Sequence record: MT446412.1
DNA: 64,000 bases
Reading direction: 5' to 3' (one strand)
Source: Escherichia virus TH41
Shown: in pieces, positions 1 through 64,000 of the stretch
How the letters are laid out: each line of letters begins with the position of its first letter
How positions within the stretch are numbered: the stretch's first letter is position 1
The notes under the pieces: generated by a model
The model's input: only the letters and a program-made list of their open reading frames with translations
The model's database searches: none
What the model was told of the DNA's origin: nothing
Position numbers and translations under genes: made by a program

Positions 1-144
1 GGTGTGTTTGATGATGAGAAGATTGCTCAACTCCTGGTTGCGCTTGGTCGCGAATCCCAAATTGGTTTGACCATGCCGCAAGTATTTGCCCCTGATGGAA
101 GTCATATTGGTGGCTTCGACCAACTGCGAGCTTATTTTAAATGA
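1..144 (+). CDS. nrdC: Thioredoxin/glutaredoxin NrdC, 3' end (5' partial)
   Basis: Frame-1 ORF open from window start; C-terminus ...PQVFAPDGSHIGGFDQLRAYFK is glutaredoxin-like and sits upstream of gene 49 as in T4. Confidence 0.6.
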   Translation, partial: GVFDDEKIAQLLVALGRESQIGLTMPQVFAPDGSHIGGFDQLRAYFK

Positions 145-308
145 TTGAATTATTGTTGGGTGTTTTGTATCTTATCATCGGTATTGGTTATGCTAAGACC
201 CTAGCTAAATTAGATGATTTCGGTGCAGGTGACTTTTGTTGGTGGCTGACGTCTATGATTTGTTGGCCTTTATTTCTGGTTGGTGCTTCATTCTGGAACT
301 TTAAATGA
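141..308 (+). CDS. Hypothetical small membrane protein (55 aa)
   Basis: ATG overlaps nrdC stop (ATGA); hydrophobic; ends in ATGA overlap with next ORF; below ORF-track size cutoff. Confidence 0.35.
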   Translation: MIELLLGVLYLIIGIGYAKTLAKLDDFGAGDFCWWLTSMICWPLFLVGASFWNFK

Positions 309-493
309 CCGAATTTGATATGGCTTATGAAACCTGCGCAAGAGAGTTCACAAGAGAGTTTGATACTCCTGCGCTTAGTAAAGAAACCGTATTGGCAAAT
401 CTCCCGGATTGGTTAAAAGAAGAAGCCAACAAATGGGGTTGGACTGATACTTGTGTACGCGACCAGCTATTTGAATTTATGGTGGAATTATGA
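305..493 (+). CDS. Hypothetical protein (62 aa)
   Basis: ORF track; stop-start overlap chain. Confidence 0.5.
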   Translation: MTEFDMAYETCAREFTREFDTPALSKETVLANLPDWLKEEANKWGWTDTCVRDQLFEFMVEL

Positions 494-798
494 GTGAATT
501 AGACGGACAAACAATTTATCTGGGTGACGGTAAAGAAGACGACCTGGAATATAAACTCTATGAATATATGGTAGCCTTGGCGAAAGAAGAAGGTATTGAC
601 TTTGCTGTGGCTAACCCGTATGGCGAGAACACTGTTGTAATCGGCGGCACTGCTTATGAAGTCCAATGGCAATATGTTGGACTTGAATCTGAAATATACG
701 AAGAAGATAAGCATGGCGATTGGCATCCGGTTGGTCCTTGGTACTGGGACGACGGCGAGCCTGATTTTGAAGTATCAAGCTATTGGAGTGACCAATGA
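490..798 (+). CDS. Hypothetical protein (102 aa)
   Basis: ORF track; ATGA overlap with neighbours. Confidence 0.55.
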   Translation: MSELDGQTIYLGDGKEDDLEYKLYEYMVALAKEEGIDFAVANPYGENTVVIGGTAYEVQWQYVGLESEIYEEDKHGDWHPVGPWYWDDGEPDFEVSSYWSDQ

Positions 799-1115
799 CT
801 ATTGAAAATGAATTAGATGTTGATGCTGTTTTAAGCGAAATCATTGAAGACCATGACGCGTTTACTGAATCATACGAGTTTGAATTTTCGGACTACCTGG
901 TTCCGGTTGAATTAGGCGAATGGACACAAACCGGCAAATACCAATATCGCCAGGCAATTTATTTCAGCAAAAAACATAATGTGCATGTGGCTGTAAACGA
1001 AACTCGTACCGGCTCTTATCATACTGACTGGGACCATACGGTCCCGACTGTTGAACTGGTTAAGCTCCAAGAACGTGTCGTAACCCAAACTATCAGAGAA
1101 TGGATTACGCTATAA
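795..1115 (+). CDS. Hypothetical protein (106 aa)
   Basis: ORF track; ATGA overlap. Confidence 0.55.
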   Translation: MTIENELDVDAVLSEIIEDHDAFTESYEFEFSDYLVPVELGEWTQTGKYQYRQAIYFSKKHNVHVAVNETRTGSYHTDWDHTVPTVELVKLQERVVTQTIREWITL

Positions 1116-1232
1116 AACCATGGTATACCGCTCGATGGGAAACTGTCGAGCCAGAGGAACCTGTTTACAACGATTCCGAAATAGATTATAATGAACCTTC
1201 AAACAATGATTTAATTGATATGGAGTTTGGAT

Positions 1233-1406
1233 ATGAGTACCAAAATTGAAGTTGGCCGTCATAAAGGCCGTCTGATTGAGCATTCGCTTTACGAATTGTC
1301 GGATTCTCGTAAGTTACCCGATGAAGAATCTGCTTTAATTTTTGCTGCAGCTGACTACATTCATTGGCTTGAAGCCCAACTCCGCTTTTCTGATGAGGCC
1401 TTTTAA
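1233..1406 (+). CDS. Hypothetical protein (57 aa)
   Basis: ATG at 1233 preceded by GGAG; track start at 1215 is TTG. Confidence 0.45.
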   Translation: MSTKIEVGRHKGRLIEHSLYELSDSRKLPDEESALIFAAADYIHWLEAQLRFSDEAF

Positions 1407-1678
1407 TGTTTTTAGAAATTGTTAATATTCATGCTGCGGCTCAATCAGGTTTTATGAAAGAGCTTCAAGACGCAGGATTTAAAAATGGCGATGTTATCCA
1501 GGCGTTAAGACAACGTTTTGACCCTGATGTTGAATGTAATGTTTGGGACGTTGTTGAAACAGATGAATACCTTTTTGATACCATAGAAATTGAAGGGTCA
1601 TGGACCTGTATCACTGAGTATATGATAATTGATAATGGTAACGTTGACTGCCATTATCCTTGTTTTAGGATTGTTTAA
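1406..1678 (+). CDS. Hypothetical protein (90 aa)
   Basis: ORF track; TAATG overlap with upstream ORF. Confidence 0.5.
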   Translation: MFLEIVNIHAAAQSGFMKELQDAGFKNGDVIQALRQRFDPDVECNVWDVVETDEYLFDTIEIEGSWTCITEYMIIDNGNVDCHYPCFRIV

Positions 1679-1854
1679 TGAAAACTGCATTAGTCTATAC
1701 CGAAAAGTTAAACGGTGACAAGGTCTGGAAACTTCTTATCAAAGGAAGTCCTACTGACCAGTTTATGGCCACCTGTGTGGGATTGTATACTCGTCCTACC
1801 AAAAAGATGATTCGTCAATTTAAACGGTTGCATCGTTCGTTCTATGGGGTCTGA
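1678..1854 (+). CDS. Hypothetical protein (58 aa)
   Basis: ATG overlapping previous stop (TAATG); same strand as neighbours; not in track (under 60 aa). Confidence 0.35.
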   Translation: MKTALVYTEKLNGDKVWKLLIKGSPTDQFMATCVGLYTRPTKKMIRQFKRLHRSFYGV

Positions 1855-1953
1855 TATGGATGCTCTTATTACGGTATTTTGGGCCGGAGTTGCTTTATTC
1901 GGATTGTTGTTAGTGCTAAGTTGCACTGCTAAACTATTAGGATATTAATAAAT

Positions 1954-1978
1954 ACCCTTATCTAATAATGGTAAGGGT
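1954..1978 (+). promoter_or_regulatory. Stem-loop (ACCCTTA / TAAGGGT, 11-nt loop) immediately upstream of gene 49 start
   Basis: Inverted repeat seen directly; ends 5 nt before ATG 1984. Confidence 0.4.
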
Positions 1979-1983
1979 TTATT

Positions 1984-2457
1984 ATGTTGTTGACTGGCAA
2001 ATTATACAAAGAAGAAAAACAAAAACTTTATGATGCACAAGCTGGTAAGTGTCCAATTTGCCACCGTGATTTGGACTCCGATGTTCAGGCCAACCATCTT
2101 GACCATGACCACGAATTGAACGGGCCAAAAGCTGGTAAGGTTCGCGGGTTACTATGCAATCTGTGCAATGGAACAGAAGGACAAATGAAGCATAAGTTCA
2201 GCCGTTCGGGTCTAAAAGGTCGCAATGTTGACTACCTGGAATGGTTAGAGAGTTTGCTTGTCTATCTGAAATCTGATTATACCGAAAACAATATTCACCC
2301 TAATTTTGTGGCAGACAAAGCCAAAGAGTTCGGTCGTCTGGGGAAAGAAGAAATGATTCGGGAAATGCTTTTGAACGGTATGACTTATAATGAATCTGAC
2401 ACAAAAACACAATTAATGGCTTCATTTAAGAAGCAGCTTAGAAAGAGTTTAAAATGA
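1984..2457 (+). CDS. 49: Endonuclease VII (Holliday junction resolvase), gp49
   Basis: 157 aa; MLLTGKLYKEEKQK..., Cys cluster CPICHR...CNLCN, near-identical layout to T4 endo VII. Confidence 0.92.
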   Translation: MLLTGKLYKEEKQKLYDAQAGKCPICHRDLDSDVQANHLDHDHELNGPKAGKVRGLLCNLCNGTEGQMKHKFSRSGLKGRNVDYLEWLESLLVYLKSDYTENNIHPNFVADKAKEFGRLGKEEMIREMLLNGMTYNESDTKTQLMASFKKQLRKSLK

Positions 2458-4271
2458 CAATTGAAAACGAAATTGAAGGATTGATTCATAAAACTAATAA
2501 AGACCTTTTAAACGAGAATGCTAATAAAGATTCTCGTGTTTTTCCAACTCAACGGGACCTTATGGCTGGTATTGTATCTAAACACATTGCCAAAAATATG
2601 GTCGCGTCTTTTATTATGAAAGCACATGAAAGCGGAATTATTCATTTCCATGATATTGATTATTCCCCTGCTCTTCCATTTACTAATTGCTGTTTAGTAG
2701 ATTTAAAAGGAATGCTTGAGAACGGGTTTAAGCTCGGTAATGCACAGATTGAAACTCCTAAATCAATCAGTGTTGCTACTGCAATTATGGCACAAATTAC
2801 TGCGCAGGTTGCTTCCCATCAATATGGCGGAACGACTTTTGCGAATGTAGATAAAGTACTTTCTCCTTATGTTAAACGTACCTATGCGAAACATATTGAG
2901 GACGCGGAAAAATGGCAAATCACTGATGCGTTGAATTATGCTCAATCTAAAACAGAAAAAGACGTATATGATGCATTCCAAGCTTATGAATATGAAGTAA
3001 ATACTCTCTTTAGTTCAAATGGTCAGACTCCTTTTGTGACAATTACATTTGGTACTGGAACTGACTGGACTGAACGAATGATTCAGAAAGCAATTCTGAA
3101 AAATCGTATTAAAGGTCTTGGTCGTGATGGGATAACTCCTATTTTCCCTAAACTTGTTATGTTTGTTGAAGAAGGTGTTAATCTTTATAAAGACGACCCG
3201 AACTATGATATTAAGCAGCTTGCTTTAGAGTGTGCAAGCAAAAGAATGTATCCTGATATCATTTCAGCTAAGAATAACAAAGCTATCACTGGTTCATTTA
3301 TTCCTGTTTCTCCAATGGGTTGCCGTAGTTTCTTGGGCGTATGGAAAGATTCGACTGGTAATGAAATTCTTGATGGACGTAATAATCTTGGTGTTGTAAC
3401 ACTGAATCTTCCTCGCATTGCATTAGATTCTTATATTGGAACACAGTTCAATGAACAGAAATTTACTGAATTGTTCAATGAGCGAATGGATTTATGTTTT
3501 GAAGCTTTGATGTGTAGAATTAGTTCCTTAAAAGGAGTTAAAGCGACTGTTGCTCCTATTCTTTATCAAGAAGGTGCATTCGGGGTTCGTCTTAAACCTG
3601 ATGACGATATAATTGAGTTATTTAAAAACGGTAGAAGTTCAGTATCCCTGGGATACATCGGTATTCACGAATTGAATATTCTTGTCGGTCGTGATATTGG
3701 GCAAGAAATTTTGACTAAAATGAATGCTCGTCTTAAGCAGTGGACTGAAAGAACCGGATTTGCTTTTAGCTTGTATTCTACACCTGCTGAAAACCTGTGT
3801 TATCGCTTCTGTAAACTCGATACCGAAAAATATGGAAGTGTAAAAGATGTTACTGATAAAGGCTGGTACACTAACAGTTTCCATGTTTCAGTAGAAGAAA
3901 ATATTACTCCGTTTGAAAAGATTTCTCGTGAAGCCCCATATCATTTCATTGCGACAGGCGGTCACATTTCTTATGTTGAACTTCCTGATATGAAAAATAA
4001 CTTAAAAGGTCTTGAGGCTGTATGGGATTATGCTGCACAGCATTTAGATTATTTTGGTGTTAATATGCCAGTGGATAAATGTTTTACATGTGGAAGTACC
4101 CATGAAATGACTCCTACTGAAAACGGATTTGTTTGTTCTATTTGTGGAGAAACTGACCCTAAAAAGATGAACACAATAAGAAGAACATGCGGCTATTTGG
4201 GAAATCCGAACGAACGCGGATTTAATCTCGGCAAAAATAAAGAAATCATGCATAGGGTTAAACACCAATGA
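2454..4271 (+). CDS. nrdD: Anaerobic ribonucleoside-triphosphate reductase NrdD (class III), uninterrupted
   Basis: 605 aa; C-terminal glycyl-radical motif RRTCGYLG and Cys cluster CFTCGS...CSICG. Confidence 0.95.
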   Translation: MTIENEIEGLIHKTNKDLLNENANKDSRVFPTQRDLMAGIVSKHIAKNMVASFIMKAHESGIIHFHDIDYSPALPFTNCCLVDLKGMLENGFKLGNAQIETPKSISVATAIMAQITAQVASHQYGGTTFANVDKVLSPYVKRTYAKHIEDAEKWQITDALNYAQSKTEKDVYDAFQAYEYEVNTLFSSNGQTPFVTITFGTGTDWTERMIQKAILKNRIKGLGRDGITPIFPKLVMFVEEGVNLYKDDPNYDIKQLALECASKRMYPDIISAKNNKAITGSFIPVSPMGCRSFLGVWKDSTGNEILDGRNNLGVVTLNLPRIALDSYIGTQFNEQKFTELFNERMDLCFEALMCRISSLKGVKATVAPILYQEGAFGVRLKPDDDIIELFKNGRSSVSLGYIGIHELNILVGRDIGQEILTKMNARLKQWTERTGFAFSLYSTPAENLCYRFCKLDTEKYGSVKDVTDKGWYTNSFHVSVEENITPFEKISREAPYHFIATGGHISYVELPDMKNNLKGLEAVWDYAAQHLDYFGVNMPVDKCFTCGSTHEMTPTENGFVCSICGETDPKKMNTIRRTCGYLGNPNERGFNLGKNKEIMHRVKHQ

Positions 4272-4738
4272 ATTATGATAGAATTTATCCTTGCGATTTT
4301 GTGAATGGCCCTGGTTGTAGGGTCGTTCTTTTCGTTACAGGTTGTTTGCATAAATGCGAAGGGTGTTATAATAAATCAACATGGAATGCTAGAAATGGTG
4401 TTCCATTCACTGGTGAAACACTAGAACAATTAATTGAATGTTTGAATAATGATTATATAGAAGGATTAACTATAACCGGAGGAGACCCTCTCTATCCTGA
4501 TAACCGAGATGTTATTCACTCTGTGGTTCAAACTATTAAAAATCTTTATCCCAATAAAAGCATTTGGATGTGGACAGGATATAAGTTTGAAGATATTAAA
4601 CAACTAGAAATGCTTAAATATGTTGATGTTATTATTGATGGGAAGTATGAGAAAAATCTTCCGACCAAAAAACTGTGGCGAGGGTCAGATAATCAGCGAC
4701 TTTGGTCAAATACCGATGGGGTGTGGAAACATGATTAA
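4268..4738 (+). CDS. nrdG: Anaerobic RNR activating protein NrdG (radical SAM)
   Basis: 156 aa; Cys cluster GCLHKCEGCYN; immediately downstream of nrdD with ATGA overlap. Confidence 0.9.
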   Translation: MNYDRIYPCDFVNGPGCRVVLFVTGCLHKCEGCYNKSTWNARNGVPFTGETLEQLIECLNNDYIEGLTITGGDPLYPDNRDVIHSVVQTIKNLYPNKSIWMWTGYKFEDIKQLEMLKYVDVIIDGKYEKNLPTKKLWRGSDNQRLWSNTDGVWKHD

Positions 4739-4852
4739 ATTGAATTACATTATGGGTACTATAAATGATATGATTTTTCATTTTGGTCCAGAATTTTATT
4801 CGCAGTATAGTTTAGTGCTTATCAATGCTTGGTTAATCAATTAAGGGTAAAT

Positions 4853-5068
4853 ATGGATAAATTTCGTAATGCTGCAGCAGATATTCTGGCAAACATAACG
4901 CTTGTGTTGTTCATCGTTTGCCTGCTTATTCTGGCTATTCCGTTTGGTTTGCTGTTTGTTATCATCGGTTGGTTAAGTACCAATCCTGGCCTCGAAAGCT
5001 CTGAATTCAACAAACGAATCCAGGCTATCCATAATACCATCGCAAAAATGATGAAGGTGAAAGAATGA
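4853..5068 (+). CDS. Hypothetical membrane protein (71 aa)
   Basis: ATG preceded by AAGGG; strongly hydrophobic core LVLFIVCLLILAIPFGLLFVIIGWL. Confidence 0.45.
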   Translation: MDKFRNAAADILANITLVLFIVCLLILAIPFGLLFVIIGWLSTNPGLESSEFNKRIQAIHNTIAKMMKVKE

Positions 5069-5364
5069 AACGTTTTGAAGAATATGTAACTACTAATTGG
5101 ACCGCGTGGGACAAGTTCGGTGATGAATGGTACTTCCACGACTGTGACCTGAACCCGGAATTCTTTGTCGATAAGGAAGAAGACCTTAAAGACATCTATG
5201 CTCTATCAGAGATTCACGGAATCAAACCGACGGTTTATTTCAGCTTCGACGATACCAGATTTCTTATTCGGATTTATGTTCCATACGAAACCGTTGATGA
5301 TGAAGAAGATATTACAACCTGGGACTACCAAGGAGTGATTTCCTGTGGACCAAAAGTTAACTAA
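5065..5364 (+). CDS. Hypothetical protein (99 aa)
   Basis: ORF track; ATGA overlap. Confidence 0.5.
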   Translation: MKRFEEYVTTNWTAWDKFGDEWYFHDCDLNPEFFVDKEEDLKDIYALSEIHGIKPTVYFSFDDTRFLIRIYVPYETVDDEEDITTWDYQGVISCGPKVN

Positions 5365-5662
5365 GATTGAAATCTATGGTATCCCCGAAGAAGTCGGTCG
5401 ATGCCCCGGTTGTATGCACGTCAGGAGCCTTCTGGGCTCCTTAAACCTTCCTTATACATTCTATTCAGTCCTTAACAAACAAGGCTCTGAAATCGCTTAT
5501 GACAGGCCTTTAATCGTGTCTTTGGCTAAGCGTGCTGGATATCCTACCCTTAACATTCGTTACCCAGTGATTTTTGTCAATGATGAAAAAATGACCAATA
5601 TTCCTGCCTTTAAAACAAAACTGATATCCCTGGGGTATGACCAGGACTTAATTGAAGATTAA
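5345..5662 (+). CDS. nrdH: Glutaredoxin-like protein (NrdH-like)
   Basis: KIEIYG...CPGC redox motif near N-terminus; GTG start after AAGGAG; position after nrdG as in T4. Confidence 0.55.
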   Translation: MDQKLTKIEIYGIPEEVGRCPGCMHVRSLLGSLNLPYTFYSVLNKQGSEIAYDRPLIVSLAKRAGYPTLNIRYPVIFVNDEKMTNIPAFKTKLISLGYDQDLIED

Positions 5663-5685
5663 AAAGGGGTGTACAAGCCCCTTTG
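5662..5685 (+). promoter_or_regulatory. Stem-loop AAAGGGG/CCCCTTT enclosing the -35 element of the next promoter
   Basis: Inverted repeat read directly; no T-run follows. Confidence 0.45.
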
Positions 5686-5698
5686 AATGATGTATCAT
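5669..5698 (+). promoter_or_regulatory. Early sigma70-type promoter (GTGTAC-N18-TATCAT), PeSL-like cassette
   Basis: Family consensus shared with at least 15 other sites; followed by conserved leader CCATCAACTACTGATGAGGA and ATG 5730. Confidence 0.6.
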
Positions 5699-5729
5699 TA
5701 TCCCATCAACTACTGATGAGGAGAACATT

Positions 5730-5906
5730 ATGACTATCCAAGATAAAGAAATTAAAGTCAACCAGTATTATTCAATCAACGGCAAAGCTGTTCTAGTAAC
5801 TGAAATATCTAGCCTGGATGTGTGGTATACCATAATTGACCTTAATATTAAAATGATTTGTGACCGTGGTGTATTTTGCTCGATAGCTAAGGAAATTAAA
5901 TTATGA
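5730..5906 (+). CDS. Hypothetical protein (58 aa)
   Basis: ATG 8 nt after GAGGAG in conserved leader; ATGA overlap with next ORF. Confidence 0.5.
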   Translation: MTIQDKEIKVNQYYSINGKAVLVTEISSLDVWYTIIDLNIKMICDRGVFCSIAKEIKL

Positions 5907-6157
5907 GCCTGAAATTACATTCAATGAAAAATGTCGCCACCCTTAATCTGGATGATGAGCGCCTAATTTTTATCACCGTCACTGATAAGAATATTGAAAT
6001 TGCAAATGGTCCTAAGACTTATTGTTGTCCAGTGAAGAATTGGAAACATGTAACCTTTTTGACCCTGGGTGACCGTCTGAAAGACCTTAAGTTGGATTTG
6101 GATGTCAAAGATATCCAGTACATTAAAAATCTTATTGGATACAAACTGCTGAGGTAA
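5903..6157 (+). CDS. Hypothetical protein (84 aa)
   Basis: ORF track. Confidence 0.5.
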   Translation: MSLKLHSMKNVATLNLDDERLIFITVTDKNIEIANGPKTYCCPVKNWKHVTFLTLGDRLKDLKLDLDVKDIQYIKNLIGYKLLR

Positions 6158-6159
6158 CT

Positions 6160-6453
6160 ATGGGTAAAACTATTCGTCGCAAAGAATTGTCTGTAAAAGA
6201 TTTTTATTATTCAGGGCGTCGTCAGGCGCCTGATGGTGTAAGTCAAGAACAAGTTGAAGAAAATATCTTCCGTTCAGACAAATGGAAGCGTATGCGTGGC
6301 GTTGATTCAGAAGTCAAGAATGAGATGAATCGTCAACTGCGTAAAGAAGTTCGTCAGTTGAAAAAAGATGTATACGTTGAGGATGATTTGGATTATAATA
6401 CTTCTCATCGTGTTGCAAAACGTAAATCAAACGAGTGTTATCGTTACAGCTGA
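6160..6453 (+). CDS. Hypothetical basic protein (97 aa)
   Basis: ORF track; GAGG upstream of ATG. Confidence 0.5.
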   Translation: MGKTIRRKELSVKDFYYSGRRQAPDGVSQEQVEENIFRSDKWKRMRGVDSEVKNEMNRQLRKEVRQLKKDVYVEDDLDYNTSHRVAKRKSNECYRYS

Positions 6454-6460
6454 GGAAAAT

Positions 6461-6658
6461 ATGAATCCACAATCTAAATTATCACAGCGAATTGCTGAAT
6501 CTCGTCGTCAGTTCTTTGAAAATATGATAGCTCAAGGTATTGATGACGAAGTTTTTCTAAACTGGTTTTGGAATCTCTATTATTCAAAATGTGCAGGAGC
6601 AATATTAATTTCTGCCGCGATGATGTATGAAGGTTGGAAAGGCGCAAAAGCGCAGTAA
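6461..6658 (+). CDS. Hypothetical protein (65 aa)
   Basis: ATG preceded by GAGGAAAAT; track start 6368 overlaps previous ORF and is less likely. Confidence 0.4.
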   Translation: MNPQSKLSQRIAESRRQFFENMIAQGIDDEVFLNWFWNLYYSKCAGAILISAAMMYEGWKGAKAQ

Positions 6659-6666
6659 AAACCAGC

Positions 6667-6688
6667 GGGGTCATGGTATAATGACCCC
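6667..6688 (+). promoter_or_regulatory. Perfect 8-bp inverted repeat GGGGTCAT/ATGACCCC enclosing TATAAT
   Basis: Read directly; same architecture as hairpins at 36894 and 47923. Confidence 0.45.
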
Positions 6689-6730
6689 AGGATAATAAAA
6701 TTTTAATTTAATGAGACTGAGGAATATATC

Positions 6731-7057
6731 ATGACTGCATCTATCACTAACACCATCGCTAATTTCGCATTTGCTAAAGTTAACACTCTGATGAAATCTG
6801 GTTTCGTTACCCCTGAGATTCTGGACCAGTGGGAAGGCGATGTACAGAAGCTGATTATTGCAGAAGGTCAGACAATGGGTAAAGCGCGTATTCGTGAAAG
6901 CCTTGTTCAGTATATCCTGAATGAATTTGATGTAGTAGCGTTTGGTCTGCCGCTTCCACGCGAAAACAAAGAAGTTTCTGACAAAGCCATCAAGCGCATG
7001 AACTCCCAACGTAAGAAAGGTTTTGTTGACCTGAAAATTATTAAGGGTGCGAAATGA
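6731..7057 (+). CDS. Hypothetical protein (108 aa)
   Basis: ORF track; GAGG 10 nt upstream. Confidence 0.55.
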   Translation: MTASITNTIANFAFAKVNTLMKSGFVTPEILDQWEGDVQKLIIAEGQTMGKARIRESLVQYILNEFDVVAFGLPLPRENKEVSDKAIKRMNSQRKKGFVDLKIIKGAK

Positions 7058-7317
7058 TGTGTCCTGCTATTGAATTACCTGAAGGTGTTGCGGTAATAGT
7101 ATCATACAAACATACGTATGCTAATGGAATTCGCCGAGCTCATAAAATTAGTCAAGGTTACTATTTACAAAGGACTTTAAATTATTTCATTTCAATGGGA
7201 TATGAATTCAGAATCTATCCTATGTGTACTAAAACCAAGTACACTAAAATCGATGCTTGGGAAGCTTGGGCGGAAGGCATGACATTAGACGAATTCCTGG
7301 ACTACTTAAATGATTAA
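7054..7317 (+). CDS. Hypothetical protein (87 aa)
   Basis: ORF track; ATGA overlap. Confidence 0.45.
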   Translation: MMCPAIELPEGVAVIVSYKHTYANGIRRAHKISQGYYLQRTLNYFISMGYEFRIYPMCTKTKYTKIDAWEAWAEGMTLDEFLDYLND

Positions 7318-7576
7318 AATAAAACTCTCTAATTACGATAAAAACTTGGAAATGATTACTATGAAAGAAGAACTCCTGAATGATGTTCGCTTTACGGGTT
7401 ATGCAGTTCAATTTAATGGTGATGGGGTTCTCCAGATTGAAGGTGACCACTTTATTATTGAATATGAATTCCACCAATATTGGTTGTATGCTAAAGATGA
7501 AGTTGGTGGGATTGATTATATTGACCAGTTTGATAAGCTTGATGATGTTTTAGAAGCTGCTCAATTGGTGTACTGA
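7310..7576 (+). CDS. Hypothetical protein (88 aa)
   Basis: ORF track; start overlaps previous stop. Confidence 0.45.
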   Translation: MIKIKLSNYDKNLEMITMKEELLNDVRFTGYAVQFNGDGVLQIEGDHFIIEYEFHQYWLYAKDEVGGIDYIDQFDKLDDVLEAAQLVY

Positions 7577-7842
7577 TGCACATCAATCATACAATGATAT
7601 CTATCCAGGACCTGGGAACGTTTTGGGTGGATGAATTCATGAAAATAACATTCTTCCCACACGCAGAAGGGTATGGCTCTTGGGAGTCTCATATCGGCAT
7701 GTTGAATGAAGGACAATACCGCAACGAGCATGACCGTCTGATGGAATTCATTAGTGATGCCGAGGTTATCCCTTATATTGACATCCATGAATTTAAGGCA
7801 ATTATGGAGAAGGTCTTCCAGGCTTACTGTTTACTTCGCTAA
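7576..7842 (+). CDS. Hypothetical protein (88 aa)
   Basis: ORF track; TGATG overlap. Confidence 0.45.
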   Translation: MHINHTMISIQDLGTFWVDEFMKITFFPHAEGYGSWESHIGMLNEGQYRNEHDRLMEFISDAEVIPYIDIHEFKAIMEKVFQAYCLLR

Positions 7843-7867
7843 TGCTTTGTATCAAGGATGATATAAT
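7843..7867 (+). promoter_or_regulatory. Candidate MotA-dependent middle promoter (TGCTT box, 14-nt gap, TATAAT) upstream of gene 55
   Basis: TGCTT 7843-7847 and TATAAT 7862-7867; same 14-nt gap as sites at 20200 and 38957. Confidence 0.4.
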
Positions 7868-7890
7868 ATTCATATACTAAGTGAGGCGAT

Positions 7891-8448
7891 ATGAACGAAA
7901 TTAAATTAACCAAGAATAACTATGTAAATAATAAAGAGCTTTTGAAAGCTATTTCGGAGTGGAAACAGAAGCTGAATGCGAACACCGACCCGAACAAAAT
8001 TATTCGCCAGAACGATGTTATTGGTCTGGCGATTATGCTTATAGCCGAAGGTCTTAGCAAACGTTTCAACTTCTCCGGATATACCCAATCCTGGAAGCAA
8101 GAAATGATTGCTGACGGTATTGAGGCCGCAATAAAAGGTCTTCACAACTTCGACGAAACAAAATACGATAATCCACATGCTTACATAACAATGGCTTGCT
8201 TCAATGCTTTCGTTCAGCGTATCAAAAAAGAACGTAAAGAAATGGCAAAGAAATATAGCTACTTCGTCCATAACGTATATGATTCACGTGACGACGATAT
8301 GGTGGCTCTGGCTGATGAAACATTTATCCAGGACATCTATGACAAAATGACACAGTACGAATCCTCTTTAGTTAAAGCGCCAGGGTCTGATAAGAGCGCC
8401 AAAGATAAAGAAGGTGATTTGGATTTTTTATATGGAACATCAATTTGA
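7891..8448 (+). CDS. 55: Late-transcription sigma factor gp55
   Basis: 185 aa (same length as T4 gp55); position between nrdH region and gene 47. Confidence 0.88.
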
Positions 8449-8665
8449 TATTACCGATTTTTTAGATAAAATCGAGGAAGACTTTACGGCTCTCCCATAT
8501 TTCATTAAACTTTATCTGCGAGACATAAAAGGTCTTCCAATTGATATCGACCCTTTAAACGTCCGGAATCTGGAATTTACTTCTCCGGACAATAACGTTG
8601 ATTACCGTTATCATGTGGATAATGCTAATCTATATTTTACAATTGAGTTAACTCCCAAGGATTAA
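8432..8665 (+). CDS. Hypothetical protein (77 aa)
   Basis: First ATG in track ORF; overlaps gp55 3' end. Confidence 0.4.
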
Positions 8666-8666
8666 T

Positions 8667-8978
8667 ATGCAAGCTCCAGATATTTCTCAACTGACCGATA
8701 AGCAGATTGAAGAAGCACAGGAACGTCTCGAAGAAGCGAACGCACTCGAAGCAACCAGTCAAGCAGCGAAGATTCTGAAAAAGAATGCTCGTGAAATTGC
8801 ACGACTGAATAAGCATGCTCAAGGCGCAGTGCTGGAAAACAATTTTGAAGCATACAAATACGCTTTAGTTAAACTGCGTGGGATTTACCGCCAACCCGTT
8901 ACGGAAGACCTGATTAAGTTGATGTGGGATTCTACTCGCAAACAAATTTGGGAAATCGTAAATGGCATTAGTAAATAA
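8667..8978 (+). CDS. Hypothetical protein (103 aa)
   Basis: ORF track; AAGGA upstream. Confidence 0.5.
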   Translation: MQAPDISQLTDKQIEEAQERLEEANALEATSQAAKILKKNAREIARLNKHAQGAVLENNFEAYKYALVKLRGIYRQPVTEDLIKLMWDSTRKQIWEIVNGISK

Positions 8979-9162
8979 ACCCTTTAAACGGCTTCTTATT
9001 GGAGCCGCTTTCAGACTTCGCTCATATGGTAATATCTGTATCAAGCAGACCGAAACCGAATACAAAATGATGGGCCAATATTCTGATGGTATTTTTAAGA
9101 TTGAGCCTGTAGCCAAGGTTTGGGTAGATTCTCATCAACTTAAGAAATGGTGGCAACGATGA
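8962..9162 (+). CDS. Hypothetical protein (66 aa)
   Basis: ORF track. Confidence 0.35.
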   Translation: MALVNKPFKRLLIGAAFRLRSYGNICIKQTETEYKMMGQYSDGIFKIEPVAKVWVDSHQLKKWWQR

Positions 9163-9220
9163 TAACATGGACAGGTGGCTAATGAACGACGAACATCCAG
9201 ATTTTTAAGAGGTCATATGA

Positions 9221-9394
9221 ATGACGAATTCGACGGATTTTGATAAGATTAAATCTGACAAAAACGAGATGATTCTTCAATTTGAAGCTGCTCGTATTAA
9301 AGCAGAAAATGAAGGTACTATTACCTATAAGCCTATCAAGTTCAGGTCTTCTCACGAACCTCTGTACGGTGTATTAATTGGAAAGGAAGCCTAG
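9221..9394 (+). CDS. Hypothetical protein (57 aa)
   Basis: ATG preceded by GAGG at 8-nt spacing; followed by terminator. Confidence 0.4.
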   Translation: MTNSTDFDKIKSDKNEMILQFEAARIKAENEGTITYKPIKFRSSHEPLYGVLIGKEA

Positions 9395-9407
9395 TGCTTC
9401 CTTTTTT
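9385..9407 (+). terminator. Rho-independent terminator (GGAAGC-CTAGT-GCTTCC + T6)
   Basis: Perfect 6-bp stem followed by TTTTTT. Confidence 0.7.
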
Positions 9408-9451
9408 GCTTTATATTCGGGATGATAAAATGAACCAACTGAGGAGAGTAT

Positions 9452-9595
9452 ATGGAATTATTTTTAGGATATGTCGTGTTATTCATGGCATTCTACACAT
9501 TCACAAGAGCTTGTTGGATAGGATTCTTTTCTACTCCTGACGGGTTCATTTCAGTAATTTTATTTTGCATTGCAATAACGGTGCTTGGCTTATGA
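9452..9595 (+). CDS. Hypothetical small membrane protein (47 aa)
   Basis: Strong SD GAGGAG 7 nt before ATG; hydrophobic; ATGA overlap with gene 47 start. Confidence 0.45.
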   Translation: MELFLGYVVLFMAFYTFTRACWIGFFSTPDGFISVILFCIAITVLGL

Positions 9596-10611
9596 AAATT
9601 TTAAATTTAGGTGATTGGCACTTAGGTGTCAAAGCTGACGACCCATGGGCTCAAAACATTCAACGCGATGGTATTTTACAGGCGATTGCATATTCCAAAG
9701 CGAATGGGATTAAAGTCTGGATTCAATATGGTGATATTTTTGACGTCCGTAAGGCCGTAACGCATAAGACGATGGAATTCAGCCGTGAGATTATGGAACT
9801 CCTTCGTGAAGCAGGAATTACTATGCACACGATAGTCGGGAACCATGACATGAATCTGAAGAATAAGATTCATCCTAATGCTATCACTGAGCTCCTGAAT
9901 AAGTATGACCATGTTAAAATCTATGATAAGCCAACGACTGTTGATTTTGACGGTTGTCAGATTGATATGATTCCATGGATGTGCGACGAGAACGCAACTG
10001 ACATTCATCAACACATCAAAACTTCTGGGGCTGAATATTGCATCGGTCACTGGGAATTAACCGGGTTTTATTTCTATAAAGGATTGAAATCCCACGGACT
10101 TGAGCCTGATTTCCTTAAGAAGTACAAGCAAGTTTGGTCTGGTCACTTTCACACAATTTCAGAAGCTGCAAACGTTAAGTACATCGGGACCCCATGGACA
10201 TTAACAGCAGGTGATGAGAACGACCCACGCGGGTTCTGGGAATTTGATACCGAAACCGAAGAGATGAAATTTATTCCGAATGAAACCACCTGGCATCGGA
10301 AGATTTTTTATCCAAACGAAACTATTAACTACGACGACTTCAAAGACTTATCAGTCCGTGTTATTGTAGAAAAAGTCGATAAAGACCTGACCAAGTTCGA
10401 ATCTGAATTAGAAAAGCGTGTACATGAATTGCGTGTTGTCAATAAGGTTGATAACAGTGTTGATACGACTGACTCCGAAGAAGAGTTAGACATAAAACGC
10501 TTAACTGATATGATGGCAGAATATATTGATGCATTACCTGACACCAATGAGAAAGAATCAAAAGCTCTTAAAGCATTGGCCAACAAATTATATCTTGAGG
10601 TGCAACCGTGA
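9592..10611 (+). CDS. 47: Recombination endonuclease subunit gp47 (Mre11/SbcD-like)
   Basis: MKILNLGDWHLG... phosphoesterase N-terminus, GNHD motif; 339 aa; precedes gp46. Confidence 0.92.
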   Translation: MKILNLGDWHLGVKADDPWAQNIQRDGILQAIAYSKANGIKVWIQYGDIFDVRKAVTHKTMEFSREIMELLREAGITMHTIVGNHDMNLKNKIHPNAITELLNKYDHVKIYDKPTTVDFDGCQIDMIPWMCDENATDIHQHIKTSGAEYCIGHWELTGFYFYKGLKSHGLEPDFLKKYKQVWSGHFHTISEAANVKYIGTPWTLTAGDENDPRGFWEFDTETEEMKFIPNETTWHRKIFYPNETINYDDFKDLSVRVIVEKVDKDLTKFESELEKRVHELRVVNKVDNSVDTTDSEEELDIKRLTDMMAEYIDALPDTNEKESKALKALANKLYLEVQP

Positions 10612-10871
10612 GACTTTATGATTTTAATGAAGCGGGGCTTGAACATATCCGCGAATGTGATGTGGTTGACGACGATAATCAACCGAATACTATTAAGTAT
10701 TGGTTTGAAGCTATCACTGACCGGGAAACTGGTCAACTTATCAAAGTCTATGTAGTCACCGATTGGGCCGTAGAATTTAGCTTTAATGTAATGGAAGATG
10801 ATACTCCAGAGACATTAATCCATATGGCTGAATCATGTATCAAGGATGCTTATTATGATGAAAATGTATAA
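10608..10871 (+). CDS. Hypothetical protein (87 aa)
   Basis: GTG start overlapping gp47 stop. Confidence 0.45.
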   Translation: MRLYDFNEAGLEHIRECDVVDDDNQPNTIKYWFEAITDRETGQLIKVYVVTDWAVEFSFNVMEDDTPETLIHMAESCIKDAYYDENV

Positions 10872-11070
10872 ACATGATTTTCATATTGGCGATGGCTGGT
10901 TCGGTAATGTAGAATGGGACGTGGATGGTTCTTGGTATACCGGAACTATGTATGTCACTTCTGAATATTCTGAAGGTGTTTCATGGGCCATGGAACTTGA
11001 CGACGTGTTTGCTTCTTCCGAAGAAATGCTAGAATATGCTGAACAAACAATTCGTGAGAACAATACATGA
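10858..11070 (+). CDS. Hypothetical protein (70 aa)
   Basis: ORF track frame; start uncertain among 10846/10858/10864. Confidence 0.4.
   Translation: MKMYKHDFHIGDGWFGNVEWDVDGSWYTGTMYVTSEYSEGVSWAMELDDVFASSEEMLEYAEQTIRENNT
11009..11035 (+). promoter_or_regulatory. Candidate middle promoter (TTTGCTTCT box, 15-nt gap, TAGAAT) upstream of gene 46
   Basis: TGCTT 11010-11014, TAGAAT 11030-11035; gap is 1 nt longer than the other three candidates. Confidence 0.25.
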
Positions 11071-12749
11071 AAACGTTTAAGTTAAAGAAAGTAACGTATA
11101 AAAATATTATGTCGGTAGGCCAGCAACCTATTACAATCCAACTTGATAAGGTCCAAAAGACCTTAGTCACCGGTAAAAATGGCGCTGGGAAATCTACGTT
11201 CCTTGAAGCTGTTACATTTGCTCTGTTTGGTAAGCCTTTTCGTGATGTTAAGAAAGGGCAATTAATTAACTCAAGTAACAAGAAAGACCTTTTGGTCGAA
11301 CTGTGGATGGAATATGATGGAAAAGAATACTATATCAAACGCGGGCAAAAACCCAATGTTTTTGAAATCTCTTGTGGCGGTAAACGTCTTGATGAATCTG
11401 CCAGCAGTAAAGACTTCCAAGCGGAATTTGAACAGCTCATCGGAATGTCCTATGCAAGCTTCAAACAAATTGTCGTACTCGGCACAGCTGGATATACCCC
11501 TTTTATGGGCCTATCCACTCCTGCAAGAAGAAAACTCGTCGAAGACCTTTTAGAGGTTTCTGTACTGGCCGATATGGATAAGCTGAACAAATCTCTTATC
11601 CGCGAAGTCAATAGTCAAATCCAGGTGCTGGATGTGCAGCATGATGGTATTGTTCAACAGATTAAAATCTATCAGGACAACGAAGACCGTCAAAGAAAAT
11701 TATCAGGTGATAATCTGTTGCGGCTGCAAACGATGTATGATGAACTTGCCACAGAAGCACGTGGAATCAAAACGACTATCGAAGAAGCAACGACAAGACT
11801 GACCGAGATAATCTTGGGAGAAGACCCTGAGCATGAACTCACGAAGTTAAAGCAAGAATCATTCCTGATTAAGTCGAAGATAGACGATTACCGAAAGGTT
11901 GTTGGTCTGTACGAGAAAGGTGGTTGTTGTCAGACTTGTGCCAGCCAGTTGCATCCAGGAGACCCTATTGTCGCCAGGATTGAGTCAAAGATTGAAGAAT
12001 GTAATGTATCAGCTGATAACCATAAAGCTCGCCAGAACGCTGTTCAGGAGCAATTTGATGCGTATTCTGCTGCAAGACAAAAACAACGTACAATAGCTCA
12101 AGACATTCAAACTAAGAAACAAACCTTAGTTCAGACTGTCGAAAAAGCTAAAAAGGTTAAAGCATTAATCGAGCAAGCTAAGTCAGAATTCATTGACCAT
12201 GCGGCAGACATTAAAATGCTTCAAGACCAGCTTGATAAAATAGTCAAACAGAAATCCGACCTTGTGATGGAAAAATATCAACGTGGTATCCTAACGGATA
12301 TGTTGAAAGATTCCGGTATCAAAGGTGCGATTATTAAGAAATATATTCCTATCTTTAATAAGCAGATAAATGCTTACCTTAAAGTTATGGAAGCTGATTA
12401 TAGTTTTACGTTAGATGAAGAGTTCAACGAAACGATTAAATCTCGTGGACGTGAAGACTTCAGCTATGCATCATTTAGCCAGGGTGAAAAAGCTCGTATC
12501 GATATTGCATTGCTGTTTACATGGCGTGATATTGCTGCGAAAGTATCTGGTGTTAATATTAACACCTTGATTCTGGACGAAGTTTTCGATTCAGCTACTG
12601 ATGTAGAGGGGGTTAAAGCAATTGCTACCATCCTGAACAAATTGGAAGACACCAACATCTTTATTATCAGTCACCGAGACCATGACCCGGAAGCATACGG
12701 GCAACATCTCCAGATGAAAAAAGTTGGTCGATTCACTGTTATGGAATAA
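11067..12749 (+). CDS. 46: Recombination endonuclease subunit gp46 (Rad50/SbcC-like ATPase)
   Basis: 560 aa (same as T4 gp46); Walker A GKNGAGKST; C-terminal LILDEVFD. Confidence 0.95.
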   Translation: MKTFKLKKVTYKNIMSVGQQPITIQLDKVQKTLVTGKNGAGKSTFLEAVTFALFGKPFRDVKKGQLINSSNKKDLLVELWMEYDGKEYYIKRGQKPNVFEISCGGKRLDESASSKDFQAEFEQLIGMSYASFKQIVVLGTAGYTPFMGLSTPARRKLVEDLLEVSVLADMDKLNKSLIREVNSQIQVLDVQHDGIVQQIKIYQDNEDRQRKLSGDNLLRLQTMYDELATEARGIKTTIEEATTRLTEIILGEDPEHELTKLKQESFLIKSKIDDYRKVVGLYEKGGCCQTCASQLHPGDPIVARIESKIEECNVSADNHKARQNAVQEQFDAYSAARQKQRTIAQDIQTKKQTLVQTVEKAKKVKALIEQAKSEFIDHAADIKMLQDQLDKIVKQKSDLVMEKYQRGILTDMLKDSGIKGAIIKKYIPIFNKQINAYLKVMEADYSFTLDEEFNETIKSRGREDFSYASFSQGEKARIDIALLFTWRDIAAKVSGVNINTLILDEVFDSATDVEGVKAIATILNKLEDTNIFIISHRDHDPEAYGQHLQMKKVGRFTVME

Positions 12750-12783
12750 TGCTTTAAACAAGGATGTTATAATAGAGGCTATT

Positions 12784-12975
12784 ATGGCTGACTTCTTAAC
12801 CGGGCAGCATTTACTGGCTGTCCCTGAAATTAAACGGTATGTGTTAGTTAATACCTTTTCGAAAGATGAACACCTTGTTACTGAACGTGACTTACAAAAC
12901 GCTTTCGGTGAAGAATATGTTAAAATAATCGCGAACAGACACAAAGCCTGGTTCGCATATGAATACTTTGATTAA
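12784..12975 (+). CDS. Hypothetical protein (63 aa)
   Basis: ATG preceded by GAGG at 7 nt; track start 12724 overlaps gp46. Confidence 0.4.
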   Translation: MADFLTGQHLLAVPEIKRYVLVNTFSKDEHLVTERDLQNAFGEEYVKIIANRHKAWFAYEYFD

Positions 12976-12999
12976 TTGATAATGAATAGAGAGAATATT

Positions 13000-13407
13000 A
13001 TGAACAACGTAACTGCTAAAGATATCCAAGTTAAAACCATCCGCACCGACGCCAACCCACATAACCAAAACCGCATCCGCAAATCCTGGGTCCTGGCATG
13101 TGATGAAGCATCTGCTACCCGTCTGCAGTCTCTGCCGCAAGAAATTAAATTCATGCTGTACGGTGTGATTGATACTGATGTATCTGATAAGTGGATTGAA
13201 CTGATGCGTAATCACTACAACGATTCACTGGCTGCTGGTGCTAAACTGGTTATCGACCGTGACGGTTCCGAACGTCTTGAAGATGATTATTGTGTTAACT
13301 CTGACGACCATCTGGTGCAAGCTGGTTCTATTATTGCTGCGCAACTTCCAGAGTATATTGAATCTCTTCCGGAAGCTATCCGCAAACAAATGGCAGTTGT
13401 TGCTTAA
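13000..13407 (+). CDS. rpbA: Putative RNA polymerase-binding protein RpbA (synteny-based)
   Basis: 135 aa ORF between genes 46 and 45 as in T4; no sequence-level recognition. Confidence 0.4.
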   Translation: MNNVTAKDIQVKTIRTDANPHNQNRIRKSWVLACDEASATRLQSLPQEIKFMLYGVIDTDVSDKWIELMRNHYNDSLAAGAKLVIDRDGSERLEDDYCVNSDDHLVQAGSIIAAQLPEYIESLPEAIRKQMAVVA

Positions 13408-13434
13408 TTTTTGATTTGAATAAAAGGTAATTAA

Positions 13435-14130
13435 ATGAAATTCTCTAAAGACACTATCGCAGTTCTGAAAAACTTCACCTCCATTTACTCTGGCATTATG
13501 CTTAAGCCGGGTAATACCATCCTGACTCGTTCTGTAACCGGAGCGTCATATGGTGAATCTGAAATCAATGATACAATCGACTTTGAAGCTGCAATTTATG
13601 ACCTGAACGGCTTCTTAAGTATCCTGGGTCTGGTAACTGACCAAGCTGAAGTATCTCTGGCTGAAGATGCATCGAATATCATTATCAAAGACCAACGTTC
13701 AACGATTCACTGGCCTGCAGCTGACCCGAGCACTATCGTGTTCCCTGCTAAGAAGATTCCTTTCCCGGTAGCTAAGGTTATCTTCGACCTGAAAGGTAGT
13801 GACCTGCAGCAGCTTCTGCGTGTGGCTGGTGGGTTGTCTCTGGATACTTTTGCAATCACCAACAAAGACGGTAAGATTGTTATCCATGGTTATAACCAGC
13901 TCGAAGATAAAGAATTAGCACGCCCATTGTATTCCCTGGTGTGTGGCGATTACGAAGGCGATGCAGCGTTTAAATTTATCATTAACAAACTGAACATGAA
14001 AATGATTCCGGCTGATTACCGTGTTATGCTTTGGGCGAAAGATGATAAATTTGCTACGAAGTTTGAAGGCACACAAGCAAGCTATGTGATTGCAATGGAA
14101 CAAGGCTCTAGCCACGAATTCCAAGATTAA
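13435..14130 (+). CDS. 45: Sliding clamp gp45
   Basis: 231 aa; MKFSKDTIAVLKNF... and IHWPAADPSTIVFP closely match remembered T4 gp45. Confidence 0.95.
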   Translation: MKFSKDTIAVLKNFTSIYSGIMLKPGNTILTRSVTGASYGESEINDTIDFEAAIYDLNGFLSILGLVTDQAEVSLAEDASNIIIKDQRSTIHWPAADPSTIVFPAKKIPFPVAKVIFDLKGSDLQQLLRVAGGLSLDTFAITNKDGKIVIHGYNQLEDKELARPLYSLVCGDYEGDAAFKFIINKLNMKMIPADYRVMLWAKDDKFATKFEGTQASYVIAMEQGSSHEFQD

Positions 14131-14135
14131 TAAAT

Positions 14136-14149
14136 GGGGCTTCGGCCCC
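14136..14149 (+). promoter_or_regulatory. UUCG-tetraloop hairpin (GGGGC-TTCG-GCCCC), no U-tract
   Basis: Perfect 5-bp stem with TTCG loop between genes 45 and 44. Confidence 0.6.
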
Positions 14150-14188
14150 ATGGAGTACAAAGTAGAAACTAATATGAGGAAAATAATA

Positions 14189-15166
14189 ATGGCAACAGTA
14201 ATTAACGGTTTGACAGTCAACGAATCCGACTTCATGTGGGAACAAAAATACCGCCCAGGTACATTATCAGAGTGTATTCTCCCGGCCCATGATAAAGAAA
14301 CATTAGAGGCGATTGTTAAAAAAGGTTTGATTCCTAACTTGATTCTGGTCAGTAGTTCCCCTGGTACTGGTAAGACAACAGTTGCAAAAGCTATGTGTGC
14401 AGATACGAATTCTGATATGCTGTTTGTTAACGGCTCCGATTGCCGAATTGACTTTGTGCGTAATGAATTGACTCGCTTTGCATCATCCAAATCAATCGAA
14501 GGTCGCCGCAAGGTAATCGTTATCGATGAGTTTGACCGTGCAGGTCTGGCTGAATCACAACGGCACCTCCGTAGCTTTATGGAAGCTTATTCGAGTAACT
14601 GTTCAATCATTATGACCGCGAACAATATTGATGGCATCATCACTCCGTTGCAGTCTCGTTGTCGCGTCATTAAGTTCGGTGAAGCAACTCCGGCTGACCA
14701 GACTACCATGATGAAAGAGATGATTCATCGTGCAGTTGCGGTATGTAAAAATGAAGGCGTTGAAATCGAAGACCTGAAAGTTGTTGCTGCTCTGGTTAAG
14801 CATAACTTCCCGGACCTGCGTAAGACAATTAACGAGCTTGACCGTTACTCTGCAAAGGGTGTTATCGATTCTGGTATTCTGAGTATCGTGACAAACAATC
14901 GCACGCCAATTGATGATGTGATTGATGCCCTTAAGGACCGTAATTTTAAAGTTCTCCGTGGTCTGGCTCCTAAGCATGCAAATGATTATTCAAGCTTCAT
15001 TGCAAAGCTGGCTGATGAAATGTATGGCAAACTGACTGGTGCAAGTATCATCCGCATGTATGAGATTGTAGGTGAGAATAATCAGTATCATGGCATTGCG
15101 GCCAATACCGAAGTTCACTTGACTTATCTGTTTGCTCAACTGGCTGGGGAAATGAAATGGCTGTAA
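14189..15166 (+). CDS. 44: Clamp loader large subunit gp44 (AAA+ ATPase)
   Basis: Walker A SSPGTGKTT, DEFDR, SRC motif; ATG 14189 preceded by GAGGAA; track start 14090 is upstream read-through. Confidence 0.92.
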   Translation: MATVINGLTVNESDFMWEQKYRPGTLSECILPAHDKETLEAIVKKGLIPNLILVSSSPGTGKTTVAKAMCADTNSDMLFVNGSDCRIDFVRNELTRFASSKSIEGRRKVIVIDEFDRAGLAESQRHLRSFMEAYSSNCSIIMTANNIDGIITPLQSRCRVIKFGEATPADQTTMMKEMIHRAVAVCKNEGVEIEDLKVVAALVKHNFPDLRKTINELDRYSAKGVIDSGILSIVTNNRTPIDDVIDALKDRNFKVLRGLAPKHANDYSSFIAKLADEMYGKLTGASIIRMYEIVGENNQYHGIAANTEVHLTYLFAQLAGEMKWL

Positions 15167-15735
15167 GTCTCTTTGATGATGACGTTCAATTAAACGAACA
15201 TGAGGTTGCGTGGAAATCACGCGACTTTAACAAAATTCAGGAATTGTCCGATTCATACAAAGAGAAAGCAGAAAATGAATTGTTCGCGATTCTTAACGAC
15301 ATAACCGTTAGCAAAAAACCACGGAACCTGATTCAATCGGAAAACTACAATAAATTCTGGCTGGATAACGCATTGAGTCAACATGTTGATTGCATCATGC
15401 AGGTGAACGTGATGAACTTAATCGGTTCCGGGTTAACAGACCAGCAGCATTATAATTATTTGCTGCATGCAGTTCCGCAAGGTAAGCGTTACGGCAAATG
15501 GGCGAAGGCTGAACCGGATGTAGTCAACGTCCAGCTTGTGCTCAAGCTTTTAATGAAATATTATACAATTAATGCAGATGATGCTTTGATGTATATGGAA
15601 ACATTGAAAGTCAAAGGTAGTCTTAAAGATGTTTTGAAAAAGACAAAAGGTCTGGTAACGGATGAATTCTTAAAGACCGTTACCAGTAATGTGAAAGAAC
15701 AAAAAGAAATTAAAAAACAAATATTGGAATGGTAA
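15157..15735 (+). CDS. 62: Clamp loader small subunit gp62
   Basis: 192 aa; overlaps gene 44 stop as in T4 operon 44-62-regA. Confidence 0.88.
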   Translation: MAVSLFDDDVQLNEHEVAWKSRDFNKIQELSDSYKEKAENELFAILNDITVSKKPRNLIQSENYNKFWLDNALSQHVDCIMQVNVMNLIGSGLTDQQHYNYLLHAVPQGKRYGKWAKAEPDVVNVQLVLKLLMKYYTINADDALMYMETLKVKGSLKDVLKKTKGLVTDEFLKTVTSNVKEQKEIKKQILEW

Positions 15736-15736
15736 A

Positions 15737-16105
15737 ATGATTGAAATTACATTAAAGCAACCTGAAGACTTCCTGAAAGTTAAAGAAACTCTGACCCGTA
15801 TGGGCATCGCAAATAATAAAGACCGTGTGCTGTACCAGAGCTGCCACATCCTCCAAAAGCAAGGTCGTTATTATATTGTTCACTTCAAAGAAATGCTGCG
15901 CATGGATGGTCGTCAGGTTGATATTGACGGTGAAGACTATCAGCGCCGTGATTCCATCGCCCAACTGCTTGAAGACTGGGGCTTAATCGCTATCAAAGAA
16001 GAAGAGCATAATGAATTGTTCGCAGTAACAAATAACTTCCGTGTTATTTCATTCAAACAAAAAGACGACTGGAAGCTCGTAGCCAAATATACAATTGGTA
16101 ATTGA
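15737..16105 (+). CDS. regA: Translational repressor RegA
   Basis: 122 aa (same as T4 RegA); immediately after gene 62. Confidence 0.88.
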   Translation: MIEITLKQPEDFLKVKETLTRMGIANNKDRVLYQSCHILQKQGRYYIVHFKEMLRMDGRQVDIDGEDYQRRDSIAQLLEDWGLIAIKEEEHNELFAVTNNFRVISFKQKDDWKLVAKYTIGN

Positions 16106-16106
16106 T

Positions 16107-16322
16107 ATGAAGCATGAAATTGAAACATGTGAACGCCTTAAAGAAGTATATGGACTTTCCCCAACTCAAACTATTTTTGACCTTTCCGAAGAACTTCAAA
16201 TAGAATTTCAAAAGGAACTCAATAAATTATTGCATCCTGGACAGAGAGTCTTCCAGGCTATGGTTAGAACTAAAGATGAAAATGGTAATCCGACCATCGA
16301 ACGTCGTACAATAGAAATTTAA
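16107..16322 (+). CDS. Hypothetical protein (71 aa)
   Basis: ATG 2 nt after regA stop; track start at 16095 is TTG. Confidence 0.45.
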   Translation: MKHEIETCERLKEVYGLSPTQTIFDLSEELQIEFQKELNKLLHPGQRVFQAMVRTKDENGNPTIERRTIEI

Positions 16323-16325
16323 AGC

Positions 16326-16346
16326 AAAGGGACTTCGGTCCCTTTT
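16326..16346 (+). terminator. Rho-independent terminator (GGGAC-TTCG-GTCCC + TTTT)
   Basis: UUCG tetraloop hairpin with T-run; TATAAT follows at 16351-16356. Confidence 0.7.
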
Positions 16347-16407
16347 GTAGTATAATAGCGTCAAGTCATAAAACAAAAGTCAATCACTCGACTATAAAGG
16401 AAATCAA

Positions 16408-19122
16408 ATGCAAGAATTTTATTTAACTATCGAACAAATCGGTGACAACCTACTCGAACGATATATTGACAAGAATGGTCATGAACGTGTTCGTGAAATC
16501 CCTTATGCTCCATGCTTGTTTATGCACGCCCGCGAAGACCAAGCTGCAAAGTATACAGACATCTATAATAAAGGTTGTGTGAAAAAAGAATTCGATTCCA
16601 TGCGTGATGCATCCCAGTGGATGAAGCGAATGAATGACATGGGTCTCGAAGCTATGGGTATGGACGACTTTAAACTCGCATACTTGTCCGACCGTTACCC
16701 ACACGAAATCAAATATGATTCAAGTAAAATCCGTGTTGCTAACTTCGATATCGAGGTGACATCTCCTGATGGGTTCCCTGAACCGTCTGAAGCACGTCAC
16801 CCTATTGACGCCCTGACGCACTATGATTCGGTAGACGATAAATTCTATGTCTTTGACCTTTTGGGCTCACCATACGCCACTGTGGAGCAATGGTCTATTG
16901 ATATTGCTGCTAAGCTGCAGGAAGACGGTGGTGATGAAGTCCCGGAAGAAATCCTGGAAAAAATTGTTTATATGGCTTTCGATTCAGAAGAAGAAATGCT
17001 CCAGCAGTATTTGGTATTCTGGAACGAGAAAACTCCGGTTATGTTAACTGGTTGGAACATCGAGAAGTTTGATATTCCATATATCTACAACCGCCTTAAA
17101 AATGTATTTGGTGAAGCTACAGCAAAACGTCTGAGCCCACATCGTCGTACAAAAGTTAAGGTCATTAACAACGGCTTTGGCGAAGAACAAGAAATCATTC
17201 AGATTCTGGGTATCTCTGTTCTGGATTATCTGGACCTGTATAAAAAGTTCAGCTTCACAAACCAACCGTCTTATTCGTTGGATTATGTTGCGGAATCTGA
17301 ACTGGGTGTTGGTAAACTCCCGTATGATGGCCCGATTTCTAAACTGCGCGAATCAAATCACCAGCGGTATATTTCTTATAACATCATCGACGTTTATCGT
17401 GTTGTGCAGATTGACCGTAAGCGACAGTTTATTAACCTGAGTCAGTCAATGGGTTATTACGCAAAAATGCAGATTCAGTCTGTATTCAGCCCAATCAAAA
17501 CTTGGGATGCGATTATCTTTAACAGCTTGAAGACTCAAAACAAAGTTATTCCGGAAACCAAATCGCATGTTCGCCAATCGTTCCCTGGTGCATTTGTTAA
17601 GGAACCTATTCCGAACGCATACAAATATGTAATGAGCTGTGACTTAACATCTCTGTATCCGAGCATCATCCGACAGATTAACATCAGTCCAGAAACGATT
17701 GCCGGGTCATTTGCGCCAGCCCAGATGTATGAATACATCGCAGGAACTGCTGACCGTCCATCTGATACATTTAGTTGTGCTCCAAATGGTATGATGTATT
17801 TTAAAGATGTTGCGGGTATTATTCCGACAGAAGTCACCAAGGTGTTTAATCAGCGTAAAGAGCACAAAGGCTATATGCTTGCGGCTCAACGTAATGGTGA
17901 ACTGATTAAGGAAGCTCTGCGTAATCCAGGAACTGGCACAACCGAACCAGAAGTTGATTATCGTCATGACTTTGATGACAATATGAAAACGGCCCTGCAT
18001 GGTCTGAATCAAACAGTCCTAAATGGTATGCTGTACAAAGCGCAGATGGAAGAAGTTGCAGGCATGACCGCACAGATTAACCGTAAACTGCTTATCAACA
18101 GTTGTTATGGCGCTCTGGGTAATATCTGGTTCCGTTACTTTGACCTGCGAAATGCAACCGCGATTACATCTTTCGGACAACTTGCACTGCAGTGGATTGA
18201 GCGTAAAGTTAACGAATACTTCGATAGTGTTTGTGGTACAAGCGGTGAAACTTATGTGTTCTATGGCGATACTGACTCCATTTATATCCAGTGCGATAAC
18301 CTGATTAAAAAGGTTGGTGGCGAATCTAAATTCCGCGATACAAACCACCTGGTTGACTTCATGGACAAGTTTGCGAAAGACCGTCTGGAACCGGCAATCG
18401 ATAAAGCTTTCCGTGAGCTGGCTGAATACATGAACAACAAACAGCACCTTATGTTTATGGACCGTGAGGCGATTGCATGTCCTCCGCTGGGTTCGAAGGG
18501 TGTGGGTGGATTCTGGACGGCGAAGAAGCGTTATGCGTTGAACGTGTACGATATGGAAGGCACACGTTATGCTGTTCCAAAATTGAAAATCATGGGTCTG
18601 GAAACTCAAAAGTCGAGTACTCCAAAGGCATGTCAGAAAGCTCTGAAAGAATGCATCCGCCGTATGCTGCAAGAAGGTGAAGAATCTCTGCAGACATACT
18701 TCAAGGAATTCAATAAGGAATTTAATGAGCTTAACTACATGACCATCGCAGGGGTATCATCGGTTAACAACATCCAGAAATATAATGAAGGTGGTTTCCC
18801 TGGATTTAAGTGCCCGGCTCATATCAAAGGTGTGCTTGCATATATGCGTGCAACTAAAGGTCTGAAGACTGTTCCGCAAATCATGGAAGGGGAAAAGGTG
18901 TATGTACTTCCTCTTAAAGTCGGCAACCCATTTGGTGAAACCGTGATTGCATGGCCATCAGGGATTGAACTCCCGATTGAAATTCGTGACCAAGTCTTGC
19001 AGTGGATGGACTACAACACACTGTTCCAGAAGACTTTTGTCAAACCGTTAACAGGTTTCTCTGAAGCTGCAAAGGTTGATTACGAAAAGAAAGCAACTCT
19101 TTTTGATATGTTTGACTTTTAA
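16408..19122 (+). CDS. 43: DNA polymerase gp43 (family B)
   Basis: 904 aa; exo motif FDIE, polymerase motifs DLTSLYPSII, KLLINSCYGALG, YGDTDS. Confidence 0.97.
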   Translation: MQEFYLTIEQIGDNLLERYIDKNGHERVREIPYAPCLFMHAREDQAAKYTDIYNKGCVKKEFDSMRDASQWMKRMNDMGLEAMGMDDFKLAYLSDRYPHEIKYDSSKIRVANFDIEVTSPDGFPEPSEARHPIDALTHYDSVDDKFYVFDLLGSPYATVEQWSIDIAAKLQEDGGDEVPEEILEKIVYMAFDSEEEMLQQYLVFWNEKTPVMLTGWNIEKFDIPYIYNRLKNVFGEATAKRLSPHRRTKVKVINNGFGEEQEIIQILGISVLDYLDLYKKFSFTNQPSYSLDYVAESELGVGKLPYDGPISKLRESNHQRYISYNIIDVYRVVQIDRKRQFINLSQSMGYYAKMQIQSVFSPIKTWDAIIFNSLKTQNKVIPETKSHVRQSFPGAFVKEPIPNAYKYVMSCDLTSLYPSIIRQINISPETIAGSFAPAQMYEYIAGTADRPSDTFSCAPNGMMYFKDVAGIIPTEVTKVFNQRKEHKGYMLAAQRNGELIKEALRNPGTGTTEPEVDYRHDFDDNMKTALHGLNQTVLNGMLYKAQMEEVAGMTAQINRKLLINSCYGALGNIWFRYFDLRNATAITSFGQLALQWIERKVNEYFDSVCGTSGETYVFYGDTDSIYIQCDNLIKKVGGESKFRDTNHLVDFMDKFAKDRLEPAIDKAFRELAEYMNNKQHLMFMDREAIACPPLGSKGVGGFWTAKKRYALNVYDMEGTRYAVPKLKIMGLETQKSSTPKACQKALKECIRRMLQEGEESLQTYFKEFNKEFNELNYMTIAGVSSVNNIQKYNEGGFPGFKCPAHIKGVLAYMRATKGLKTVPQIMEGEKVYVLPLKVGNPFGETVIAWPSGIELPIEIRDQVLQWMDYNTLFQKTFVKPLTGFSEAAKVDYEKKATLFDMFDF

Positions 19123-19124
19123 GT

Positions 19125-19154
19125 GTTTACAACGGCAATGGATTGCCGTATGAT
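19125..19154 (+). promoter_or_regulatory. Early-type promoter (GTTTAC-N18-TATGAT) with small internal hairpin
   Basis: Directly after gp43 stop; followed by CCCCATCAACTGATGAATAACTTGAGGA leader and ATG 19192. Confidence 0.5.
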
Positions 19155-19191
19155 TACCCCATCAACTGATGAATAACTTGAGGATATTAAA

Positions 19192-19434
19192 ATGGAAACA
19201 TTAATTGCGGGTACTGTTGTTCTTGGTGCAGGTTCTTTCTTCCTGGCTGCACTGGCATATTTTCTGCCGTGGATTATCGCGCTACTGCGTGGAACCAAAA
19301 GTAATTGCGGAATCTTCTTTGTTAACCTCCTGTTAGGTTGGACAATGGTCGGATGGTTTATTGCATTTATCTGGGCACTCGTTGCTGAACGTAAATCAAA
19401 CGCACAAGTAATTATCATCAAGGAATCAAAATGA
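19192..19434 (+). CDS. imm: Superinfection immunity protein Imm-like (two-TM membrane protein)
   Basis: 80 aa; two hydrophobic segments, motif NLLLGWTMVGWFIAFIWAL; adjacent to gene 43 as in T4. Confidence 0.55.
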   Translation: METLIAGTVVLGAGSFFLAALAYFLPWIIALLRGTKSNCGIFFVNLLLGWTMVGWFIAFIWALVAERKSNAQVIIIKESK

Positions 19435-19574
19435 AGATAATTACAATTATTGTATTGATTGCATTTTTTAGTATGTCAATCTATTGGGCAATAATGACTC
19501 CACATATGATTCCAACTTTAATTTTGGGTTGGGTATTTTTGGGGCTCCAAGCCCGCTATGAATGTTTTAATTAG
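19431..19574 (+). CDS. Hypothetical small membrane protein (47 aa)
   Basis: ATGA overlap with imm; hydrophobic; under 60 aa. Confidence 0.35.
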   Translation: MKIITIIVLIAFFSMSIYWAIMTPHMIPTLILGWVFLGLQARYECFN

Positions 19575-19582
19575 GAAGCAAA

Positions 19583-20086
19583 ATGAAAAAGTTAGCTATC
19601 GCAGCTGTTATGCTGCTATCTGGTTGTGCTTACCAGGGTGATGTTGTTAATGCCAACGAGATTGGTAAAGCGCGAATTGCTGCAGACCGTCAGGTGCATA
19701 ATGGTTCCTTTGATTTCAAAGGTGGTACTGGACTTATCTACAAACGCGACAACAATCAATGTGGAAACAACTGCGCGAAATATGCTCAACAAGAAATTGA
19801 GTACAAACGCGAGCAAGCTGCGAAGCATGACGAAATCATTGCCAAGCTGGAAGCAGAAACCAAGCGACAAAATGACCTGGACACTGTTAACCAGATTTCA
19901 CAGGTCTGCATGTCATACATCAATATGCAGATAAACATCATGCGCGCAGAAGCTTATCAGGCAGCGGAGATGGGTTCTCCAAAAGCTAATGAGTACCGCG
20001 ATATGTATCAGCGTTCTGCTCAAAACCGTCTGAGCTATATTAATAAATGTGTAGCTAAAGAGAAAGCACGCCAAGGTATTAACTGA
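19583..20086 (+). CDS. Putative lipoprotein (167 aa)
   Basis: Signal peptide MKKLAIAAVMLLSGC with lipobox LSGC; occupies slot where T4 has gene 42 and beta-gt. Confidence 0.6.
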   Translation: MKKLAIAAVMLLSGCAYQGDVVNANEIGKARIAADRQVHNGSFDFKGGTGLIYKRDNNQCGNNCAKYAQQEIEYKREQAAKHDEIIAKLEAETKRQNDLDTVNQISQVCMSYINMQINIMRAEAYQAAEMGSPKANEYRDMYQRSAQNRLSYINKCVAKEKARQGIN

Positions 20087-20197
20087 TGTTATTATTACTT
20101 CTGATTGTTGTAACAGTAATTGGTTTGCTGCTATTAGAAAAGCGTAATAAGCATTTGGCTGAAGAAAACTGGAAATGTGGTAACGTTTACTGAGTTA

Positions 20198-20224
20198 ATT
20201 GCTCTAAAAATACAGTGATATAAT
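20198..20224 (+). promoter_or_regulatory. Candidate MotA-dependent middle promoter upstream of uvsX (TTGCTC box, 14-nt gap, TATAAT)
   Basis: TGCTC 20200-20204, TATAAT 20219-20224; same gap as gene 39 and gene 55 candidates. Confidence 0.4.
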
Positions 20225-20277
20225 TATCCTATCTTAAACCTGTGAGAAAAATATAATGGTGCCTATGGAAAAAATGA

Positions 20278-21456
20278 ATGTCTATTGCAGATTTGAAATC
20301 CCGTTTGATTAAAGCTTCTACATCCAAAATGACTGCGACTCTTACCAAGTCCAAGTTCTTTAATGATAAAGATGTAGTTCGTACAAAAATCCCGATGCTG
20401 AACATTGCAATCAGCGGTGCACTAGATGGTGGTATGCAGTCAGGTTTGACTATTTTTGCTGGTCCGTCAAAACACTTTAAATCCAATATGGGTTTAACGA
20501 TGGTCTCTGCATATATGAACAAATACCCCGATGCAATCTGTTTGTTCTATGATTCAGAATTTGGTATCACAGAAGCATATCTTCGTGCAATGAAAGTTGA
20601 CCCGGAACGTGTTATCCATACACCAATCCAGTCGGTTGAACAATTGAAAGTTGATATGGTTAACCAGCTTGAAGCAATTGAGCGTGGTGAAAAAGTCATT
20701 ATCTTTATTGACTCAATCGGTAACATGGCGTCGAAAAAAGAAACAGAAGATGCGATGAACGAAAAAGTTGTTGGCGATATGACTCGTGCTAAATCCCTGA
20801 AATCTCTGTTCCGTATTGTTACCCCATATTTTAGTATCAAGGATATTCCTTGTGTCGCGGTTAACCATACAATTGAGACGATTGAGATGTACAGCAAAAC
20901 CGTTATGACCGGTGGCACAGGTGTTATGTATTCCGCAGACACCGTATTCATTATCGGCAAACGCCAGATTAAAGAAACTGGTAAAGAACTTGAAGGCTTC
21001 CAATTTGTTCTGAACGCCGAAAAATCTCGTATGGTCAAAGAGAAAAGTAAATTCTTCATTGATGTAAAATTCGATGGGGGTATTGACCCGTATTCTGGCC
21101 TGCTTGATATGGCAATGGAAATCGGATTTGTGGTGAAACCAAAAGTTGGTTGGTATAACCGTGAATATCTTGATGTTGAGACCGGCGAAATGGTCCGCGA
21201 AGAAAAATCATGGCGCGCAAAAGATACTAACTGCACCGAATTCTGGGGTCCGCTGTTCAAGCACGAACCTTTCCGTGATGCAATTAAACGCCATTACCAA
21301 CTGGGTGCAATCGATAGCAATGCTGTTGTTGATGCTGAAGTTGATGCGCTTATTGCCTCCAAGGTTGAAAAATACTCTGCTCCTGAAGGTAAGACAAAAC
21401 CGTCCGCTGCAGATATCGAAAACGATTTAGATATGATGGAAGACCTTGATGAATGA
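20278..21456 (+). CDS. uvsX: Recombinase UvsX (RecA-like)
   Basis: 392 aa; DLKSRLIKASTSK N-terminus, Walker A GPSKHFKS; very close to remembered T4 UvsX. Confidence 0.95.
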   Translation: MSIADLKSRLIKASTSKMTATLTKSKFFNDKDVVRTKIPMLNIAISGALDGGMQSGLTIFAGPSKHFKSNMGLTMVSAYMNKYPDAICLFYDSEFGITEAYLRAMKVDPERVIHTPIQSVEQLKVDMVNQLEAIERGEKVIIFIDSIGNMASKKETEDAMNEKVVGDMTRAKSLKSLFRIVTPYFSIKDIPCVAVNHTIETIEMYSKTVMTGGTGVMYSADTVFIIGKRQIKETGKELEGFQFVLNAEKSRMVKEKSKFFIDVKFDGGIDPYSGLLDMAMEIGFVVKPKVGWYNREYLDVETGEMVREEKSWRAKDTNCTEFWGPLFKHEPFRDAIKRHYQLGAIDSNAVVDAEVDALIASKVEKYSAPEGKTKPSAADIENDLDMMEDLDE

Positions 21457-21790
21457 TATCGATTTATCTGATTTAGATAATTTCGAGAAAGATGCGGAGG
21501 GAGCTAAGGCTCCTTCTGTACCTTACTACGAAAAAAGTTTGGAGATTATCCGGCAATCCATGGGAACCGTACGACAGGAAATTCTGTTATCACTCCCTGA
21601 TGGGTCCAGTCACATTGTGTACGTAACCGGAATTAAAATTGAACCATCTGGAAAAGTTTCAGTTGATTTCGGCACCCCTTCTGAAGACCGCAAAGCGGAG
21701 CTTGCAGTGCATGTAGAAAAGTGTGTTACAATGCAAATACAAGATGAAATTGATAAGATTAAAATGAAAAAGAGGTGGTGGAAGTGGTAG
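21449..21790 (+). CDS. Hypothetical protein (113 aa), syntenic with T4 gene 40
   Basis: Between uvsX and gene 41; basic/hydrophobic C-terminus KKRWWKW; no sequence-level recognition. Confidence 0.4.
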   Translation: MNDIDLSDLDNFEKDAEGAKAPSVPYYEKSLEIIRQSMGTVRQEILLSLPDGSSHIVYVTGIKIEPSGKVSVDFGTPSEDRKAELAVHVEKCVTMQIQDEIDKIKMKKRWWKW

Positions 21791-23214
21791 AAACTATTTT
21801 ATCCCAGCTACTCTTTAACAAGGAATATTTTGTTAAAGTCTGGCCATATCTGAATAACACATATTTTGAAAAGGGTCCAGCAAAGACCCTTTTTAATACG
21901 ATTAACGAACACGTAAAAGAATATCAAGCGGTACCAACTAAGACTGCACTTGATATCGCGCTCGACAGTTCTGACCTTTCTGAAGTCGAATATGAAGGCA
22001 CAAAGAAACTCTTAGGAGTCCTGGCCGATACTCCAGAAGACCAGGAATGGTTGGTTAAAGAAACCGAGAAGTATGTACAGAAGTCTGCGATGTTCAATGC
22101 CACATCCAGGATTATCGAAATCCAGAGCAATGCCGAACTTCCGAAAGATAAACGTGATAAACGAATCCCGGATATTGGTGCTATCCCTGACATCATGCGC
22201 GATGCATTGTCTATCTGTTTTGACTCTGCTCTGGGCCATGACTGGTTAAACGATTACGAAGCTCGATTCCAGACTTATCTGAACAAATCGAAGAAGGTTC
22301 CGTTCCGTATTAACATCCTGAATAAAATCACGAAGGGCGGGGTTGAGTACGGTACAGAGAACGTTTTACTGGCCGGGACGAACGTCGGCAAATCCCTTGG
22401 ACTTTGTTCGCTGGCGGCTGACTATCTTCAGACTGGTCATAATGTGCTTTATATAAGCATGGAAATGGCTGAAGAAGTATGTGCCAAACGTATTGATGCC
22501 AACTTGCTGGATGTGTCTCTGGATGATATTGATGAAGGTCATGTGTCATGGGCGGAATACAAAAGTAAGATGGAAAAATGGCGTGCAGCCGGGACCCTTG
22601 GGACTCTGAAGATAAAACAATATCCAACTGGCGGTGCTCATGCGGATACCTTCCGTGCATTGCTGAATGAATACAAACTGAAGCAAGGGTTTGTGCCGGA
22701 TGTGATTATTGTTGACTACCTGGCAATCTGTGCAAGCTCAAGACTGAAAACGTTTACCGAAAACAGTTACGGCCTGATTAAGATGGTTGCAGAAGAACTT
22801 CGTGGTCTGGCGGTCGAGAAAAATGTGGTCCTGTGGACTGCAGCGCAGACAACCAGGGGTGCGAACGTTGCAGCTGAGATTGATATGGCTGACATCGCTG
22901 AATCTTTTGGTATTGCTCACACGGCCGACTTTATGTTGGGTGTTGTTGAGACCGAAGAATTCGCTCAAATGGGACTACAGTTAATCAAACAGCTTAAGTC
23001 TCGTTACGGCGATAAGAACTACTATAATAAATTCAAGATGGGTGTTAAGAAAGGTAATCAGCGCTGGTACGAGGTTGATGATGATTCAGCTCCTAAACAA
23101 GGCCCTACGGTTAAAGAAGCCACTGGTGAGATGAATCGCCAGGCTGAAATGAATAGACAAACCAGGGTCAACAGGAGCGACCTGGACGACCTTGCTGCTC
23201 AAATGAAATTCTAA
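21784..23214 (+). CDS. 41: Replicative DNA helicase gp41 (DnaB-like)
   Basis: GTG start giving MVETILSQLLF (T4: MVEIILSHLIF); Walker A GTNVGKSLG; near-identical blocks to T4 gp41. Confidence 0.93.
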   Translation: MVETILSQLLFNKEYFVKVWPYLNNTYFEKGPAKTLFNTINEHVKEYQAVPTKTALDIALDSSDLSEVEYEGTKKLLGVLADTPEDQEWLVKETEKYVQKSAMFNATSRIIEIQSNAELPKDKRDKRIPDIGAIPDIMRDALSICFDSALGHDWLNDYEARFQTYLNKSKKVPFRINILNKITKGGVEYGTENVLLAGTNVGKSLGLCSLAADYLQTGHNVLYISMEMAEEVCAKRIDANLLDVSLDDIDEGHVSWAEYKSKMEKWRAAGTLGTLKIKQYPTGGAHADTFRALLNEYKLKQGFVPDVIIVDYLAICASSRLKTFTENSYGLIKMVAEELRGLAVEKNVVLWTAAQTTRGANVAAEIDMADIAESFGIAHTADFMLGVVETEEFAQMGLQLIKQLKSRYGDKNYYNKFKMGVKKGNQRWYEVDDDSAPKQGPTVKEATGEMNRQAEMNRQTRVNRSDLDDLAAQMKF

Positions 23215-23233
23215 AGACCTTCGGGTCTTTTTC
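23213..23233 (+). terminator. Rho-independent terminator (AAGACC-TTCG-GGTCTT + T-run)
   Basis: UUCG hairpin followed by TTTTTC directly after gp41 stop. Confidence 0.7.
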
Positions 23234-23241
23234 ATTTAGAG

Positions 23242-23274
23242 GTTTACAACACCATAAAAAGGGTGTACTATTAT
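23242..23274 (+). promoter_or_regulatory. Degenerate early promoter (GTTTAC ... TATTAT) with conserved leader
   Basis: Spacer about 21 nt (long); followed by TATCCCATCAACTACTGATGAGGATAATAAA-ATG 23303. Confidence 0.35.
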
Positions 23275-23302
23275 CCCATCAACTACTGATGAGGATAATA
23301 AA

Positions 23303-23551
23303 ATGTTATTAGTTAATGTGCAGTACCAGTTCAAATCTGAAGAAGCTCTCCAAAAGTATGCTGATATTTGTGAGCATAATAAAAGAACAGCTGCCATTGT
23401 TGGTCTGAAGCCTTTTAAAATTTTGGATTGCTCCTTGAACAGAGCAAGACGCTGGTGTAGTGTTGCCTGTCATGCTTCAGTTGAAGGGAATGATTATTTT
23501 TTCATTACTTTCAATGCACAAGATTTTCATTTAATTAATGAATTAAAATAG
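23303..23551 (+). CDS. Hypothetical protein (82 aa)
   Basis: ATG after conserved leader with GAGGA. Confidence 0.55.
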   Translation: MLLVNVQYQFKSEEALQKYADICEHNKRTAAIVGLKPFKILDCSLNRARRWCSVACHASVEGNDYFFITFNAQDFHLINELK

Positions 23552-23580
23552 TGTACAAGCCCCTTGTCTTAGGACATAAT
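23551..23580 (+). promoter_or_regulatory. Early promoter GTGTAC-N18-CATAAT (PeSL-like)
   Basis: Followed by conserved GATTCCATACTGAGTTACAC block; ATG 23630. Confidence 0.6.
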
Positions 23581-23629
23581 GATTCCATACTGAGTTACAC
23601 AATAAACCAACTGTTAAAAGGAAAACCAT

Positions 23630-23932
23630 ATGTTTAATCAAACCGATATGAACCGTTACTATTTTGGTCAGTTCGCTCGCCGTGATGAAAACTGTGCTGC
23701 TCTTATCGCATCAGGCATTCAAACTGGTAAATTAATAAAGCTCAAAAGCGATGTTCAACCTTCATCTGTTCGCAGCTCTCTTCGTGAGTATCTGCTTGCA
23801 GGCGGGGCAGTATATGTTATCGCTGAACCTTTTGTTAACGTGTGCGACGATTACACAATTAGTGTGACTGTTATGCACCCAACTACTGGGAAAATTCGTT
23901 GTCTGACTATGCACAACTATGAGTTGGCGTAA
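23630..23932 (+). CDS. Hypothetical protein (100 aa)
   Basis: ORF track. Confidence 0.55.
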   Translation: MFNQTDMNRYYFGQFARRDENCAALIASGIQTGKLIKLKSDVQPSSVRSSLREYLLAGGAVYVIAEPFVNVCDDYTISVTVMHPTTGKIRCLTMHNYELA

Positions 23933-23937
23933 GTGAA

Positions 23938-23961
23938 TAAAGGGGCTTACAGCCCCTTTTT
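23938..23961 (+). terminator. Rho-independent terminator (GGGGC-TTACA-GCCCC + T5) overlapping the next -35
   Basis: Stem plus TTTTT; loop CTTACA doubles as -35 of promoter 23946-23974. Confidence 0.65.
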
Positions 23962-23974
23962 CTTATGTTATAAT
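23946..23974 (+). promoter_or_regulatory. Early promoter CTTACA-N17-TATAAT
   Basis: TATAAT 23969-23974; leader CTATCAACTACTGGAGAATAAA then ATG 24001. Confidence 0.55.
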
Positions 23975-24000
23975 GACTCTATCAACTACTGGAGAATAAA

Positions 24001-24318
24001 ATGAAAACCATTGATTGCAAGGCAGAATACAAAGTTTATTATCATGGGTCAAGTTCTAATGCTGGAATCCAAAATATGCTTTGTCCTCCTGATGCAACTG
24101 GTGTTCTGTCAGAAGTTGGGCGTAAGAAAAATTTAGGGCGTGTGTTTTTTACTGAAGATATTGGTTTGGCGCGTATCTATGCAGGAAGAGCAGCTCGCTC
24201 ATATGGAGGAGAACCCCGTCTTTATCGTGTGATTGCACCTGTTGACGTGGTTTGTTTAAATGATACTAAAGGCGCAACAGTTTATCACGCTGACTGGGCC
24301 TTCTGTGAGGAAATCTAA
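24001..24318 (+). CDS. Hypothetical protein (105 aa); possible minimal ADP-ribosyltransferase-like fold
   Basis: Motif order YHGS ... FFTED ... LYRVIAP recalls small H-Y-E class ARTs; unverified. Confidence 0.55.
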   Translation: MKTIDCKAEYKVYYHGSSSNAGIQNMLCPPDATGVLSEVGRKKNLGRVFFTEDIGLARIYAGRAARSYGGEPRLYRVIAPVDVVCLNDTKGATVYHADWAFCEEI

Positions 24319-24522
24319 ATGTATAAATTAGAGAACGTAGTATTTATTGGTTGGTTTGAAAATGGTAATATGTTTACCAAAGAAACCGCGCTGGATGTCA
24401 GTGACAAAAATATGATTGAATGGGTTACAGTGCAGTATGCGGAAGTGAATAATGCGCTGGTTAAAGCCTTTGTTAATGACAATAAAGTTTTTGAATATGA
24501 TGCCCGCATTGAGGAAATCTAA
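24319..24522 (+). CDS. Hypothetical protein (67 aa), paralog of next ORF
   Basis: Shares segment WVTVQYAEVNNALVKAFVND with 24523..24864 (WYVQKTADNYNALVEAFVDG). Confidence 0.5.
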   Translation: MYKLENVVFIGWFENGNMFTKETALDVSDKNMIEWVTVQYAEVNNALVKAFVNDNKVFEYDARIEEI

Positions 24523-24864
24523 ATGACTTTTAATCCAGAAGACCGCGTAAAAGTAACAATCAAAGTGAGTGCCGTTGGCGTTCCATCTTTTGAGCGCTCA
24601 AGTATGTTCCATCCCGCAGGTATTCACTGGTATGTTCAGAAGACTGCTGATAACTATAATGCGCTTGTTGAAGCTTTTGTTGATGGCGAGCTAATCCATA
24701 AAGTAGACATGCGTAAGGGCACTGCATTGCGTAATCTTATCTTGACCGTTGAAGCTCAACTGGTAAATGAAGAAATCTGCCTTACTGATATTGAAGCAGC
24801 TCTTCATATTGCACGTGCTGAATATTACAAATTGACTGGTTTTTCAGTTGAAGGTGAAAAATAA
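24523..24864 (+). CDS. Hypothetical protein (113 aa), paralog of previous ORF
   Basis: ORF track; shared N-terminal block with 24319..24522. Confidence 0.5.
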   Translation: MTFNPEDRVKVTIKVSAVGVPSFERSSMFHPAGIHWYVQKTADNYNALVEAFVDGELIHKVDMRKGTALRNLILTVEAQLVNEEICLTDIEAALHIARAEYYKLTGFSVEGEK

Positions 24865-24894
24865 GTGTACATCAAAGGGGTAATGCAGTATATT
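24865..24894 (+). promoter_or_regulatory. Early promoter GTGTAC-N18-TATATT
   Basis: Leader ATCCCTATCAACTACTGAGGAGATTGAA then ATG 24923. Confidence 0.55.
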
Positions 24895-24922
24895 ATCCCT
24901 ATCAACTACTGAGGAGATTGAA

Positions 24923-25216
24923 ATGAAAAAGTTATTAATCGCAGCAATTCTTACCGTAGCATCATGTGGTACAGCCCCAGTTACTGCTGGGCTTGATAAA
25001 GACCTTTGTGAGTGGTCCATGACTGCGGACCAGACTGATGTTGAACACCAGATTTATGCTGACATCATGAACATTACTAAACGTGACCACCCAGATATGG
25101 TTAAAGAAGTATCTGACCAACTGGCTTCTGGTGACGTTATGCAGTATAACTATGTTCTGTATTGCGATGCTTCATTTGACAACAGCAAGATTGTTCAATG
25201 GGTTACAGGTGAATAA
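24923..25216 (+). CDS. Putative lipoprotein (97 aa)
   Basis: Signal peptide MKKLLIAAILTVASC with lipobox VASC. Confidence 0.55.
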   Translation: MKKLLIAAILTVASCGTAPVTAGLDKDLCEWSMTADQTDVEHQIYADIMNITKRDHPDMVKEVSDQLASGDVMQYNYVLYCDASFDNSKIVQWVTGE

Positions 25217-25217
25217 A

Positions 25218-25658
25218 ATGATTAACAGAAATTTAGTTATCAAAAAACTTCGTTGTAAAAATCAAAATGCACAAGCATACAGGATGTTTTGGAGCGACGA
25301 ACCCATTCAATACCTGGGTTATTTTCTTGTTGATAGTGATAATAGAATTACGTTTGCTCATAAACTTCTTAACAAAGAATTAAACCATTGGCAAGAACTT
25401 ATTGCGGTCAAGTCTAAATTATTTTCGCGCAATACAATGCACCAATTGGTTTATTTTTTCGCTGACGGTATTCCTGACAAGGTTGAGTTTGATGGGTTTG
25501 AATTTAAAGACATCACCCCTGATAATGAATTGAATGACAGTATTGTTAATATGGGTATCCCGGGTAAGTACATCAAAAACAGTCTTTTGAAACTTCTGGA
25601 AACCCCTGTATATTCAGTTGACGACCAGATTTTTAATGCCTTCATGAAGCGAGATTAG
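25218..25658 (+). CDS. Hypothetical protein (146 aa)
   Basis: ATG preceded by GGTGA; C-terminus DDQIFNAFMKRD shared with next ORF. Confidence 0.5.
   Translation: MINRNLVIKKLRCKNQNAQAYRMFWSDEPIQYLGYFLVDSDNRITFAHKLLNKELNHWQELIAVKSKLFSRNTMHQLVYFFADGIPDKVEFDGFEFKDITPDNELNDSIVNMGIPGKYIKNSLLKLLETPVYSVDDQIFNAFMKRD
25618..25653 (+). repeat. 36-bp direct repeat, copy 1 (TTGACGACCAGATTTTTAATGCCTTCATGAAGCGAG)
   Basis: 35/36 identical to 25979-26014; 3' end of gene 25218..25658. Confidence 0.85.
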
Positions 25659-25659
25659 T

Positions 25660-26019
25660 ATGAGTTATTATAATTTTCTGAATTTTGAACTGGCGAGCAA
25701 TAATGATGGTAATGCTCATTATGAATTTCGTGAGCCACGGTTTAATCAAGCGATTGGTTATATTATCGTCAAAGATGATGTTATCATAAAGGCTCGCTCA
25801 TTTATGGTAATGAATGGACCTTATGAAGATACTCGCGGCTATCCATTTGATAAAAAGAATGTGCGCGATTGTGCAGCATGGATAACCGGAAACCCCGAAA
25901 TTGGGGTCATGATATCTACTGAAGCGAATGACATTCTGGAAGGGGTTTGGGCCAAAGCTCAAGAATCGTCTATTGCTATTGACGACCAGATTTTTAATGC
26001 CTTCATGAAACGAGGTTAA
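25660..26019 (+). CDS. Hypothetical protein (119 aa) flanked by 36-bp direct repeats
   Basis: ORF track; C-terminus DDQIFNAFMKRG. Confidence 0.5.
   Translation: MSYYNFLNFELASNNDGNAHYEFREPRFNQAIGYIIVKDDVIIKARSFMVMNGPYEDTRGYPFDKKNVRDCAAWITGNPEIGVMISTEANDILEGVWAKAQESSIAIDDQIFNAFMKRG
25979..26014 (+). repeat. 36-bp direct repeat, copy 2
   Basis: 35/36 identical to 25618-25653. Confidence 0.85.
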
Positions 26020-26020
26020 T

Positions 26021-26242
26021 ATGTTTGTTTTAACTCAATTTTCTAAAGCAACATATAGCTACTCTTGTCAATGGGAAGTCTTCATTGATACACCGTCTCC
26101 CAAGTATGGAGTTTTCGGACGAGTAACTACACAAGCTTATGTTGCGCGACCAACCAAACGTCAGATTCGTAAGCTTAAAAAGGCGCATCGCCAACTGATT
26201 AAAAGAAGGGAACAATATGAGTGCAATGTGTACGGGCTCTAA
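26021..26242 (+). CDS. Hypothetical basic protein (73 aa)
   Basis: ORF track. Confidence 0.45.
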   Translation: MFVLTQFSKATYSYSCQWEVFIDTPSPKYGVFGRVTTQAYVARPTKRQIRKLKKAHRQLIKRREQYECNVYGL

Positions 26243-26408
26243 GATTTCCGTATTCGAGATTTTTGAAGAATATGAAATCGTGTCGCAAGACCAAGAAGCA
26301 ATCCATGTTATCGCTGATGATGGTGTTACCTGGATTATTCCGTTGTATCATGAAGACACTTATGAAGTGACTGATGCAAATGGTGATAAAGCTGTCTTCG
26401 TTGTATAA
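26217..26408 (+). CDS. Hypothetical protein (63 aa)
   Basis: ORF track. Confidence 0.45.
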   Translation: MSAMCTGSKISVFEIFEEYEIVSQDQEAIHVIADDGVTWIIPLYHEDTYEVTDANGDKAVFVV

Positions 26409-26427
26409 ATAGCGGAAAGGGGGTGTT

Positions 26428-26595
26428 ATGAAAACATTCAAAGATTTTATCAACGAAAATATGGTTGCCGGTGATGCAGGTGGAAATCCAACTAATATCG
26501 CAACAGGTACCACTTCCGGGGCAGTTGTCAATAAAGGCCCTGAACAAATCCCATCAAAAAAGCGTAAGAACAAAGACGATAAACCTACAGTATAA
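26428..26595 (+). CDS. Hypothetical protein (55 aa)
   Basis: ATG preceded by GGAAAGGGGG; under track cutoff. Confidence 0.4.
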   Translation: MKTFKDFINENMVAGDAGGNPTNIATGTTSGAVVNKGPEQIPSKKRKNKDDKPTV

Positions 26596-26627
26596 TGGTC
26601 CTCCGGGGCCATTGAAATGAGGAAACT

Positions 26628-27656
26628 ATGTCATATATTGATAAAGAATTTGCGGTTAGAGCTTTATCGTATCAACCACGTTATAGAGAAGTCACCGGGA
26701 GCACATTTAAAGCAAACTGTCGTTGCAAGGTTTGTGGGGACTCCCAGAAAGATTCACACAAGGCTCGATTCTGGGCGTATACTAATCCGGCTGATGGCGC
26801 GGTTTACGTGAAATGTTTTAACTGTGACTACTCCACGCATATAAGCAAATACATAAAAGAGTTTGAGCCGGATTTACACTGGGAATATATGGTTGAGAAG
26901 TATAAGGAGAATGCCTTTGGCAGACAACGTAATGAAGTTGCCGAAACTCCGAAAGAACCAGAAAAAACTCCGGTTATCGAAGAGCTTGCTTTTTGTGAAA
27001 GACTCGATACTTTACCAGAAGCGCATCCTATAATTAAGTATGTAAAAAGTCGGTGTATTCCTAGCAATGTTTGGAACCGGTTATGGTTTACAAACAAATG
27101 GCCTGCATTAGTTAACTCCGTTAATCCTGGGACGTATAAGAATGAAACGAATGAACCACGCTTGGTTATTCCTATCTTCAACGGCAAAAAAGAAATCGAA
27201 TCTTTCCAAGGACGAGCTCTTCGCAAAGATGCACCACAAAAATATATCACAATCAAAGCTCACCCAGAAGCTTCCAAAGTCTATGGTGTAGACAAGATTG
27301 ATGAGCGCAAGCGCGTGTGGGTAATGGAAGGTCCGATTGATAGTTTGTTTATCCCTAACAGCATTGCGATAACTGGTGGAACATTGTCATTGGAAGCCGT
27401 TCCTTATCCAGAAACCAGAGTATGGGTAATGGACAACGAACCAAGACATCCGGATACGATTAAACGTATGAAGAAGCTCGTTGAAGCTGGCGAAGCTGTT
27501 ATGTTCTGGGACAATGCACCATGGCATACGAAAGACATAAATGAGATGGTTAAATCAGAAGGAGCAACCCCTGAACAAATCGAATCATATATGGCTGATA
27601 ACGTTGCCCAAGGATTGATGGCGAGAATGCGACTTTCGAAGTACGCAAAAGTTTAG
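26628..27656 (+). CDS. 61: DNA primase gp61
   Basis: 342 aa (same as T4 gp61); N-terminal zinc ribbon CRCKVCGD...CFNCDY. Confidence 0.9.
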   Translation: MSYIDKEFAVRALSYQPRYREVTGSTFKANCRCKVCGDSQKDSHKARFWAYTNPADGAVYVKCFNCDYSTHISKYIKEFEPDLHWEYMVEKYKENAFGRQRNEVAETPKEPEKTPVIEELAFCERLDTLPEAHPIIKYVKSRCIPSNVWNRLWFTNKWPALVNSVNPGTYKNETNEPRLVIPIFNGKKEIESFQGRALRKDAPQKYITIKAHPEASKVYGVDKIDERKRVWVMEGPIDSLFIPNSIAITGGTLSLEAVPYPETRVWVMDNEPRHPDTIKRMKKLVEAGEAVMFWDNAPWHTKDINEMVKSEGATPEQIESYMADNVAQGLMARMRLSKYAKV

Positions 27657-27853
27657 GAAGGGATTCCGGTAAAGTAACCAATAATAGAATGGATATGTTC
27701 CATTGTGACCTGAGGTAAGTGCACCCCTTGTGTTGCGGCGATGGGTACAACCAGTAAGTTCCACAGGAAAACATCAAGAGCTAAAAAGCCCATGATGAGC
27801 TTCTTGTCTTTCTTACTGGTTAATTTCCAAATCTGATAGAATAATGTTCCCAT
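27653..27853 (-). CDS. Small membrane protein (66 aa), paralog of 27862..28059
   Basis: Opposite strand to all neighbours; single hydrophobic helix; GGTGG SD. Confidence 0.5.
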   Translation of the reverse strand: MGTLFYQIWKLTSKKDKKLIMGFLALDVFLWNLLVVPIAATQGVHLPQVTMEHIHSIIGYFTGIPS

Positions 27854-27861
27854 AGTTCCAC

Positions 27862-28059
27862 CTATATAAGGCCGATTAATGCCAGTGAAACATCTACAAC
27901 TGATTCGAGCGCGACGACTGGTAATATAACACCATGTGCCAATGCAATAGGGGCAACAATGAAATTCCAGAGTAGAACTAAACAGAGTACCGAAAGGACC
28001 AGAATCGTTCGCTTACGACTGCCTTTGATGGCTTGAATTAGACTAGATAGTTTTAGCAT
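27862..28059 (-). CDS. Small membrane protein (65 aa), paralog of 27653..27853
   Basis: Strong SD AAAGGAGG 4 nt before ATG; ATAAATA late-promoter-like motif upstream. Confidence 0.55.
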   Translation of the reverse strand: MLKLSSLIQAIKGSRKRTILVLSVLCLVLLWNFIVAPIALAHGVILPVVALESVVDVSLALIGLI

Positions 28060-28075
28060 ACATCCTCCTTTCTTG

Positions 28076-28082
28076 TATTTAT
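28076..28082 (-). promoter_or_regulatory. Late-promoter-like motif (cATAAATA, 7/8 of TATAAATA) upstream of the minus-strand pair
   Basis: Read on minus strand about 17 nt upstream of ATG 28059. Confidence 0.3.
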
Positions 28083-28143
28083 GCTTTAAACCAATACGAT
28101 ATAATTAACATACAAACAACATGAATTGATAAGGAAAAATATA

Positions 28144-28662
28144 ATGGCACATTTTAACGAATGTTCTCAACTGATTGCTGGTGTTGATAAAGCTCAAGGC
28201 GCTTATGATAATGCAATTTTTGAAGGCACTGACCCACTGCAAATTATGCTTGATATGCAGAAATCGTTGCAGGTTCGTCTGGCTAAAGAAAAACCAGAAT
28301 ATAACGAACATCCTGATAACCTGGCGACTGCTGGTGAAGTTGTTACCTGGCTCCGCAACCAGAAAGATTATATTGATGATGAATTCCGTGAACTGATTAC
28401 TGCATTAGGTGGCATGTCCAATGGCGAGAAAGCTGCCTCGGCCGTATGGAAGCCTTGGAAAGCACAACATGGCGAAATGCAGCAAACCCTAATTAATGAT
28501 TTATCTCCTGAAGACCAGCTCGAAATTAAATTTGAGATGATTGATATCCTGCACTTTGTTCTGAATATGTTCCATGGCCTTGGACTGACTGCAGAAGAAA
28601 TCTTTAAATTGTATTACCTGAAAAATGCTGAGAACTTTGCTCGTCAAGACCGAGGTTATTAA
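28144..28662 (+). CDS. 56: dCTP pyrophosphatase gp56 (MazG-like dCTPase/dUTPase)
   Basis: MAHFNEC N-terminus and EIFKLYYLKNAENFARQDRGY C-terminus match remembered T4 gp56. Confidence 0.85.
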   Translation: MAHFNECSQLIAGVDKAQGAYDNAIFEGTDPLQIMLDMQKSLQVRLAKEKPEYNEHPDNLATAGEVVTWLRNQKDYIDDEFRELITALGGMSNGEKAASAVWKPWKAQHGEMQQTLINDLSPEDQLEIKFEMIDILHFVLNMFHGLGLTAEEIFKLYYLKNAENFARQDRGY

Positions 28663-28943
28663 TGGCTCGTTTAAATAAACGTCAGCTTAAGAAAGCTCGC
28701 AAGAAATATATTAACGATATAATTGAAAATGTTAATACCGAAATCTTCGTAGAACTCTTATCTAATCAACTAAAACATTTATCTAAACATGAAATTGATA
28801 TGAATACTGAAAATGCTAAAAATGTAATTGAAACTCATAATGCTTTTGCTAATGCAACAGCAGAATGGATGGCGAATCCTACTGCTGAAAATCTAGCTAA
28901 AATGACTGAAGCCAATAAAGCAGTTCAAGCCATCAAATTGTAA
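28662..28943 (+). CDS. Hypothetical protein (93 aa)
   Basis: ORF track; TAATG overlap with gene 56. Confidence 0.5.
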   Translation: MARLNKRQLKKARKKYINDIIENVNTEIFVELLSNQLKHLSKHEIDMNTENAKNVIETHNAFANATAEWMANPTAENLAKMTEANKAVQAIKL

Positions 28944-28945
28944 GT

Positions 28946-28953
28946 TATAAATA
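28946..28953 (+). promoter_or_regulatory. Late promoter TATAAATA upstream of soc
   Basis: Exact TATAAATA 31 nt before soc ATG. Confidence 0.6.
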
Positions 28954-28984
28954 CACCTGTAATTAAACAACAAAGGAGTTAATT

Positions 28985-29218
28985 ATGGGTGGTTTCGTTA
29001 ATATCAAAACCTTTACGCATCCAGCTGGTGAAGGTAAAGAAGTTAAAGGTGTTGAAGTATCTGTTCCGTTTGAAATCTATTCAAATGAGCACCGTATTGC
29101 CAATGCTCATTATCAGACTTTTCCTTCCGAAAAGGCCGCTTATGTCACCGTAGCGTCTAGTGCAGCTGATTGGCGAACTAAGAACGCGGCGATGTTTACG
29201 CCTACCCCAGTAGTTTAA
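28985..29218 (+). CDS. soc: Small outer capsid protein Soc
   Basis: 77 aa; VNIKTF and AHYQTFPSEKAAY blocks match remembered T4 Soc. Confidence 0.8.
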   Translation: MGGFVNIKTFTHPAGEGKEVKGVEVSVPFEIYSNEHRIANAHYQTFPSEKAAYVTVASSAADWRTKNAAMFTPTPVV

Positions 29219-29223
29219 TTATA

Positions 29224-29246
29224 GGGAACCTTCGGGTTCCCTTTTT
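29224..29246 (+). terminator. Rho-independent terminator (GGGAACC-TTCG-GGTTCCC + T5)
   Basis: 7-bp stem, UUCG loop, T-run, directly after soc. Confidence 0.75.
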
Positions 29247-29294
29247 GCTTTTAATAGAAGCGGTATAATTATTTCAATTACAGAGGAGAATACT

Positions 29295-29492
29295 ATGTTA
29301 AACCGTTGGATTAAACCAAATAAAACTTTAGATGAAGTTATTGCCCATGATGTCCATTTTAAGTATGGTCTGGGTGTGTTTGATGAGGTTGTCGTACATT
29401 CATTCATGATGCACGATGATGATTCTTTAGAATTCAATATTGAAATCCGTTGTGATGATGGTAAAGTTGAATTTAAACGAGGTTTTCTATGA
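29295..29492 (+). CDS. Hypothetical protein (65 aa)
   Basis: ATG preceded by GAGGAG; TATAAT at 29264-29269. Confidence 0.5.
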   Translation: MLNRWIKPNKTLDEVIAHDVHFKYGLGVFDEVVVHSFMMHDDDSLEFNIEIRCDDGKVEFKRGFL

Positions 29493-29830
29493 TTAGTTGG
29501 CTCAAGAATTTATTCAAGACCAAACCGAATGAAGGTGTGGTTCCCGTTAGCCTACCGGATGTTAAGCTAAGAGAATATGTTTACATGGGCGATGGCATGA
29601 TGGAAGAAGTGGTCAAATCAAAATCAAAAGACCTATATTCTACAATGTCAGAAGAAGACTTACAAAAACGTTTAACTCGACTGCAAGAACAAAGAGCTCA
29701 AGCCCAAAGCAGTATCGATACTACTTCGATTGTGGTTACCGCTGCTGCAGTTAGTTCGTGGACTGGTGATTCGTCTTATTCCTCCTATGATTCAGGAAGC
29801 TGCGATTCGTCTTCCAGCTCGTGTGATTAA
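29489..29830 (+). CDS. Hypothetical protein (113 aa), Ser/Cys-rich C-terminus
   Basis: ORF track; ATGA overlap. Confidence 0.5.
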   Translation: MISWLKNLFKTKPNEGVVPVSLPDVKLREYVYMGDGMMEEVVKSKSKDLYSTMSEEDLQKRLTRLQEQRAQAQSSIDTTSIVVTAAAVSSWTGDSSYSSYDSGSCDSSSSSCD

Positions 29831-30025
29831 ATGAGAATTACAAGTTGGCTTAAAGATTGGTTGGTTACTCCAGGGATTGATGATTCCTGGGTGGCCAGAG
29901 CCGAGGAAGAAATGCAGCGCGAAGCTGAAGAATGGGCTGCTACAGGGCTTAAAGCTATGCAGGAAAAGAAGACCGAACGAGCTGCGCTTAAACTGATGCG
30001 TGATATCTACGGAGATAAATCATGA
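29831..30025 (+). CDS. Hypothetical protein (64 aa)
   Basis: ORF track. Confidence 0.45.
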
Positions 30026-30171
30026 CACAAGAAGAAGCTGAACGCCGGGCAAAAGAAGCACTGGATTTGCTTTTGAAAATTGGCAGTAAAATGATGGAAG
30101 AAAATGAAAAGTACATCAAGGAAAATAAAGTTCCTGATGGTCCATTAGTTGGTAAGAGGAAAACATTATGA
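30022..30171 (+). CDS. Hypothetical protein (49 aa)
   Basis: ATGA overlaps on both sides; under track cutoff. Confidence 0.35.
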
Positions 30172-30656
30172 AAGTATATGAATTAGAATTCTATGTCCGT
30201 GATTCTGCTGGGCAAACACGACCTTACGATGCAACAGCCTGTCTTATCTTTGCATATAATGGCATGGATTCGGTTACTGAGTTGGAAACAAAATTAATGA
30301 ACCTGACGATGCCAGAAAACGTTATGCTGAAGGTATTTCATAGAAAAAACGTTAATGTGGCTGAAGGGTGTCCGTTTACTGTTTCCGAAGCTCTGCATAT
30401 CAAAGGCTATCGTCACCCGGACCCATATGCAGAAGGTACTGCGGATATTTTCTATAAAGATAGAGATAAAATGGCCACTGAACGTCTCCAAGGTCGCACA
30501 TATCTGATTTCCACTACCGACGACCTTGCTGAAGTTGAACGTCAGATTTGGAAGCACTTTGATATCGGCTTGCGCTTTACTTTAACAGAAGAAGCTATTC
30601 AAGATACTAAAATGCGTGCTCGTATGTATGGTTACGGTCCTATCGGTGGCTACTAA
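30168..30656 (+). CDS. Hypothetical protein (162 aa); size and position correspond to T4 mrh
   Basis: ORF track; synteny only. Confidence 0.55.
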
Positions 30657-30835
30657 TGGATTTATTTGAACTTTTTGAAGAGCCTAAAGCTCCTACGGAA
30701 GCCCGTGTGGACCTAGTTGACGAACTTGATGCGATTATACAGAAGCATGGTTTTAGTCTCCCAATGGAAGTTCTACGCGACCTGGCCTCATATTACGACG
30801 ACCCACCTCCATGGGCACCATGGGTGAAACGATGA
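30656..30835 (+). CDS. Hypothetical protein (59 aa)
   Basis: TAATG overlap upstream, ATGA overlap downstream. Confidence 0.4.
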   Translation: MDLFELFEEPKAPTEARVDLVDELDAIIQKHGFSLPMEVLRDLASYYDDPPPWAPWVKR

Positions 30836-31065
30836 ACTGGTTAACAAATATCCCCACATCGGCGCTGGATATCGACCGTAAACACGCTCATAAGGAAATT
30901 GAGCAACAAAAAATTAATCGCTTACAAAGGATTAAGACTGAATCCAAGACAATTAAAGCCGAACGCCCGACAGAATCGAAAAGTTCTTACTCATCATATC
31001 AATCTCCGATTGGCATGGCCGCAGACATTGCAGTCTTTGGCGTCCCACTTGGAGTATTTAAGTAG
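30832..31065 (+). CDS. Hypothetical protein (77 aa)
   Basis: ATG within track ORF 30811..31065. Confidence 0.45.
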   Translation: MNWLTNIPTSALDIDRKHAHKEIEQQKINRLQRIKTESKTIKAERPTESKSSYSSYQSPIGMAADIAVFGVPLGVFK

Positions 31066-31121
31066 TTTACTTACTCCCCTCCTAATGACATAATGGTCTT
31101 TCTTACAACAGAGAGGCCATT

Positions 31122-31682
31122 ATGAACATCATCAAATCTGATACCGAACCCAACCAGTTAAAATTTAATGAAATGGAGATAGCTTCATTATTTGAATGCC
31201 GCGCATCAAAGGTTGATAAGACCTTACATTCAAACATCAACTCAATCATCAAGTCAAGGTTGTCTATACCTGATACAGTCTTGTATCGTGGGGTAACCCA
31301 GCAAGAGATTGATTTGTTAGATGAAGCAAAAGAATCAATGCAACCTTTTGAATTTGGAAGGATAACCTCCTTTACAGAAGACTATGGTATTGCCAGGGAT
31401 TTTGCTGCAATGGAATATGTGTCAAGGACTATCATCAGATTGAATCATACAAAAGCTTTTTGTTATCATGATGCGATGCGCAAAATCGCGCTTGACGTTC
31501 CACTGGAATTCTTCAATACAGCCTCTGGTTCCGAACAGGCAGCAACGTTAAGGCGTGAAGAATACATGGACATGATTGATTCTGAGCTTGAATGGTTTGT
31601 TCCAGTTGACCAGAAATTCGTGATAGTTGATGCTGGATTTGTTGATGATTATTATGTTCTTGACTGTGTACAAGAGCAATAA
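31122..31682 (+). CDS. modA: ADP-ribosyltransferase, ModA-like
   Basis: 186 aa; R-S-E triad candidates LYRG, ITSFTED, ELEWFVP; adjacent paralog; syntenic with T4 modA/modB. Confidence 0.6.
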   Translation: MNIIKSDTEPNQLKFNEMEIASLFECRASKVDKTLHSNINSIIKSRLSIPDTVLYRGVTQQEIDLLDEAKESMQPFEFGRITSFTEDYGIARDFAAMEYVSRTIIRLNHTKAFCYHDAMRKIALDVPLEFFNTASGSEQAATLRREEYMDMIDSELEWFVPVDQKFVIVDAGFVDDYYVLDCVQEQ

Positions 31683-31695
31683 GACACGTTAAGAT
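31666..31695 (+). promoter_or_regulatory. Early promoter GTGTAC-N18-TAAGAT inside 3' end of modA-like gene
   Basis: Followed by leader TCCTATCAACTACTGATGAGGATAATAAA and ATG 31727. Confidence 0.5.
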
Positions 31696-31726
31696 GTTCC
31701 TATCAACTACTGATGAGGATAATAAA

Positions 31727-32341
31727 ATGCTGTACACTGATGACGTTTTGAATGGAATTATTGACATTGCCGCTTCTAGTGAGTCTTTTCGTAACCAATG
31801 TCAAGCGGAGATTGATGCTCTTTATACAGATAATGAACAATCAGTACTCTGGCAGTGTATGGAAAATAAACCCGACCTGATTCAAGAAGACTTAACCAGG
31901 ATTATCCGCAACAATCTGAATACTGCACCACCTGCGGCATTGTTCCGTGGTATATCAAAGAAAACTATGGAATACCTGGAAGATTTCAGATATGTTGGTG
32001 CAACGATTGAGTTCAATCGTGTGATGAGTTTTTCCAGGGACTGGCAGGTTGCAAGAAATTTCGCATCATACAGTTTCTATGGCACAAGGAATATTTTCTG
32101 CATAAACAATGCACCATATGCGTATAACTATCAGGAAGCAATCTTTAAAATGATTTGTGGCGCTCCTCCTGAAGAGTTCAATGGTGCATATCCAGAAGCA
32201 ACCAGGAAGTCAAACTTACACCTGGTTAATGATGAGGATGAGTTTATGTTTCCCGCTGGGACTACGCTTCGCGTAGACTTGATTGAGACACACCCATTGA
32301 ATAACCTTTATACTGTTTGGCATTTGACTGTTTTGAACTAA
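31727..32341 (+). CDS. modB: ADP-ribosyltransferase, ModB-like
   Basis: 204 aa; LFRG, MSFSRD, EDEFMFP motifs; ATG follows conserved leader (track start 31694 is upstream). Confidence 0.6.
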   Translation: MLYTDDVLNGIIDIAASSESFRNQCQAEIDALYTDNEQSVLWQCMENKPDLIQEDLTRIIRNNLNTAPPAALFRGISKKTMEYLEDFRYVGATIEFNRVMSFSRDWQVARNFASYSFYGTRNIFCINNAPYAYNYQEAIFKMICGAPPEEFNGAYPEATRKSNLHLVNDEDEFMFPAGTTLRVDLIETHPLNNLYTVWHLTVLN

Positions 32342-32400
32342 CTAAAGACCTTAGAACCATTATACACAGTAAAAATAAAAGCGTTAAAGGCGAAAAAGTA

Positions 32401-32429
32401 GTGTACACACCCAATGGATGGTGTATAAT
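32401..32429 (+). promoter_or_regulatory. Early promoter GTGTAC-N17-TATAAT
   Basis: Preceded by AAAAGTA; followed by GAATCCATACTGAGTT block; ATG 32477. Confidence 0.6.
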
Positions 32430-32476
32430 GAATCCATACTGAGTTGCCAAATCGTCCGTAAGATGAGAAAAATATC

Positions 32477-33223
32477 ATGACTTTATCAAAAACCAAAACG
32501 TTGAAAGTTAAACGTCGTCTGGAACACACTCAAGCTTCCGCTAAACGCCGCGGTAAAGACTTTAACCTGGATTTTGATTATCTGGTTAATATTCTTGACC
32601 AAAAAGTTTGTGCTTATTCTGGTGAGACATTTAATAACTCTATTGAAGGTGAGAAGTTATCATTAGAGCGTTTTAACAATGATATTGGTTATATCAAGGG
32701 TAATGTTATTCCTGTTAAAAAGAAATACAATACCATGCGTTCTGATTGGTCCTTGGATGAGCTTAAACAACGTCGCGATGATGTTGCTGTAAAAATTGCT
32801 CGCCCCTCTGCCAAGAAGATTGAAAAGTTAAATCTGACTTCAGAGAAATGGGAACAGATTAAAAAGTCATATACTCATATCAAGAACATCCAGCACAAAC
32901 GTGATAATCGCGTTAAGCATTATGCTCAAATGAGTAAATCAGAGCAGTCCAAAGAAAACCAATTAAAAATGGTTGCTCTGAAGGCTCGCATTGATGGTTC
33001 CCGTGTTGCGGAAGGACATGAGCTTACTAAATTGAATGTCCTGCTCAAAGGTAATGACTGGAAAGTTACCAAGAAATTAACTGATGCTGAAACGCTTTTT
33101 GATTGCTATGATAAAATCATTCAAGGTCTTGAGCGTTTTGAGAAGATTGGTTTTATTGGTAAATTAAAACTGAAACGTGGTCTGCCTTTGAACGCGTCAA
33201 TTTTTAAACTGATTAGAGGTTAA
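32477..33223 (+). CDS. Hypothetical basic protein (248 aa); position corresponds to T4 srd
   Basis: ORF track; synteny only. Confidence 0.55.
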   Translation: MTLSKTKTLKVKRRLEHTQASAKRRGKDFNLDFDYLVNILDQKVCAYSGETFNNSIEGEKLSLERFNNDIGYIKGNVIPVKKKYNTMRSDWSLDELKQRRDDVAVKIARPSAKKIEKLNLTSEKWEQIKKSYTHIKNIQHKRDNRVKHYAQMSKSEQSKENQLKMVALKARIDGSRVAEGHELTKLNVLLKGNDWKVTKKLTDAETLFDCYDKIIQGLERFEKIGFIGKLKLKRGLPLNASIFKLIRG

Positions 33224-33227
33224 TGTG

Positions 33228-33524
33228 ATGTACTACGCATATGTGCTGGTTCACAAAGATAAAGATGGTTTTGAACGCCCATTGGAGTATGATGGAAAGG
33301 TTACCTTATACACCACAAAACCGGGCGCAGAGTATGAACTTGCCAACTATTTATATACTACAAACCGCTATTTACGCATGGGACGTATTGAAACACGGTA
33401 TACTCCCAGAAAATGGTGGTTTGATAAGCGGGAAACAAAAACTGTTTTTCCTACTGAAGAACACGCACGAGAATTGAAATTAGTTTTAGATACTTTATAT
33501 GTTAAGCGAGTAAAATTGGCATGA
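33228..33524 (+). CDS. Hypothetical protein (98 aa)
   Basis: ATG preceded by GAGG; track start 33225 is GTG. Confidence 0.45.
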   Translation: MYYAYVLVHKDKDGFERPLEYDGKVTLYTTKPGAEYELANYLYTTNRYLRMGRIETRYTPRKWWFDKRETKTVFPTEEHARELKLVLDTLYVKRVKLA

Positions 33525-34849
33525 TTAAATTTGAAGACTTGAACACAGGACAAAAAGAAGCTTTTGATTATATCACTGAAGCTATTCAGCGACGTTCAGG
33601 GGAATGTATCACTCTGAATGGTCCAGCTGGTACAGGTAAGACCACTCTGACAAAATTTGTCATTGACCATCTAGTGCGTAATGGAGTTATGGGAATTGTG
33701 CTTGCTGCGCCAACTCACCAGGCGAAAAAAGTTTTATCTAAATTGTCTGGTCAAACCGCGAATACAATCCATAGTATCCTGAAGATTAACCCGACCACAT
33801 ATGAAGACCAAAACGTTTTTGAACAACGCGAAATGCCTGACATGTCAAAATGCAATGTTCTGGTTTGTGATGAAGCAAGTATGTATGACGGGTCTCTGTT
33901 TAAGATTATTCTTAACTCTGTTCCTGAATGGTGTACTATTCTTGGGATTGGTGATATGCACCAGCTGCAGCCAGTTGACCCAGGAAGCACACAACAAAAG
34001 ATAAGCCCATTCTTTACGCATCCTAAGTTCAAACAGATTCATCTGACTGAGGTCATGCGAAGCAATGCTCCTATCATTGAAGTGGCGACAGAAATTCGTA
34101 ATGGTGGTTGGTTCCGTGACTGTATGTATGATGGTCATGGTGTACAGGGTTTCACCTCACAAACCGCTTTAAAGGATTTCATGATAAACTATTTCAGTAT
34201 TGTAAAAGATGCTGATATGTTGATGGAAAACAGGATGTATGCGTACACGAATAAATCAGTTGAAAAACTGAACAATATTATTCGTCGCAAGCTCTATGAA
34301 ACGGATAAAGCATTTTTACCGTATGAAGTCCTGGTTATGCAAGAGCCACACATGAAAGAGCTGGAATTTGAAGGCAAGAAATTCAGCGAAACCATTTTTA
34401 ATAATGGTCAGTTGGTTCGCATCAAGGATTGCAAATACACTTCCACCATTCTCCGTTGTAAAGGCGAATCGCACCAGTTAGTGATTAATTACTGGGACCT
34501 GGAAGTTGAGTCAATTGATGAAGATGAAGAATATCAGGTTGACCGCATTAAAGTTTTACCAGAAGACCAGCAACCAAAATTCCAGGCATATCTGGCTAAA
34601 GTTGCTGACACATACAAACAGATGAAAGCCGCTGGTAAACGTCCGGAGTGGAAAGACTTCTGGAAAGCTCGCCGGACCTTCTTGAAAGTTCGTGCTCTTC
34701 CGGTCAGTACAATTCACAAGGCCCAGGGCGTTTCAGTGGACAAAGCATTCATCTATACTCCATGCATCCATATGGCCGAAGCTTCATTAGCGAGCCAGTT
34801 GGCTTATGTAGGAATCACACGAGCGAGGTACGACGCATATTATGTATAA
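33521..34849 (+). CDS. dda: DNA helicase Dda (SF1)
   Basis: 442 aa; Walker A GPAGTGKTT, blocks AAPTHQAKK, LKINP, FHKAQG, YVGITRAR match T4 Dda. Confidence 0.93.
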   Translation: MIKFEDLNTGQKEAFDYITEAIQRRSGECITLNGPAGTGKTTLTKFVIDHLVRNGVMGIVLAAPTHQAKKVLSKLSGQTANTIHSILKINPTTYEDQNVFEQREMPDMSKCNVLVCDEASMYDGSLFKIILNSVPEWCTILGIGDMHQLQPVDPGSTQQKISPFFTHPKFKQIHLTEVMRSNAPIIEVATEIRNGGWFRDCMYDGHGVQGFTSQTALKDFMINYFSIVKDADMLMENRMYAYTNKSVEKLNNIIRRKLYETDKAFLPYEVLVMQEPHMKELEFEGKKFSETIFNNGQLVRIKDCKYTSTILRCKGESHQLVINYWDLEVESIDEDEEYQVDRIKVLPEDQQPKFQAYLAKVADTYKQMKAAGKRPEWKDFWKARRTFLKVRALPVSTIHKAQGVSVDKAFIYTPCIHMAEASLASQLAYVGITRARYDAYYV

Positions 34850-35087
34850 AGTACATAAAGAAGATTTAGATACTCTTATCTATGGTATTCAGGACGCGGT
34901 TGAATTTTTCGAAGATAATCCGACTATCGTCGTGCAGGGTAATTACGTTTTACTGGAACTGAATCTTATTCGGAAACGTATGGCCGCGATTGAATATTTT
35001 AACAATGAAGAGCCAGGGATTTTTATCTCCGACTATGTTGCTGGTGAAATTCAGAAATTAAAAGAGATGTGCGATGGTTGCTGGTGA
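34842..35087 (+). CDS. Hypothetical protein (81 aa); 3' end lies in 40-bp tandem duplication
   Basis: ORF track. Confidence 0.45.
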   Translation: MYKVHKEDLDTLIYGIQDAVEFFEDNPTIVVQGNYVLLELNLIRKRMAAIEYFNNEEPGIFISDYVAGEIQKLKEMCDGCW

Positions 35088-35116
35088 AATTCAAAAATTA
35101 AAAGAGATGTGCGATG
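35037..35116 (+). repeat. Tandem duplication, 2 x 40 bp (one mismatch) spanning the dexA start
   Basis: Units 35037-35076 and 35077-35116; unit 2 ends with the dexA ATG. Confidence 0.9.
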
Positions 35117-35797
35117 ATTGATGCTATTATTGACTTTGAAACTCTGGGAAACGGCTCGAAGGGAGCCGTTATTGACCTGGCTCTGATTACATTCGAATCT
35201 GACCCTGCTATTGTGGAATCATTCGAAACCCTGGTTAATCGCGGCAAACGTATCAAGTTTAGCCTTGAATACCAAAAAGGTAAGCGTCTGTTCGATACAA
35301 CAACCATGAGTTGGTGGAAAAAGCAATCAGCAGAAGCCCGTGTTAACTTGGCTCCTTCTGCGCAAGATGTTGATACTCTGACCGGTATCCAACAGGCAAT
35401 TGATTATCTGAATGGTAATGGAATTAACAAATACGAAAGCCTTATGTGGTGTCGTGGAATGTCTTTTGACTTCCCGTTGTTTGTTGACCTTATCCGTGAC
35501 CTACAGCGCAATGAGGGTATTCCCGAGCGTGAATTGAATACATATGGCCTGGAGCCGGTTGTATTCTGGAACCAGCGAGATATCAGGACAGCAATCGAAG
35601 CCCTATCACTCGTCCGTAAGATGTGTGAAACTCCATTACCAAAGGGGGCTTTAGATGGATTTGTGGCGCATGATTCGGTGCATGACTGCGCGAAAGATAT
35701 TTTGATGCTTAAGTATGCCCAGCGCTATGCTCTTGGTTTGGATGAAGTTCCTTCCGAAGAAGATGCAGACCCGTTATCTTTACCGAAAAAACGATAA
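35114..35797 (+). CDS. dexA: Exonuclease A (DexA, DEDD 3'-5' exonuclease)
   Basis: 227 aa (same as T4 DexA); N-terminal IDFETLG motif. Confidence 0.85.
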   Translation: MIDAIIDFETLGNGSKGAVIDLALITFESDPAIVESFETLVNRGKRIKFSLEYQKGKRLFDTTTMSWWKKQSAEARVNLAPSAQDVDTLTGIQQAIDYLNGNGINKYESLMWCRGMSFDFPLFVDLIRDLQRNEGIPERELNTYGLEPVVFWNQRDIRTAIEALSLVRKMCETPLPKGALDGFVAHDSVHDCAKDILMLKYAQRYALGLDEVPSEEDADPLSLPKKR

Positions 35798-35803
35798 AAA
35801 GTA

Positions 35804-35833
35804 GTGTACAAGGCCAATGGAAAGAGACATAAT
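35804..35833 (+). promoter_or_regulatory. Early promoter GTGTAC-N18-CATAAT
   Basis: Preceded by AAAAAGTA; leader CATCTCATCAACTACTGATGAGGATAACAAA; ATG 35865. Confidence 0.6.
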
Positions 35834-35864
35834 CATCTCATCAACTACTGATGAGGATAACAAA

Positions 35865-36122
35865 ATGATTACTTCTTTTGAAATTGGCCAACAATATGAA
35901 ATGTCTGCTTTTCAAGCTGCTGAAGCAGGTCTGACTGAAGCGTTTGAATGTGCATTTACAAATATTCGTGGTAAAATCTTTACTGTCAATAAAATTGCGG
36001 TATATGATAAAGAAACAGACATGAACAAAGGCATCTACTTGAACGTGTCAAACGCAAAAGGCCGTCGTGAAATTATGGTTGTACAACCTAACCAACTGGC
36101 GATGTTCAATAAGGTTACATAA
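35865..36122 (+). CDS. Hypothetical protein (85 aa)
   Basis: ATG after conserved leader; in frame with track ORF 35817..36122. Confidence 0.5.
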   Translation: MITSFEIGQQYEMSAFQAAEAGLTEAFECAFTNIRGKIFTVNKIAVYDKETDMNKGIYLNVSNAKGRREIMVVQPNQLAMFNKVT

Positions 36123-36877
36123 TGAAACCAGAATTTATTGACTTTGATGTTGTAAGCATGTATGTTCGCCCAATTAAACCATTAAAACTTGAGAAACAAA
36201 ATATGACTATTGAAATTAACAAAACTTATCAACTGATTGAACCTATTATTCAAAACGCAGCTATGGTTTCTGGGTATAATACTCTGACTGATGCTTTAGG
36301 CGAAGGTGAATTTATTGTTGAAACTTTTGTAAAAAGTAACTGGTTTGATAAAGCATATATTTTGCATGCACGTCGCCTTGATACAAATGAAGTAGAAAAA
36401 ATTATGGTTTATGAAGCTGAGATTGAACTCTTCAAAGAAGTTGAAGAAACTCCCATCAAAGTTGGTAAAACCTATCAGCTTATTGAAGATGCCAGTCAGT
36501 TTGGAAAGACTGTTGCAATGCATGCCGGGTGGCGGGTACTGAAAGGTATTTTTGGATTTGCTCCATTTACCGTTAAAACAGTTAAGTACCACAATCACCA
36601 AAGCATCTTTGAATTTACTGCGGTCAATGAATCAGGTGACAATCTTGAAGCTATCCTTTATCCGCGTGAATCTGTACTGCTGGAAGAAGTTAGCGAGCTT
36701 GGCGACCCTATTGACTTGCTATGTAAACCAGTTCAAATCAAACGCCCATTTAACAGTTCCATTTGTGGTTGGGTAACAGACCAGTGGATTGAAGATGGTG
36801 TTGAACTCCTGAACGTTGTTCATTGTGGTAGTTTTACTGTTGTACCACGTTCCATGGTTGTTGAAATTTTTAATTAA
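36122..36877 (+). CDS. Hypothetical protein (251 aa), C-terminal domain paralogous to next ORF
   Basis: C-terminus GWVTDQWIEDGVELLNVVHCGSFTVVPRSMVVE vs GYITDQWVEEGVKLYNIVFLGTFKVVPESFIVE. Confidence 0.55.
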   Translation: MKPEFIDFDVVSMYVRPIKPLKLEKQNMTIEINKTYQLIEPIIQNAAMVSGYNTLTDALGEGEFIVETFVKSNWFDKAYILHARRLDTNEVEKIMVYEAEIELFKEVEETPIKVGKTYQLIEDASQFGKTVAMHAGWRVLKGIFGFAPFTVKTVKYHNHQSIFEFTAVNESGDNLEAILYPRESVLLEEVSELGDPIDLLCKPVQIKRPFNSSICGWVTDQWIEDGVELLNVVHCGSFTVVPRSMVVEIFN

Positions 36878-36881
36878 ATTT

Positions 36882-36911
36882 GTGTACAAACTCGTGGGGC
36901 CAGAGTATAAT
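36882..36911 (+). promoter_or_regulatory. Early promoter GTGTAC-N18-TATAAT with -10 inside inverted repeat GTGGGGCC/GGTCCCAC
   Basis: Read directly; ATG 36954. Confidence 0.6.
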
Positions 36912-36953
36912 GGTCCCACTGGAGAATAAACTTATTAATCAAGAGAGAAAATT

Positions 36954-37445
36954 ATGAAAGTTGAAGCTGGTGATATTGTACGCGTTTCTAAAGAATCTCG
37001 TTCTAAAGCTGCTGGTCGTTTTGTTGAGGTTGTGGGTCTTCGCACTAATTTAGTAGGTGGAATTAAAGAAGTTAAAGTGCGTATTATTCCTAAAAATGGC
37101 CAGACTGAAACTCAATTGGCTTATGTACATCCTAAATTCCTGGAATCAACTGAATTTACTGGATATATCGCTCCTGTGGTTGAAGAAGTTGAAACCATTG
37201 ACCAGTCTCATGTTGGGGTTGATTTTAAATGGAAATTAGGTAAAGGTGTCTTTTTCGTTTCACCTAAACCGTTTGAATACAATTGCAAGTATGGTCCGAC
37301 TTATGAAACCACTAGCATGTCTGGTTATATCACAGACCAGTGGGTTGAAGAAGGGGTTAAACTGTATAATATTGTGTTCCTTGGAACCTTTAAGGTTGTT
37401 CCTGAAAGTTTTATCGTTGAGTATGCTGATATTCATTTTGCCTAA
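36954..37445 (+). CDS. Hypothetical protein (163 aa); size and position resemble T4 motB
   Basis: ORF track; paralogous C-terminus with 36122..36877. Confidence 0.55.
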   Translation: MKVEAGDIVRVSKESRSKAAGRFVEVVGLRTNLVGGIKEVKVRIIPKNGQTETQLAYVHPKFLESTEFTGYIAPVVEEVETIDQSHVGVDFKWKLGKGVFFVSPKPFEYNCKYGPTYETTSMSGYITDQWVEEGVKLYNIVFLGTFKVVPESFIVEYADIHFA

Positions 37446-37495
37446 ATTATAAAATAATGATAGGGTAATTTTGCCCTATCAATGAGGAGAATATT

Positions 37496-37726
37496 ATGTT
37501 TAATGAAGATTGCGTGACCACTTCCCTGACCGCTGAAGAGTTCTGGGAAACCGCTGAAAGTGATAAAGTGATTGTTAAGAAAAACATCAATGAATTTCTT
37601 TGCACCACTGATATCATTTATGTGTATGCGTATGAAGGCGCGGAATTACCTAGCTATGCACTGTTCCGTGAAGAATCAGAAGATGGCACAGATTTTTGGA
37701 AGGAGACTTATCATGTTGAAATTTGA
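37496..37726 (+). CDS. Hypothetical protein (76 aa)
   Basis: ATG preceded by GAGGAG. Confidence 0.5.
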   Translation: MFNEDCVTTSLTAEEFWETAESDKVIVKKNINEFLCTTDIIYVYAYEGAELPSYALFREESEDGTDFWKETYHVEI

Positions 37727-38087
37727 AACTGATAAATGGTATTATTTTAAAGATAATGTTGCTGAAAGCAGATTTCGTTTGTTATGCTCTGATAATGATA
37801 ATATAGCTGATGCTATAATCAATGGTGAAGGATTTAGACCAGTCGGAATTGAAGGTGGTGATGTATATCGGATAGAATTTTCGACCGGTGGAATAGAGAG
37901 AATATTCATAAAGGAAGATGAGCGTCGTTTCTTTGAAGAAGAAAAAGATGACGATACTGAAGACGAATGCGAAGACGCTGATGAAGCATTTGAACCAAGC
38001 GAATTCCCTTTGACTAAAATCACCATTTCTAATAACTCTGAAGCCTGGACCGTTTACCAGATGTTGAAAGCACACTTTAAGGAATAA
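37713..38087 (+). CDS. Hypothetical acidic protein (124 aa)
   Basis: ATG preceded by AAGGAG; track start 37572 is upstream read-through. Confidence 0.5.
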   Translation: MLKFETDKWYYFKDNVAESRFRLLCSDNDNIADAIINGEGFRPVGIEGGDVYRIEFSTGGIERIFIKEDERRFFEEEKDDDTEDECEDADEAFEPSEFPLTKITISNNSEAWTVYQMLKAHFKE

Positions 38088-38088
38088 C

Positions 38089-38265
38089 ATGCCACTTTAT
38101 GATTACAAATGCCAATCCAATGACTGCGCGAAAGAATACGAAAAAATCAAGAAAATCTCTGAAAGAGATAATGATGTTTGCCCTGATTGCCATCGGCTGG
38201 CTGTTCGGTTAGTCTCGGCTCCTAAACATGTTAATGGCGGTTTTTACGACCTGCTGACTAAGTGA
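38089..38265 (+). CDS. Zinc-ribbon protein (FmdB-like CxxC...CxxC, 58 aa)
   Basis: MPLYDYKCQSNDCAKEYE...CPDCH pattern; ATG preceded by AGGA; under track cutoff. Confidence 0.5.
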   Translation: MPLYDYKCQSNDCAKEYEKIKKISERDNDVCPDCHRLAVRLVSAPKHVNGGFYDLLTK

Positions 38266-38271
38266 GGAATT

Positions 38272-38532
38272 ATGAAATACATTAATCGTTCTATTGCAGC
38301 ACTGGTACTGGCGGTTTCATTGGCTGGTTGTACTGATGCAGATAATGCCATTCGTGTATTAGATGCAAACGGCTATGAGCAAATCCAAATCACCGGATAT
38401 AATTGGTTCTCTTGCGGTAAAGATGATTTTCAACACACAGGTTTTACAGCCGTGGGCCCAACTGGTAAGAAAGTTGAAGGAACCGTTTGTTCTGGATTGC
38501 TGTTTAAGAATTCAACCATCCGATTCGAATGA
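38272..38532 (+). CDS. Putative lipoprotein (86 aa)
   Basis: Signal peptide with lipobox LAGC. Confidence 0.5.
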   Translation: MKYINRSIAALVLAVSLAGCTDADNAIRVLDANGYEQIQITGYNWFSCGKDDFQHTGFTAVGPTGKKVEGTVCSGLLFKNSTIRFE

Positions 38533-38539
38533 GGATATT

Positions 38540-38938
38540 ATGTTTAAAATTGGAAAGAGTTATTGCATTAAAGATTTAGATGGCTTCCTTAAACATGTCG
38601 GTATGCCTGGTAGCATTTTGAACCAACAAGGAACCTCTATCATTGATTTGGTTACTACCAAAGAGTTTTCAGTCACTAAGATGGAAGCAAATGTTGTTAC
38701 GGAATTTAGTACTATAGATGGAACTGGATTTTCTTTCCATAGTCGTAATGGAACCGGTCTTATTTTTGGTGATGAATTTAAATATTTTGAAGAAGTCCCG
38801 GAATGTGATTCTGAAATAACCGAACAGGAATCAAAAGAGGATATCGTTGTTACCGGCGGCGATGTTATTATTACGGTTAAAACTGAAGCCGGCCGTCTAC
38901 AAGCTATTAAAATGTTAGAGCAGCTTCGATTCAAATAA
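38540..38938 (+). CDS. Hypothetical protein (132 aa)
   Basis: ATG preceded by GAGGA; track start 38363 is in-frame read-through. Confidence 0.5.
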   Translation: MFKIGKSYCIKDLDGFLKHVGMPGSILNQQGTSIIDLVTTKEFSVTKMEANVVTEFSTIDGTGFSFHSRNGTGLIFGDEFKYFEEVPECDSEITEQESKEDIVVTGGDVIITVKTEAGRLQAIKMLEQLRFK

Positions 38939-38957
38939 AAGGCCTTCGGGCCTTTTT
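38937..38957 (+). terminator. Rho-independent terminator (GGCC-TTCG-GGCC + T5)
   Basis: UUCG hairpin with T-run directly after stop. Confidence 0.65.
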
Positions 38958-38981
38958 GCTTTAAAATATGTGACTTATAAT
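38955..38981 (+). promoter_or_regulatory. Candidate MotA-dependent middle promoter upstream of gene 39 (TTTGCTTTA box, 14-nt gap, TATAAT)
   Basis: Exact match to remembered MotA-box consensus; TATAAT 38976-38981. Confidence 0.5.
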
Positions 38982-39006
38982 ACCTCCATACACAAGAGGA
39001 AAGATG

Positions 39007-40836
39007 ATGATTAATAATGAAATTAAAGTACTCTCGGACGTCGAGCATATCAAAAAACGTTCCGGGATGTATATTGGTTCCAGTTCAAATGAAGCGCATG
39101 AGCGATTCTTGTTTGGTGAATATAAGTCTGTAAGCTATGTTCCTGGTATTGTAAAACTGATTGATGAAATTATCGATAACTCTGTTGATGAAGCAATTCG
39201 CACCAGTTTTAAATTTGCCAATAAAATTGATGTTCAAATTAAAGATAATCAGATTTCGGTTTCTGATAATGGTCGTGGTATTCCTCAAGCAATGGTTACA
39301 GACCAAAACGGTGAACAAATCCCTGGCCCTGTTGCAGCATGGACTATTCCAAAAGCCGGTGGCAACTTCGGTGATGATGCTGAACGTAAAACTGGCGGGA
39401 TGAATGGTGTCGGGTCTTCTCTGACCAATATTTTCTCTGTATTGTTCACCGGGATTACCTCTGATGGAGCAAACGAAATTACTGTTAACTGCTCCAACGG
39501 TATGGAAAACAAAGGTTGGTCCACCAAGAAATCTAAGGGCAAAGGTACAACTGTTATATTTGTTCCAGATTTTAGTCACTTTGAAGAAAATAGTCTGTCC
39601 CAGATTTATCTGGATATTACATTGGACCGTTTACAGACTCTCGCGGTTGTTTATCCGGATATTCAGTTCACCTTTAATGGTAAAAAGGTTGATGGTAATT
39701 TCAAGAAGTTCTCCAAGCAATTCGGAACCGAAGTTGTTATCCAGGAAACTGATACAGTATCAATGGCTTTTACGACCAGCCCGGATGGTTTCCGTCAGTT
39801 GACTTATGTCAACAACATTCATACAAAGAATGGCGGACACCACGTTGAATGTGTTATGGATGATATCTGTGAACACCTTCAGCCTGCGATTAAGCGCAAA
39901 TATAAAGGCATCGAGGTGACCAAGGCACGAGTTAAAGAATGCCTCACCATGCTTATGTTCATCCGCGATATGAGCAACATGCGATTTGATTCCCAGACCA
40001 AGGAGCGATTGACTTCTCCGGCTGGTGAAATTCGAAATCACATTAAGATTGATGCTAAGAAAATCGCACAAGCTATTCTGAAAAATGAACCGCTGATTAT
40101 GCCGATTGTTGAAGCTGCATTGGCTCGTAAATTGGCTGCAGAGAAAGCAGCAGAGACCAAGGCGAATAAGAAAGCTTCGAAGGCCAAGGTGCAGAAACAC
40201 ATCAAGGCAAACGAATGGGGCAATGATAAGCTGGAAACGACTCTATTCCTGACCGAAGGGGATTCTGCAACTGGTCCATTTATCAAGGTTCGCGACCGTG
40301 AATTGCAAGGTGCTTATCCATTACGTGGTAAGTTTAAAAACACATGGGGTCTGAAAGCTGTTGAAGTTATGAAGAACGCTGAAGCCTTTGATGTGTGTGC
40401 AATTACTGGGTTAACGATTGGACAACCGGCCGAGAATATGAATTACCGAAACATTGCTATCATGACAGATGCGGATGTGGATGGTGTCGGTAGTATCTAT
40501 CCATCGTTATTGGCGTTTTTCAGTAACTGGCCAGAGTTGTTCCATGAAGGACGAATTCGCTTTGTGAAAACACCTGTTATTATTGCACAGCTCAAAGATA
40601 AACAAGAATGGTTCTATTCTCTTCCTGACTATGAAGAAGCTAAGGATAAACTTCCGAAGCACACCATCCGATATATCAAGGGGCTTGGTTCTCTGGAAGA
40701 TTCCGAGTACAAACGCGTATTGCTCGAACCGGTATTCGAAGTTGTTCAATTGCCCGACAACTGGAAAGAACTGTTCGAAATGCTATTCGGTAAAGATTCC
40801 CAGCAGCGTAAAGACTGGATGAATGCGACGCTATAA
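39007..40836 (+). CDS. 39: DNA topoisomerase II large subunit (GyrB-like), continuous equivalent of T4 gp39 + gp60
   Basis: 609 aa from second ATG; GHKL ATPase motifs; T4 gp39 is shorter and completed by gp60, here one uninterrupted ORF. Confidence 0.9.
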   Translation: MINNEIKVLSDVEHIKKRSGMYIGSSSNEAHERFLFGEYKSVSYVPGIVKLIDEIIDNSVDEAIRTSFKFANKIDVQIKDNQISVSDNGRGIPQAMVTDQNGEQIPGPVAAWTIPKAGGNFGDDAERKTGGMNGVGSSLTNIFSVLFTGITSDGANEITVNCSNGMENKGWSTKKSKGKGTTVIFVPDFSHFEENSLSQIYLDITLDRLQTLAVVYPDIQFTFNGKKVDGNFKKFSKQFGTEVVIQETDTVSMAFTTSPDGFRQLTYVNNIHTKNGGHHVECVMDDICEHLQPAIKRKYKGIEVTKARVKECLTMLMFIRDMSNMRFDSQTKERLTSPAGEIRNHIKIDAKKIAQAILKNEPLIMPIVEAALARKLAAEKAAETKANKKASKAKVQKHIKANEWGNDKLETTLFLTEGDSATGPFIKVRDRELQGAYPLRGKFKNTWGLKAVEVMKNAEAFDVCAITGLTIGQPAENMNYRNIAIMTDADVDGVGSIYPSLLAFFSNWPELFHEGRIRFVKTPVIIAQLKDKQEWFYSLPDYEEAKDKLPKHTIRYIKGLGSLEDSEYKRVLLEPVFEVVQLPDNWKELFEMLFGKDSQQRKDWMNATL

Positions 40837-40839
40837 ATA
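40832..40839 (+). promoter_or_regulatory. TATAAATA late-promoter motif overlapping gene 39 stop
   Basis: Exact TATAAATA; followed by 10-bp palindrome ACGGGAGAAT/ATTCTCCCGT and SD-ATG 40879. Confidence 0.3.
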
Positions 40840-40878
40840 GATACGGGAGAATATTCTCCCGTCTTATAGGAGAAGTCC

Positions 40879-41031
40879 ATGAAAAAGTGGTGGGTTACGT
40901 TGTCAAATGGCGAATACGGTTATCTGTGGGCCGATACTAAACCCCTGTTTGCATCCTTTGTCACCATTATGTGCGAGACCTGGGATGGTGAATACTATAC
41001 CGCGTATGGGCAAGTCTATAAAGTTGAGTAG
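40879..41031 (+). CDS. Hypothetical protein (50 aa)
   Basis: ATG preceded by AGGAGAAG; followed by terminator; under track cutoff. Confidence 0.4.
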   Translation: MKKWWVTLSNGEYGYLWADTKPLFASFVTIMCETWDGEYYTAYGQVYKVE

Positions 41032-41033
41032 CC

Positions 41034-41057
41034 AAAAGGACCTTCGGGTCCTTTTTT
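41034..41057 (+). terminator. Rho-independent terminator (GGACC-TTCG-GGTCC + T6)
   Basis: UUCG hairpin plus TTTTTT. Confidence 0.75.
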
Positions 41058-41060
41058 ATT

Positions 41061-41090
41061 ATGTACAAGCCATAAAAATTGCGTTAAGAT
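41061..41090 (+). promoter_or_regulatory. Early promoter ATGTAC-N18-TAAGAT
   Basis: Same architecture as GTGTAC family; ATG 41108 after GAGGTGAAAAT. Confidence 0.45.
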
Positions 41091-41107
41091 GTCCTTGAGG
41101 TGAAAAT

Positions 41108-41392
41108 ATGATTATGTCTGACGGAAGTTTAGTTAATCTACAGAATGTTGCTCGTTGTATTATGGAAGCAGGCCTGAGGAAGGTGCAGGAGCTCCCAGAT
41201 AGCGACAGGAAGCGAAGTTACTTGTTGGCTGTAAGAGCATCAGCCATGAGCATTAAGGCTGGCCAGAAGGTTCCTGAGGAGCGAATTGAAGCACTCCTTG
41301 CATTGATATACCATGGCCAAGAACATAAAGCTACCATGCGTAGTATGAGAAAAATATTACAGGAGATTGGAAATGACGAACTTCAAAGTTAA
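41108..41392 (+). CDS. Hypothetical protein (94 aa)
   Basis: ORF track. Confidence 0.5.
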   Translation: MIMSDGSLVNLQNVARCIMEAGLRKVQELPDSDRKRSYLLAVRASAMSIKAGQKVPEERIEALLALIYHGQEHKATMRSMRKILQEIGNDELQS

Positions 41393-41576
41393 TATGGAAC
41401 TGTTTGATAAGGCTATCCATAAAGAGTACCGTGTTATCCAACGATTTTTTGATATAAGAGAAGCTGAAGAGTTTAAAGAACGCTTCAAAGAAATCCGTAT
41501 TAAAATAGCTTCAGACACCGCAACAAAGGATGAACTTCTTGAAGTTGCAGAATTAATCAAACGTAACATAAAGTGA
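41370..41576 (+). CDS. Hypothetical protein (68 aa)
   Basis: ATG preceded by GGAG; track start 41367 is TTG. Confidence 0.45.
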   Translation, partial: EMTNFKVNMELFDKAIHKEYRVIQRFFDIREAEEFKERFKEIRIKIASDTATKDELLEVAELIKRNIK

Positions 41577-41583
41577 GAAAAAC

Positions 41584-43818
41584 ATGATTTTAGAAACTGA
41601 AAAGGAAACAATCCTTGGTAATGGTGCCAAGGCATCAGCATTCACAATCCAGGCATCTCCAAAGGTGTTTAAGATTCTGACCAGCGACCTTTATACAAAC
41701 AAGGTGCGTGCGGTTGTTCGTGAGCTGATTACCAATATGATTGATGCTCATATGCTCAATGGTTGTCAGGATAAATTCATTGTGCAAGCTCCTGGTGAAC
41801 TGGACCCACGTTTTGTATGCCGTGACTTTGGTCCGGGTATGAGTGATTTCCAGATTCGTGGTGATGAAAATACCCCAGGTCTGTATAACAGTTTCTTTGC
41901 ATCATCCAAGGCTGAATCCAACGATTTTATTGGCGGCTTTGGTCTGGGCTCTAAATCTCCGTTCAGTTATACAGAGACGTTTAGCCTGATTTCATATCAC
42001 GATGGTCAAGTTAATGGTTATGTCGCTTATATGGACGGCGATGGCCCACAGATTAAACCAACCTTTAGCGAACCAATGAAACCTGGTGACCGCACGGGGA
42101 TTGAAGTTGTTGTCCCGGTTGATAGTAATGATTTTGGTAAGTTCCGCTACGAGATTGCATATATCATGCGTCCATTTGCTGGACTGGCTGAAGTGCAAGG
42201 CGTAAGCGAAATTGAATACTTCCCGGAATTTGATGATTATTATGCTCCAGAGCGTATTAATTATAGCAGCCCAGAACGTTATGGTCTTTATGCAATTTAC
42301 GGTGGAATTGTTTATCCAATTGCCGACGGTTATACAAAGAAAACCTGGATGACTGCCAAAAACGATGTTGTCTTTATTAAGTTCCCGATGGGTTCGTTGG
42401 ATATTGCACCTTCTCGCGAAGCATTATCACTGGATAAACGTACGGTCGCAAATATCGTTGAACGTATTGAATCCCTTGATAAGAAAGTCATGGAAGATGA
42501 TTGTAAGAAATGGCAGGAATCAGAATGTATCCGCCACACGTATCGCGAATTACAGAGTCTGAGTTATGAAGCTCGTAATTTTCTGAAAGCTCGTAATGCT
42601 GAAACGAAATTTACGAAATCGCAATTGACCTTTAACCAGATGTATGAAATGTTCGAGCTGGACAAAGACCTTATTAATGCCGGGGTTGTCTATGATATCT
42701 ATAGCACTACCCGTCTGAAACGTCTGCGTAACTCAAGCTCGAACACGAATACTGCAAGTCTGACGAGCATGTTTGGTATTCAGAATAATACCTTGAACAT
42801 TGTTATTGACGATGCTAAAGGGCGAATTGCGATGATTCGTGGTATCAGTTCAATGCTATATGACACCAGCGCGAAAGCCAAAAAGCTCAAAGCATCTGGT
42901 AAAGTCCCGACTGTACAAGGTAGTAGTCTATTGTTCGTTGACCCAACCAGCGAAATTCAAACACGTCTGATGGTTCAACTTCAAGAACGATTTAAAGGCG
43001 ATACAGTTAATATCTATCGTACGTCTGAACTGACCGCCCTTGTAAAAGACTGGATTCCGGTTGCTGACCCGAAAGCGCGCGTTAAGTCAAAGACTCCATC
43101 ATTGATTCGTTGGACTAAAACTAATGGCAAATGGCAGTCTGTTGAAGAATTTACATGTGCAGCTGATGCAGAGGAAATCGATGGTTATGCTGTATTCATT
43201 AACCGCAGTAGCATTTCCCCGTTGAATCAAGAATATGGCACCACGACCTTCGGGACCCAGACATTGTGTAAACTGGCAAACCTGTTGGAAATCAATGAAT
43301 TCTGTGTTATTCGTCCACAGCTTCAGAAAAAGATTACCAAGCTGGCGCAGTGTGATTGTCTGATTGAAGCTGCAGTCAATCGTTATGTGGAATTGATTGA
43401 TGCGGTTGATGCGGACCAGTACATTGCCGCTTCAAGCCGTTCGCGTTATTATATTCCTATCCTGTCTGAATATGCAGAACTGAATTTTATGTTCAAGTAT
43501 TTTTATGCAAAAGATGTTCAGAAAGATGTGAATACTGACTATGCCGAATTAATGCAGTTCAATAAGTTCTTTGCTTATAACGCATATAACAGTGGAACAG
43601 TTGATAAGACCATGCAGGAAACTCTGGTCCTTTGTAATAAGATTTATGACGACCTGACCAAAAACGCTTCGGTAACAAGCGATAAAATGGTTTTTGAATT
43701 TGAAAAGAATCACCCGATTGTTTCACACTTTTTATATAACCGTAACGCCATGTCAACTGAACAAGTACAGAACGTTGCTCAAATCATGAAGGCCGTGGAA
43801 GCGGCCAATAAGGAATAA
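41584..43818 (+). CDS. rIIA: rIIA protein (membrane-associated, GHKL ATPase-like N-terminal domain)
   Basis: 744 aa; N-terminal HATPase-like motifs; follows gene 39 and precedes rIIB as in T4. Confidence 0.85.
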   Translation: MILETEKETILGNGAKASAFTIQASPKVFKILTSDLYTNKVRAVVRELITNMIDAHMLNGCQDKFIVQAPGELDPRFVCRDFGPGMSDFQIRGDENTPGLYNSFFASSKAESNDFIGGFGLGSKSPFSYTETFSLISYHDGQVNGYVAYMDGDGPQIKPTFSEPMKPGDRTGIEVVVPVDSNDFGKFRYEIAYIMRPFAGLAEVQGVSEIEYFPEFDDYYAPERINYSSPERYGLYAIYGGIVYPIADGYTKKTWMTAKNDVVFIKFPMGSLDIAPSREALSLDKRTVANIVERIESLDKKVMEDDCKKWQESECIRHTYRELQSLSYEARNFLKARNAETKFTKSQLTFNQMYEMFELDKDLINAGVVYDIYSTTRLKRLRNSSSNTNTASLTSMFGIQNNTLNIVIDDAKGRIAMIRGISSMLYDTSAKAKKLKASGKVPTVQGSSLLFVDPTSEIQTRLMVQLQERFKGDTVNIYRTSELTALVKDWIPVADPKARVKSKTPSLIRWTKTNGKWQSVEEFTCAADAEEIDGYAVFINRSSISPLNQEYGTTTFGTQTLCKLANLLEINEFCVIRPQLQKKITKLAQCDCLIEAAVNRYVELIDAVDADQYIAASSRSRYYIPILSEYAELNFMFKYFYAKDVQKDVNTDYAELMQFNKFFAYNAYNSGTVDKTMQETLVLCNKIYDDLTKNASVTSDKMVFEFEKNHPIVSHFLYNRNAMSTEQVQNVAQIMKAVEAANKE

Positions 43819-43819
43819 T

Positions 43820-44794
43820 ATGTTTAATATCAAATGTATGTCTAAAGCCGAACAAGCTGATGTGGTCCAGATGTATTCAACGGGCAATTATACCCAGCCT
43901 GAATTGGCAGAATATTTTGCTGTGTCCGTTGACACCATTCGTCGCGTTTTGAAAAATGATAAAGAATCAAAATTAGCTAAAACCATTTCTGCATCACTGA
44001 AAGCCGCTGTCGGGGTGGCGATTAATGCTCCGGTGACAGTAACGGTTGAAGTCCCGGTTGTTGAAGATACAATCGGCGGTAGCCGTCCAGAAATCGTATG
44101 GAACGCCTCAAGCAAATTCGTTTCCATCACTGAAGGTCGTACAGTCTGGAACGCAACAAAAGACCATAAACACTTTGATGATATTATTCAGGCACTCAAA
44201 GAATCTCGTTTTGATGATGCTATCGAGTTTATCTCAATCAAAGCTGCAGTACAAAAATATGTGAAAGGTGATGTGCGTATTGAAGGTGGTAGTTTGTTCT
44301 ATCAGGGAATTGAACTGCGCTCTGGCCTGGTTACTCGTATCATTGATTCAATGCAAAATGGCGAAGACTTTGAATTCTATCTACCGTTCCTTGAGAATCT
44401 CCTTGAGAACCCGAGTGAGAAAGCCGTACAGCGTTTGTTTGACTTCCTGGTTGCGAACGATATCGAAATCACCGAAGACGGCCATTTCATCGCATGGAAA
44501 ATGGTTCGTGCAACTTACAAAGATTGTCACTCAAACACATTCGACAACAGCCCTGGTCAATATGTTAAAATGCCGCGCTCTCGTGTGAATGATAATGACG
44601 AACAGACCTGTTCAACCGGGTTGCATGTTTGCTCTAAAGGCTATATCGGAAGTGGTTTTGGTCATGGTGATGGACGCATCGTATCCTGTAAAGTTCACCC
44701 GCGTGATGTTGTAAGTATCCCGGTTGATTATAACGATTCCAAAATGCGGGTCTGTGGTTACCTGGTTCTTGATGATGTAACTGAACAATTCTAA
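43820..44794 (+). CDS. rIIB: rIIB protein
   Basis: 324 aa; N-terminus MFNIKCMSKAEQADVVQMYSTGNYTQPELAEYFAVSVDTIRRVLKN matches remembered T4 rIIB. Confidence 0.85.
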   Translation: MFNIKCMSKAEQADVVQMYSTGNYTQPELAEYFAVSVDTIRRVLKNDKESKLAKTISASLKAAVGVAINAPVTVTVEVPVVEDTIGGSRPEIVWNASSKFVSITEGRTVWNATKDHKHFDDIIQALKESRFDDAIEFISIKAAVQKYVKGDVRIEGGSLFYQGIELRSGLVTRIIDSMQNGEDFEFYLPFLENLLENPSEKAVQRLFDFLVANDIEITEDGHFIAWKMVRATYKDCHSNTFDNSPGQYVKMPRSRVNDNDEQTCSTGLHVCSKGYIGSGFGHGDGRIVSCKVHPRDVVSIPVDYNDSKMRVCGYLVLDDVTEQF

Positions 44795-44801
44795 ATTAAT
44801 C

Positions 44802-44815
44802 GGGGCTTCGGCCCC
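44802..44815 (+). promoter_or_regulatory. UUCG-tetraloop hairpin (GGGGC-TTCG-GCCCC), no U-tract
   Basis: Identical hairpin sequence to 14136-14149. Confidence 0.55.
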
Positions 44816-44827
44816 TAATGAGGCTTT

Positions 44828-45025
44828 ATGTTAGGTTTCCAAGCACGTGTAGTTGAAGAACATGACCAGCTGGTTTTGAAAATCAATGCTCTTGAAGAAT
44901 TTATTAAGGGCGGTGTTTTTGAAACTCTCGATGCTCGTCAACAAGGTCTTTTGATTGCCCAGTTAGATGCGATGGGCGCATATGCTCATATTCTGGCAAC
45001 TCGTATCTCTTATTTTGGTGAATAA
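44828..45025 (+). CDS. Hypothetical protein (65 aa)
   Basis: ATG preceded by GAGG. Confidence 0.5.
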   Translation: MLGFQARVVEEHDQLVLKINALEEFIKGGVFETLDARQQGLLIAQLDAMGAYAHILATRISYFGE

Positions 45026-45028
45026 ATT

Positions 45029-45349
45029 ATGATTAACTATATGAACGTTGGCGATGAATCTATTAATGAAATTCGGTTGCATGGTAATCATGTTGCGGAT
45101 ATTGTTTATTGTGTTGATTGTCATTATGCTTCTACAAAGTCAACTGGCCGGTTATATGCGAGAGACATCATTCTTGCAACGAAAGAAGAACTTCGTAGTC
45201 TGGACCATTCTACTCTAGCCGAAAGTGCCAGAATTTATTATGGCGTCGTTCATGTAGACAAAGTTTATATTGGCAGTGATTATCAAGAGCAAGCTGAGCA
45301 AAATTCTTTGGATATTGTCGAAAAATCCGATATGTATTTTAAAGGATGA
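45029..45349 (+). CDS. Hypothetical protein (106 aa)
   Basis: ORF track. Confidence 0.5.
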   Translation: MINYMNVGDESINEIRLHGNHVADIVYCVDCHYASTKSTGRLYARDIILATKEELRSLDHSTLAESARIYYGVVHVDKVYIGSDYQEQAEQNSLDIVEKSDMYFKG

Positions 45350-45353
45350 GCTG

Positions 45354-45947
45354 ATGATTCAGAAGAGTAAAACATGGGAGCATCTGAAAAAGATGCCCTC
45401 CTTTCTTTATACAAAGGAAGACTTAACCCCCGAATCCCTGCAAAAGATTGTAGATACAGCCAGGTATTCATTGCGTAAAGACCCGGGTCAGGACCGTGAG
45501 CAAGTCATGCAAAGATGTATGGTGGCTACAATGGCTGAACAAGCTATTGCTAAATGGACTTCAGGTTTTTTATGTGGCGGTGATGAAGATTACGATAATC
45601 CTTATTCCTTTGCATTTGATGTAGTTTCGAAGGAAGGGGTAAGAATCGAAGTCAAGACTCATCAGTCTGGTTCCAAATGGATATCCGTACATACTGGTCA
45701 CCAGGGTGATTATCCACATGGTTACGGGGTTAATCTTGGCCCTTTTATGCAGCACAAGCTTGCTGACCTTATGATTATGTTTAATGTAAAAGAGACTCTC
45801 AAAGGTTATAGATTTAAACCAAAATTCCTTGCTGGGCCTGGTGCTTTCGTTCCTGAGTCTGGTCTTGTGCAGAAATCACAAGGGGATGGCTGGTACCTCC
45901 GTTCTTGTTCAGAAGAAAAATTTCCCTATCACCGGTTTACAAGCTGA
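45354..45947 (+). CDS. Hypothetical protein (197 aa); size and position compatible with T4 denB
   Basis: ATG preceded by GGATGAG; no sequence-level recognition. Confidence 0.5.
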   Translation: MIQKSKTWEHLKKMPSFLYTKEDLTPESLQKIVDTARYSLRKDPGQDREQVMQRCMVATMAEQAIAKWTSGFLCGGDEDYDNPYSFAFDVVSKEGVRIEVKTHQSGSKWISVHTGHQGDYPHGYGVNLGPFMQHKLADLMIMFNVKETLKGYRFKPKFLAGPGAFVPESGLVQKSQGDGWYLRSCSEEKFPYHRFTS

Positions 45948-45964
45948 ACCAACTGTGTAATAAT
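45935..45964 (+). promoter_or_regulatory. Early promoter GTTTAC-N17-TAATAAT
   Basis: Inside 3' end of previous ORF; followed by RBS-containing hairpin. Confidence 0.4.
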
Positions 45965-45991
45965 GTCCTCATACCAACAAATGAGGACATT
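45962..45991 (+). promoter_or_regulatory. Perfect 11-bp stem-loop (AATGTCCTCAT/ATGAGGACATT) with the SD GAGGA in its 3' arm
   Basis: Read directly; ATG 45995 is 3 nt after the stem. Confidence 0.6.
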
Positions 45992-45994
45992 ATC

Positions 45995-46270
45995 ATGGAA
46001 CACGTTACTACTCACAACATCAAACAAATTCTTATCCAAGCACTCAAAAACAACAACATCAATTTTCCAACCCATGAAATTTTTGATGTAGCATTCAACG
46101 AAGTCCAGGGTCAAGTTGCATATTATGACGTTATCGTTTATCTTTCAGAATTTGAAGTCTACCACCTGACTGAAATTGCTTTCTATCTCTATCGTGGGAC
46201 TGCAGATTTTACTGGGGTCGTGAATGCAGTTGGCGCATATAAAGAAGTTAAAGAACAAATGCACAATTAA
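45995..46270 (+). CDS. Hypothetical protein (91 aa)
   Basis: ATG in frame within track ORF 45905..46270. Confidence 0.5.
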   Translation: MEHVTTHNIKQILIQALKNNNINFPTHEIFDVAFNEVQGQVAYYDVIVYLSEFEVYHLTEIAFYLYRGTADFTGVVNAVGAYKEVKEQMHN

Positions 46271-46280
46271 TTAAAAAGTA

Positions 46281-46310
46281 GTGTACATCAGTATGGAGTC
46301 TATGTATAAT
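46281..46310 (+). promoter_or_regulatory. Early promoter GTGTAC-N18-TATAAT
   Basis: Preceded by AAAAAGTA; followed by GATTCCATACTGAGTTACC; ATG 46345. Confidence 0.6.
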
Positions 46311-46344
46311 GATTCCATACTGAGTTACCAAACTGGAGAATAAA

Positions 46345-46500
46345 ATGAAACCTGCTCAATATGCAATGACTTTATACCTTGAAGTTAATGGCGATATTAC
46401 TGAATTTTTTAAATTAATGCAACAGCGCGGAAAAAGTTTTGCAGTTACTGAGCGTCAATTTTACGCTTGCCGTAAAAATACATACAATCGTTATGCGTGA
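46345..46500 (+). CDS. Hypothetical protein (51 aa)
   Basis: ATG after promoter and GGAGAATAAA; under track cutoff. Confidence 0.4.
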   Translation: MKPAQYAMTLYLEVNGDITEFFKLMQQRGKSFAVTERQFYACRKNTYNRYA

Positions 46501-46510
46501 GGAAAACAGA

Positions 46511-46777
46511 ATGGATATTAAATTATACTACGCCAAACACAAAGTTACAGGTATGGTTGTTGCTGCTATGTATGATGCGTCAGGTGATGGTGATGATATT
46601 ACTACAGAATTGTCTCTTTCTGAATGTAAATTTCTTCGCCCGCTAGTTGCCTCAAAGCGTGATTTAAAAAAGCTTATTGATGGAAAACTGGATAATGTTG
46701 ATGGCATAGATATTCTTTATGACCTTCGCACCGCATTGCACAGGGGTCTGATTGAAATAAAAGAGGTGATATTTTGA
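46511..46777 (+). CDS. Hypothetical protein (88 aa)
   Basis: ATG preceded by GAGGAAAACAGA; track start 46439 is upstream. Confidence 0.5.
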   Translation: MDIKLYYAKHKVTGMVVAAMYDASGDGDDITTELSLSECKFLRPLVASKRDLKKLIDGKLDNVDGIDILYDLRTALHRGLIEIKEVIF

Positions 46778-46867
46778 GCAGCAAAACCTGGTGTCTTATC
46801 TGGATGTTGTGTATCCCAGTAATTTGCGTTTGTTTTAGTTTATTATTAATGAAACTTGCATAAAAGA

Positions 46868-46896
46868 GTGTACATCTCCGGTGGTTGTAGTATAAT
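46868..46896 (+). promoter_or_regulatory. Early promoter GTGTAC-N17-TATAAT
   Basis: Leader CTATCAACTACTGGAGATGATT; ATG 46923. Confidence 0.55.
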
Positions 46897-46922
46897 GAAC
46901 CTATCAACTACTGGAGATGATT

Positions 46923-47039
46923 ATGAAAAAGTTACTTAAAGCCATTTGGAACATGTTTGTACTGTTTGTTGTCCTGAGCATTTTCCCAATTGTTTTTATG
47001 ATTGACCATGTACGCGTTTACTTTAACTATTTCTTTTGA
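46923..47039 (+). CDS. Hypothetical small membrane peptide (38 aa)
   Basis: Follows promoter and GGAG; hydrophobic; very short. Confidence 0.3.
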   Translation: MKKLLKAIWNMFVLFVVLSIFPIVFMIDHVRVYFNYFF

Positions 47040-47049
47040 GGATAATATT

Positions 47050-47256
47050 ATGAATTACAATTCACAATTTCAGAAATCTAATCGTCGCTTTGACTTTATG
47101 TTCAAGTTTATTGTGGCAATGATTATCCTGATTTTCATTGGTGCCATTGCAATGATTGGTTTCCAGCTCTGGATTGCTGCTGAAGTGTTCACACAAATCC
47201 AGGATAATGGTTTGAAGTCTGTTGTTGATGTAATTTGGAATGGTGCTAAGCAATGA
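47050..47256 (+). CDS. Hypothetical membrane protein (68 aa)
   Basis: ATG preceded by GAGGATAATATT; hydrophobic core. Confidence 0.45.
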   Translation: MNYNSQFQKSNRRFDFMFKFIVAMIILIFIGAIAMIGFQLWIAAEVFTQIQDNGLKSVVDVIWNGAKQ

Positions 47257-47498
47257 AACTTTTTAAAGACATTGCAGTTGGTGAAAAATTTGTCCTGGGT
47301 AATGGTCAACAACTGATTCGCATTTCGCCTTTAATGGATAACAGTGAGCGCCCTGTGCGTACTGAAAACTGTTTGGATTATCCTTTTTATCAGAAACGTT
47401 TTGCAATTGAAAATAATACTGAGTGCTTCACAGTTGATGAACTGATGGAATCATCAGAAGAAGTTGACTTGTGGGATGGCGCGGTAGATGTAGAATAG
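47253..47498 (+). CDS. Hypothetical protein (81 aa)
   Basis: ORF track; ATGA overlap. Confidence 0.5.
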   Translation: MKLFKDIAVGEKFVLGNGQQLIRISPLMDNSERPVRTENCLDYPFYQKRFAIENNTECFTVDELMESSEEVDLWDGAVDVE

Positions 47499-47527
47499 TG
47501 TACAAACTCATGGGAGCAGAGTATAAT
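47498..47527 (+). promoter_or_regulatory. Early promoter GTGTAC-N18-TATAAT with -10 flanked by imperfect inverted repeat
   Basis: Near-identical to cassettes at 36882 and 47910; ATG 47566. Confidence 0.6.
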
Positions 47528-47565
47528 GTTCCCGTGGATAATAAAATTTAATTGAGGAAAATATT

Positions 47566-47910
47566 ATGTCTAAAGTATTTTTTGGTAATCGCAACATTAT
47601 GTTCTTTAAACAGATTAGCATATCAGAAGCATTTGATTTAAGTTATTCAGGTGGTACAAAAGCTGTTAACCTTAAAAATTTGATGTCTGCAGAATTTGCA
47701 TTCTATCAGGACCCTGAAACTGGTTTCTATAAATTTATTAAGTTCCGCATGACTATGGACCGCGATTATCGCGATGTTTATTATACAAGTTATGAAAGTG
47801 TTGTGAATGCAATTCGTGAAGCTTATGGGTTGGATTCGTTGTCTCTTGACCGTCTGTATAATGCAAGCCTTTACACCAGTGGATTTATTTTAGAACAACT
47901 ACAAAAATAG
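47566..47910 (+). CDS. Hypothetical protein (114 aa)
   Basis: ATG preceded by GAGGAAAATATT. Confidence 0.55.
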   Translation: MSKVFFGNRNIMFFKQISISEAFDLSYSGGTKAVNLKNLMSAEFAFYQDPETGFYKFIKFRMTMDRDYRDVYYTSYESVVNAIREAYGLDSLSLDRLYNASLYTSGFILEQLQK

Positions 47911-47939
47911 TGTACAAACTCTTGGGGTCAGAGTATAAT
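47910..47939 (+). promoter_or_regulatory. Early promoter GTGTAC-N18-TATAAT with -10 inside perfect 8-bp inverted repeat TGGGGTCA/TGACCCCA
   Basis: Read directly; ATG 47984. Confidence 0.6.
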
Positions 47940-47983
47940 GACCCCACTGGAGCACAAAACTTTAACTTACTGAGGAAATTAAT

Positions 47984-48433
47984 ATGACTACTTACATGAC
48001 CCGTCGTGACGTACTGAATGCTGGTGCTACCACTGTTGCTTATATCCATAATGGTAATTATGTTGCCGGTCGCCCAACTAAAGAAGCTATCGCTCAACCA
48101 GGTTTTTATTTCGTGGTTAAAGGTGAAGGCGAATCACGTATTGTTGCTGCACGTTTTTATGTTGGTAACCAACGTTCACAACAAGGGTTTGACACTGTAT
48201 TAAGTCACATCCGCAAACAACGTTCACAATTGTCTCGCACAATGGCGAACAATGGTGTTATCTATGAAGTCCTGTTTGTTCCAGTTTCTAAAATGAAACC
48301 CCTGACAACTGGTTATGGTAAAGGTCAAATTGCGATGGCGTTCACTCGCTCACATAGTTCTGATTGCCAGACCCTTTCAGAAATGAATCGCATGCTTGCT
48401 GATAACTTTAAATTCATTCTGCAGAGCTATTAA
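47984..48433 (+). CDS. ndd: Nucleoid disruption protein Ndd
   Basis: 149 aa; blocks [52 protein letters not shown] match remembered T4 Ndd. Confidence 0.82.
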
Positions 48434-48434
48434 T

Positions 48435-48608
48435 ATGAGACATTTCTTTACAATGGGTTACCTATTTGTTTTAGCCCTATTTGTTATTACAGGAGCCTTT
48501 ATAGCCTTTGGTGCTCCATTTAATGATAAAGTTGCTGTTACTATGTGCTTTAGTGGTGGGTATATCTGTTTTGAACGCTTATGCAAAATGTGTGGTATAT
48601 ATGAGTAA
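48435..48608 (+). CDS. Hypothetical small membrane protein (57 aa)
   Basis: ATG 2 nt after ndd stop; hydrophobic. Confidence 0.35.
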
Positions 48609-48688
48609 TTTCCATAACGAACATGTGATGCAATGGCATCGTCATAATCTGAAATTAACCGGCGTCTTCGGACGTCCTTGAGGAAAAT

Positions 48689-48844
48689 ATGAATAAATTT
48701 GTTCATGGTGTAGCTTTTTTCTGCTGGTCATTTTTATTTGTTGGAACATTAATAACTGGTGAAACTTCAGTATTTCTGCAGTCAACAGCTCAAGGTGTAT
48801 TAGCAGTTTTATCACTATTTAAATTATTGGATAAAAATGATTAA
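48689..48844 (+). CDS. Small membrane protein (51 aa), Ac-like by size and position
   Basis: ATG preceded by GAGGAAAAT; hydrophobic; upstream of gene 52 where T4 has ac. Confidence 0.35.
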   Translation: MNKFVHGVAFFCWSFLFVGTLITGETSVFLQSTAQGVLAVLSLFKLLDKND

Positions 48845-48977
48845 GAAAATCCTGGGCTACTCGTTAGCCCTTGCTGCCTTATTGGTGGCGCTGTATTATG
48901 GAGTTGTATTTGCATTAGTGCAGGTTGTGCTTTTTATTTCTGATGCTATAATGGCAGTACATTCGTTAATCTGGTAA
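48837..48977 (+). CDS. Hypothetical small membrane peptide (46 aa)
   Basis: Overlapping start; hydrophobic; directly upstream of gene 52. Confidence 0.3.
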   Translation: MIKKILGYSLALAALLVALYYGVVFALVQVVLFISDAIMAVHSLIW

Positions 48978-48985
48978 GGTGATAT

Positions 48986-50365
48986 ATGTCTGACGTTTTA
49001 AGTATGATGTCCAAACAGTTCAGTGATTCTATGGGGACCCTTAACCCACGCAGTCTAAAAGACATTATTGACGTGGAAGCATTGTCATATGCTATCTACA
49101 CTGTGGAAGGTCGTGCCATTCCAAACATGATTGATGGTTTTAAACCAGTTCACAGATTTGTTATGGCGAGAGCATTAGACCTGGCTCGTGGTGATAAGAA
49201 TAAATTCCATAAGGTTGCATCCATTGCAGGTGGCGTAGCTGATTATGGTTATCACCATGGCGAAGCATCAGCGGAAGAAGCAACTTCTGGTTTGGTCGCA
49301 ACATATAAAAATGAATATCCTATGTTTGATGGGCAAGGTAACTTTGGTTCCAGAATGGTTCCAGAAGCATCATCAGCTCGTTATGTATTCGCAAGGGTTT
49401 CAAAGAACTTTTACAACTTGTTTAAGGATACAGAATATGCTCCGGTCCATCCTGATGAAGAACATAAGCCTCCTGCTTTTTATCTTCCTGTTATTCCTAC
49501 TGTATTACTTAACGCCACTTCTGGGATTGCTGTTGGCTTCGCTACTGATATCCTTCCTCATTCGTTCCAGGACGTCAAGGAAGCTGTTAAAGCTATCGTG
49601 GAAGGTCGTGAGCCGGTTGCTCCGAAAGTAAAATATCCAGAATTCCGTGGTAAAGTTGTTGAGCTGGAAGAGCCTGGTAAGTATGAACTTCACGGCACAT
49701 ACAAAATGACCTCAAGGACTCAAATGGAAATTACTGAAATCCCGGTCCAATGGAACCTGGAAAAATATACAAGTAAAATCCTGGACCCACTGGAAGAGAA
49801 AGGTTTTATCACCTGGAAAGATAACTGCGGCGAGCATGGTTTTGGGTTTAAGATTAAATTCCGCAAAGAATACAAGTTGGATGGCACTGAAGAAGAGAAT
49901 CATGAGAAAATCATGAAAGACTTTGGTCTGATTGAGAAACTCTCCCAGAACTTAACTGTGCTTAATCACAAAGGCAAATTAGCTGAATACACCAACACGC
50001 TTGACCTGATTCGCGATTTCGTTGATGTCCGTAAGACCTATGTTCAAGTGCGAATTGACAGTAAGATTAAAGAAACTGAAGCGGCATTTAAACTGGCCCG
50101 GGCAAAAGTCTTCTTTATTAAAGAAGTGATTGATGGTAAGGTTGTTATCCAGGGGAAACCTCGTAAGAAGTTGATTGAGGAACTCCAGGCGAGTGAAATA
50201 TATGGCGATTATGCAGAGAAGTTAGTGGCGATGAACATCTACCATATGACCTCTGATGAAGCCAAGAAGCTTGCAGACGAAGCAAAGGCTAAGAAAGCTG
50301 AGCATGAGTACTGGAAGACAACTGATGTTAAAACTGAATACCTTAATGATTTGGAGGCTCTATGA
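48986..50365 (+). CDS. 52: DNA topoisomerase II medium subunit gp52 (GyrA-like)
   Basis: 459 aa; RAIPNMIDGFKPVHRFVM breakage-reunion motif. Confidence 0.92.
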   Translation: MSDVLSMMSKQFSDSMGTLNPRSLKDIIDVEALSYAIYTVEGRAIPNMIDGFKPVHRFVMARALDLARGDKNKFHKVASIAGGVADYGYHHGEASAEEATSGLVATYKNEYPMFDGQGNFGSRMVPEASSARYVFARVSKNFYNLFKDTEYAPVHPDEEHKPPAFYLPVIPTVLLNATSGIAVGFATDILPHSFQDVKEAVKAIVEGREPVAPKVKYPEFRGKVVELEEPGKYELHGTYKMTSRTQMEITEIPVQWNLEKYTSKILDPLEEKGFITWKDNCGEHGFGFKIKFRKEYKLDGTEEENHEKIMKDFGLIEKLSQNLTVLNHKGKLAEYTNTLDLIRDFVDVRKTYVQVRIDSKIKETEAAFKLARAKVFFIKEVIDGKVVIQGKPRKKLIEELQASEIYGDYAEKLVAMNIYHMTSDEAKKLADEAKAKKAEHEYWKTTDVKTEYLNDLEAL

Positions 50366-50457
50366 GTTTTGGAGTTGAGTTTGCATTGCTTTGTATTTTT
50401 GCGGCAATCGCAGGTGTGATTGTTGGTATGTTTATTGGCAATAAGATAGATAAAGAC

Positions 50458-50480
50458 TAGGACCCTTCGGGGTCCTTTTT
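50458..50480 (+). terminator. Rho-independent terminator (GGACCC-TTCG-GGGTCC + T5)
   Basis: 6-bp stem, UUCG loop, T-run. Confidence 0.75.
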
Positions 50481-50494
50481 ATTTTAAAAAAGTA

Positions 50495-50524
50495 GTGTAC
50501 AAGTCCCTTGACCTGATGCATAAT
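50495..50524 (+). promoter_or_regulatory. Early promoter GTGTAC-N18-CATAAT
   Basis: Preceded by AAAAAAGTA; followed by GATTCCATACTGAGTTACAC; ATG 50574. Confidence 0.6.
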
Positions 50525-50573
50525 GATTCCATACTGAGTTACACAATGAATCACAAAAACTTTGGAGAATAAA

Positions 50574-50789
50574 ATGTTTACTGCACAACAGAATGAAGGT
50601 CAAGAATACATTAACGCTAAATTCAAATCTAATAAAGAAGCTTGCTATTACTACTTTGACATGTTCAAACTGGCAAACTCTAAAGAAGAACGTAAACAAG
50701 CGATTGATGTGATTGTTTCTACTTCCCATATGAAACGTACTGTGGTACAATCATATGCATCAAATTATATGAAATCTATTAAGGGATAA
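50574..50789 (+). CDS. Hypothetical protein (71 aa)
   Basis: ATG preceded by GGAGAATAAA. Confidence 0.5.
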   Translation: MFTAQQNEGQEYINAKFKSNKEACYYYFDMFKLANSKEERKQAIDVIVSTSHMKRTVVQSYASNYMKSIKG

Positions 50790-50791
50790 TT

Positions 50792-51400
50792 GTGAACAAG
50801 TTAAATTATATCGTTAAATGCTCCCAGAATGCTCTACATGAGACTGATGTTAATGCTCTGGTGTTTGTATACAAAAACAACTTCGTGCGTCCTGAGGTTG
50901 TTTTAGGCCAGCAGAACACGTCAATTGATAGCGTGCAGACATTGTTGAATAACAACTATGTTGAAGCTTCTGGTGATGGTTTGATGGTTACAGAAAAAGG
51001 TGTTGACCTTATTCTGGATGCAGCTGAACTTTGGGCAAATGAAAATAATCCTGACCTTCTGGAAGTGAAGAAGACAAGAACAAAACGCGGTGTGACTGAT
51101 GAAATGGAAGCGACTGCAGAATATATCAAAGAGCAATTGTTGTCTATTGGTATTGACTTTAAGAGCATTTCAGAAGACCGCAGCAATCTGATTGTGAAGT
51201 TCAAGCGTGTCAAGACATTAAAACAGATTGATGTTCGTCGTGATGGTCAGATTCGCGTGCATGCGTATAATACTGAACAAAAGATAGTAAAACAGTTTAC
51301 AGACGTGGGATTTAGCGTTAAAGTAGGTGGATTGAATACCTACATTGACAATCATATGTCAACTGAAAACATTCAACATGTTATTAACATCTTAAAGTGA
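50792..51400 (+). CDS. motA: Middle transcription activator MotA
   Basis: 202 aa, GTG start; blocks SGDGLMVTEKGVDLI and KQFTDVGFSVKV match remembered T4 MotA. Confidence 0.75.
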   Translation: MNKLNYIVKCSQNALHETDVNALVFVYKNNFVRPEVVLGQQNTSIDSVQTLLNNNYVEASGDGLMVTEKGVDLILDAAELWANENNPDLLEVKKTRTKRGVTDEMEATAEYIKEQLLSIGIDFKSISEDRSNLIVKFKRVKTLKQIDVRRDGQIRVHAYNTEQKIVKQFTDVGFSVKVGGLNTYIDNHMSTENIQHVINILK

Positions 51401-51407
51401 GGAAATT

Positions 51408-51740
51408 ATGAATAAGCTGAATATTGTTAATGAATTGCGTGCTTGTGTAGAACCCACTCAAGAGGGTTGGGATGTTTGGTATCATGGCGCTTACCTTGGG
51501 ACTATTGTCAAGGTCAAAGCTGGTCAGTATCTTATCCATCGCCAGGATGATGCAGTAGCTCCATTTGGTGCTCGCAAGAACTTCATGGCGGCGATTGGTG
51601 CCTTTGTTCCAGCAGCATATGAAGTCTATAAAGCTGACTATAAAGAATACCTGGAATCACAACCAGTTATTCGCTCAATTGGTGTTAATAAAGCTCAACA
51701 GAAAAGTCTGTGGCAACGTGTTAAAGGTTGGTTCAAATGA
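51408..51740 (+). CDS. Hypothetical protein (110 aa)
   Basis: ATG preceded by GTGAGGAAATT. Confidence 0.5.
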   Translation: MNKLNIVNELRACVEPTQEGWDVWYHGAYLGTIVKVKAGQYLIHRQDDAVAPFGARKNFMAAIGAFVPAAYEVYKADYKEYLESQPVIRSIGVNKAQQKSLWQRVKGWFK

Positions 51741-52075
51741 TTCCTATGGAACTAAATTGGGATGGCGAAGGTCATTCCCTTAAATTGATTGAAGAACAAC
51801 GTAACGCTTGGGATGAGCGCTGTGCCCTGGTGAATGGTATTAAGAAAACTTATCAACTTAACCTCCAGATTGATAATGTTACTCTTGAATTTGGTATGCA
51901 GCTATTGCGATTTCTTGAGCTTATTTTTACGGAAAAAGTGAATATAACTTCGTATGGCGAAGGCAAAACAGTTGATATTAAATTATCATCCTATTATAAA
52001 GGTGATTTAATTGAAACCGCCGCTAAAATTCAAGAATTCGCTAAAGATAACGGTTATAAGGTGATTTTCAAATGA
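51737..52075 (+). CDS. Hypothetical protein (112 aa)
   Basis: ATGA overlap; track start 51728 is TTG. Confidence 0.5.
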
Positions 52076-52683
52076 ATCCATTAAAAGGTAAAGCGTTATC
52101 CTTTAAAGACCGTATGGCCTTGTTAGATAAAGCTCTTTCTCGGGAGACTCCTGAAAGTCTCGCTGCTAAATTACATGCATACGGTGATTACACCGAATAT
52201 AATGAAGAAGGTAATTGTGAAATGAATCCGTTTATCACTCGTTTAGAAATGTTACCAGCACCAGAATCGCGTGAAACCCCCAAAAGCCTCGCTGAAAAAT
52301 TTAAAGCACATGGATACACATGCGATGAAAAAGATATTCTGGAAGAAGTCCCAGAAATCTGTTGGCAGATTGCACATTGGAATAACAATGAAAAATATCA
52401 GCGACGGATTGTATGTGCCGCCAACCGATTTAAGTTAAAAGATGGTGGGACTCTGGTTATTCCTGGTGCCAGACATTATTCCAAGGATATGGCAGAAGTG
52501 CTTGACCAAGTAAGTGATAAACTTGTGTCAGACCATGTTTGTGGTGTTAATCAAGGATTCATTGACCAGTACAGCAATTACTGGACCCGCGAAGAAGCAA
52601 TGATTATTGCGACTTATGCAAATCAAGTGCGTATTGAACGTGGCGGTAGTGAAAAAGAACTTTATTCAGAGGACCTTTATTAA
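52072..52683 (+). CDS. Hypothetical protein (203 aa) with internal tandem sequence repeat
   Basis: Repeat [15 protein letters not shown] / [15 protein letters not shown]; ATGA overlap. Confidence 0.55.
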
Positions 52684-52961
52684 TGAACCTTAAACAACTC
52701 CAGATTGATGCAATCGAAACCCATATCAATCATATCAAACGTCTGAACACTATGATGGAAGACAACTGGGGAACTTATGTTAACCAGCCGGCTTGGGATG
52801 CTTTAGACCATGAATATATAAAGGATATTAGTGATAACACGTATAGAGTTAGAGAAGGTCTGAAACCCTTCCTACGTGATATGTATATTGCAACTAATAA
52901 AGAAATTATCAGTTCTCTTGAATATCAATTAAGGAAATTGCATGAACAATCTGGTAGCTAA
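52683..52961 (+). CDS. Hypothetical protein (92 aa); size and position compatible with T4 arn
   Basis: ORF track; synteny only. Confidence 0.5.
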   Translation: MNLKQLQIDAIETHINHIKRLNTMMEDNWGTYVNQPAWDALDHEYIKDISDNTYRVREGLKPFLRDMYIATNKEIISSLEYQLRKLHEQSGS

Positions 52962-53050
52962 GCACGATTTCAATAAGGCGTCTGTCCATAAGGACAAGAA
53001 GAAAACCAAAATGCAGTCCAAACGTAAGCAGAAGCACAAAGGGAATCATT

Positions 53051-53215
53051 ATGAGCCATAACTTAGAGAACACCATCACCGGTCAACGTACGCACGAGCA
53101 GGCTTGCTTTGAGGAATTCCTTGGAGCTGATTTTAAGTTCCAGGAACCAGTTGAACAGATGTATCAGGAATATGTTGTACAGATGGAAAATCATGTGTAC
53201 AACCCAGAGGAATAA
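53051..53215 (+). CDS. Hypothetical protein (54 aa)
   Basis: ATG preceded by GGGAATCATT; under track cutoff. Confidence 0.35.
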   Translation: MSHNLENTITGQRTHEQACFEEFLGADFKFQEPVEQMYQEYVVQMENHVYNPEE

Positions 53216-53273
53216 TAGTATAATACCCTTACTGAATAATTGAATGTCTTATTGAATACTTGAGTAAATTAAA

Positions 53274-53549
53274 ATGACTAAATTTGAAATCGTTTCTGAA
53301 ATTGTTACTATAACTTCAATTTTGATTAAAACCGACCGGGAAGATATTACGATGAAGCGCGATGTGTTTATCGCGTTTTTGAATGAGTTGGGATTGAGAA
53401 ATGAGAATGGGAATGAGTTAAACAATGTATCGTTTAACAAGTTGTTTAAAAGTTTATCTGAAGATGAAATTGAACAAATTATTGAACAATTTAACGAAGG
53501 ATTCGAAGATATACACCGTTATCTTATGATGTATACCTCCGGATTCTAA
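53274..53549 (+). CDS. asiA: Anti-sigma70 factor AsiA
   Basis: 91 aa; blocks ILIK..REDI, FIAFLNE.G, NEGFE..+RYL.MYT match remembered T4 AsiA; convergent with holin t. Confidence 0.8.
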   Translation: MTKFEIVSEIVTITSILIKTDREDITMKRDVFIAFLNELGLRNENGNELNNVSFNKLFKSLSEDEIEQIIEQFNEGFEDIHRYLMMYTSGF

Positions 53550-54199
53550 CGTGTACGCCCAAGCGTACGACCTGCTTGTCCACACATAGAAGAAAGCCTA
53601 TCAAAACCAAGGTCGGGTTTTTGCTTATACCAGTACAGTGAGACTGTGCCTGCATAAACGTTTTCCAAATTAAAGAATGGGCAGCTGAACATATATGTGA
53701 AGCTGCTTTTTTTCTTTGTTGGTAAGAATACAGATTCCACACTGGATTCAAAATAATTACCATTAACCCCCGCCAAATATTCCGCTGAAGTCTTATCTAT
53801 TGGAAACCCACCTAAATTTTTTTCGTCGACTGTATCAGGCAATATCCCCTCGTAACCCACCATATCCACAAAGTAGTTAAGGTTAGTTGGCCTAAAAGAA
53901 TATATTGCTGTAAAGTCTGCCCCACTTGACGAGTGGACTATCTGGATTTGCTCGATAGCTGCAATTTTAAATCTGTTATCCTGGTCTTGCCTTATCATTT
54001 CAGTGTATGAGGCATATGAAGCATCCCTGTACGCATCTAAAAGTGCATCACCTTTATACCAGATTACCGCCATTAAAAATAATAGAACAATAACTAGTAC
54101 CCGGGAAAAAACAACTTTCCCGGTCGCATTATCTTTAAAAATTCTATCAAGAAGTCCAAAAAGTAGGTCGGGTATTGATATTCCTACTTTTGGTTCCAT
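53546..54199 (-). CDS. t: Holin T
   Basis: 217 aa; single N-terminal TM then large domain; last gene of late block next to asiA as in T4. Confidence 0.75.
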   Translation of the reverse strand: MEPKVGISIPDLLFGLLDRIFKDNATGKVVFSRVLVIVLLFLMAVIWYKGDALLDAYRDASYASYTEMIRQDQDNRFKIAAIEQIQIVHSSSGADFTAIYSFRPTNLNYFVDMVGYEGILPDTVDEKNLGGFPIDKTSAEYLAGVNGNYFESSVESVFLPTKKKSSFTYMFSCPFFNLENVYAGTVSLYWYKQKPDLGFDRLSSMCGQAGRTLGRTR

Positions 54200-54217
54200 A
54201 CTTTTCTCCTTTAAAGA

Positions 54218-54225
54218 TATTTATA
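54218..54225 (-). promoter_or_regulatory. Late promoter TATAAATA upstream of holin t
   Basis: Exact TATAAATA on minus strand about 18 nt upstream of SD AAAGGAG and the ATG. Confidence 0.6.
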
Positions 54226-54236
54226 GCGCTTATGTA

Positions 54237-55016
54237 CTATAACCATGAGCCGTAAATTGTGCCTGTAGCACCCCATGATGGGGAGGAACCGAATACTGCT
54301 CTACCAGGAGCACCACCACCCGACCTGGATAAGTTATTACCCCATCCATTGCCACCAGCGCCTCCAGCATCACCGCCATTGCCACCGCCAAATTGGCTTG
54401 CATTACCACCGCCACCTGGACCATCATAACTAGCATTGCCGCCTGGCCAATTAACACCACCGCCGCCGAGACCAAATGGTCTGCCGCCACCGCCACCTGC
54501 TGTAGCATTTGCAGGCCAACTATTCTGTAATGATGCGGCACCGCCGCCACCACCACCGGAGGCTATCACACCATAATTCCAAATGCGAAGTCGTCCACCA
54601 ATATCATTTTGGATTACGTCACCACCATTAGTGCCCGGGCTTCCATTTACTGTACCGTTGCCACCTCGGCCCCACATATGAACACCACCATGAATATTCA
54701 AAGTAACATATTCGTTAGGGGTATCACCGTACATAAAGAACAACGGAACATCTTTAGTATATGATACTAAGTTGCCTGTGATATTAAACACTATAGGAGC
54801 ACCGCCGGCTTCAAAGCAACGGTCTCTAAACCATTGCCCGTTAAAGTTGTGGTCCGCACCAAGTGTGTGAATAATCTCACGGGACCGACCAGCAAATTGC
54901 GACATTGATACCGGTAGTCCCAATCTTAACTGTCCAGCCGCTGCAGACATCCATCGCTGGCCTGTTTCAGCCACTGCTGATGTTCCAATCCAACCAGGAA
55001 TTCCTACTACTGCCAT
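54237..55016 (-). CDS. 38: Tail fibre adhesin gp38 (T2-type, glycine-rich motifs)
   Basis: 259 aa; N-terminus [24 protein letters not shown], poly-Gly blocks; follows gene 37. Confidence 0.85.
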
Positions 55017-55027
55017 AAAAACCTCCA

Positions 55028-55041
55028 GGGCCCGAAGGCCC
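55028..55041 (-). promoter_or_regulatory. UUCG-tetraloop hairpin (GGGCC-UUCG-GGCCC) between genes 37 and 38
   Basis: Read on minus strand; followed by SD GGAGG and gene 38 ATG, no U-tract. Confidence 0.55.
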
Positions 55042-55045
55042 TTTC

Positions 55046-58000
55046 TTATAATAATGATTTAATTAATGCTTTCAACTCAGCAATTTCAGATTTCAATTCC
55101 TTGATTTCGTCAGTATGCTCGTTGATAGTAGCAGTATTTAAACCGATAATACCGTTATAGTTTAAACGAAGTAAGCCGGTCTCTTTATCTTCAGTCACAA
55201 GTTCAGGCAATACTTCTTGAACTTCCTGAGCAATTAAACCAGCAGACGGTTTAACTTCATCTGTGACAGAGTTTTTAAGCAGATAAGTATAACCGCCTAA
55301 GAGTTTAGATTTCTCTTGGGCATTTTCTATAAGCTTAATTTCTGACTTACAGCGAATATCAGAACGGATATAAACGTCGTTAACATCGATGTTGTCACGA
55401 ACATACATACCGGCGTTAACGTTTAGAAACTTATTTTGCTCGGTCGTAATACCGCCAGCTTCCCAGAAAAATACACTCTGCGCATTAGCATACGCGCCTA
55501 GACTACCATCACCTCTAGTAGCAAGACCTGTATCGTTATCGCCAATAGCAATAGAAGCATTTGGTAATGAACATGATGTACCAATGCCCATTCGAGACGC
55601 AGCATTCAAAGCATTAGGGGCGGTTAAGGTGCCGTCGGCGCCAAAAACGTATATCGCATTAGGATGGCTTGCATCGCCGCTTTCAGCAGAACCCACACGA
55701 ATAACAGCAGAACCCCAGGTAGCCGCTCCACCTAATCGAATAATACCGAAGTCTGCTTTAGTAGAATATCCTTCAGTAGCTAGAGTGCTTTTTCCTTTGA
55801 TAATTGGCATATAACTATCTTTAGGAACGGATTCACCAAAGTCAACGAAATAAGGAGCTTCTGTTTGCCATTGGTTTCCGTAACCATGACCTTGAGTATT
55901 AACCCATGCTCGACCGTTAACATACATGCGATAATAATTCATTTGCATTGCCAGACCAGCACCAGAAAGGTCTACGTTGAATTCACCGTTATTGGTGATA
56001 TACAGGCCACAGTTAGTAGCATAGCTGTAAAGGCCTATTCCATTATCGCTGCCACCTTTACCGACATACCAGTTGCCGGTACCATTTACATCAGAACGGA
56101 TATGTGAACTATTACCTGTAGTTGTTCTTAATACTAAAGCATCACCAGGGGCTTCTATTGTCAGCTTGCCTGTCATTGTATCGCCTTCTTTAGCAACACG
56201 AGTAGCAATGGCATCGCGAATATTAGTTACATCGCCTGCTGAAGTAAACGTTTTCCAAATATCGGACCAGATATTACCATTTCGGGCAATAGTAGCTTCA
56301 CCACCACCAACCTGCACGTTATCGGGGAAGTTAACTGTACCATCGGCATTAAATCTTGAGGTATGACCTTCGGTCCCGTCTTCTTTAAGATGGTGTAAAA
56401 CAAAAGTCCCGGAATTAATTTCAGTACCTAAAGACCAAACAGCTTTTCCTTGTAAGAATTTCTGCTTAACAATAGGATAATATTTACTTACTGCGGCATC
56501 ATCAATTTCTTGGAAAATAGGAGCTGCTTGTGCATATTGAATATCGTAACCGCCTGCACCAGCCCCATGACCAACAAATTTAATATAGCCGTTTGCTGCG
56601 AACGTATTGTAACTTGATTGTAAATCTGGAATAGTAACTTTACCAGTATCTAAAGCCATACTAAATGGGCGAAGTGGACCGATATCACCGCCCTGTCCTT
56701 CACCAAACGCTGTAGGAATAATATGAAGACTTCCTTCTGAGCGACGGAAAATAGCACCGTAATCGTCGTTCCAAATTCTAAGGGCATTAACAGCATTACC
56801 TGCAATTTCACCATGTGCGCTGATTGTACCATCAAATGTAGCATTTTTTACTACGGTCAGGTTTTCATTAACAATCTGGGAGCCATTTAGAACCGATTCG
56901 ACTTTACCAGCAGTTGTTCGTTGAATATATTGCATCCAGCTAGTAGCATCAGATATTTCCATTACGTTTTTGCGAGTACCGTCTACAGTGGTAAAAGTAT
57001 CGCCCCAAACGCGTATATTCATATTATCGACAGAGCTTTGACCAGACGTATAGCTACTAAACAGTAAGGTTGAAGCATTACTGCGGCCGTCGATATTAAT
57101 TAAACCGCCAATCACATCGATATTACCCGGAGTAACCAACAAACCACCCGTGGTGTTAATGTTTGTAGTGCCTTTACCACGAAAATAGTGGTGATATGCT
57201 CCACCTTGATAATATCCTAAAAGAGTTTGTCCATCACCGAAGGCATTATTATCATGATAAGTAACAACGGTACCAAGCGCATAGTTTTCTGTCGGCGGCG
57301 TAGTTAAATCGTTACCGTTTACAGAATAACCCATGACCATTTTTCTAAGGCTTACAGTTGATTCAGGGCTGTAAAGGAAAGTTCTCGTACCATTGTTTAC
57401 TGCATAGAAATAACCATCTTGGTACCATTTTAACCCGGTGTCATTATCACCAAGAGCAATAGAACCCTTACCTAAGGCTGAATATGTCATAGGCCCTGAT
57501 TCCATACCCACTGCAATCGAATGTCCAGCTTGAAAACCACCTGAATAAGCAAAAGATAACATATAATCAGTAGGGGTTGAACCAGAATACCAACTGATAC
57601 CGTTATTTTCACAAATTTCATGGAGCATTGCGGCGGCTGCATCAGTACGCACAACACGTAAATTATTTTTATCTGTGTTAGAATTATTATTTGCTAATGA
57701 ATAGATATCATAATCACCAGCTTTCTTACCATTTGTAATAACTTTATCAGTCAGAATTTGTGGGGATGAAATAGATTTCCATGCTGATACTTCAGGTGAA
57801 GTAAATTGACCATTGCCTGAAAACGCGTAAGTGCTTTCGCTACCAGCGGCATAATCTTGCACTCGTATATTAACTACCTGAGTTGTCAAACCCGCATTGT
57901 TAGGAGAAAAGATAATACCGCGTTCGCGTGATGCACCATCAAAAAAACGAAGATGCGAAGTCGATGCACTCTTAGAAATAAGTTCACCACCTTCAGTCAT

Positions 58001-58312
58001 TATCTGACCCGCGGCAATAATATCGCGAGCTACACGAGCAATGCCGGTTAAATTAAAATCACCAGTTTGGGTAAAAGTACCATTCAGGGTATAATCACCA
58101 GTTTGATTGTAATTACCGTTATGAATAACATTACCATCAATATTACCGCCTTTGGCAAAACCAAGGTCGATAATGGCGCCGGTGTCATCTTTAGTAAAAA
58201 GTAAGCGGTCTTTCAGGTTGATAGCCAGTTCACCTTCAGCAAGAACTGTTGGCGCCGGACGAACGCCGGCAACCTTACTTCTTTTAAATTGTATTTGTTT
58301 TAAAGTAGCCAT
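55046..58312 (-). CDS. 37: Long tail fibre distal subunit gp37
   Basis: 1088 aa; N-terminus [36 protein letters not shown] matches remembered T4 gp37; C-terminus differs. Confidence 0.93.
55049..55363 (-). other. C-terminal intramolecular chaperone / autoproteolysis domain (peptidase S74-like) of gp37
   Basis: Motifs [11 protein letters not shown] and [15 protein letters not shown] in last 105 residues. Confidence 0.6.
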
Positions 58313-58320
58313 AATGCCTC

Positions 58321-58968
58321 TTAATAATATCCAAAATCTTGTACGGAGTCTTTAAGAACGATTTGGTCAAAACGAGGCACATGGGCCGGGTCTGATGCTG
58401 GGTTCCTAGAGAAGAAATTAGGTGCTGACAAGTTACCTGTCATTGTTTGCAATGTACTATTATTTAGTTCTACCTGTTGCTGGTTAGTTACATTACCAAG
58501 ACCAACTTGAGCTTTTGACGGAGTATTCCCTGGAGAAAATACACGACCTGTTTCATCATAAATTTGTCGAGCTAACGTATCACCCATAACAGTAAGACGT
58601 TTTGCTCCTGTCGTAGTATCAGGGTCAAAAATAACAAATGGTGTTCCCGTTTCAGTCTCAAATCCGAATGGTCCTTTAATACGGAAAGATGCTGTAAATG
58701 GTGTTCCGCCTGTTCTTGCTCCTAACTTAATCCCGTAACCATTTGAATCGTTAAATGTCAGACCCTGTTCGAAATACACATTTGCTTTATAATTACCACC
58801 CAGAGCTTTAGAAACAAAATCGTTATCGACTGCTTGTGGCTTGTTATATTCGGAATAAATTTTATAAGTTTTGAAATATAAGTCATTACTGACTGGTGTT
58901 AATGGGAAATTACCCTGGTGCCAGAGGACCGAACCTCCGGCTGTTGAGCCTAGTTTTAAATCTGCCAT
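58321..58968 (-). CDS. 36: Long tail fibre distal connector gp36
   Basis: 215 aa; N-terminus MADLKLGSTAGGSVLWHQGNFPL and C-terminus PRFDQIVLKDSVQDFGYY match remembered T4 gp36. Confidence 0.92.
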   Translation of the reverse strand: MADLKLGSTAGGSVLWHQGNFPLTPVSNDLYFKTYKIYSEYNKPQAVDNDFVSKALGGNYKANVYFEQGLTFNDSNGYGIKLGARTGGTPFTASFRIKGPFGFETETGTPFVIFDPDTTTGAKRLTVMGDTLARQIYDETGRVFSPGNTPSKAQVGLGNVTNQQQVELNNSTLQTMTGNLSAPNFFSRNPASDPAHVPRFDQIVLKDSVQDFGYY

Positions 58969-59003
58969 TTATAAGTCCTCTTCAACCGGCATATGATATT
59001 TTG

Positions 59004-59011
59004 TATTTATA
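59004..59011 (-). promoter_or_regulatory. Late promoter TATAAATA upstream of gene 36
   Basis: Exact TATAAATA on minus strand about 35 nt upstream of gene 36 ATG. Confidence 0.6.
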
Positions 59012-59014
59012 ACG

Positions 59015-59036
59015 AAAAAAGGACTCCGAAGAGTCC
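59015..59036 (-). terminator. Rho-independent terminator after gene 35 (GGACUC-UUCG-GAGUCC + U6)
   Basis: Read on minus strand; hairpin plus U-run. Confidence 0.7.
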
Positions 59037-60166
59037 TATTGTTTTTCTCGTAGTTCGGCTGCGTATATCTTGCCGGCTCTTGGAGCTTGCGCATCCGGGA
59101 ATGTTACAATTGTATTGCCTGTATTTGTTGCATCGTTTGCATATGACATCCTTATGCCGTTGACACCAAATTCAGCCGGTTTGAACGCAGAGTCACCTCT
59201 GGTTATCTCACCAATAACAATATTGCGTATTGACCCAGTTCCGGTAGCTACAGTTCTTGATGTTACTACTGTAAAGCCATCAGCTCCTGGCGGAATCTCG
59301 ACATATCTTTCGAAACTCGCCCAAGCCCCGGCAGGAATGTTTGCTGCGATATCGATGTTTGTATTTGATATCGGCGAAGTGCTGGGGCTTTTAAAGAATC
59401 GAACCGAAGTCCTTACGGTCCCCGCAGCTTTCAGTGCAGCGTCAAATGACATCTGAAACTTCAAGTAAAGCACATCCAAAGGTAAAAGGTTATAGGTGTC
59501 CATAGGAGTCACCAGGTCCTCTGTGGGGAACCTTTTAATTGTGGTTGATGTTCCATCACCTGTTGATGAATACGTGCTCTCGTCTTCCGTTATGCGTACA
59601 GGATAGCCTGTTGCTCCTATATCACTAAAGGTATCATAAATGACTTCAAGCGGAGTCGAAACATCCTCAACTAACTTCCCGTCATTATACTTAACATGCT
59701 CCGAAACAATTACATTCCGGCCGGTTATGTAAAAAGCCGAGTACGATGTATCAACTTTATCAATCAGCCATTTATCTGGGAATGCTCTTGAACCACATTT
59801 ACGGAACCAATCAATTAATGGCTGTGATGCGTTTAGTTTCCCTGAAGAAATAAAAGCAATCAATCTTCCGGCTGGAACAGATTCCACAAAGGTGATTAAT
59901 GCCTGACTGATTGCATCATGTGTGCTAGTTAATGAATAGTTTTTCGTGTTAACAATTTTATTCGTAGTTGTATCAATTTCCAATAGAGTCAGACCATTAC
60001 CAAAAGTAGTTGGTCCAATTCGTTCATCCTGAAATTTGATATACGATTTCACCGTGGAAAGAGTACAGCTCCCTGCTATACTCATTTTAAATTTAACGGC
60101 ATTATTTTCTGATATAACTGGCGTTTGGACGTATCCTTGTCCAAACTCTGCCATAAATTTTTCCAT
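59036..60166 (-). CDS. 35: Long tail fibre hinge connector gp35
   Basis: 376 aa; N-terminus MEKFMAEFGQGYVQTP and KPAEFGVNGIR block match remembered T4 gp35. Confidence 0.92.
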   Translation of the reverse strand: MEKFMAEFGQGYVQTPVISENNAVKFKMSIAGSCTLSTVKSYIKFQDERIGPTTFGNGLTLLEIDTTTNKIVNTKNYSLTSTHDAISQALITFVESVPAGRLIAFISSGKLNASQPLIDWFRKCGSRAFPDKWLIDKVDTSYSAFYITGRNVIVSEHVKYNDGKLVEDVSTPLEVIYDTFSDIGATGYPVRITEDESTYSSTGDGTSTTIKRFPTEDLVTPMDTYNLLPLDVLYLKFQMSFDAALKAAGTVRTSVRFFKSPSTSPISNTNIDIAANIPAGAWASFERYVEIPPGADGFTVVTSRTVATGTGSIRNIVIGEITRGDSAFKPAEFGVNGIRMSYANDATNTGNTIVTFPDAQAPRAGKIYAAELREKQ

Positions 60167-60174
60167 ATTACCTC

Positions 60175-63100
60175 TTATTCAATCCATTCAAACTTAACGG
60201 ATTTAGTGGTCGGGTCTGGGATGATACGCACGTTACCGATACGCAACCAATCAAGAATGGTTAAGTTCCCCATCGTTGTGTTGTCAGCCGGTAATGCGCC
60301 AACATCCTCTGCAGACGGAGGGTTATCCGCGGTATAAACCATTGCGAAAGTCGTCCATGCTGATTTATTTTTCTGCCATGTACGAGTATAACGAATAGTA
60401 CCACCGTTCAATCCAGTTGGATAACAAACCCAATCTTGATAGCACGAATCCAGCGTATTACCAAACTGAGTCAATGTACCAGGATATTTAATTTGTTTAT
60501 CACGAACTGAATAGTCAAACCAGGTTCCGCGCAGTTTCTGTCCGGAGCTACCTAATACTTCATCACCGAGTGTACCATCATCAGTACGATAACGAATAGC
60601 GGGCGAGGCAAAAGTTCCGTTTTCAGTTAACCAACCAGAAGCATTCCAAACTTCATCAGTTACCCCAGCAGGTTTAGTTTGAACCGTATCAATGTTTACT
60701 TGACGTTTTAACTTCATTGTCCAATAACCAGGGAACTGGCTATAAGTCGGTTCATCATTGATATCGACAGACCAGAAACCAACAGTATCCGCAGTCGGAG
60801 CTTGTGCGATAAGACTTGGTTTCGTACCGAATACACGGACCGGAGCATTCACACGGAGCACACCAGACATTGTATCACCGGCTTGGTTAACAAAGTTTCT
60901 ATCTACAATCTCAACAGCGTTTTTCTCGGTCAGGACTTTAAATGCGCCGCCACCATTTGCTATGATATTGCCAGCATCAAGAGTTTTAAGCACTAAATTC
61001 TGCGAGTTATCACCCAGAGCCAGAGTTGCACCAGAAGCTTCACCCGTTGTGGTTGCGATAGTACGACCATTTAGAACGTAATTATTTTTGGCTTGAACAT
61101 CATTTCCGGCGCTAAGGTTGTTCAATACAGCAGCATTACCCGAGGCGGTGTTTAATGTCAATACGTTAGTCGTATCGCCAATAGTCATTGTCGTTCCGGT
61201 GGAAGGAGCGGTGATTTTCCACTTGTTAGTTCCGTTAACAACATTCACAGTTCCGAACGTCGAAGTGCCAGCCGTTACATCAGTAAACACTGCAGTGCTC
61301 GTCGATACAACCGGAGCAGATATATTTGTCTGTTTAGTAAGAGTTAACACACCTTCAACAGTCTGAGCAATATCACGACGAATAAACTGGGTCGAATCAA
61401 GGTTATCCAGTTTTTCAGCATTAACAGCCATCGCATTTATCGGTAAGAAGTTTTGCAATACGCGGTTTAATTCGTAAGGCGAAACTGCATAACCAGATTT
61501 TGAATAGCTAACCAGTTTACTTGGGTCCGGAGTATACACACCATTTGCATATGTAAATCCTGCACCAGTCGTTGTAGTTGCGGCCGAAGTAGCTGTACCA
61601 GAAGATAAACGAACAAATCCACGTAGGGTTTCAGATGCTTCCCAGGTTGTTTCCGTTTGGGCAATATATTTCAGCGCCGACGGACTGATGGCCAAGACTT
61701 TTGATGTGCCTGCTGTTGCTTCTGCGTTTGTCGCGATGCGAACAATACCTTCGGCATTTTCAGTGGCTTTTTTCGACATCAATTTAAGCGGAGTAACGAT
61801 TGTTTTATCGTCAGTGCCGGTATTGACTTCACCCTGAGTTGCTAATCTTGCCGTACCACGTTGAGTCTCATTTGCTTCAAGAATATTCAGGCTATAATGG
61901 TCCCAGAGCGTCCCTGTTTCTACTAAACCACTTAATGCATTAACAGAAGTGCGAGCAGTATTATTAAATCTAGTTTTAATTTTTAATGGAGTTGAGATAC
62001 GAGTATCATCAGTTCCAGTATCAAATTCTGATTGCGTAGCAATCTCGGCTATGCCGGTTAACGTTTCTGATGCTTTACGGTCATTTAACGTTTTAGGAGT
62101 CACAGCTCTGGTATAATCAGTTCCTGCATCTGTTTCCACCTGAGTAGCAATCTCGATTAAACCGATACGGGAATCAAGAGCAGTTTTGCGATGCAACATT
62201 TCTGGAGTAACGACTGCGTTTGCCCATCCAGATTGAGAAGTACCAGCAATTACTTCACTTTCAACCGCAAGAATAACCGCACCTTGTTGGGTGTAAGTAG
62301 CTTTATACTGGTCAAGAGCTTTCGGAGAAACAACCAGATTAACCGTATTTTTATTATAAACGTTTGTACCATTTAATTCACGCGAAGCAGCAGGAGTTGT
62401 ACCGGTTGTTGAAACGTAAGTTACAATACCAGATAGCGATTCTGAGCCCTGGCGCGCTTGCAGTTTCTTCGGAGTGATAATTGTGGTATCATCTACACCT
62501 GCATCAGTTTCTTGCTGTGTGGCGAGTTCTGCGAGCCCACGTCTCGTTTCTGTTGCCGTACGTTCATTGAGTTTTTTCGGAGAAATAATTACATCATCAA
62601 CAAATGCAAAATCACTGTTCTGATTTACTTGAGCAGTCGTTGCGATTCTGGCAATACCTCGTTGGTTCTCTTTAGCAACACGGTTGGCCAAAGTCTGAGG
62701 GGTAATTGCAAGTTCTTTCTCTGGGTTATTTTCATGGTCAACGTTTGCCTGAGTCTGGTTTGCCAGAGCAATAACACCAAGACGTGCGCGCGTGGAATCA
62801 TTTAATGAGTCAACTCGTTCAACAGTCGGAACGTTTTGAGCAACAACCCAATAACTTGTTCCAGACACTGTATCTTCTGCATATGATAATTCAATAACCG
62901 GAGTATAACTGATGTTGCCATTAAAGGTCAATGAATCAACCAACACCCAAGTTGTATCCGGTGGATACTCGGAACGTTTAGGGAATTGTAGCAATTTAAT
63001 GTCAGATGCAATCTTATCGCCAACAGCAGCTCTTATATTAACAGTCTGCGATTTACGGAGATAGTTCAATGCAATTTTAACAATATCACCTTGTAAAACA

Positions 63101-64000
63101 TTAGTTGGTAAATCGATATTAATCGTTGCTGGAGTTGAGTTATCTTCACCAAATACAATGATACTTTCGTTTGGTAAAAGTTTAACGCTGTCACGAATAA
63201 CGCGCAGACGAGTTTTAAAATCGCCATCCCAAACATACCAGAGTTTTTCGGCAGCATTATAAACGAAGAAACCATCACCTGTAGTACGGAATTCCATTTG
63301 ATGCTGACCAGCTTTACCAAGACTAGAACTGGTGTCAAAGGTTTCAACCATCAGGTGGAACGTTGGTCCCATGCCATCGATATCAACAGATTTGACAATA
63401 TCACCCTGGTTTGCATACTTAGGAAGAATGAAAGTAATCGGTGCACCAGTTGTATAACGACGCATAATAAAGTCGCCAGCTTGTGCATGGAAACGACCTG
63501 TCGATGGTTCTACTCTGATGCCACGTTCTTCGTTGCCAGCTTCCCAAAATTGCCATAAGCGGTTTGAAAAGATAAGCATGTTATAAGAGAATGGTTTGGT
63601 AATTAAAATTTCCGGATACTGATTACCAAAGCGAACAATCTTTTGGTTACCTGCCCCTGGTACGTTGCTTGACTGGATTTTAATTTCATTGTAACCAACA
63701 TTCCCACCGATATCTTTAATAACGATGGTATCACCATCAACCGGGTTTGGAGGCAATGTAAATGTGGTAAAGCTTGCAGCAGAGTCGACGGCGATAAATT
63801 CGCCCGAGTTAAGCTGACGAGTTGGAGATGCAACAGTTTCCCATTTAGGGTCAGTACGAGTTGCTAACCAATACTGAGGGGTAAATTCTCCGGCAGGAGC
63901 CGCGATATCACGTTGAGCAACCCAAATACGGTTATCGTTAATAACTACAAAGTTCTTTTTGTATCCGCGTGTTGCATCATATTGTTGAACTGTGTTTTCT
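60175..64000 (-). CDS. 34: Long tail fibre proximal subunit gp34 (N-terminus beyond window end)
   Basis: Frame open to position 64000; long identical blocks to remembered T4 gp34 incl. C-terminal GNVRIIPDP..KFEWIE. Confidence 0.93.
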   Translation of the reverse strand, partial: ENTVQQYDATRGYKKNFVVINDNRIWVAQRDIAAPAGEFTPQYWLATRTDPKWETVASPTRQLNSGEFIAVDSAASFTTFTLPPNPVDGDTIVIKDIGGNVGYNEIKIQSSNVPGAGNQKIVRFGNQYPEILITKPFSYNMLIFSNRLWQFWEAGNEERGIRVEPSTGRFHAQAGDFIMRRYTTGAPITFILPKYANQGDIVKSVDIDGMGPTFHLMVETFDTSSSLGKAGQHQMEFRTTGDGFFVYNAAEKLWYVWDGDFKTRLRVIRDSVKLLPNESIIVFGEDNSTPATINIDLPTNVLQGDIVKIALNYLRKSQTVNIRAAVGDKIASDIKLLQFPKRSEYPPDTTWVLVDSLTFNGNISYTPVIELSYAEDTVSGTSYWVVAQNVPTVERVDSLNDSTRARLGVIALANQTQANVDHENNPEKELAITPQTLANRVAKENQRGIARIATTAQVNQNSDFAFVDDVIISPKKLNERTATETRRGLAELATQQETDAGVDDTTIITPKKLQARQGSESLSGIVTYVSTTGTTPAASRELNGTNVYNKNTVNLVVSPKALDQYKATYTQQGAVILAVESEVIAGTSQSGWANAVVTPEMLHRKTALDSRIGLIEIATQVETDAGTDYTRAVTPKTLNDRKASETLTGIAEIATQSEFDTGTDDTRISTPLKIKTRFNNTARTSVNALSGLVETGTLWDHYSLNILEANETQRGTARLATQGEVNTGTDDKTIVTPLKLMSKKATENAEGIVRIATNAEATAGTSKVLAISPSALKYIAQTETTWEASETLRGFVRLSSGTATSAATTTTGAGFTYANGVYTPDPSKLVSYSKSGYAVSPYELNRVLQNFLPINAMAVNAEKLDNLDSTQFIRRDIAQTVEGVLTLTKQTNISAPVVSTSTAVFTDVTAGTSTFGTVNVVNGTNKWKITAPSTGTTMTIGDTTNVLTLNTASGNAAVLNNLSAGNDVQAKNNYVLNGRTIATTTGEASGATLALGDNSQNLVLKTLDAGNIIANGGGAFKVLTEKNAVEIVDRNFVNQAGDTMSGVLRVNAPVRVFGTKPSLIAQAPTADTVGFWSVDINDEPTYSQFPGYWTMKLKRQVNIDTVQTKPAGVTDEVWNASGWLTENGTFASPAIRYRTDDGTLGDEVLGSSGQKLRGTWFDYSVRDKQIKYPGTLTQFGNTLDSCYQDWVCYPTGLNGGTIRYTRTWQKNKSAWTTFAMVYTADNPPSAEDVGALPADNTTMGNLTILDWLRIGNVRIIPDPTTKSVKFEWIE

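Follow-up and report, generated by a model that had tools for sequence, protein, structure and literature searches.

Viral ADP-ribosylation is known best from the T4-type phages, where the ADP-ribosyltransferases (ARTs) Alt, ModA and ModB are the textbook case: ModA and ModB are early products, Alt is delivered from the phage head by injection, and all three reprogram host proteins with NAD+. Phages and mobile elements also carry AcrIF11, an anti-CRISPR ART, and with Alt, ModA, ModB and AcrIF11 as examples a protein target is the default expectation for a phage ART. In the rifampin ADP-ribosyltransferase Arr, D84 is catalytic within the triad H19-Y49-D84 (PMC6092378), and the C-terminal helix (alpha-2) lines the rifampin cleft on one side (PMC8120803). 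In 2022 Iyer, Burroughs, Anantharaman and Aravind predicted a 'p0068-family' ART of the H-Y-[EDQ] clade next to dmd in phages of Escherichia, Shigella and Salmonella, as set out in section 3.7.1 of their article (PMC9503650). The gene analyzed here, ORF105, appears to add a further ART family, unrelated to Alt, ModA and ModB, to the T4-type phages.

The window, i.e. the whole stretch of 64,000 nucleotides that was analyzed, is a T4-like Gaprivervirus genome that is 99.5% identical to Escherichia phage UPEC01 between 23500 and 25000. ORF105 occupies 24001-24318 on the + strand, is listed with an ATG start and 105 codons for amino acids, and belongs to phrog_2110 (PHROG 2110). The original prediction had reported an ORF of this length with three ordered motifs, and the translation and coordinates of the ORF are as claimed; residues 12-19 are VYYHGSSS, 47-53 RVFFTED and 73-80 RLYRVIAP. 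Compared pairwise with homologues of 69-89% amino-acid identity, it gives dN/dS values of 0.04-0.23, and ORF105 is therefore a real, constrained protein-coding gene, under strong purifying selection.

A Shine-Dalgarno sequence, GGAG, can be read at 23991-23994 (+), 6 nt 5' of the ATG. The gene had also been credited with an early promoter of its own, and a promoter-like site of the sigma-70/T4-early type was indeed found at 23946-23974 (+), as a consensus match: CTTACA-17-TATAAT, with an extended -10 (TG before the -10 box), matches the consensus at 10 of 12 positions and gives the top score in a 2-kb scan. Overlapping it at 23939-23959 (+) is a terminator-like hairpin, AAAGGGGC-TTA-CAGCCCCTTT followed by a T run, with a 9-bp stem containing 5 GC pairs, which closes the upstream ORF at 23630-23932. 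The -35 box of the promoter-like site is formed by the loop and descending stem of this hairpin, and the upstream terminator-like hairpin and the putative early promoter are both accommodated within one 36-nt segment, 23939-23974 (+).

The gene order on the + strand is uvsX, 40, 41, a goF-like ORF, orf100, ORF105, dmd, a dmd-like ORF and spackle, with gene 61 expected beyond spackle from synteny with UPEC01. Gene 41 (21775-23214, +) is followed by the goF-like ORF of 82 aa (23303-23551, +), which matches PHROG 2980, 'goF mRNA metabolism modulator', with an E-value of 4.5e-20, and by orf100 (23630-23932, +), whose function is unassigned. The dmd gene (24319-24522, +; Pfam Dmd, 1.1e-20) has an ATG that abuts the ORF105 stop codon in the same frame, and the two genes are probably co-transcribed. 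In T4, dmd comes directly after gene 41 and the ART is absent, and from this 41-dmd junction it follows that three genes, the goF-like ORF, orf100 and the ART, have been inserted here.

Downstream of dmd, the dmd-like ORF of 113 aa (24523-24864, +) has a Dmd-like N-terminal half, is recovered at E 1.3e-14 in an iterated search from the Dmd of the window and at 3e-4 against the PHROG 'Dmd', and occupies the place of T4 gene 61.4; it appears to be a tandem paralogue of dmd, extended at the C terminus. Spackle lies at 24923-25216 (+). Two adjacent ORFs at 25083-25658 and 25660-26019 (+) have a common C-terminal peptide, DDQIFNAFMKR[D/G], and the second matches the Pfam family AdfA (anti-DarT factor A) over the last 19 positions of the family, with an E-value of 5.6e-5 and a score short of the gathering cut-off; judged by these similarities, the pair may be split or duplicated 61.2/AdfA-like genes. 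The early accessory cluster around ORF105 also holds, then, the counter-defence genes dmd and spackle and an ORF with a weak resemblance to the AdfA C terminus.

Taken alone, ORF105 has no Pfam match even at E<=10 and hence lies below the gathering threshold of PF12120; Pfam likewise gives no match to the Alt, ModA or ModB families, phmmer and profile searches with ORF105 or its close family return no sequence match in the PDB, and in PHROGs it falls only into phrog_2110, of 'unknown function'. The AlphaFold2 model, built with 39 homologues (pLDDT 88.4, pTM 0.79), consists of a strand, a long loop, a second strand, a helix and then four strands, the split beta-sheet topology of ARTs, and so shows ORF105 to have a predicted ART fold. 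The original prediction would have been refuted by a non-ART fold, and this model instead matches ART folds almost exclusively. Its top Foldseek matches are the Arr structures 2HW2 and 9IAF (probability 1.0 each); the match to Tpt1 covers the NAD+ lobe alone, with 75 aligned residues of a 179-residue chain, and the matches among viral models (BFVD) include a siphovirus 'Ms Rifampin ADP-ribosyl transferase' and a phage 'RNA 2'-phosphotransferase'.

The relation to the rifampin enzyme that had been proposed from the motifs is carried by profile searches, which tie the family to Arr (PF12120). A search of 1.84 billion representative proteins yielded 243 relatives of ORF105. When a profile of the wider family (40 sequences) was compared with the PDB, Arr chains were the only matches (E 0.003), while 27 of the 40 members match Arr-ms (best E 1.3e-10) and several relatives score 27-38 bits on PF12120, whose gathering cut-off is 25. 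Aligning the wider family with 49 Arr proteins by hhalign gave a probability of 92.7% and an E-value of 5.7e-8. The Pfam and PDB alignments of the family to Arr end at about position 67 of the 99 in the model and at Arr residue 82, and the link of ORF105 to Arr is, as far as these alignments go, a transitive one that rests on the N-terminal two thirds of the domain. At the level of profiles, the comparisons show common ancestry of ORF105 with Arr-ms, and Arr is the nearest family as judged by the same searches.

All three motifs align to equivalent Arr segments in the profile-to-sequence alignment, in the Arr-like order that had been claimed for them, with yyHGt of the family opposite YLHGT of Arr, vFfT opposite IYIT, and vvyevep opposite RIFIVEP. 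They also form invariant or nearly invariant columns in alignments of 39 and 40 homologues and hence exceed chance. The first corresponds to the strand-1 H-x-[ST] NAD+ motif, with codons H15-G16-S17 (24043-24051, +) aligned to Arr H19-G20-T21. In the long loop between strands 1 and 2, E38-V39-G40-R41 (24112-24123, +) aligns to Arr E40-A41-G42-R43; on strand 2, F49-F50-T51 (24145-24153, +) aligns to Arr Y49-I50-T51; and in the helix, 11 residues past F49, Y60 (24178-24180, +) aligns to Arr W59. The third motif, RLYRVIAP, does align to RIFIVEP, its L74-Y75-R76-V77-I78-A79 falling opposite I72-F73-I74-V75-E76-P77 of Arr-ms, but is a structural strand after the helix rather than a catalytic motif. 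Of the H-Y-E class to which the original prediction had likened it, ORF105 has the His in H15-G16-S17, and at the 'Y' of the triad it has Phe (F49).

Seven residues, H15, G16, E38, F49, T51, A57 and Y60, do not vary within the 40-sequence alignment of the family; among 100 distant relatives H15, G16 and Y60 are invariant in all, position 17 is Thr or Ser, and E38, R41, F49, T51 and A57 are kept in 96-99%. The alignments show, then, that the putative NAD+-pocket residues H15-G16-S17, F49-x-T51 and Y60 are conserved in ORF105. Position 49 is Phe in 98% and Tyr in 2% of the wider family, such that the capacity for aromatic stacking stays and the hydroxyl is gone. The nicotinamide-stacking tyrosines of diphtheria toxin (Y54/Y65) and PARP1 (Y896/Y907) are likewise spaced by 11 residues, and by analogy the F49/Y60 pair would be their equivalent.

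The third catalytic residue is harder to place. Arr D84 and the DPN[VL] motif are 100% conserved in Arr, and both the motif and a strict counterpart of D84 are absent from ORF105, where D84 falls opposite the hydrophobic C85/L86 in a stretch aligned with low confidence. By position, the strongest candidate for the third ([EDQ]) residue is D82 (24244-24246, +), in the turn after the RLYRVIAP strand. At this position 110 T4-like copies have D (90), N (12), G (6) or E (2), and an acid occurs within positions 81-85 in 98 of the 110 T4-like and 81 of 99 distant copies (82-89%); neither set contains a strictly conserved acid after the helix. The sole invariant acidic residue of the family is E38, whose Arr counterpart E40 tolerates G, A, D and Q, and this suggests that the essential acid may have shifted into the loop and that E38 would be a candidate catalytic or substrate-contact residue. 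As F49 has no Tyr hydroxyl and the acid after the helix is not strictly conserved, catalysis by ORF105 is not assured.

Homologues with 53-98% identity to ORF105 form 115 protein clusters and occur in 609 phage records, mostly of T4-like phages (Straboviridae) of Escherichia, Klebsiella, Acinetobacter, Aeromonas, Vibrio and other hosts, and on at least one jumbo-phage-like contig. The family is nearly absent from 185,579 species genomes, with 6 loci found in a scan that used one peptide pattern and, given its limited sensitivity, undercounts. The family is carried almost only by phages. The only clearly cellular copies in the species-genome scan are in two Patescibacteria (CPR) assemblies, one of them Candidatus Kaiserbacteria; they are stand-alone proteins of 143-148 aa on contigs of chromosomal size (L079, 4902-5348; L080, 4923-5354).

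Many relatives are domains within larger proteins of up to 3,924 residues, and those domains pass the Arr-ms gathering score. Fusion partners include ART-PolyVal (four cases), NUDIX directly C-terminal (three cases), GNAT, Toprim, ddrB-ParB, DUF7178, CHAP and PcfJ, and one relative is fused to a lambda-type portal with a 2H/Acb1-like phosphoesterase after the ART domain. NUDIX follows the Arr-like ART domain directly in relatives P0148, P0181 and P0194, and the pairing of an ART with an ADP-ribose-processing domain is recurrent among the relatives. Partners of this kind are the hallmark of the 'polyvalent proteins' that phages and conjugative elements inject (PMC5512222), and they mark the domain as an early-acting effector module in NAD+/ADP-ribose chemistry. 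ORF105 itself is a stand-alone copy; it is relatives of the domain that are built into polyvalent proteins.

Together these data support the reading of ORF105 as an ADP-ribosyltransferase, and we consider it probable that it is an early-expressed, single-domain enzyme of the ART superfamily, a stripped-down relative of Arr that neither inactivates rifamycins nor is an obligate toxin controlled by Dmd. The gene would have come to lie beside dmd through the three-gene insertion into the 41-to-61 accessory cluster of some Tevenvirinae. Within minutes of infection, an early promoter of its own would drive its transcription together with that of dmd, and the protein would bind NAD+ via H15-G16-S17, F49/T51 and Y60, expel nicotinamide and pass one ADP-ribose to a target in the host or its defences, with E38/R41 from the loop and/or D82 supplying catalytic or substrate contacts. 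Where the target is concerned our preference is tentative: a protein of the host or of its defences may be modified, and a phosphate-ended nucleic acid or RNA-linked target, reached by Tpt1-like chemistry, is possible with slightly less confidence. A more specific version, which we hold to be rather unlikely, is that a core of about 95 residues, without the substrate helix and Asp of Arr and with the acid moved to E38, ADP-ribosylates RNA or DNA with a phosphate end, or else some part of a defence that targets RNA, early in infection. If true, ORF105 would be a phage ART effector directed at nucleic acid or defence, from a fourth ART family of T4-like phages and with a mechanism unlike those of Alt, ModA and ModB.

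The phosphate-ended nucleic acid is a serious alternative as a target, and in its fuller form this reading makes ORF105 a Tpt1-like ART that moves ADP-ribose from NAD+ onto an RNA or DNA phosphate, either terminal or 2', or onto an RNA-bound target, and so takes part in the control by the phage of RNA decay or of defences that target RNA. It draws on Tpt1 as the best structural match, on the lack of a strict catalytic acid in the family, on the RNA-centred neighbours (the goF-like gene, dmd and the dmd-like paralogue), and on the NUDIX and 2H fusions among the relatives. However, ORF105 has neither the N-terminal RNA-binding lobe nor the R-H-R-R tetrad, its nearest sequence family is Arr rather than Tpt1, and its net charge is only about +1. 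The neighbourhood, moreover, is variable in an accessory cluster, and polyvalent proteins combine unrelated activities, which makes domain fusions weak evidence. Overall we regard such an activity as unlikely, though worth keeping in view.

In a doubtful alternative, ORF105 is a catalytically dead ART fold that serves as a sponge or decoy for NAD+, ADP-ribose or an immune signal derived from ADP-ribose, or enters a stoichiometric complex with a host protein. Sponges that capture nucleotide signals are well established as a means of counter-defence in phages, and the change from Tyr to Phe at position 49, the C-terminal half without a strictly conserved acid and the very small size of the protein would all suit such a role. 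Yet H-G-[ST], F49, T51, Y60, E38 and R41 remain invariant or nearly so over more than 50% divergence, in stand-alone and fused copies alike, and such conservation is typical of an active site and fits a non-catalytic binder poorly. Phe is still able to stack on nicotinamide, most copies do have an acid within 81-85, and the recurrence of NUDIX as a partner hints at turnover of ADP-ribose.

Still more doubtful is that ORF105 and Dmd form a phage type II toxin-antitoxin pair in which the ART is the toxin, possibly acting on RNA. This pairing, proposed as 'p0068-family ART + Dmd' in section 3.7.1 of PMC9503650, is in keeping with the single putative promoter and the direct in-frame succession of the two genes, with the recurrence of the arrangement in 11 related loci of IMG/VR and in numerous records of Escherichia and Shigella phages, and with the role of Dmd as an antitoxin-like inhibitor of RnlA/LsoA. 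The p0068 family is matched to that of ORF105 by description, however, and the survey of 66 IMG/VR ART loci argues against the pairing: dmd adjoins the ART in 11 of them, all with ARTs at least 79% identical to ORF105, whereas the remaining 55, some of them loci of close relatives (L007, L009, L017-L021), have no dmd within 4 kb. No dmd was found near the ART in the RB16-like, Klebsiella, Acinetobacter, Aeromonas, Vibrio and jumbo-phage loci examined. The gene 3' of the ART varies between dmd, spackle, phrog_13952 and phrog_7619, with 46-aa and 55-aa ORFs among them, T4 has dmd without the ART, and addiction would be of no obvious benefit to a lytic phage. With so few loci carrying dmd and such variable neighbours, its adjacency is lineage-specific synteny inside an accessory cluster rather than the sign of a conserved two-gene module; the count of adjacent loci led to the rejection of Dmd as general partner of the ART, and ORF105 is not an obligate toxin restrained by Dmd.

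In the T4-like phages of the RB16-like, Klebsiella and Aeromonas groups every ART gene has a conserved 250-300-aa protein (phrog_7439/7204) encoded before it, as in RB16 (L002, 1567-2472), phiAS4 (L004, 1683-2441) and 10 more IMG/VR loci. This protein has no match in Pfam, no meaningful sequence match in the PDB and no homologue in the window, and is in these clades a better candidate for a functional partner than Dmd.

A reading of ORF105 as a genuine orthologue of Arr with rifamycin-inactivating activity, implied by the annotation of one GenBank homologue ('rifampin ADP-ribosyl transferase', Klebsiella phage KLB25) and in line with Arr as its closest sequence and Foldseek relative, is so improbable as to be excluded for practical purposes, since the catalytic and substrate-binding elements are missing (Arr D84 with its DPN[VL] motif, and the C-terminal helix of the rifampin cleft, in place of which the model of ORF105 has beta strands that end at residue 105) and antibiotic resistance would be of little use to a virulent phage that kills its host within minutes.

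The identification as an ART is not in itself new: it was predicted by computer in 2022, in the section of PMC9503650 cited above, and some GenBank records name homologues 'putative ADP-ribosyl transferase'. In the UPEC01 record (MW233709, QQG30872.1; L001, 4502-4819) the identical gene is named 'clamp loaded subunit DNA polymerase', and its neighbours are also oddly named, e.g. a 55-aa ORF as 'major capsid domain-containing protein'; these implausible names look like annotation errors. Literature searches for activity, toxicity, target or NAD+ binding found no experimental study of the ORF105 gene, and the HIDEN-SEQ preprint covers only dmd, Alt and ModA among the genes of interest here and not ORF105. 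What the present analysis adds is a sharper description of an uncharacterized phage ART of the Arr-like clade with a reduced architecture, which is neither a rifampin enzyme nor an obligate partner of Dmd and for which candidate catalytic residues can be named. Specialists will not be surprised by such a protein, but the family, present in over 600 phages sequenced so far, offers experiments a target that is both clean and widespread. Its core of about 95 residues, against PDB chains of 143-151 for Arr and 137 for AcrIF11, is a very small ART domain and would make a convenient system for the minimal machinery of NAD+ transfer, and the target, once found, could reveal a new step of host takeover or anti-defence.

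Set beside the known systems, ORF105 is closest to Arr (PF12120; PDB 2HW2, 9IAF), with which it shares the ART fold, HG[ST], the E-x-G-R loop, the aromatic-x-T strand, the A-x-x-[YW]-A helix and the hydrophobic V-x-P strand, both being unusually small single-domain ARTs. It differs in being about 35 residues shorter, in its lack of the DPN motif, the invariant D84 and the rifampin-cleft helix, in having Phe at the position of Arr Y49, and in being phage-borne and predicted early. Tpt1/KptA (PDB 9LD3, 7KW9) resembles it in structure in the NAD+ lobe alone, with no sequence similarity detected between the two; Tpt1/KptA is a two-lobe enzyme with a winged-helix RNA lobe and R-H-R-R, whereas ORF105 is a single domain with neither. 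AcrIF11 (PDB 6KYF) belongs to another sequence family, has an H-H-D active site and targets Cas8f N250, and we know of no link between ORF105 and CRISPR. Alt, ModA and ModB are, like ORF105, ARTs of T4-type phages, but they are larger proteins of the R-S-E clade with no sequence relationship to it; strand 1 of ORF105 carries His in place of Arg, which makes it H-type (H-Y-[EDQ]/Arr-like). ART-PolyVal (PF18760, Tox-ART-HYD2) and the domain of ORF105 are both ART modules of giant injected multi-domain proteins, often of one and the same polypeptide, yet they are separate families, as ORF105 and its relatives have no PF18760 match and the two domains stand side by side. Finally, the p0068-family ART with its Dmd module, as described in section 3.7.1 of PMC9503650, fits the ORF105 locus, the identity of the families being one of description, while the obligate toxin-antitoxin pairing is unsupported by the neighbourhoods of the 66 loci.

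Follow-up and report, generated by a model that had tools for sequence, protein, structure and literature searches.

The window analysed here, a 64-kb stretch of DNA, is that of a Gaprivervirus-type T4 relative. Two small genes, here called A and B, are located in it between spackle and the primase gene 61, within the published "anti-TA island" to which dmd, tifA and adfA belong in T4, and the gene order is sp-A-B-C-D-61.1-61 (Table 1). The most likely start of gene A is 25218, against 25083 in the mechanical ORF list; the gene has been found in 85 phage records, all of them Dhakavirus/Gaprivervirus-type coliphages and close relatives. Gene B has 33 close homologues and 299 of T2 type at 45–50% identity, the latter being missed by a word-indexed protein search with B alone and recovered with an alignment as the query. 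Genes A and B each end in a copy of the same short sequence, hereafter the tail. The junction into which tail copy 2 runs, GAGGTTAATATG, holds the stop codon together with a Shine-Dalgarno sequence and the gene C start. Gene C thus follows directly after a tail, is tail-less itself and is independently present or absent; P8 and MN01 are without it, and there the B tail adjoins gene D. Since gene C is gained or lost with a junction identity of only 6 nt (AATATG), long repeats are not needed for insertions and deletions at this locus. On the left, sp forms a conserved flank of the variable slot, called below the AdfA-family slot, and gene D together with gene 61.1 (26217..26595) forms the conserved right flank.

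Table 1. Features of the locus and of its surroundings in the window
Feature	Position	Strand	Description
479-aa ORF, helicase size	21775-23214		Position where relatives annotate gene 41
sp (spackle)	24923..25216	+	Pfam T4_Spackle, E 2.5e-43; annotated sp in VR7, VR26, SP18, T4, T2
Gene A	25218..25658	+	146 aa; phrog_8539, PHROG E 3.5e-91; ends in tail copy 1
Tail copy 1	25618..25662	+	Encodes VDDQIFNAFMKRD and stop, then junction TAGTATG containing the gene B start codon
Gene B	25660..26019	+	119 aa; phrog_4122, PHROG E 4.5e-53; half-size AdfA-like; cassette present or absent among relatives
Mosaic breakpoint inside gene B	25897..25945	+	UPEC01-like on the left, VR7-like on the right
Tail copy 2	25979..26023	+	Encodes IDDQIFNAFMKRG and stop, then junction GAGGTTAATATG
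Gene C	26021..26242	+	DUF7279, "61.4-like"; Pfam DUF7279, E 2.7e-20
Gene D	26217-26408	+	RB69 ORF033c-like; PHROG match and annotation in relatives
Gene 61.1	26428-26595	+	PHROG match and annotation in relatives
Gene 61 (DNA primase)	26628..27656	+	ORF list; gp61 annotation in VR7, VR26, SP18, JS98; right anchor

An earlier note on this DNA had described a 36-bp direct repeat whose copies form the 3' ends of two consecutive ORFs, and both statements hold. A repeat search and direct reading place TTGACGACCAGATTTTTAATGCCTTCATGAA(G/A)CGAG at 25618-25653 and 25979-26014 (35/36 identical; 361 nt apart, start to start), and the ORF translations show that the copies close gene A and then gene B on the + strand, with the ends VDDQIFNAFMKRD and IDDQIFNAFMKRG, respectively. 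In register, the match extends to 42 of 45 identical positions (25618-25662 versus 25979-26023) and reaches across the final codon, the stop and a single spacer base into the next gene's ATG. This is the sole coding-sequence repeat of such type that the search returned in the window, the remaining repeat families being early-promoter/5'UTR cassettes. A degenerate back-translation of DDQIFNAFM matches the window at exactly 2 sites, compared with 0.00 expected (100 shuffles). A third, weak copy within sp (25041-25085, 62% identical) was taken as chance, because a tail-profile search returned no spackle proteins.

The repeat encodes DDQIFNAFM(K/N)R(G/D) followed by a stop, which is the C-terminus of T4 gp61.2 (AdfA, anti-DarT factor A). 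According to PMC11257639 and PMC9391042, both citing LeRoux et al. 2022, AdfA (Pfam PF23813) is a small protein that binds the DarT1 toxin and thereby blocks it. T4 gp61.2 ends in SIDDQIFNAFMNRG and a stop, followed by the TAATATG of gene 61.1; RB69 adfA primers encode the same end, and residues 101-119 of B match positions 193-211 of the Pfam AdfA profile. Beyond A and B, members from T4 and of RB69-like, T2-type and metagenomic origin all have the identical tail. The slot of A and B, downstream of sp and upstream of 61.1/61, also matches the position of AdfA, the order being sp-61.2-61.1-61 in T4, sp-AdfA-B-61.1 in slur08 and sp-B-61.1 in T2. T2 has been treated as lacking adfA (PMC11257639); despite this description its slot is not empty, and only a B-type gene, a half-size paralogue, is carried there.

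Tail DNA was found at 755 places in 558 records. A pattern scan of IMG/VR gave only 16 loci, and the INPHARED phage collection yielded much more information. With 2 mismatches allowed, the first 26 sequences screened contained 33 tail copies, each of them exact DDQIFNAFM, and the loci fetched later, screened at up to 1 mismatch, were again exact. Among 23 distinct tail DNAs, 6 of the 9 core codons vary, in all cases by synonymous changes, whereas only 13.6% of the single-base changes that are possible would be synonymous. Variation of this exclusively synonymous kind indicates that purifying selection acts on the tail peptide, which probably forms an exposed amphipathic helix with a family-wide function. 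A widespread short linear motif was considered and rejected, as a tail-profile search of 1.84 billion representatives gave 10 matches only, 9 of them tail carriers and the tenth, P0055, due to chance. Every tail-bearing cluster sequence that was retrieved in full also has, as judged by eye, a similar hairpin motif of the type G-[YF]-h-h-V-x-[DN]-x-x-I.

Apart from the tail, the two ORFs had been regarded as unrelated. Indeed, BLASTP of A against B and scans of Pfam and PHROG detected no similarity beyond the tail; the tails were therefore removed, and profile-profile and fold comparisons were used. In tail-less hhalign runs, each value being that of a single comparison, B aligned with AdfA (E 8.3e-5, probability 61%) and with the C-terminal half of AdfA (E 2.2e-5, probability 76%), A aligned marginally with B (E 0.0065, 95 collinear columns) and A aligned with AdfA at E 0.012-0.017. 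Against the Pfam AdfA profile, T4 gp61.2 scores 450 bits and the T2-type homologue P0044, 45% identical to B, scores 32.4 bits (profile 112-211), above the 27-bit gathering threshold; window B reaches 23 bits, below this threshold and through the tail only, and window A has no match. AF2 models of A and B have the same order of secondary-structure elements (β1-β5, α1, β6 in residues 1-100 of A), with a pLDDT of 83 for B and a mean of 70 for A, in which the linker and the tail are of low confidence (tail <50). In Foldseek searches of BFVD the B model finds VR25 gene A (E 7.9e-4, TM 0.57, a score to which the shared tail residues add); in the reverse direction, the B family is missing from the top 50 matches of the A model, and both models match one same Yersinia phage protein. 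Searches of the PDB by sequence and by fold gave no significant match and no solved AdfA structure, and the fold therefore gives no functional clue. Counting by hand along the hhalign alignment puts position 164 of AdfA, its specificity position, in the part that pairs with helix α1 of B.

A, B and AdfA are thus probably remote whole-length homologues, the statistics for A and B, from sequences and predicted models, being marginal. The two ORFs are therefore probably not otherwise unrelated: both profile and fold comparisons show a remote similarity along the whole of their tail-less bodies. Homology of the whole proteins, and not just of the terminal 36 bp, had been named as what would speak against cassette exchange; given the remote similarity of the bodies, this applies in part, but conservation is very uneven, at 100% identity in the tail and ~20% in the bodies (structural alignment). 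AdfA shares with A and B the slot directly after sp, the identical C-terminal tail and the same β-hairpin motif, and it resembles B further in that tail-less B aligns to its C-terminal half and T2-type B passes the Pfam threshold. The differences are those of size (119 aa in B, 208 aa in AdfA) and of the sub-threshold Pfam score for window B, and for A (146 aa) the lack of a Pfam match and a long disordered linker. Furthermore, the window contains two tandem members, whose anti-DarT activity is only putative.

The tails of A and B are alike in their codons as well. Both use the minority codons GAC, GAC, GCC (14%) and CGA (10%); identical core codons would arise by codon usage alone with P ~6e-4, and codon bias was rejected on these grounds as the source of the identity. 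In Tequatroviruses AdfA and B again have one set of synonymous codons in common, and it differs from that of the window. Because the two window copies share rare codons, their sequences point to a recent exchange of tail DNA. The region is mosaic as well: up to 25896, 178 of 178 discriminating sites are UPEC01-like, and VR7-like sites extend from 25946 to about 26308.

Recombination between the copies had been predicted to delete gene B precisely, and relatives bear this out. VR26, E33, JS98 and VR5 lack exactly 25660..26019 and retain one repeat copy, most Dhakaviruses are without exactly gene B and keep one tail, and overall 52 of the 85 records with gene A are without B. In 5 of 5 flank trees VR26 clusters with Gapriverviruses that carry B. 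The VR26 tail has the tail-1 allele at all 4 sites that differ between the two VR7 tails, which suggests that the crossover took place within the last 8 nt (TTAATATG) or that mismatch repair acted later; judged by its sequence, microhomology seems to describe this junction better than a crossover within the 36-bp repeat. Two further cases agree with the prediction. UGJNEcP3 has a Dhakavirus backbone with a gained B and a hybrid tail, its breakpoints lying 20-35 nt upstream of tail 1 on the left and inside tail 2 on the right, where the body of B is joined to a Dhakavirus-type 3' half (GCCTTTATGAATCGAGGTTGATATG). T4 equals slur08 minus a clean 358-nt indel, with flanks that are mostly 92-100% identical in 50-nt windows, and its junction fits a crossover anywhere within ~40 identical nt. 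A census of Tequatrovirus junctions, which includes duplicate RefSeq/GenBank and laboratory-strain records, gave ~152 records with AdfA and B, ~167 with AdfA only (as in T4) and ~141 with B only (as in T2). The "4 tails" of phiD1 and a triplicated 3' half of A in phage 04086 contain N or X runs and were left out of the evidence. These genome comparisons indicate that tail recombination has repeatedly added or removed a second gene in T4-like phages. To this extent the repeat is the signature of cassette gain and loss that it had been taken for; it is, however, the invariant tail of a protein family and not a mere signature of insertion.

We therefore favour, with good confidence, a reading in which the repeat is the invariant tail of the AdfA family doubling as a homology arm, rather than an insertion scar, and in which A and B are diverged tandem members. 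In this reading two processes are at work. In the first, purifying selection holds the tail peptide while the bodies diverge almost beyond recognition. In the second, because all members end in the same DNA, the tails provide homology arms to the recombination machinery of the phage, and unequal or allelic exchange between them deletes, inserts or swaps a whole gene in frame and at the same time keeps co-resident tails nearly identical. We infer the direction of individual gain and loss events; homologous recombination of the UvsX type would presumably take part, and A and B would be putative anti-toxin genes.

Other explanations have to be weighed. First of all, A and B may be unrelated and the repeat a functionless footprint, left by a foreign cassette whose insertion copied the resident 3' end. 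BLASTP and HMM-to-sequence searches do detect the tail alone, precise one-copy relatives exist, and rare codons common to co-resident tails are expected if one was copied from the other. We nevertheless judge this unlikely, as AdfA of T4 and RB69 and the B-type gene of T2 close with this tail too, and a tail present where only one gene exists is a feature of the family; tail variation is moreover exclusively synonymous, the tail-less bodies align collinearly with a shared fold order, and the hairpin motif recurs, by eye, in each fully retrieved tail-bearing cluster sequence. Second, the tail may be a general cassette adaptor, similar to integron attC or to a coding form of the PeSL elements discussed below, such that any gene flanked by tails could be excised as a circle and captured by the tail of another genome, a dedicated exchange device for anti-defence genes. 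Its confinement to one protein superfamily, and the fact that the neighbouring variable genes C, D and 61.1 are tail-less, make this quite improbable, even though genomes contain one or two tail-bounded genes in the combinations A+B, AdfA+B, A, B and AdfA, hybrid tails occur, two public assemblies have reiterated copies at the locus (with ambiguous bases, possibly artefacts) and PeSL mini-circles are a precedent in T4-type phages. Third, the repeat may be conserved as a nucleic-acid element, for translational coupling or ribosome binding, as a promoter or as an RNA structure, with the peptide incidental. The last ~12 nt, GAGGTTAATATG, do carry a Shine-Dalgarno sequence, a stop and the next start, the following gene (B, C, D or 61.1) always starts exactly at the junction, and a weak sigma-70-like match ends at 25614; such a function, however, accounts for the final dozen bases only. 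The genera differ freely at third-codon positions, with the encoded amino acids always the same, the four tail regions fold no better than shuffles into a stable RNA structure (z-scores +1.12, -0.06, -0.62 and -0.22), and promoter-like matches are only ~2x the shuffled expectation, all of which renders this reading very improbable. A promoter or terminator as the main explanation was likewise rejected, since neither repeat copy has a terminator-like site and all that resembles a promoter is a weak match at 25587-25614. Finally, a chance match or an assembly artefact is already excluded, zero matches being expected in shuffles and the two-copy layout being found in 33 independent phage records.

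The locus matters in several respects. A, B and AdfA look unrelated yet appear to be one family, with a fixed 13-residue C-terminus and fast-evolving bodies, and this view predicts that A-type and B-type genes are toxin inhibitors too. The tail itself is an evident target for mechanistic work, in which it may prove to serve the binding of a shared partner, oligomerisation or stability. The locus also documents a case in which selection creates a recombination site, where a peptide is held and the resulting DNA identity gives polymorphism, here a roughly three-way presence/absence polymorphism over about 460 sequenced T-even genome records. More speculatively, and we regard this as doubtful, the tail may be a dual-purpose module that combines a family-wide peptide function with a dedicated DNA exchange site, at which co-infecting T-even genomes would stack, lose and trade toxin-specific inhibitor bodies in frame, possibly via excised B-tail circles like PeSL mini-circles; if so, a coding repeat would form the basis of a system of counter-defence cassettes.

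Recombination at short repeats in the hyperplastic regions of T4-type phages is already well known, and our result refines this established knowledge. Among loci with a constant motif and a variable domain are those of polymorphic toxins, for example CdiA-CT after the VENN motif. By analogy, a short invariant motif would in both cases border a diversifying domain and supply homology for swapping; here, in contrast, the C-terminus is constant and it is the N-terminal part that varies, and A, B and AdfA are candidates for phage counter-defence and not toxins. We know of no silent cassette store for the AdfA-family tail locus. Closer at hand, dmd-tifA of T4 is amplified by short-homology recombination in the same "anti-TA island" (Srikant et al. 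2022, PMC9391042), again with direct repeats driving the amplification or deletion of anti-toxin genes at the same locus. Those are laboratory events, described in passages of PMC9391042 as using 2-10 bp homologies arising anywhere, whereas the tail is a selected coding motif of 36-45 bp and its events occur in nature, as polymorphisms that have become fixed across hundreds of genomes. PeSL elements, by means of which T4-type phages shuffle their modules (Arbiol et al. 2010, PMC2839356; Comeau et al. 2014, PMC4122927), are likewise short conserved repeats that flank dispensable genes in hyperplastic regions, and in both cases repeats bound the indels and recombination yields insertions, deletions and replacements between close relatives. 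PeSL, however, consist of an intergenic strong sigma-70-type early promoter and a stem-loop terminator, which the repeat described here lacks; the tail is coding, forms no stem-loop, is held by selection on a peptide and flanks one protein family only. PeSL-like repeats are present elsewhere in the window.

The two repeat copies are identical at 35/36 positions, as the earlier note had it, and the in-register match runs on to 42/45 between 25618-25662 and 25979-26023, taking in the last codon and its stop, a single spacer base and the ATG that follows. Reading of the ORFs bears out that both copies are the 3' ends of two consecutive genes, here called A and B, and encode the C-terminal end DDQIFNAFM[K/N]R[G/D], which together with its DNA we refer to as the tail (tail 1 ends A, tail 2 ends B). 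A degenerate DDQIFNAFM pattern finds these two sites only in the 64 kb (0.00 expected from shuffles), and the pair is the sole coding repeat of such type in the whole window.

Coordinates of the features discussed in the text
Feature	Position	Strand	Remarks
Exact 16-nt repeat	24306-24321, 24510-24525		TGAGGAAATCTAAATG
dmd	24319-24522		
Gene directly after dmd	24523-24864		
sp (spackle)	24923-25216		
Weak tail look-alike in sp	25041-25085		VEHQIYADIMNITKRD
Gene A	25218-25658	+	ATG at 25218; 146 aa, ends VDDQIFNAFMKRD, stop
Repeat copy in tail 1	25618-25653	+	
Gene B	25660-26019	+	119 aa, ends IDDQIFNAFMKRG, stop
Recombination breakpoint	25897-25945		inside gene B
Repeat copy in tail 2	25979-26014	+	
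Gene C (DUF7279)	26021-26242		
Primase gene 61	26628-27656		
81-aa ORF	34842-35087		
40-nt tandem duplication	35037-35116		39/40 identical
dexA	35114-35797		
Intergenic repeats, 35-77 nt	5660-5736, 23233-23309, 23545-23609, 31666-31729, 35795-35871, 36878-36917, 46275-46339, 47494-47533, 47906-47945, 50489-50553, and others		

The window comes from a Gaprivervirus-type T4 relative, and the 1.8 kb around the repeat shares 97.8% identity with phage UPEC01 and 96% with VR20. A uvsX-sized ORF is followed by a helicase-sized ORF at the gene 41 position, by small genes (dmd and a dmd-like paralogue among them), and then by sp, A, B, C, D (RB69 ORF033c-like), 61.1 and 61. This region is the "anti-TA island" of Srikant et al. 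(PMC9391042), with dmd (anti-RnlA), tifA (anti-ToxN) and adfA/61.2 (anti-DarT), the last encoding AdfA, anti-DarT factor A (T4 gp61.2; Pfam PF23813). The window is itself recombinant, being UPEC01-like up to 25896 (178/178 discriminating sites) and VR7-like from 25946 to ~26308. Another gene of the island, dmd, is also flanked by short direct repeats, the exact 16-nt repeat that brackets it; dmd and the gene upstream of it both end in EEI and stop, followed by ATG. Residues 30-65 of the gene directly after dmd match the Dmd PHROG, and it has YNALVEAFV in common with dmd (87% nucleotide identity over 30 nt); the two appear to be a second diverged tandem paralogue pair in the anti-toxin island.

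The tail is a family motif under selection. First of all, every copy in the loci examined is exactly DDQIFNAFM, though one to two mismatches were permitted, and among 23 distinct tail DNAs 6/9 core codons vary (GAC/GAT twice, CAG/CAA, ATT/ATA, GCC/GCT/GCA, TTC/TTT). All these changes are synonymous, whereas just 13.6% of the possible single-base changes are; selection therefore acts at the level of the tail peptide. No RNA structure is indicated at the tail regions (folding z-scores +1.1 to -0.6), and an obvious nucleic-acid role is limited to the last dozen bases, GAGGTTAATATG, which hold the Shine-Dalgarno sequence, stop and start. Second, the same end is found in AdfA: residues 101-119 of B align in Pfam with the final part of the AdfA model (positions 193-211 of 211), T4 gp61.2 ends in VNVSIDDQIFNAFMNRG and stop, running into TAATATG of gene 61.1, and the published primers for RB69 adfA encode the same C-terminal end (PMC11257639). 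Carriers comprise A-type proteins of Dhaka- and Gapriverviruses; B-type proteins of Gapriverviruses and T2-like Tequatroviruses (45-50% identity to window B); full-length AdfA of T4-like and RB69-like phages; and several metagenomic variants (P0035, P0049, P0051). Searched against 1.84 billion representative proteins, the tail profile yielded 10, and because all but one chance match carry the tail, it is a narrow family feature rather than a general motif. In the models the tail forms a low-confidence terminal helix, unpacked against the body, and would fit an exposed amphipathic helix with an I-F-x-x-F-M face. The weak look-alike inside sp (62% nucleotide identity to the sequence encoding VDDQIFNAFMKRD), which reads EQQIFSDIMNITKRD in the RB69 version (from a primer sequence), is probably due to chance, since the tail-profile search returned no spackle proteins.

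The earlier note took the two ORFs to be otherwise unrelated, and direct and HMM-to-sequence comparisons indeed matched nothing beyond the tail; tail-less profiles and structural models, however, link the bodies. In hhalign profile-profile comparisons with the tails cut off, each value being a single comparison, B against AdfA gave 8.3e-5 over 86 columns (2.2e-5 for the C-terminal and 3e-4 for the N-terminal half of AdfA), A against B 0.0065 over 95 collinear columns, and A against AdfA 0.012-0.017. A hairpin, G-[YF]-h-h-V-[KD]-[DN]-x-x-I, at residues ~31-45 of A and B, is in register in all alignments. The AlphaFold models of A and B show the same order of elements, namely four to five strands, helix and strand, after which B (pLDDT 83) has a C-terminal helix and A (pLDDT 70) a disordered linker and a terminal helix of low confidence. 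By Foldseek, the B model matches, in BFVD, the gene A protein of VR25 (E 7.9e-4, TM 0.57), a match not reciprocated from the A model; its rank 4 match is a 212-aa protein of the length expected for AdfA, and both models match one 157-aa Yersinia phage protein. T2-type B passes the Pfam AdfA threshold (32.4 bits, C-terminal half of the model). AdfA is the closest family to A and B, which have its motif and genomic position, but in the window fall below that threshold. Body homology to AdfA is fairly good for B, with marginal values for A, and A, B and AdfA probably form one superfamily, AdfA resembling two B-like modules, with marginal statistics between A and B.

Co-resident tails have also recently exchanged DNA. 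Both window tails use minority codons, GAC (35%, twice), GCC (14%) and CGA (10%); identical core codons would arise from codon usage alone with P ~6e-4, and the A and B bodies share only ~20% identical residues in structural alignment. Tequatrovirus tails use a different synonymous set, GAT GAC CAA ... GCT TTT ... AGA, which the AdfA and B tails within one genome share, with the last codon as the sole difference. In 13/14 two-tail genomes examined, D (GAT) closes the upstream tail and G (GGT) the downstream one, so the 'tail-D plus B' junction seems to move as one piece. In the Dhakaviruses 005 (L007) and IME341 (L013), the A tail has the linked Tequatrovirus-type set GAT..CAA..GCT TTT, not the usual Dhakavirus set, which hints at tail DNA exchange between genera.

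Gain and loss affect entire members of the family, with breakpoints located at the tails or beside them, and the predicted deletion variants with a single repeat copy exist in nature. VR26 lacks exactly gene B and keeps one tail, and because it clusters with B-carrying Gapriverviruses in the neighbour-joining trees built for each of five segments (sp, A body, C, D+61.1, gene 61), loss is the simplest explanation; its tail has all four tail-1 alleles of VR7, implying a crossover in the terminal TTAATATG or later mismatch repair. Compared with slur08, T4 cleanly lacks 358 nt (the B body and one tail) and T2 lacks AdfA; identity of the flanks is mostly 92-100% per 50-nt window. T2 (L022, 2432-2446) retains AGAGGTTAGTATG after sp and ahead of its B-type gene; this sequence looks like a remnant of a tail end and junction and suggests an AdfA+B ancestor from which AdfA was lost. 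JS98, E33 and similar Dhakaviruses have only A; UGJNEcP3 has apparently gained B on a Dhakavirus backbone, in an imported patch whose left edge is 20-35 nt upstream of tail 1 and whose right edge falls inside tail 2, that tail being a hybrid. The trees use short mosaic segments, and the direction of these events is thus inferred from parsimony only. In a census that relied on an 80% coverage rule and included duplicate and laboratory-strain records, tail DNA was located 755 times across 558 records, junction-specific searches counted about 152 AdfA+B, 167 AdfA-only and 141 B-only records, and 33/85 A-carrying records also carried B. Two odd assemblies, both with N or X runs, were set aside: Yersinia phage phiD1 (L032, HE956711; four tails and reiterated segments at 3000-3960) and phage 04086 (L025; A 3' half triplicated at 4001-4858). 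Misassembly at the repeat might account for them, as might true population heterogeneity or amplification. Gains and losses of the adjacent gene C have just AATATG as common sequence, so long repeats are not needed for indels here. The proposed signature of cassette gain and loss thus stands as regards the deletion variants, but the repeat is a motif under selection, probably functional and shared by likely remote paralogues, rather than a scar left between genes without kinship.

We propose that non-allelic tails, in the same genome or in co-infecting genomes, are paired by the homologous recombination system of the phage itself. The unit would be 361 nt, from within one tail to the equivalent point of the next, so that reading frames and start junctions would be intact in every product. 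T4 recombination drops steeply under ~50 bp of homology, and with tails of 36-45 bp events should thus still occur, though rarely. A and B may be toxin inhibitors like AdfA, with differing specificities; counted by hand on the hhalign alignment, the AdfA specificity position, 164, lies in the segment aligned with helix a1 of B. The closest known processes are PeSL-mediated shuffling (PMC2839356, PMC4122927) and short-homology amplification and deletion in the same island (PMC9391042). The tail repeat is coding and has neither stem-loop nor strong promoter, and so falls outside the PeSL definition, but in effect it works like one. The underlying recombination mechanism is already standard for T4-type phages. 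The AdfA/DarTG literature searched describes neither an invariant tail as the link between A-type, B-type and AdfA proteins, nor the three-state polymorphism, nor the T2 B-type gene as an AdfA relative, T2 being treated as without adfA (PMC11257639). Other repeat families in the window are intergenic, GTGTACAA...TATAAT...CATCAACTACTGATGAGGATAATAAAATG, and look like T4-type early promoter and 5'UTR cassettes, that is, PeSL-like elements. Finally, the 40-nt tandem duplication, at the junction of the 81-aa ORF and dexA, alters the end of the upstream protein to DGCW and stop; it is polymorphic among relatives, being present in TH22, MN01 and UPEC07, with exactly 40 nt absent in P8, P896 and phage 212.

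Follow-up and report, generated by a model that had tools for sequence, protein, structure and literature searches.

T4-type phages carry a full lysis set, consisting of T, E, RI, RIII and the spanins. The holin T is a 218-residue protein with a large periplasmic domain, and RI has an N-terminal membrane segment followed by a periplasmic C-terminus. Imm and Sp of T4 are the products of early genes. A further group of holins is collected in the Pfam family GTA_holin_3TM (PF11351), which includes the RcGTA holin and TeaA of Vibrio phage ICP1. TeaA is a holin by experiment: it causes lethal permeabilization or PMF collapse and releases endolysin (PMC7182436). The PF11351 examples considered here adjoin an endolysin gene or lie near an M15 peptidase gene. 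We analysed two small membrane-protein genes of a T4-like coliphage and compared them with these systems.

The DNA under study, referred to as the window, is a stretch of 64,000 nucleotides from Escherichia virus TH41 (MT446412.1). The phage belongs to Gaprivervirus and carries the two genes, A and B, in tandem between gene 61 and gene 56 (Table 1). A first-pass annotation of the window had described two minus-strand ORFs of 65 and 66 residues, a 4-bp overlap with the 3' end of the primase gene, and a strong Shine-Dalgarno (SD) sequence and an ATAAATA heptamer ahead of the upstream copy. Every one of these features is found in the sequence: the stop codons of B and gene 61 share the four base pairs, and the two signals read AAAGGAGG and CATAAATA on the minus strand. 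ORFs A and B are separated by a gap of 8 nt. Their neighbours in the window encode a primase and a dCTPase, that is, neither an endolysin nor another lysis protein. The pair had also been placed on the strand opposite to roughly 50 kb of genes, in agreement with our ORF survey: long plus-strand ORFs span from about 2 kb, where the first was found, to about 53.5 kb, and credible long minus-strand genes occur only from 53.5 kb onward. Within the first 2 kb, no ORF of at least 110 aa was found on either strand. A terminator scan at the locus returned weak 5-bp stems and nothing stronger.

Table 1. Positions of genes A and B, their candidate expression signals and the flanking genes in the window
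Feature	Position	Strand	Description
Gene A	27862..28059	minus	65 aa; PHROG 2024 (phrog_2024), T4/RB69 type; ortholog of an unannotated T4 ORF
Gene B	27653..27853	minus	66 aa; PHROG 2024, JS98/Klebsiella-phage type; intact in the window phage
Late-promoter-like box CATAAATA	28076..28083	minus	read directly from the sequence
Shine-Dalgarno AAAGGAGG of gene A	28064..28071	minus	read directly from the sequence
Weak SD (GGTGG) of gene B	27857..27861	minus	abuts the stop codon of gene A
Overlap of convergent stops, gene B and primase gene 61	27653..27656	both	4 bp
Gene 61, DNA primase	26628..27656	plus	flanking context
Gene 56, dCTPase	28144..28662	plus	diverges from gene A; spacer 84 nt

Both products match a single PHROGs family, PHROG 2024, annotated as of unknown function (A: E = 1.8e-26 over residues 1–65 of 65; B: E = 6e-28 over residues 1–64). 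This family is conserved in Tevenvirinae, where it keeps to one site, tail-to-tail with gene 61; about 800 T-even-type phage records carry it there. A tblastn search returned 692 phage records with A as the query, 684 of them with at least 80% query coverage, and 126 with B. The opposite-strand, tail-to-tail arrangement with gene 61 is found in T4, T2, fPS-65, RB69, CIP9, PEi20, CGG4-1, PM2 and metagenomic T4-like contigs; the overlap of stop codons recurs in T4, T2, fPS-65, CIP9 and RB69. In RB49, Slopekvirus and an Acinetobacter T4-like phage, the family is absent from this locus. An exhaustive profile search of 1.84 billion representatives resolved the family into 16 clusters at 50% identity and found no bacterial family. 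Contigs were looked up for four of the distant clusters, two of which (P0106 and P0110) lie at the same locus in T4-like contigs. Two distant members are off-pattern: in a siphophage-like contig, one sits among tail genes, and the other lies beside a RelA/SpoT gene. P0108, a distant member, has a tail-tip gene on one side and a minor-tail-like gene on the other.

The first-pass statement that nothing identifies these proteins is no longer quite true. Besides phrog_2024, the family is catalogued in sequence records as RB69ORF029w and VR7ORF033w, the latter with a note citing RB32 ORF030w, and some annotation pipelines already call its members 'holin'. Assignment to the family also corrects annotations that have spread by copying, such as 'DNA packaging ATPase', 'thymidylate synthase' and 'dCTP pyrophosphatase'. 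Other searches added little: Pfam gave no match for A or B, NCBIfam gave scattered noise and nothing else, and a word-index protein search found close relatives and no others. A search of solved structures returned matches to the nicotinic-receptor TM4 helix, all non-significant, and Foldseek against viral models found family members and one other protein, a 'Holin' at a non-significant E of 1.8. In the literature on the ORF names, on T4 small proteins and Ribo-seq, and on T4 late and antisense transcription, we found no paper on any family member.

The family extends to the T4 reference genome. There, an intact, unannotated 66-aa ORF (NC_000866, 17738–17938) lies between dam and gene 61, within a 310-bp interval that the record leaves empty. 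Its product is 52% identical to A over the full length. The first-pass annotation had assigned this place in T4 to dam; dam is indeed present, and the dam–61 interval additionally holds the intact A ortholog. Upstream of the T4 ORF is the box GATAAATA, from which transcription on the plus strand would be expected to start some 6–7 nt downstream, near position 17,722 of NC_000866. A dRNA-seq table of T4 transcription starts has been published (bioRxiv 10.1101/2024.04.04.588121). The well-annotated genome of T4 contains, in other words, an overlooked 66-codon ORF that is preceded by a late-promoter-like box, has relatives under purifying selection and is conserved across T-even phages.

That A and B truly code for protein is shown by their dN/dS ratios, which range from 0.05 to 0.44 overall, and by the conservation of their position in hundreds of phages. 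The ratios are 0.12–0.44 for the A type (0.22–0.44 within Gaprivervirus) and 0.05–0.22 for the B type (0.05 for B against its VR26 counterpart); synonymous sites are saturated between subtypes. Across genera, length and frame are kept at 25–50% protein identity, and the pattern of invariant residues is retained. One could instead regard the ORFs as by-products of non-coding signals in the 61–56 spacer, namely a terminator, promoters or an antisense RNA to the 3' end of gene 61. A late transcript from the A promoter would run antisense into gene 61, and the fPS-65 record annotates an early-strand terminator inside the 5' end of the ORF. Purifying selection acting in the reading frame against saturated synonymous change, the retention of frame, length and invariant residues at such low identity, and the conserved strong SD all speak against this explanation. 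We rejected it on the dN/dS result; for the coding question it is effectively refuted, and we consider it highly improbable overall.

The signals upstream of gene A point to the time of its expression. The late genes of T4 depend on gp55, gp33 and gp45, and their consensus box is TATAAATA, located at positions −13 to −6. The window box CATAAATA, 16 nt before the ATG of A, differs from it by a C at −13, a position at which deviation in T4 late promoters is tolerated or variable (PMC2988020; PMC1524935). In all T4-like lineages checked, NATAAATA followed by GGAGG precedes the gene, even though the flanking sequence has diverged. The spacing from NATAAATA to the start codon is 15–24 nt in the T4-like loci checked and 37 nt in the loci L033–L034. 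The sole box variant among the T4-like loci checked is that of CGG4-1 (ATTAAATA), and the SD at these orthologous loci is GGAGG, or GGAG in PM2 and RB69. The heptamer ATAAATA is depleted in the window, with 9 copies observed and 22 ± 4.7 expected, and seven of the nine lie 16–39 nt upstream of an SD-preceded ORF start. The starts so preceded include that of soc and those of two genes in the minus-strand cluster at the right end of the window. The ATAAATA before A, previously termed late-promoter-like, is very likely a late promoter in view of the conserved box and GGAGG, the depletion of the heptamer and the placement of its copies before ORF starts. Late transcription of the two genes is probable; it would start at a gp55-type promoter immediately before A and yield a single A–B message covering both cistrons. 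The 8-nt gap holds no promoter box for B, which is probably co-transcribed with A, and we infer that its translation would be coupled to that of A.

A and B share a core, as had been described: it reads LLWNFIVAPIALAHGV in A and FLWNLLVVPIAATQGV in B, and the two proteins are 50% identical over 24 residues (BLASTP, E = 2e-7). B is considerably closer to proteins of JS98 and of Klebsiella phages, at 75–89% identity. Rather than a paralogous pair, as in the earlier description, the two are best seen as divergent lineages of a single gene set in tandem, A being of the T4/RB69 type and B of the JS98/Klebsiella type. With the nearest relatives of the two copies in these separate types, a local tandem duplication was set aside as the origin of the pair; an ancient duplication followed by differential loss is also conceivable.

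The two lineages have fared differently within Gaprivervirus. Full-length matches to A at 80% identity or more occur in 33 phage records, the number of Gaprivervirus records found. Among these 33, B has suffered several different deletions or frameshifts, which affect it in most relatives, and both copies are intact in a minority that includes the window phage. No damaged A was found in the searches or in the loci read. The widespread decay of B beside an apparently always-intact A suggests that the two are functionally redundant. With two divergent copies adjacent to each other and one of them repeatedly decaying, the locus represents a natural redundancy experiment.

The two products have the same predicted architecture. 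The AlphaFold2 model of A comprises helices at residues 3–10, 14–41 and 51–62 (pLDDT 78), and that of B has helices at residues 2–11, 14–41 and 51–62 (pLDDT 72). On the Hessa and Kyte–Doolittle scales, which are crude, a single strong transmembrane segment covers residues 18–41. Together with the layout of the models, this bears out the earlier description of one hydrophobic helix per protein. The N-terminus carries five lysine or arginine residues, there are none after residue 18, and the charges of the C-terminal tail are all aspartate or glutamate. The last 15–22 residues of A contain two acidic residues and sum to +4.4 to +6.1 on the Hessa scale; the C-terminal segment of B has a Kyte–Doolittle value of 0.3 and is not hydrophobic. 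A and B are predicted to cross the membrane once, with the N-terminus in and the C-terminus out. A class II holin or pinholin has two membrane-spanning helices, with both termini in, and on these crude scales we found one strong segment. Family members are 57–74 residues long, and the core Trp-Asn...Pro is invariant in the family alignment. Each product is thus predicted to be an inner-membrane protein of about 65 residues, with a basic cytoplasmic N-terminus and a long transmembrane helix that contains the invariant Trp-Asn and Pro. The helix is predicted to be followed by a conserved G-x-x-[LI]-P turn and, on the periplasmic side, a short acidic amphipathic helix.

The only Pfam family matched by more than one member of PHROG 2024 is PF11351. 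It was hit by three of 21 members at E values of 0.03–0.1, always at model positions ~66–117 of 123, and the best of the 21 reached 15.3 bits (E = 0.03), below the gathering threshold of 24.8 bits. The distant member P0112 additionally matched phrog_3427, annotated 'holin', at E = 5e-4. An hhalign comparison of the family with a PF11351-seeded alignment (71 sequences, itself selected on the GWRP motif) gave a probability of 86%, P = 4.9e-6 and a score of 35.5 over 51 columns. The score exceeded those of all 300 column-shuffle controls (mean ~11, maximum 25.8) and of the reversed alignment (9.6). By this alignment, the family has the C-terminal membrane module of PF11351, which consists of an aromatic-polar-Phe...Pro helix, a G...LP turn and a Gly-rich last helix. 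In the reciprocal direction, a search of the 1088 ORFs of the window with the PF11351 HMM placed A third (E = 2.2) and B about thirtieth, both non-significant; we therefore regard the link as no more than a remote similarity at the profile level. The amphipathic or charged N-terminal domain of about 70 residues, which ends in G-W-R-P and is present in three of three confirmed PF11351 proteins, is absent from the family. PF11351 proteins have the basic tail R-T-F-E-[RK]-x-K-G; A ends in ...ALIGLI and B in ...TGIPS. The holin/antiholin-like function proposed earlier receives a measure of support from the profile–profile match, but several features of PF11351 proteins are missing. The family appears to have descended, in reduced form, from the C-terminal membrane module found in GTA/TeaA-type holins.

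The explanation we tentatively prefer, without giving it an even chance, is that A and B encode late, holin-derived membrane proteins of the lysis stage, expressed from one bicistronic message and located in the inner membrane. Late in infection, such a protein would use its polar Asn to oligomerize or to bind a partner helix in the inner membrane, and would go on to influence the lysis step, either as an auxiliary hole-former or depolarizer or as a modulator of the timing of the T holin. The wider proposition, that T-even phages including T4 harbour an overlooked late descendant of GTA/TeaA holins still engaged in lysis, as an aid to T-holin triggering or as a modulator of lysis inhibition, is doubtful on present evidence. 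To our knowledge, no locus at this position emerged from the classical mapping of T4 r mutants.

A late envelope accessory protein unrelated to lysis, serving in anti-defence, protection from lysis from without or late superinfection exclusion, is an unlikely alternative. The 61.x–56 neighbourhood is rich in accessory genes: dmd, sp, 61.2 and 61.4, which have accessory or host-interaction roles, are all present. The family is confined to Tevenvirinae and missing at the locus from RB49, Slopekvirus and the Acinetobacter phage, as accessory genes would be, its two off-pattern members lie outside any lysis context, and the conserved Trp-Asn in the helix would suit the binding of a partner helix. 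Against this, the T4 exclusion genes imm and sp are early and on the other strand, whereas the sole conserved box here is of the late type. This makes superinfection exclusion, a function suggested in the first-pass annotation, a poor fit. Neither Pfam nor PHROGs matched A or B to Imm or Sp, and on this strand the late-type box alone is conserved. More generally, our scans gave no match to a known defence or exclusion family, and a holin family alone recurred among the remote similarities.

The long helix might also be read as a signal or signal-anchor-release sequence, cleavage of which at P-x-A-x-[A/S/T] / [H/Q/N]-G would free an acidic periplasmic peptide of about 24 residues as the active species, for example a regulator comparable to the released RI antiholin. 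A proline at −5, a nearly invariant alanine at −3 and a small residue at −1 before [H/Q/N]-G do resemble the c-region of a signal peptidase I substrate, and the basic N-terminus and wholly acidic tail are compatible with it. The hydrophobic stretch of 19–24 residues is, however, long for a cleaved signal, and the most conserved residues, Leu-Trp-Asn, lie within the helix, an uncommon location in a signal peptide. Several members have Thr or Phe at −1, poor residues for signal peptidase I, and the matching segment of PF11351 is a membrane helix; we regard cleavage as quite improbable. Less probable again is a minor virion-associated or ejection protein that would be made late, packaged with the tail or head, and inserted into the membrane to contribute to the inner-membrane channel when the next cell is infected. 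The late-promoter context resembles that of structural genes and P0108 sits between tail genes, but no T4-like genome has a structural neighbour at the locus, which belongs to a replication and accessory region, and B decays freely. We know of no such protein in lists of the T4 virion proteome, although the searches behind them would not have included an ORF that lacks annotation.

If the lysis-stage reading of the family is true, it would extend the T4 lysis pathway, among the oldest of phage paradigms, by a component not so far listed, and would illustrate how a holin module can be pared down to a core of about 65 residues. A product acting at the inner membrane in lysis would be a new, directly testable player in lysis timing or inhibition. 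Should no lysis phenotype be found, the family would still represent a conserved late membrane protein of therapeutic-type coliphages.

Among known systems, the kin of A and B within PHROG 2024 (RB69, T2, VR7 and others) share position, strand, size, promoter box and SD with the window genes. They mostly have one copy, whereas Gaprivervirus has two divergent types in tandem. T, RI, Imm and Sp of T4 come from the same group of phages and are likewise small proteins of the inner membrane or periplasm, and the topology of RI is similar, but they have no sequence similarity to A or B; Pfam finds T4_Spackle in neighbours of the family on related contigs, not in A or B themselves. Closer in form is Pan1_96 of Pseudanabaena phage Pan1, an 81-aa putative holin annotated as a short 'GTA-like holin', which is also truncated, as is its homolog in Dinoroseobacter phage R5C. 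Pan1_96 is 36% identical to P0112 and shares the basic N-terminus, a W-x-Y...P helix, a PP-L-x-P-L-D turn and a Gly-rich C-terminal helix. It differs in keeping a short charged C-terminal tail and in belonging to unrelated, siphophage-type genomes, and it too scores below the Pfam threshold. Relative to full-length GTA_holin_3TM proteins such as the RcGTA holin and TeaA, the PHROG 2024 proteins are about half as long, without the N-terminal amphipathic domain, the GWRP motif or the basic C-terminal tail; their last helix is probably not membrane-spanning, their Pfam scores are sub-threshold and they have no adjacent endolysin. Common to both are the module [W/Y]-[N/Q/H]-F-x-x-x-P in a transmembrane helix, the ensuing G...[L]P turn, acidic residue and short Gly-containing hydrophobic helix, and an expression that is probably late in either case.

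Two tandem minus-strand ORFs of 65 and 66 residues had been proposed between gene 61 and gene 56 in the first-pass annotation, and both were found there (genes A and B). The strand bias is as described, with about 50 kb of early genes running opposite: long plus-strand ORFs are first found at ~2 kb and continue to ~53.5 kb, and a long-ORF scan returned no credible long minus-strand gene in the window before 53.5 kb. The Shine–Dalgarno (SD) sequence and ATAAATA box said to precede the upstream copy read AAAGGAGG and CATAAATA, and the reported 4-bp overlap with the 3′ end of the primase gene is formed by the stop codons of B and gene 61. The common core of the two proteins is likewise confirmed (BLASTP E 2e-7). 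Over 1 kb around A and B, the window is 100% identical to Escherichia phage UPEC01 (MW233709; Straboviridae, Tevenvirinae, Gaprivervirus), and the same stretch is 90–97% identical in VR7, VR20, VR25, VR26 and SP18-like phages.

Features of the gene 61–gene 56 interval in the window
Feature	Position	Strand	Remark
Gene A, 65 aa	27862..28059	minus	ORF reading
Gene B, 66 aa	27653..27853	minus	ORF reading; 8 nt from A
Gene 61, primase	26628..27656	plus	
Gene 56, dCTPase	28144 (annotated start)	plus	
Box CATAAATA	28076-28083		upstream of A
SD AAAGGAGG	28064-28071		upstream of A

The divergent spacer between A and gene 56 (28060-28143, 84 nt) must house both the late box of A and the gene 56 promoter(s); the T4 annotation places the replication origin oriA just within the start of gene 56. 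Another local tandem occupies the same neighbourhood in Shigella phage SP18, where soca and socb lie just downstream of gene 56 (locus L003, 3208-3673); UPEC01 has one soc.

A and B are real, conserved genes. Nei–Gojobori dN/dS is 0.12–0.23 for Tequatrovirus A-type genes, 0.22–0.44 for Gaprivervirus A genes and 0.05–0.22 for intact B-type genes, and between B sublineages synonymous sites are saturated although protein identity remains at ~75%. All lineages share Trp31 and Pro37 without exception; Asn32, Ala39, Gly43, Pro47 and Gly63 are nearly invariant, and position 52 is acidic in almost every lineage. Selection, synonymous saturation and residue conservation together rule out the reading of A and B as by-products of non-coding signals, and a non-coding role for the locus is essentially excluded.

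The upstream elements point to late transcription of A and B. T4 late promoters follow the consensus TATAAATA at -13 to -6, with -13 documented as variable, and T4 late transcripts of both polarities occur (PMC2988020, PMC1524935). In the T4-like loci checked, NATAAATA lies 15–24 nt upstream of the start codon (37 nt in loci L033-L034) and is followed by GGAGG, or by GGAG in PM2 and RB69; the remaining spacer around box and SD has diverged. The full box reads TATAAATA in Marfa-like phages and CIP9, AATAAATA in JS98 and RB69, GATAAATA in T4 and PM2, and CATAAATA before gene A of the window and in PEi20; the sole variant is ATTAAATA in CGG4-1. ATAAATA is rarer than expected in the window (9 copies against 22 ± 4.7 in shuffles), and seven of the nine copies lie 16–39 nt upstream of a same-strand, SD-preceded ORF, the genes behind them including soc, two genes of the right-end minus-strand cluster and gene A. 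B has no box of its own in the window and its weak SD, GGTGG, adjoins the stop codon of A, which makes it probable that the two share one late bicistronic message. Where a B-type gene stands alone in a phage, its own box and a strong SD are present. Two more minus-strand ATAAATA boxes occur within the plus-strand early region (24341-24347 and 33348-33354); no ORF of at least 30 codons begins within 80 nt downstream of them, and they may be late antisense promoters.

As ORFs, A and B are not new, since their family is already listed in catalogues as hypothetical: A (E 1.8e-26) and B (E 6e-28) match PHROG 2024 ('unknown function') end to end, and a Pfam scan gave no family for either. With A as tblastn query, 692 phage records were matched, 684 of them at query coverage of at least 80%; B matched 126. 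Every genome opened for synteny (T2, fPS-65, RB69, CIP9, PEi20, CGG4-1, PM2 and metagenomic T4-like contigs) has one ~61–74-codon gene that runs against the early genes and meets gene 61 tail-to-tail, usually with the 4-bp stop overlap. RB49 (Krischvirus), a Slopekvirus and an Acinetobacter T4-like phage have no such gene here, gene 61 being followed directly by genes on its own strand. Searched exhaustively against 1.84 billion representative proteins, the family profile returned just 16 clusters. Since a primase at least 60% identical to that of the window occurs in 940 phage records and a family match in roughly 800–870, the family is near-universal in Tevenvirinae and restricted to them. 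Promoter and synteny are retained across the subfamily. Two distant members were seen outside T4-like genomes: P0108 (L031 4001-4210) has a tail-tip gene with an endonuclease VII gene on one side and a minor-tail-like gene on the other, and its contig carries a serine recombinase gene as well; P0112 (L032 129-308) immediately precedes a 352-aa RelA/SpoT-domain gene.

Several database labels are misleading. B is called 'DNA packaging ATPase' in UPEC01, SAKp28, MY02 and P8, a propagated mis-annotation, and elsewhere in the family the labels are 'thymidylate synthase' (SHP1, 04086), 'dCTP pyrophosphatase' (CGG4-1) and 'putative head morphogenesis protein' (BW-1). Neighbouring UPEC01 genes are labelled no more plausibly: 'molybdenum ABC transporter' on ORFs of 49–162 aa, and 'major capsid domain-containing protein' on a 55-aa 61.1 homolog.

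T4 was said to encode dam at this position, which is true and incomplete, as T4 also carries an unannotated ortholog beside it. The reference record (NC_000866) has 310 bp from dam to gene 61 without any annotated gene; within this gap, 17738-17938 (plus strand; L007 3239-3439) is an intact 66-codon ortholog of A, MVQKLMALVNAIKGNKKRIAFTISTMVGILLWNFILSPVAIAHGVNIPVVTLDTFVDLAFALVGLI, preceded by GATAAATA and AAAGGAGG. T4, the best-developed phage genetic system, makes questions about the family readily testable. The T4-like phage T4_ev240 (LR597657, L005 1983-2108) has no dam, and all that survives of the small gene as an ORF is its final 41 codons, the promoter box and N-terminal codons being gone; if the assembly is correct, this suggests that the gene is dispensable for laboratory growth.

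The paralogous pair of the first-pass annotation is more aptly seen as two divergent lineages of one gene. A is 52% identical to the T4 protein over its full length and about 48% identical to the RB69 type, whereas B resembles T4 in the core alone and is 75–89% identical to the one copy present in JS98-type coliphages and in Klebsiella phages such as Potts1 and Marfa. Judged by these similarities, the Gaprivervirus tandem is a T4/RB69-type copy (A) beside a JS98/Klebsiella-type copy (B), brought about either by recombination between phages or by an old duplication with differential loss. A has full-length matches of at least 80% identity in 33 phage records, the number of Gaprivervirus records found, and the loci read showed no damage to A. 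The B region is full-length in just nine phages, among them VR7 and VR20 with frameshifts; the others are UPEC01, TH44, P479, VR25, VR26, MN01 and TH15, the intact ORF being read directly in UPEC01, VR25 and VR26. Elsewhere B has lost its 5′ half (SP18 group) or its 3′ half (EAWsc9 group), or carries an internal deletion (TH22 group); in DK-13 and RZ a deletion removes 26 nt of it, and the locus is annotated with a homing-endonuclease gene. That B has been lost repeatedly and independently next to A suggests that both perform the same job. UPEC01 is one of the minority keeping both, and its B differs from that of VR26 mainly at synonymous sites (dN/dS 0.05).

A homing-endonuclease gene is annotated in the 61–56 interval of DK-13 (MT611523), vB_EcoM_RZ (MW598459) and Yersinia phage P8, accompanied in DK-13 and RZ by a ~0.7-kb longer interval; VR7 and T4 have segF instead, immediately after gene 56. 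The 61–56 interval appears to be an insertion hot spot for mobile endonucleases.

Each protein has a basic N-terminus (five K/R within the first 18 residues) and, as the first-pass annotation had noted, one strongly hydrophobic helix, at residues ~18–41. A conserved [H/Q/N]-G-x-x-[LI]-P turn and a short helix with solely acidic charges follow. AlphaFold2 models have the same layout (A: H3-10, H14-41, H51-62, pLDDT 78; B: H2-11, H14-41, H51-62, pLDDT 72). By the positive-inside rule, A and B would be single-span inner-membrane proteins, N-in and C-out, with a ~25-residue periplasmic tail, which is hydrophobic enough for the outer leaflet in A and the T4 protein but not in B. A conserved Asn midway along a transmembrane helix classically drives helix–helix association, and the proteins would thus self-associate or bind a partner helix.

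We tentatively propose that A and B oligomerise through the polar helix face and act at the inner membrane at the lysis stage, possibly as auxiliary hole-formers or depolarisers, or as modulators of the timing of T, the T4 holin. They could instead be late envelope accessory or anti-defence proteins, which we consider unlikely. Cleavage of the tail region at a signal-peptidase-like P-x-A-x-[AST] site, freeing a periplasmic peptide, is less probable still, and a virion or ejection protein is the most doubtful of these protein roles.

The proposed lysis-stage role draws on a resemblance to GTA/TeaA-type holins. In a Pfam scan of all 21 diverse family members, GTA_holin_3TM (PF11351) was the sole family matched by more than one, in three members, below threshold (E 0.03–0.1) and always at model positions ~66–117 of 123. 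The distant member P0112 matches phrog_3427 'holin' (E 5e-4) and, as tblastn query, an 81-residue 'GTA-like holin' of Pseudanabaena phage Pan1, through which confirmed PF11351 proteins were reached (Pfam E 1.9e-15 to 8.4e-24), one adjoining an endolysin and one near an M15 peptidase. Against a holin profile built from 71 distinct homologues of these proteins in viral contigs, hhalign aligned family columns 16–66 with holin columns 72–129 of 149 (probability 86%, P 4.9e-6, score 35.5). Controls scored 11.0 ± 2.5 (maximum 20.2) for 150 full column shuffles, 11.3 ± 2.6 (maximum 25.8) for 150 shuffles preserving the hydrophobic segments, and 9.6 for the reversed alignment. Some family members already bear a 'holin' label in automated annotations, and holin action has been demonstrated experimentally for one PF11351 protein, TeaA of Vibrio phage ICP1 (PMC7182436).

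The likeness has limits. Neither A nor B was significant when the PF11351 HMM was run against all 1088 ORFs of the window (A ranked third, E 2.2); two parts of typical members, the ~70 N-terminal residues containing the GWRP motif and a basic tail at the C-terminus, are absent from the family; its last helix is unlikely to span the membrane; and no lysis gene lies beside A and B. For these reasons we assign no PF11351 membership. The two families do have a pattern in common: [W/Y]-[N/Q/H]-F-x-x-x-P within the helix, next a turn of the form G...[L]P, then an acidic residue, and finally a last helix that contains Gly. The A/B family is likely a stripped-down relative of the PF11351 holin membrane module. 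What appears to be new is the combination of this statistical link, at the level of sequence profiles, to one specific holin family with the unannotated T4 copy, the subfamily-wide retention of promoter and synteny, and the tandem of two divergent alleles, one decaying repeatedly.
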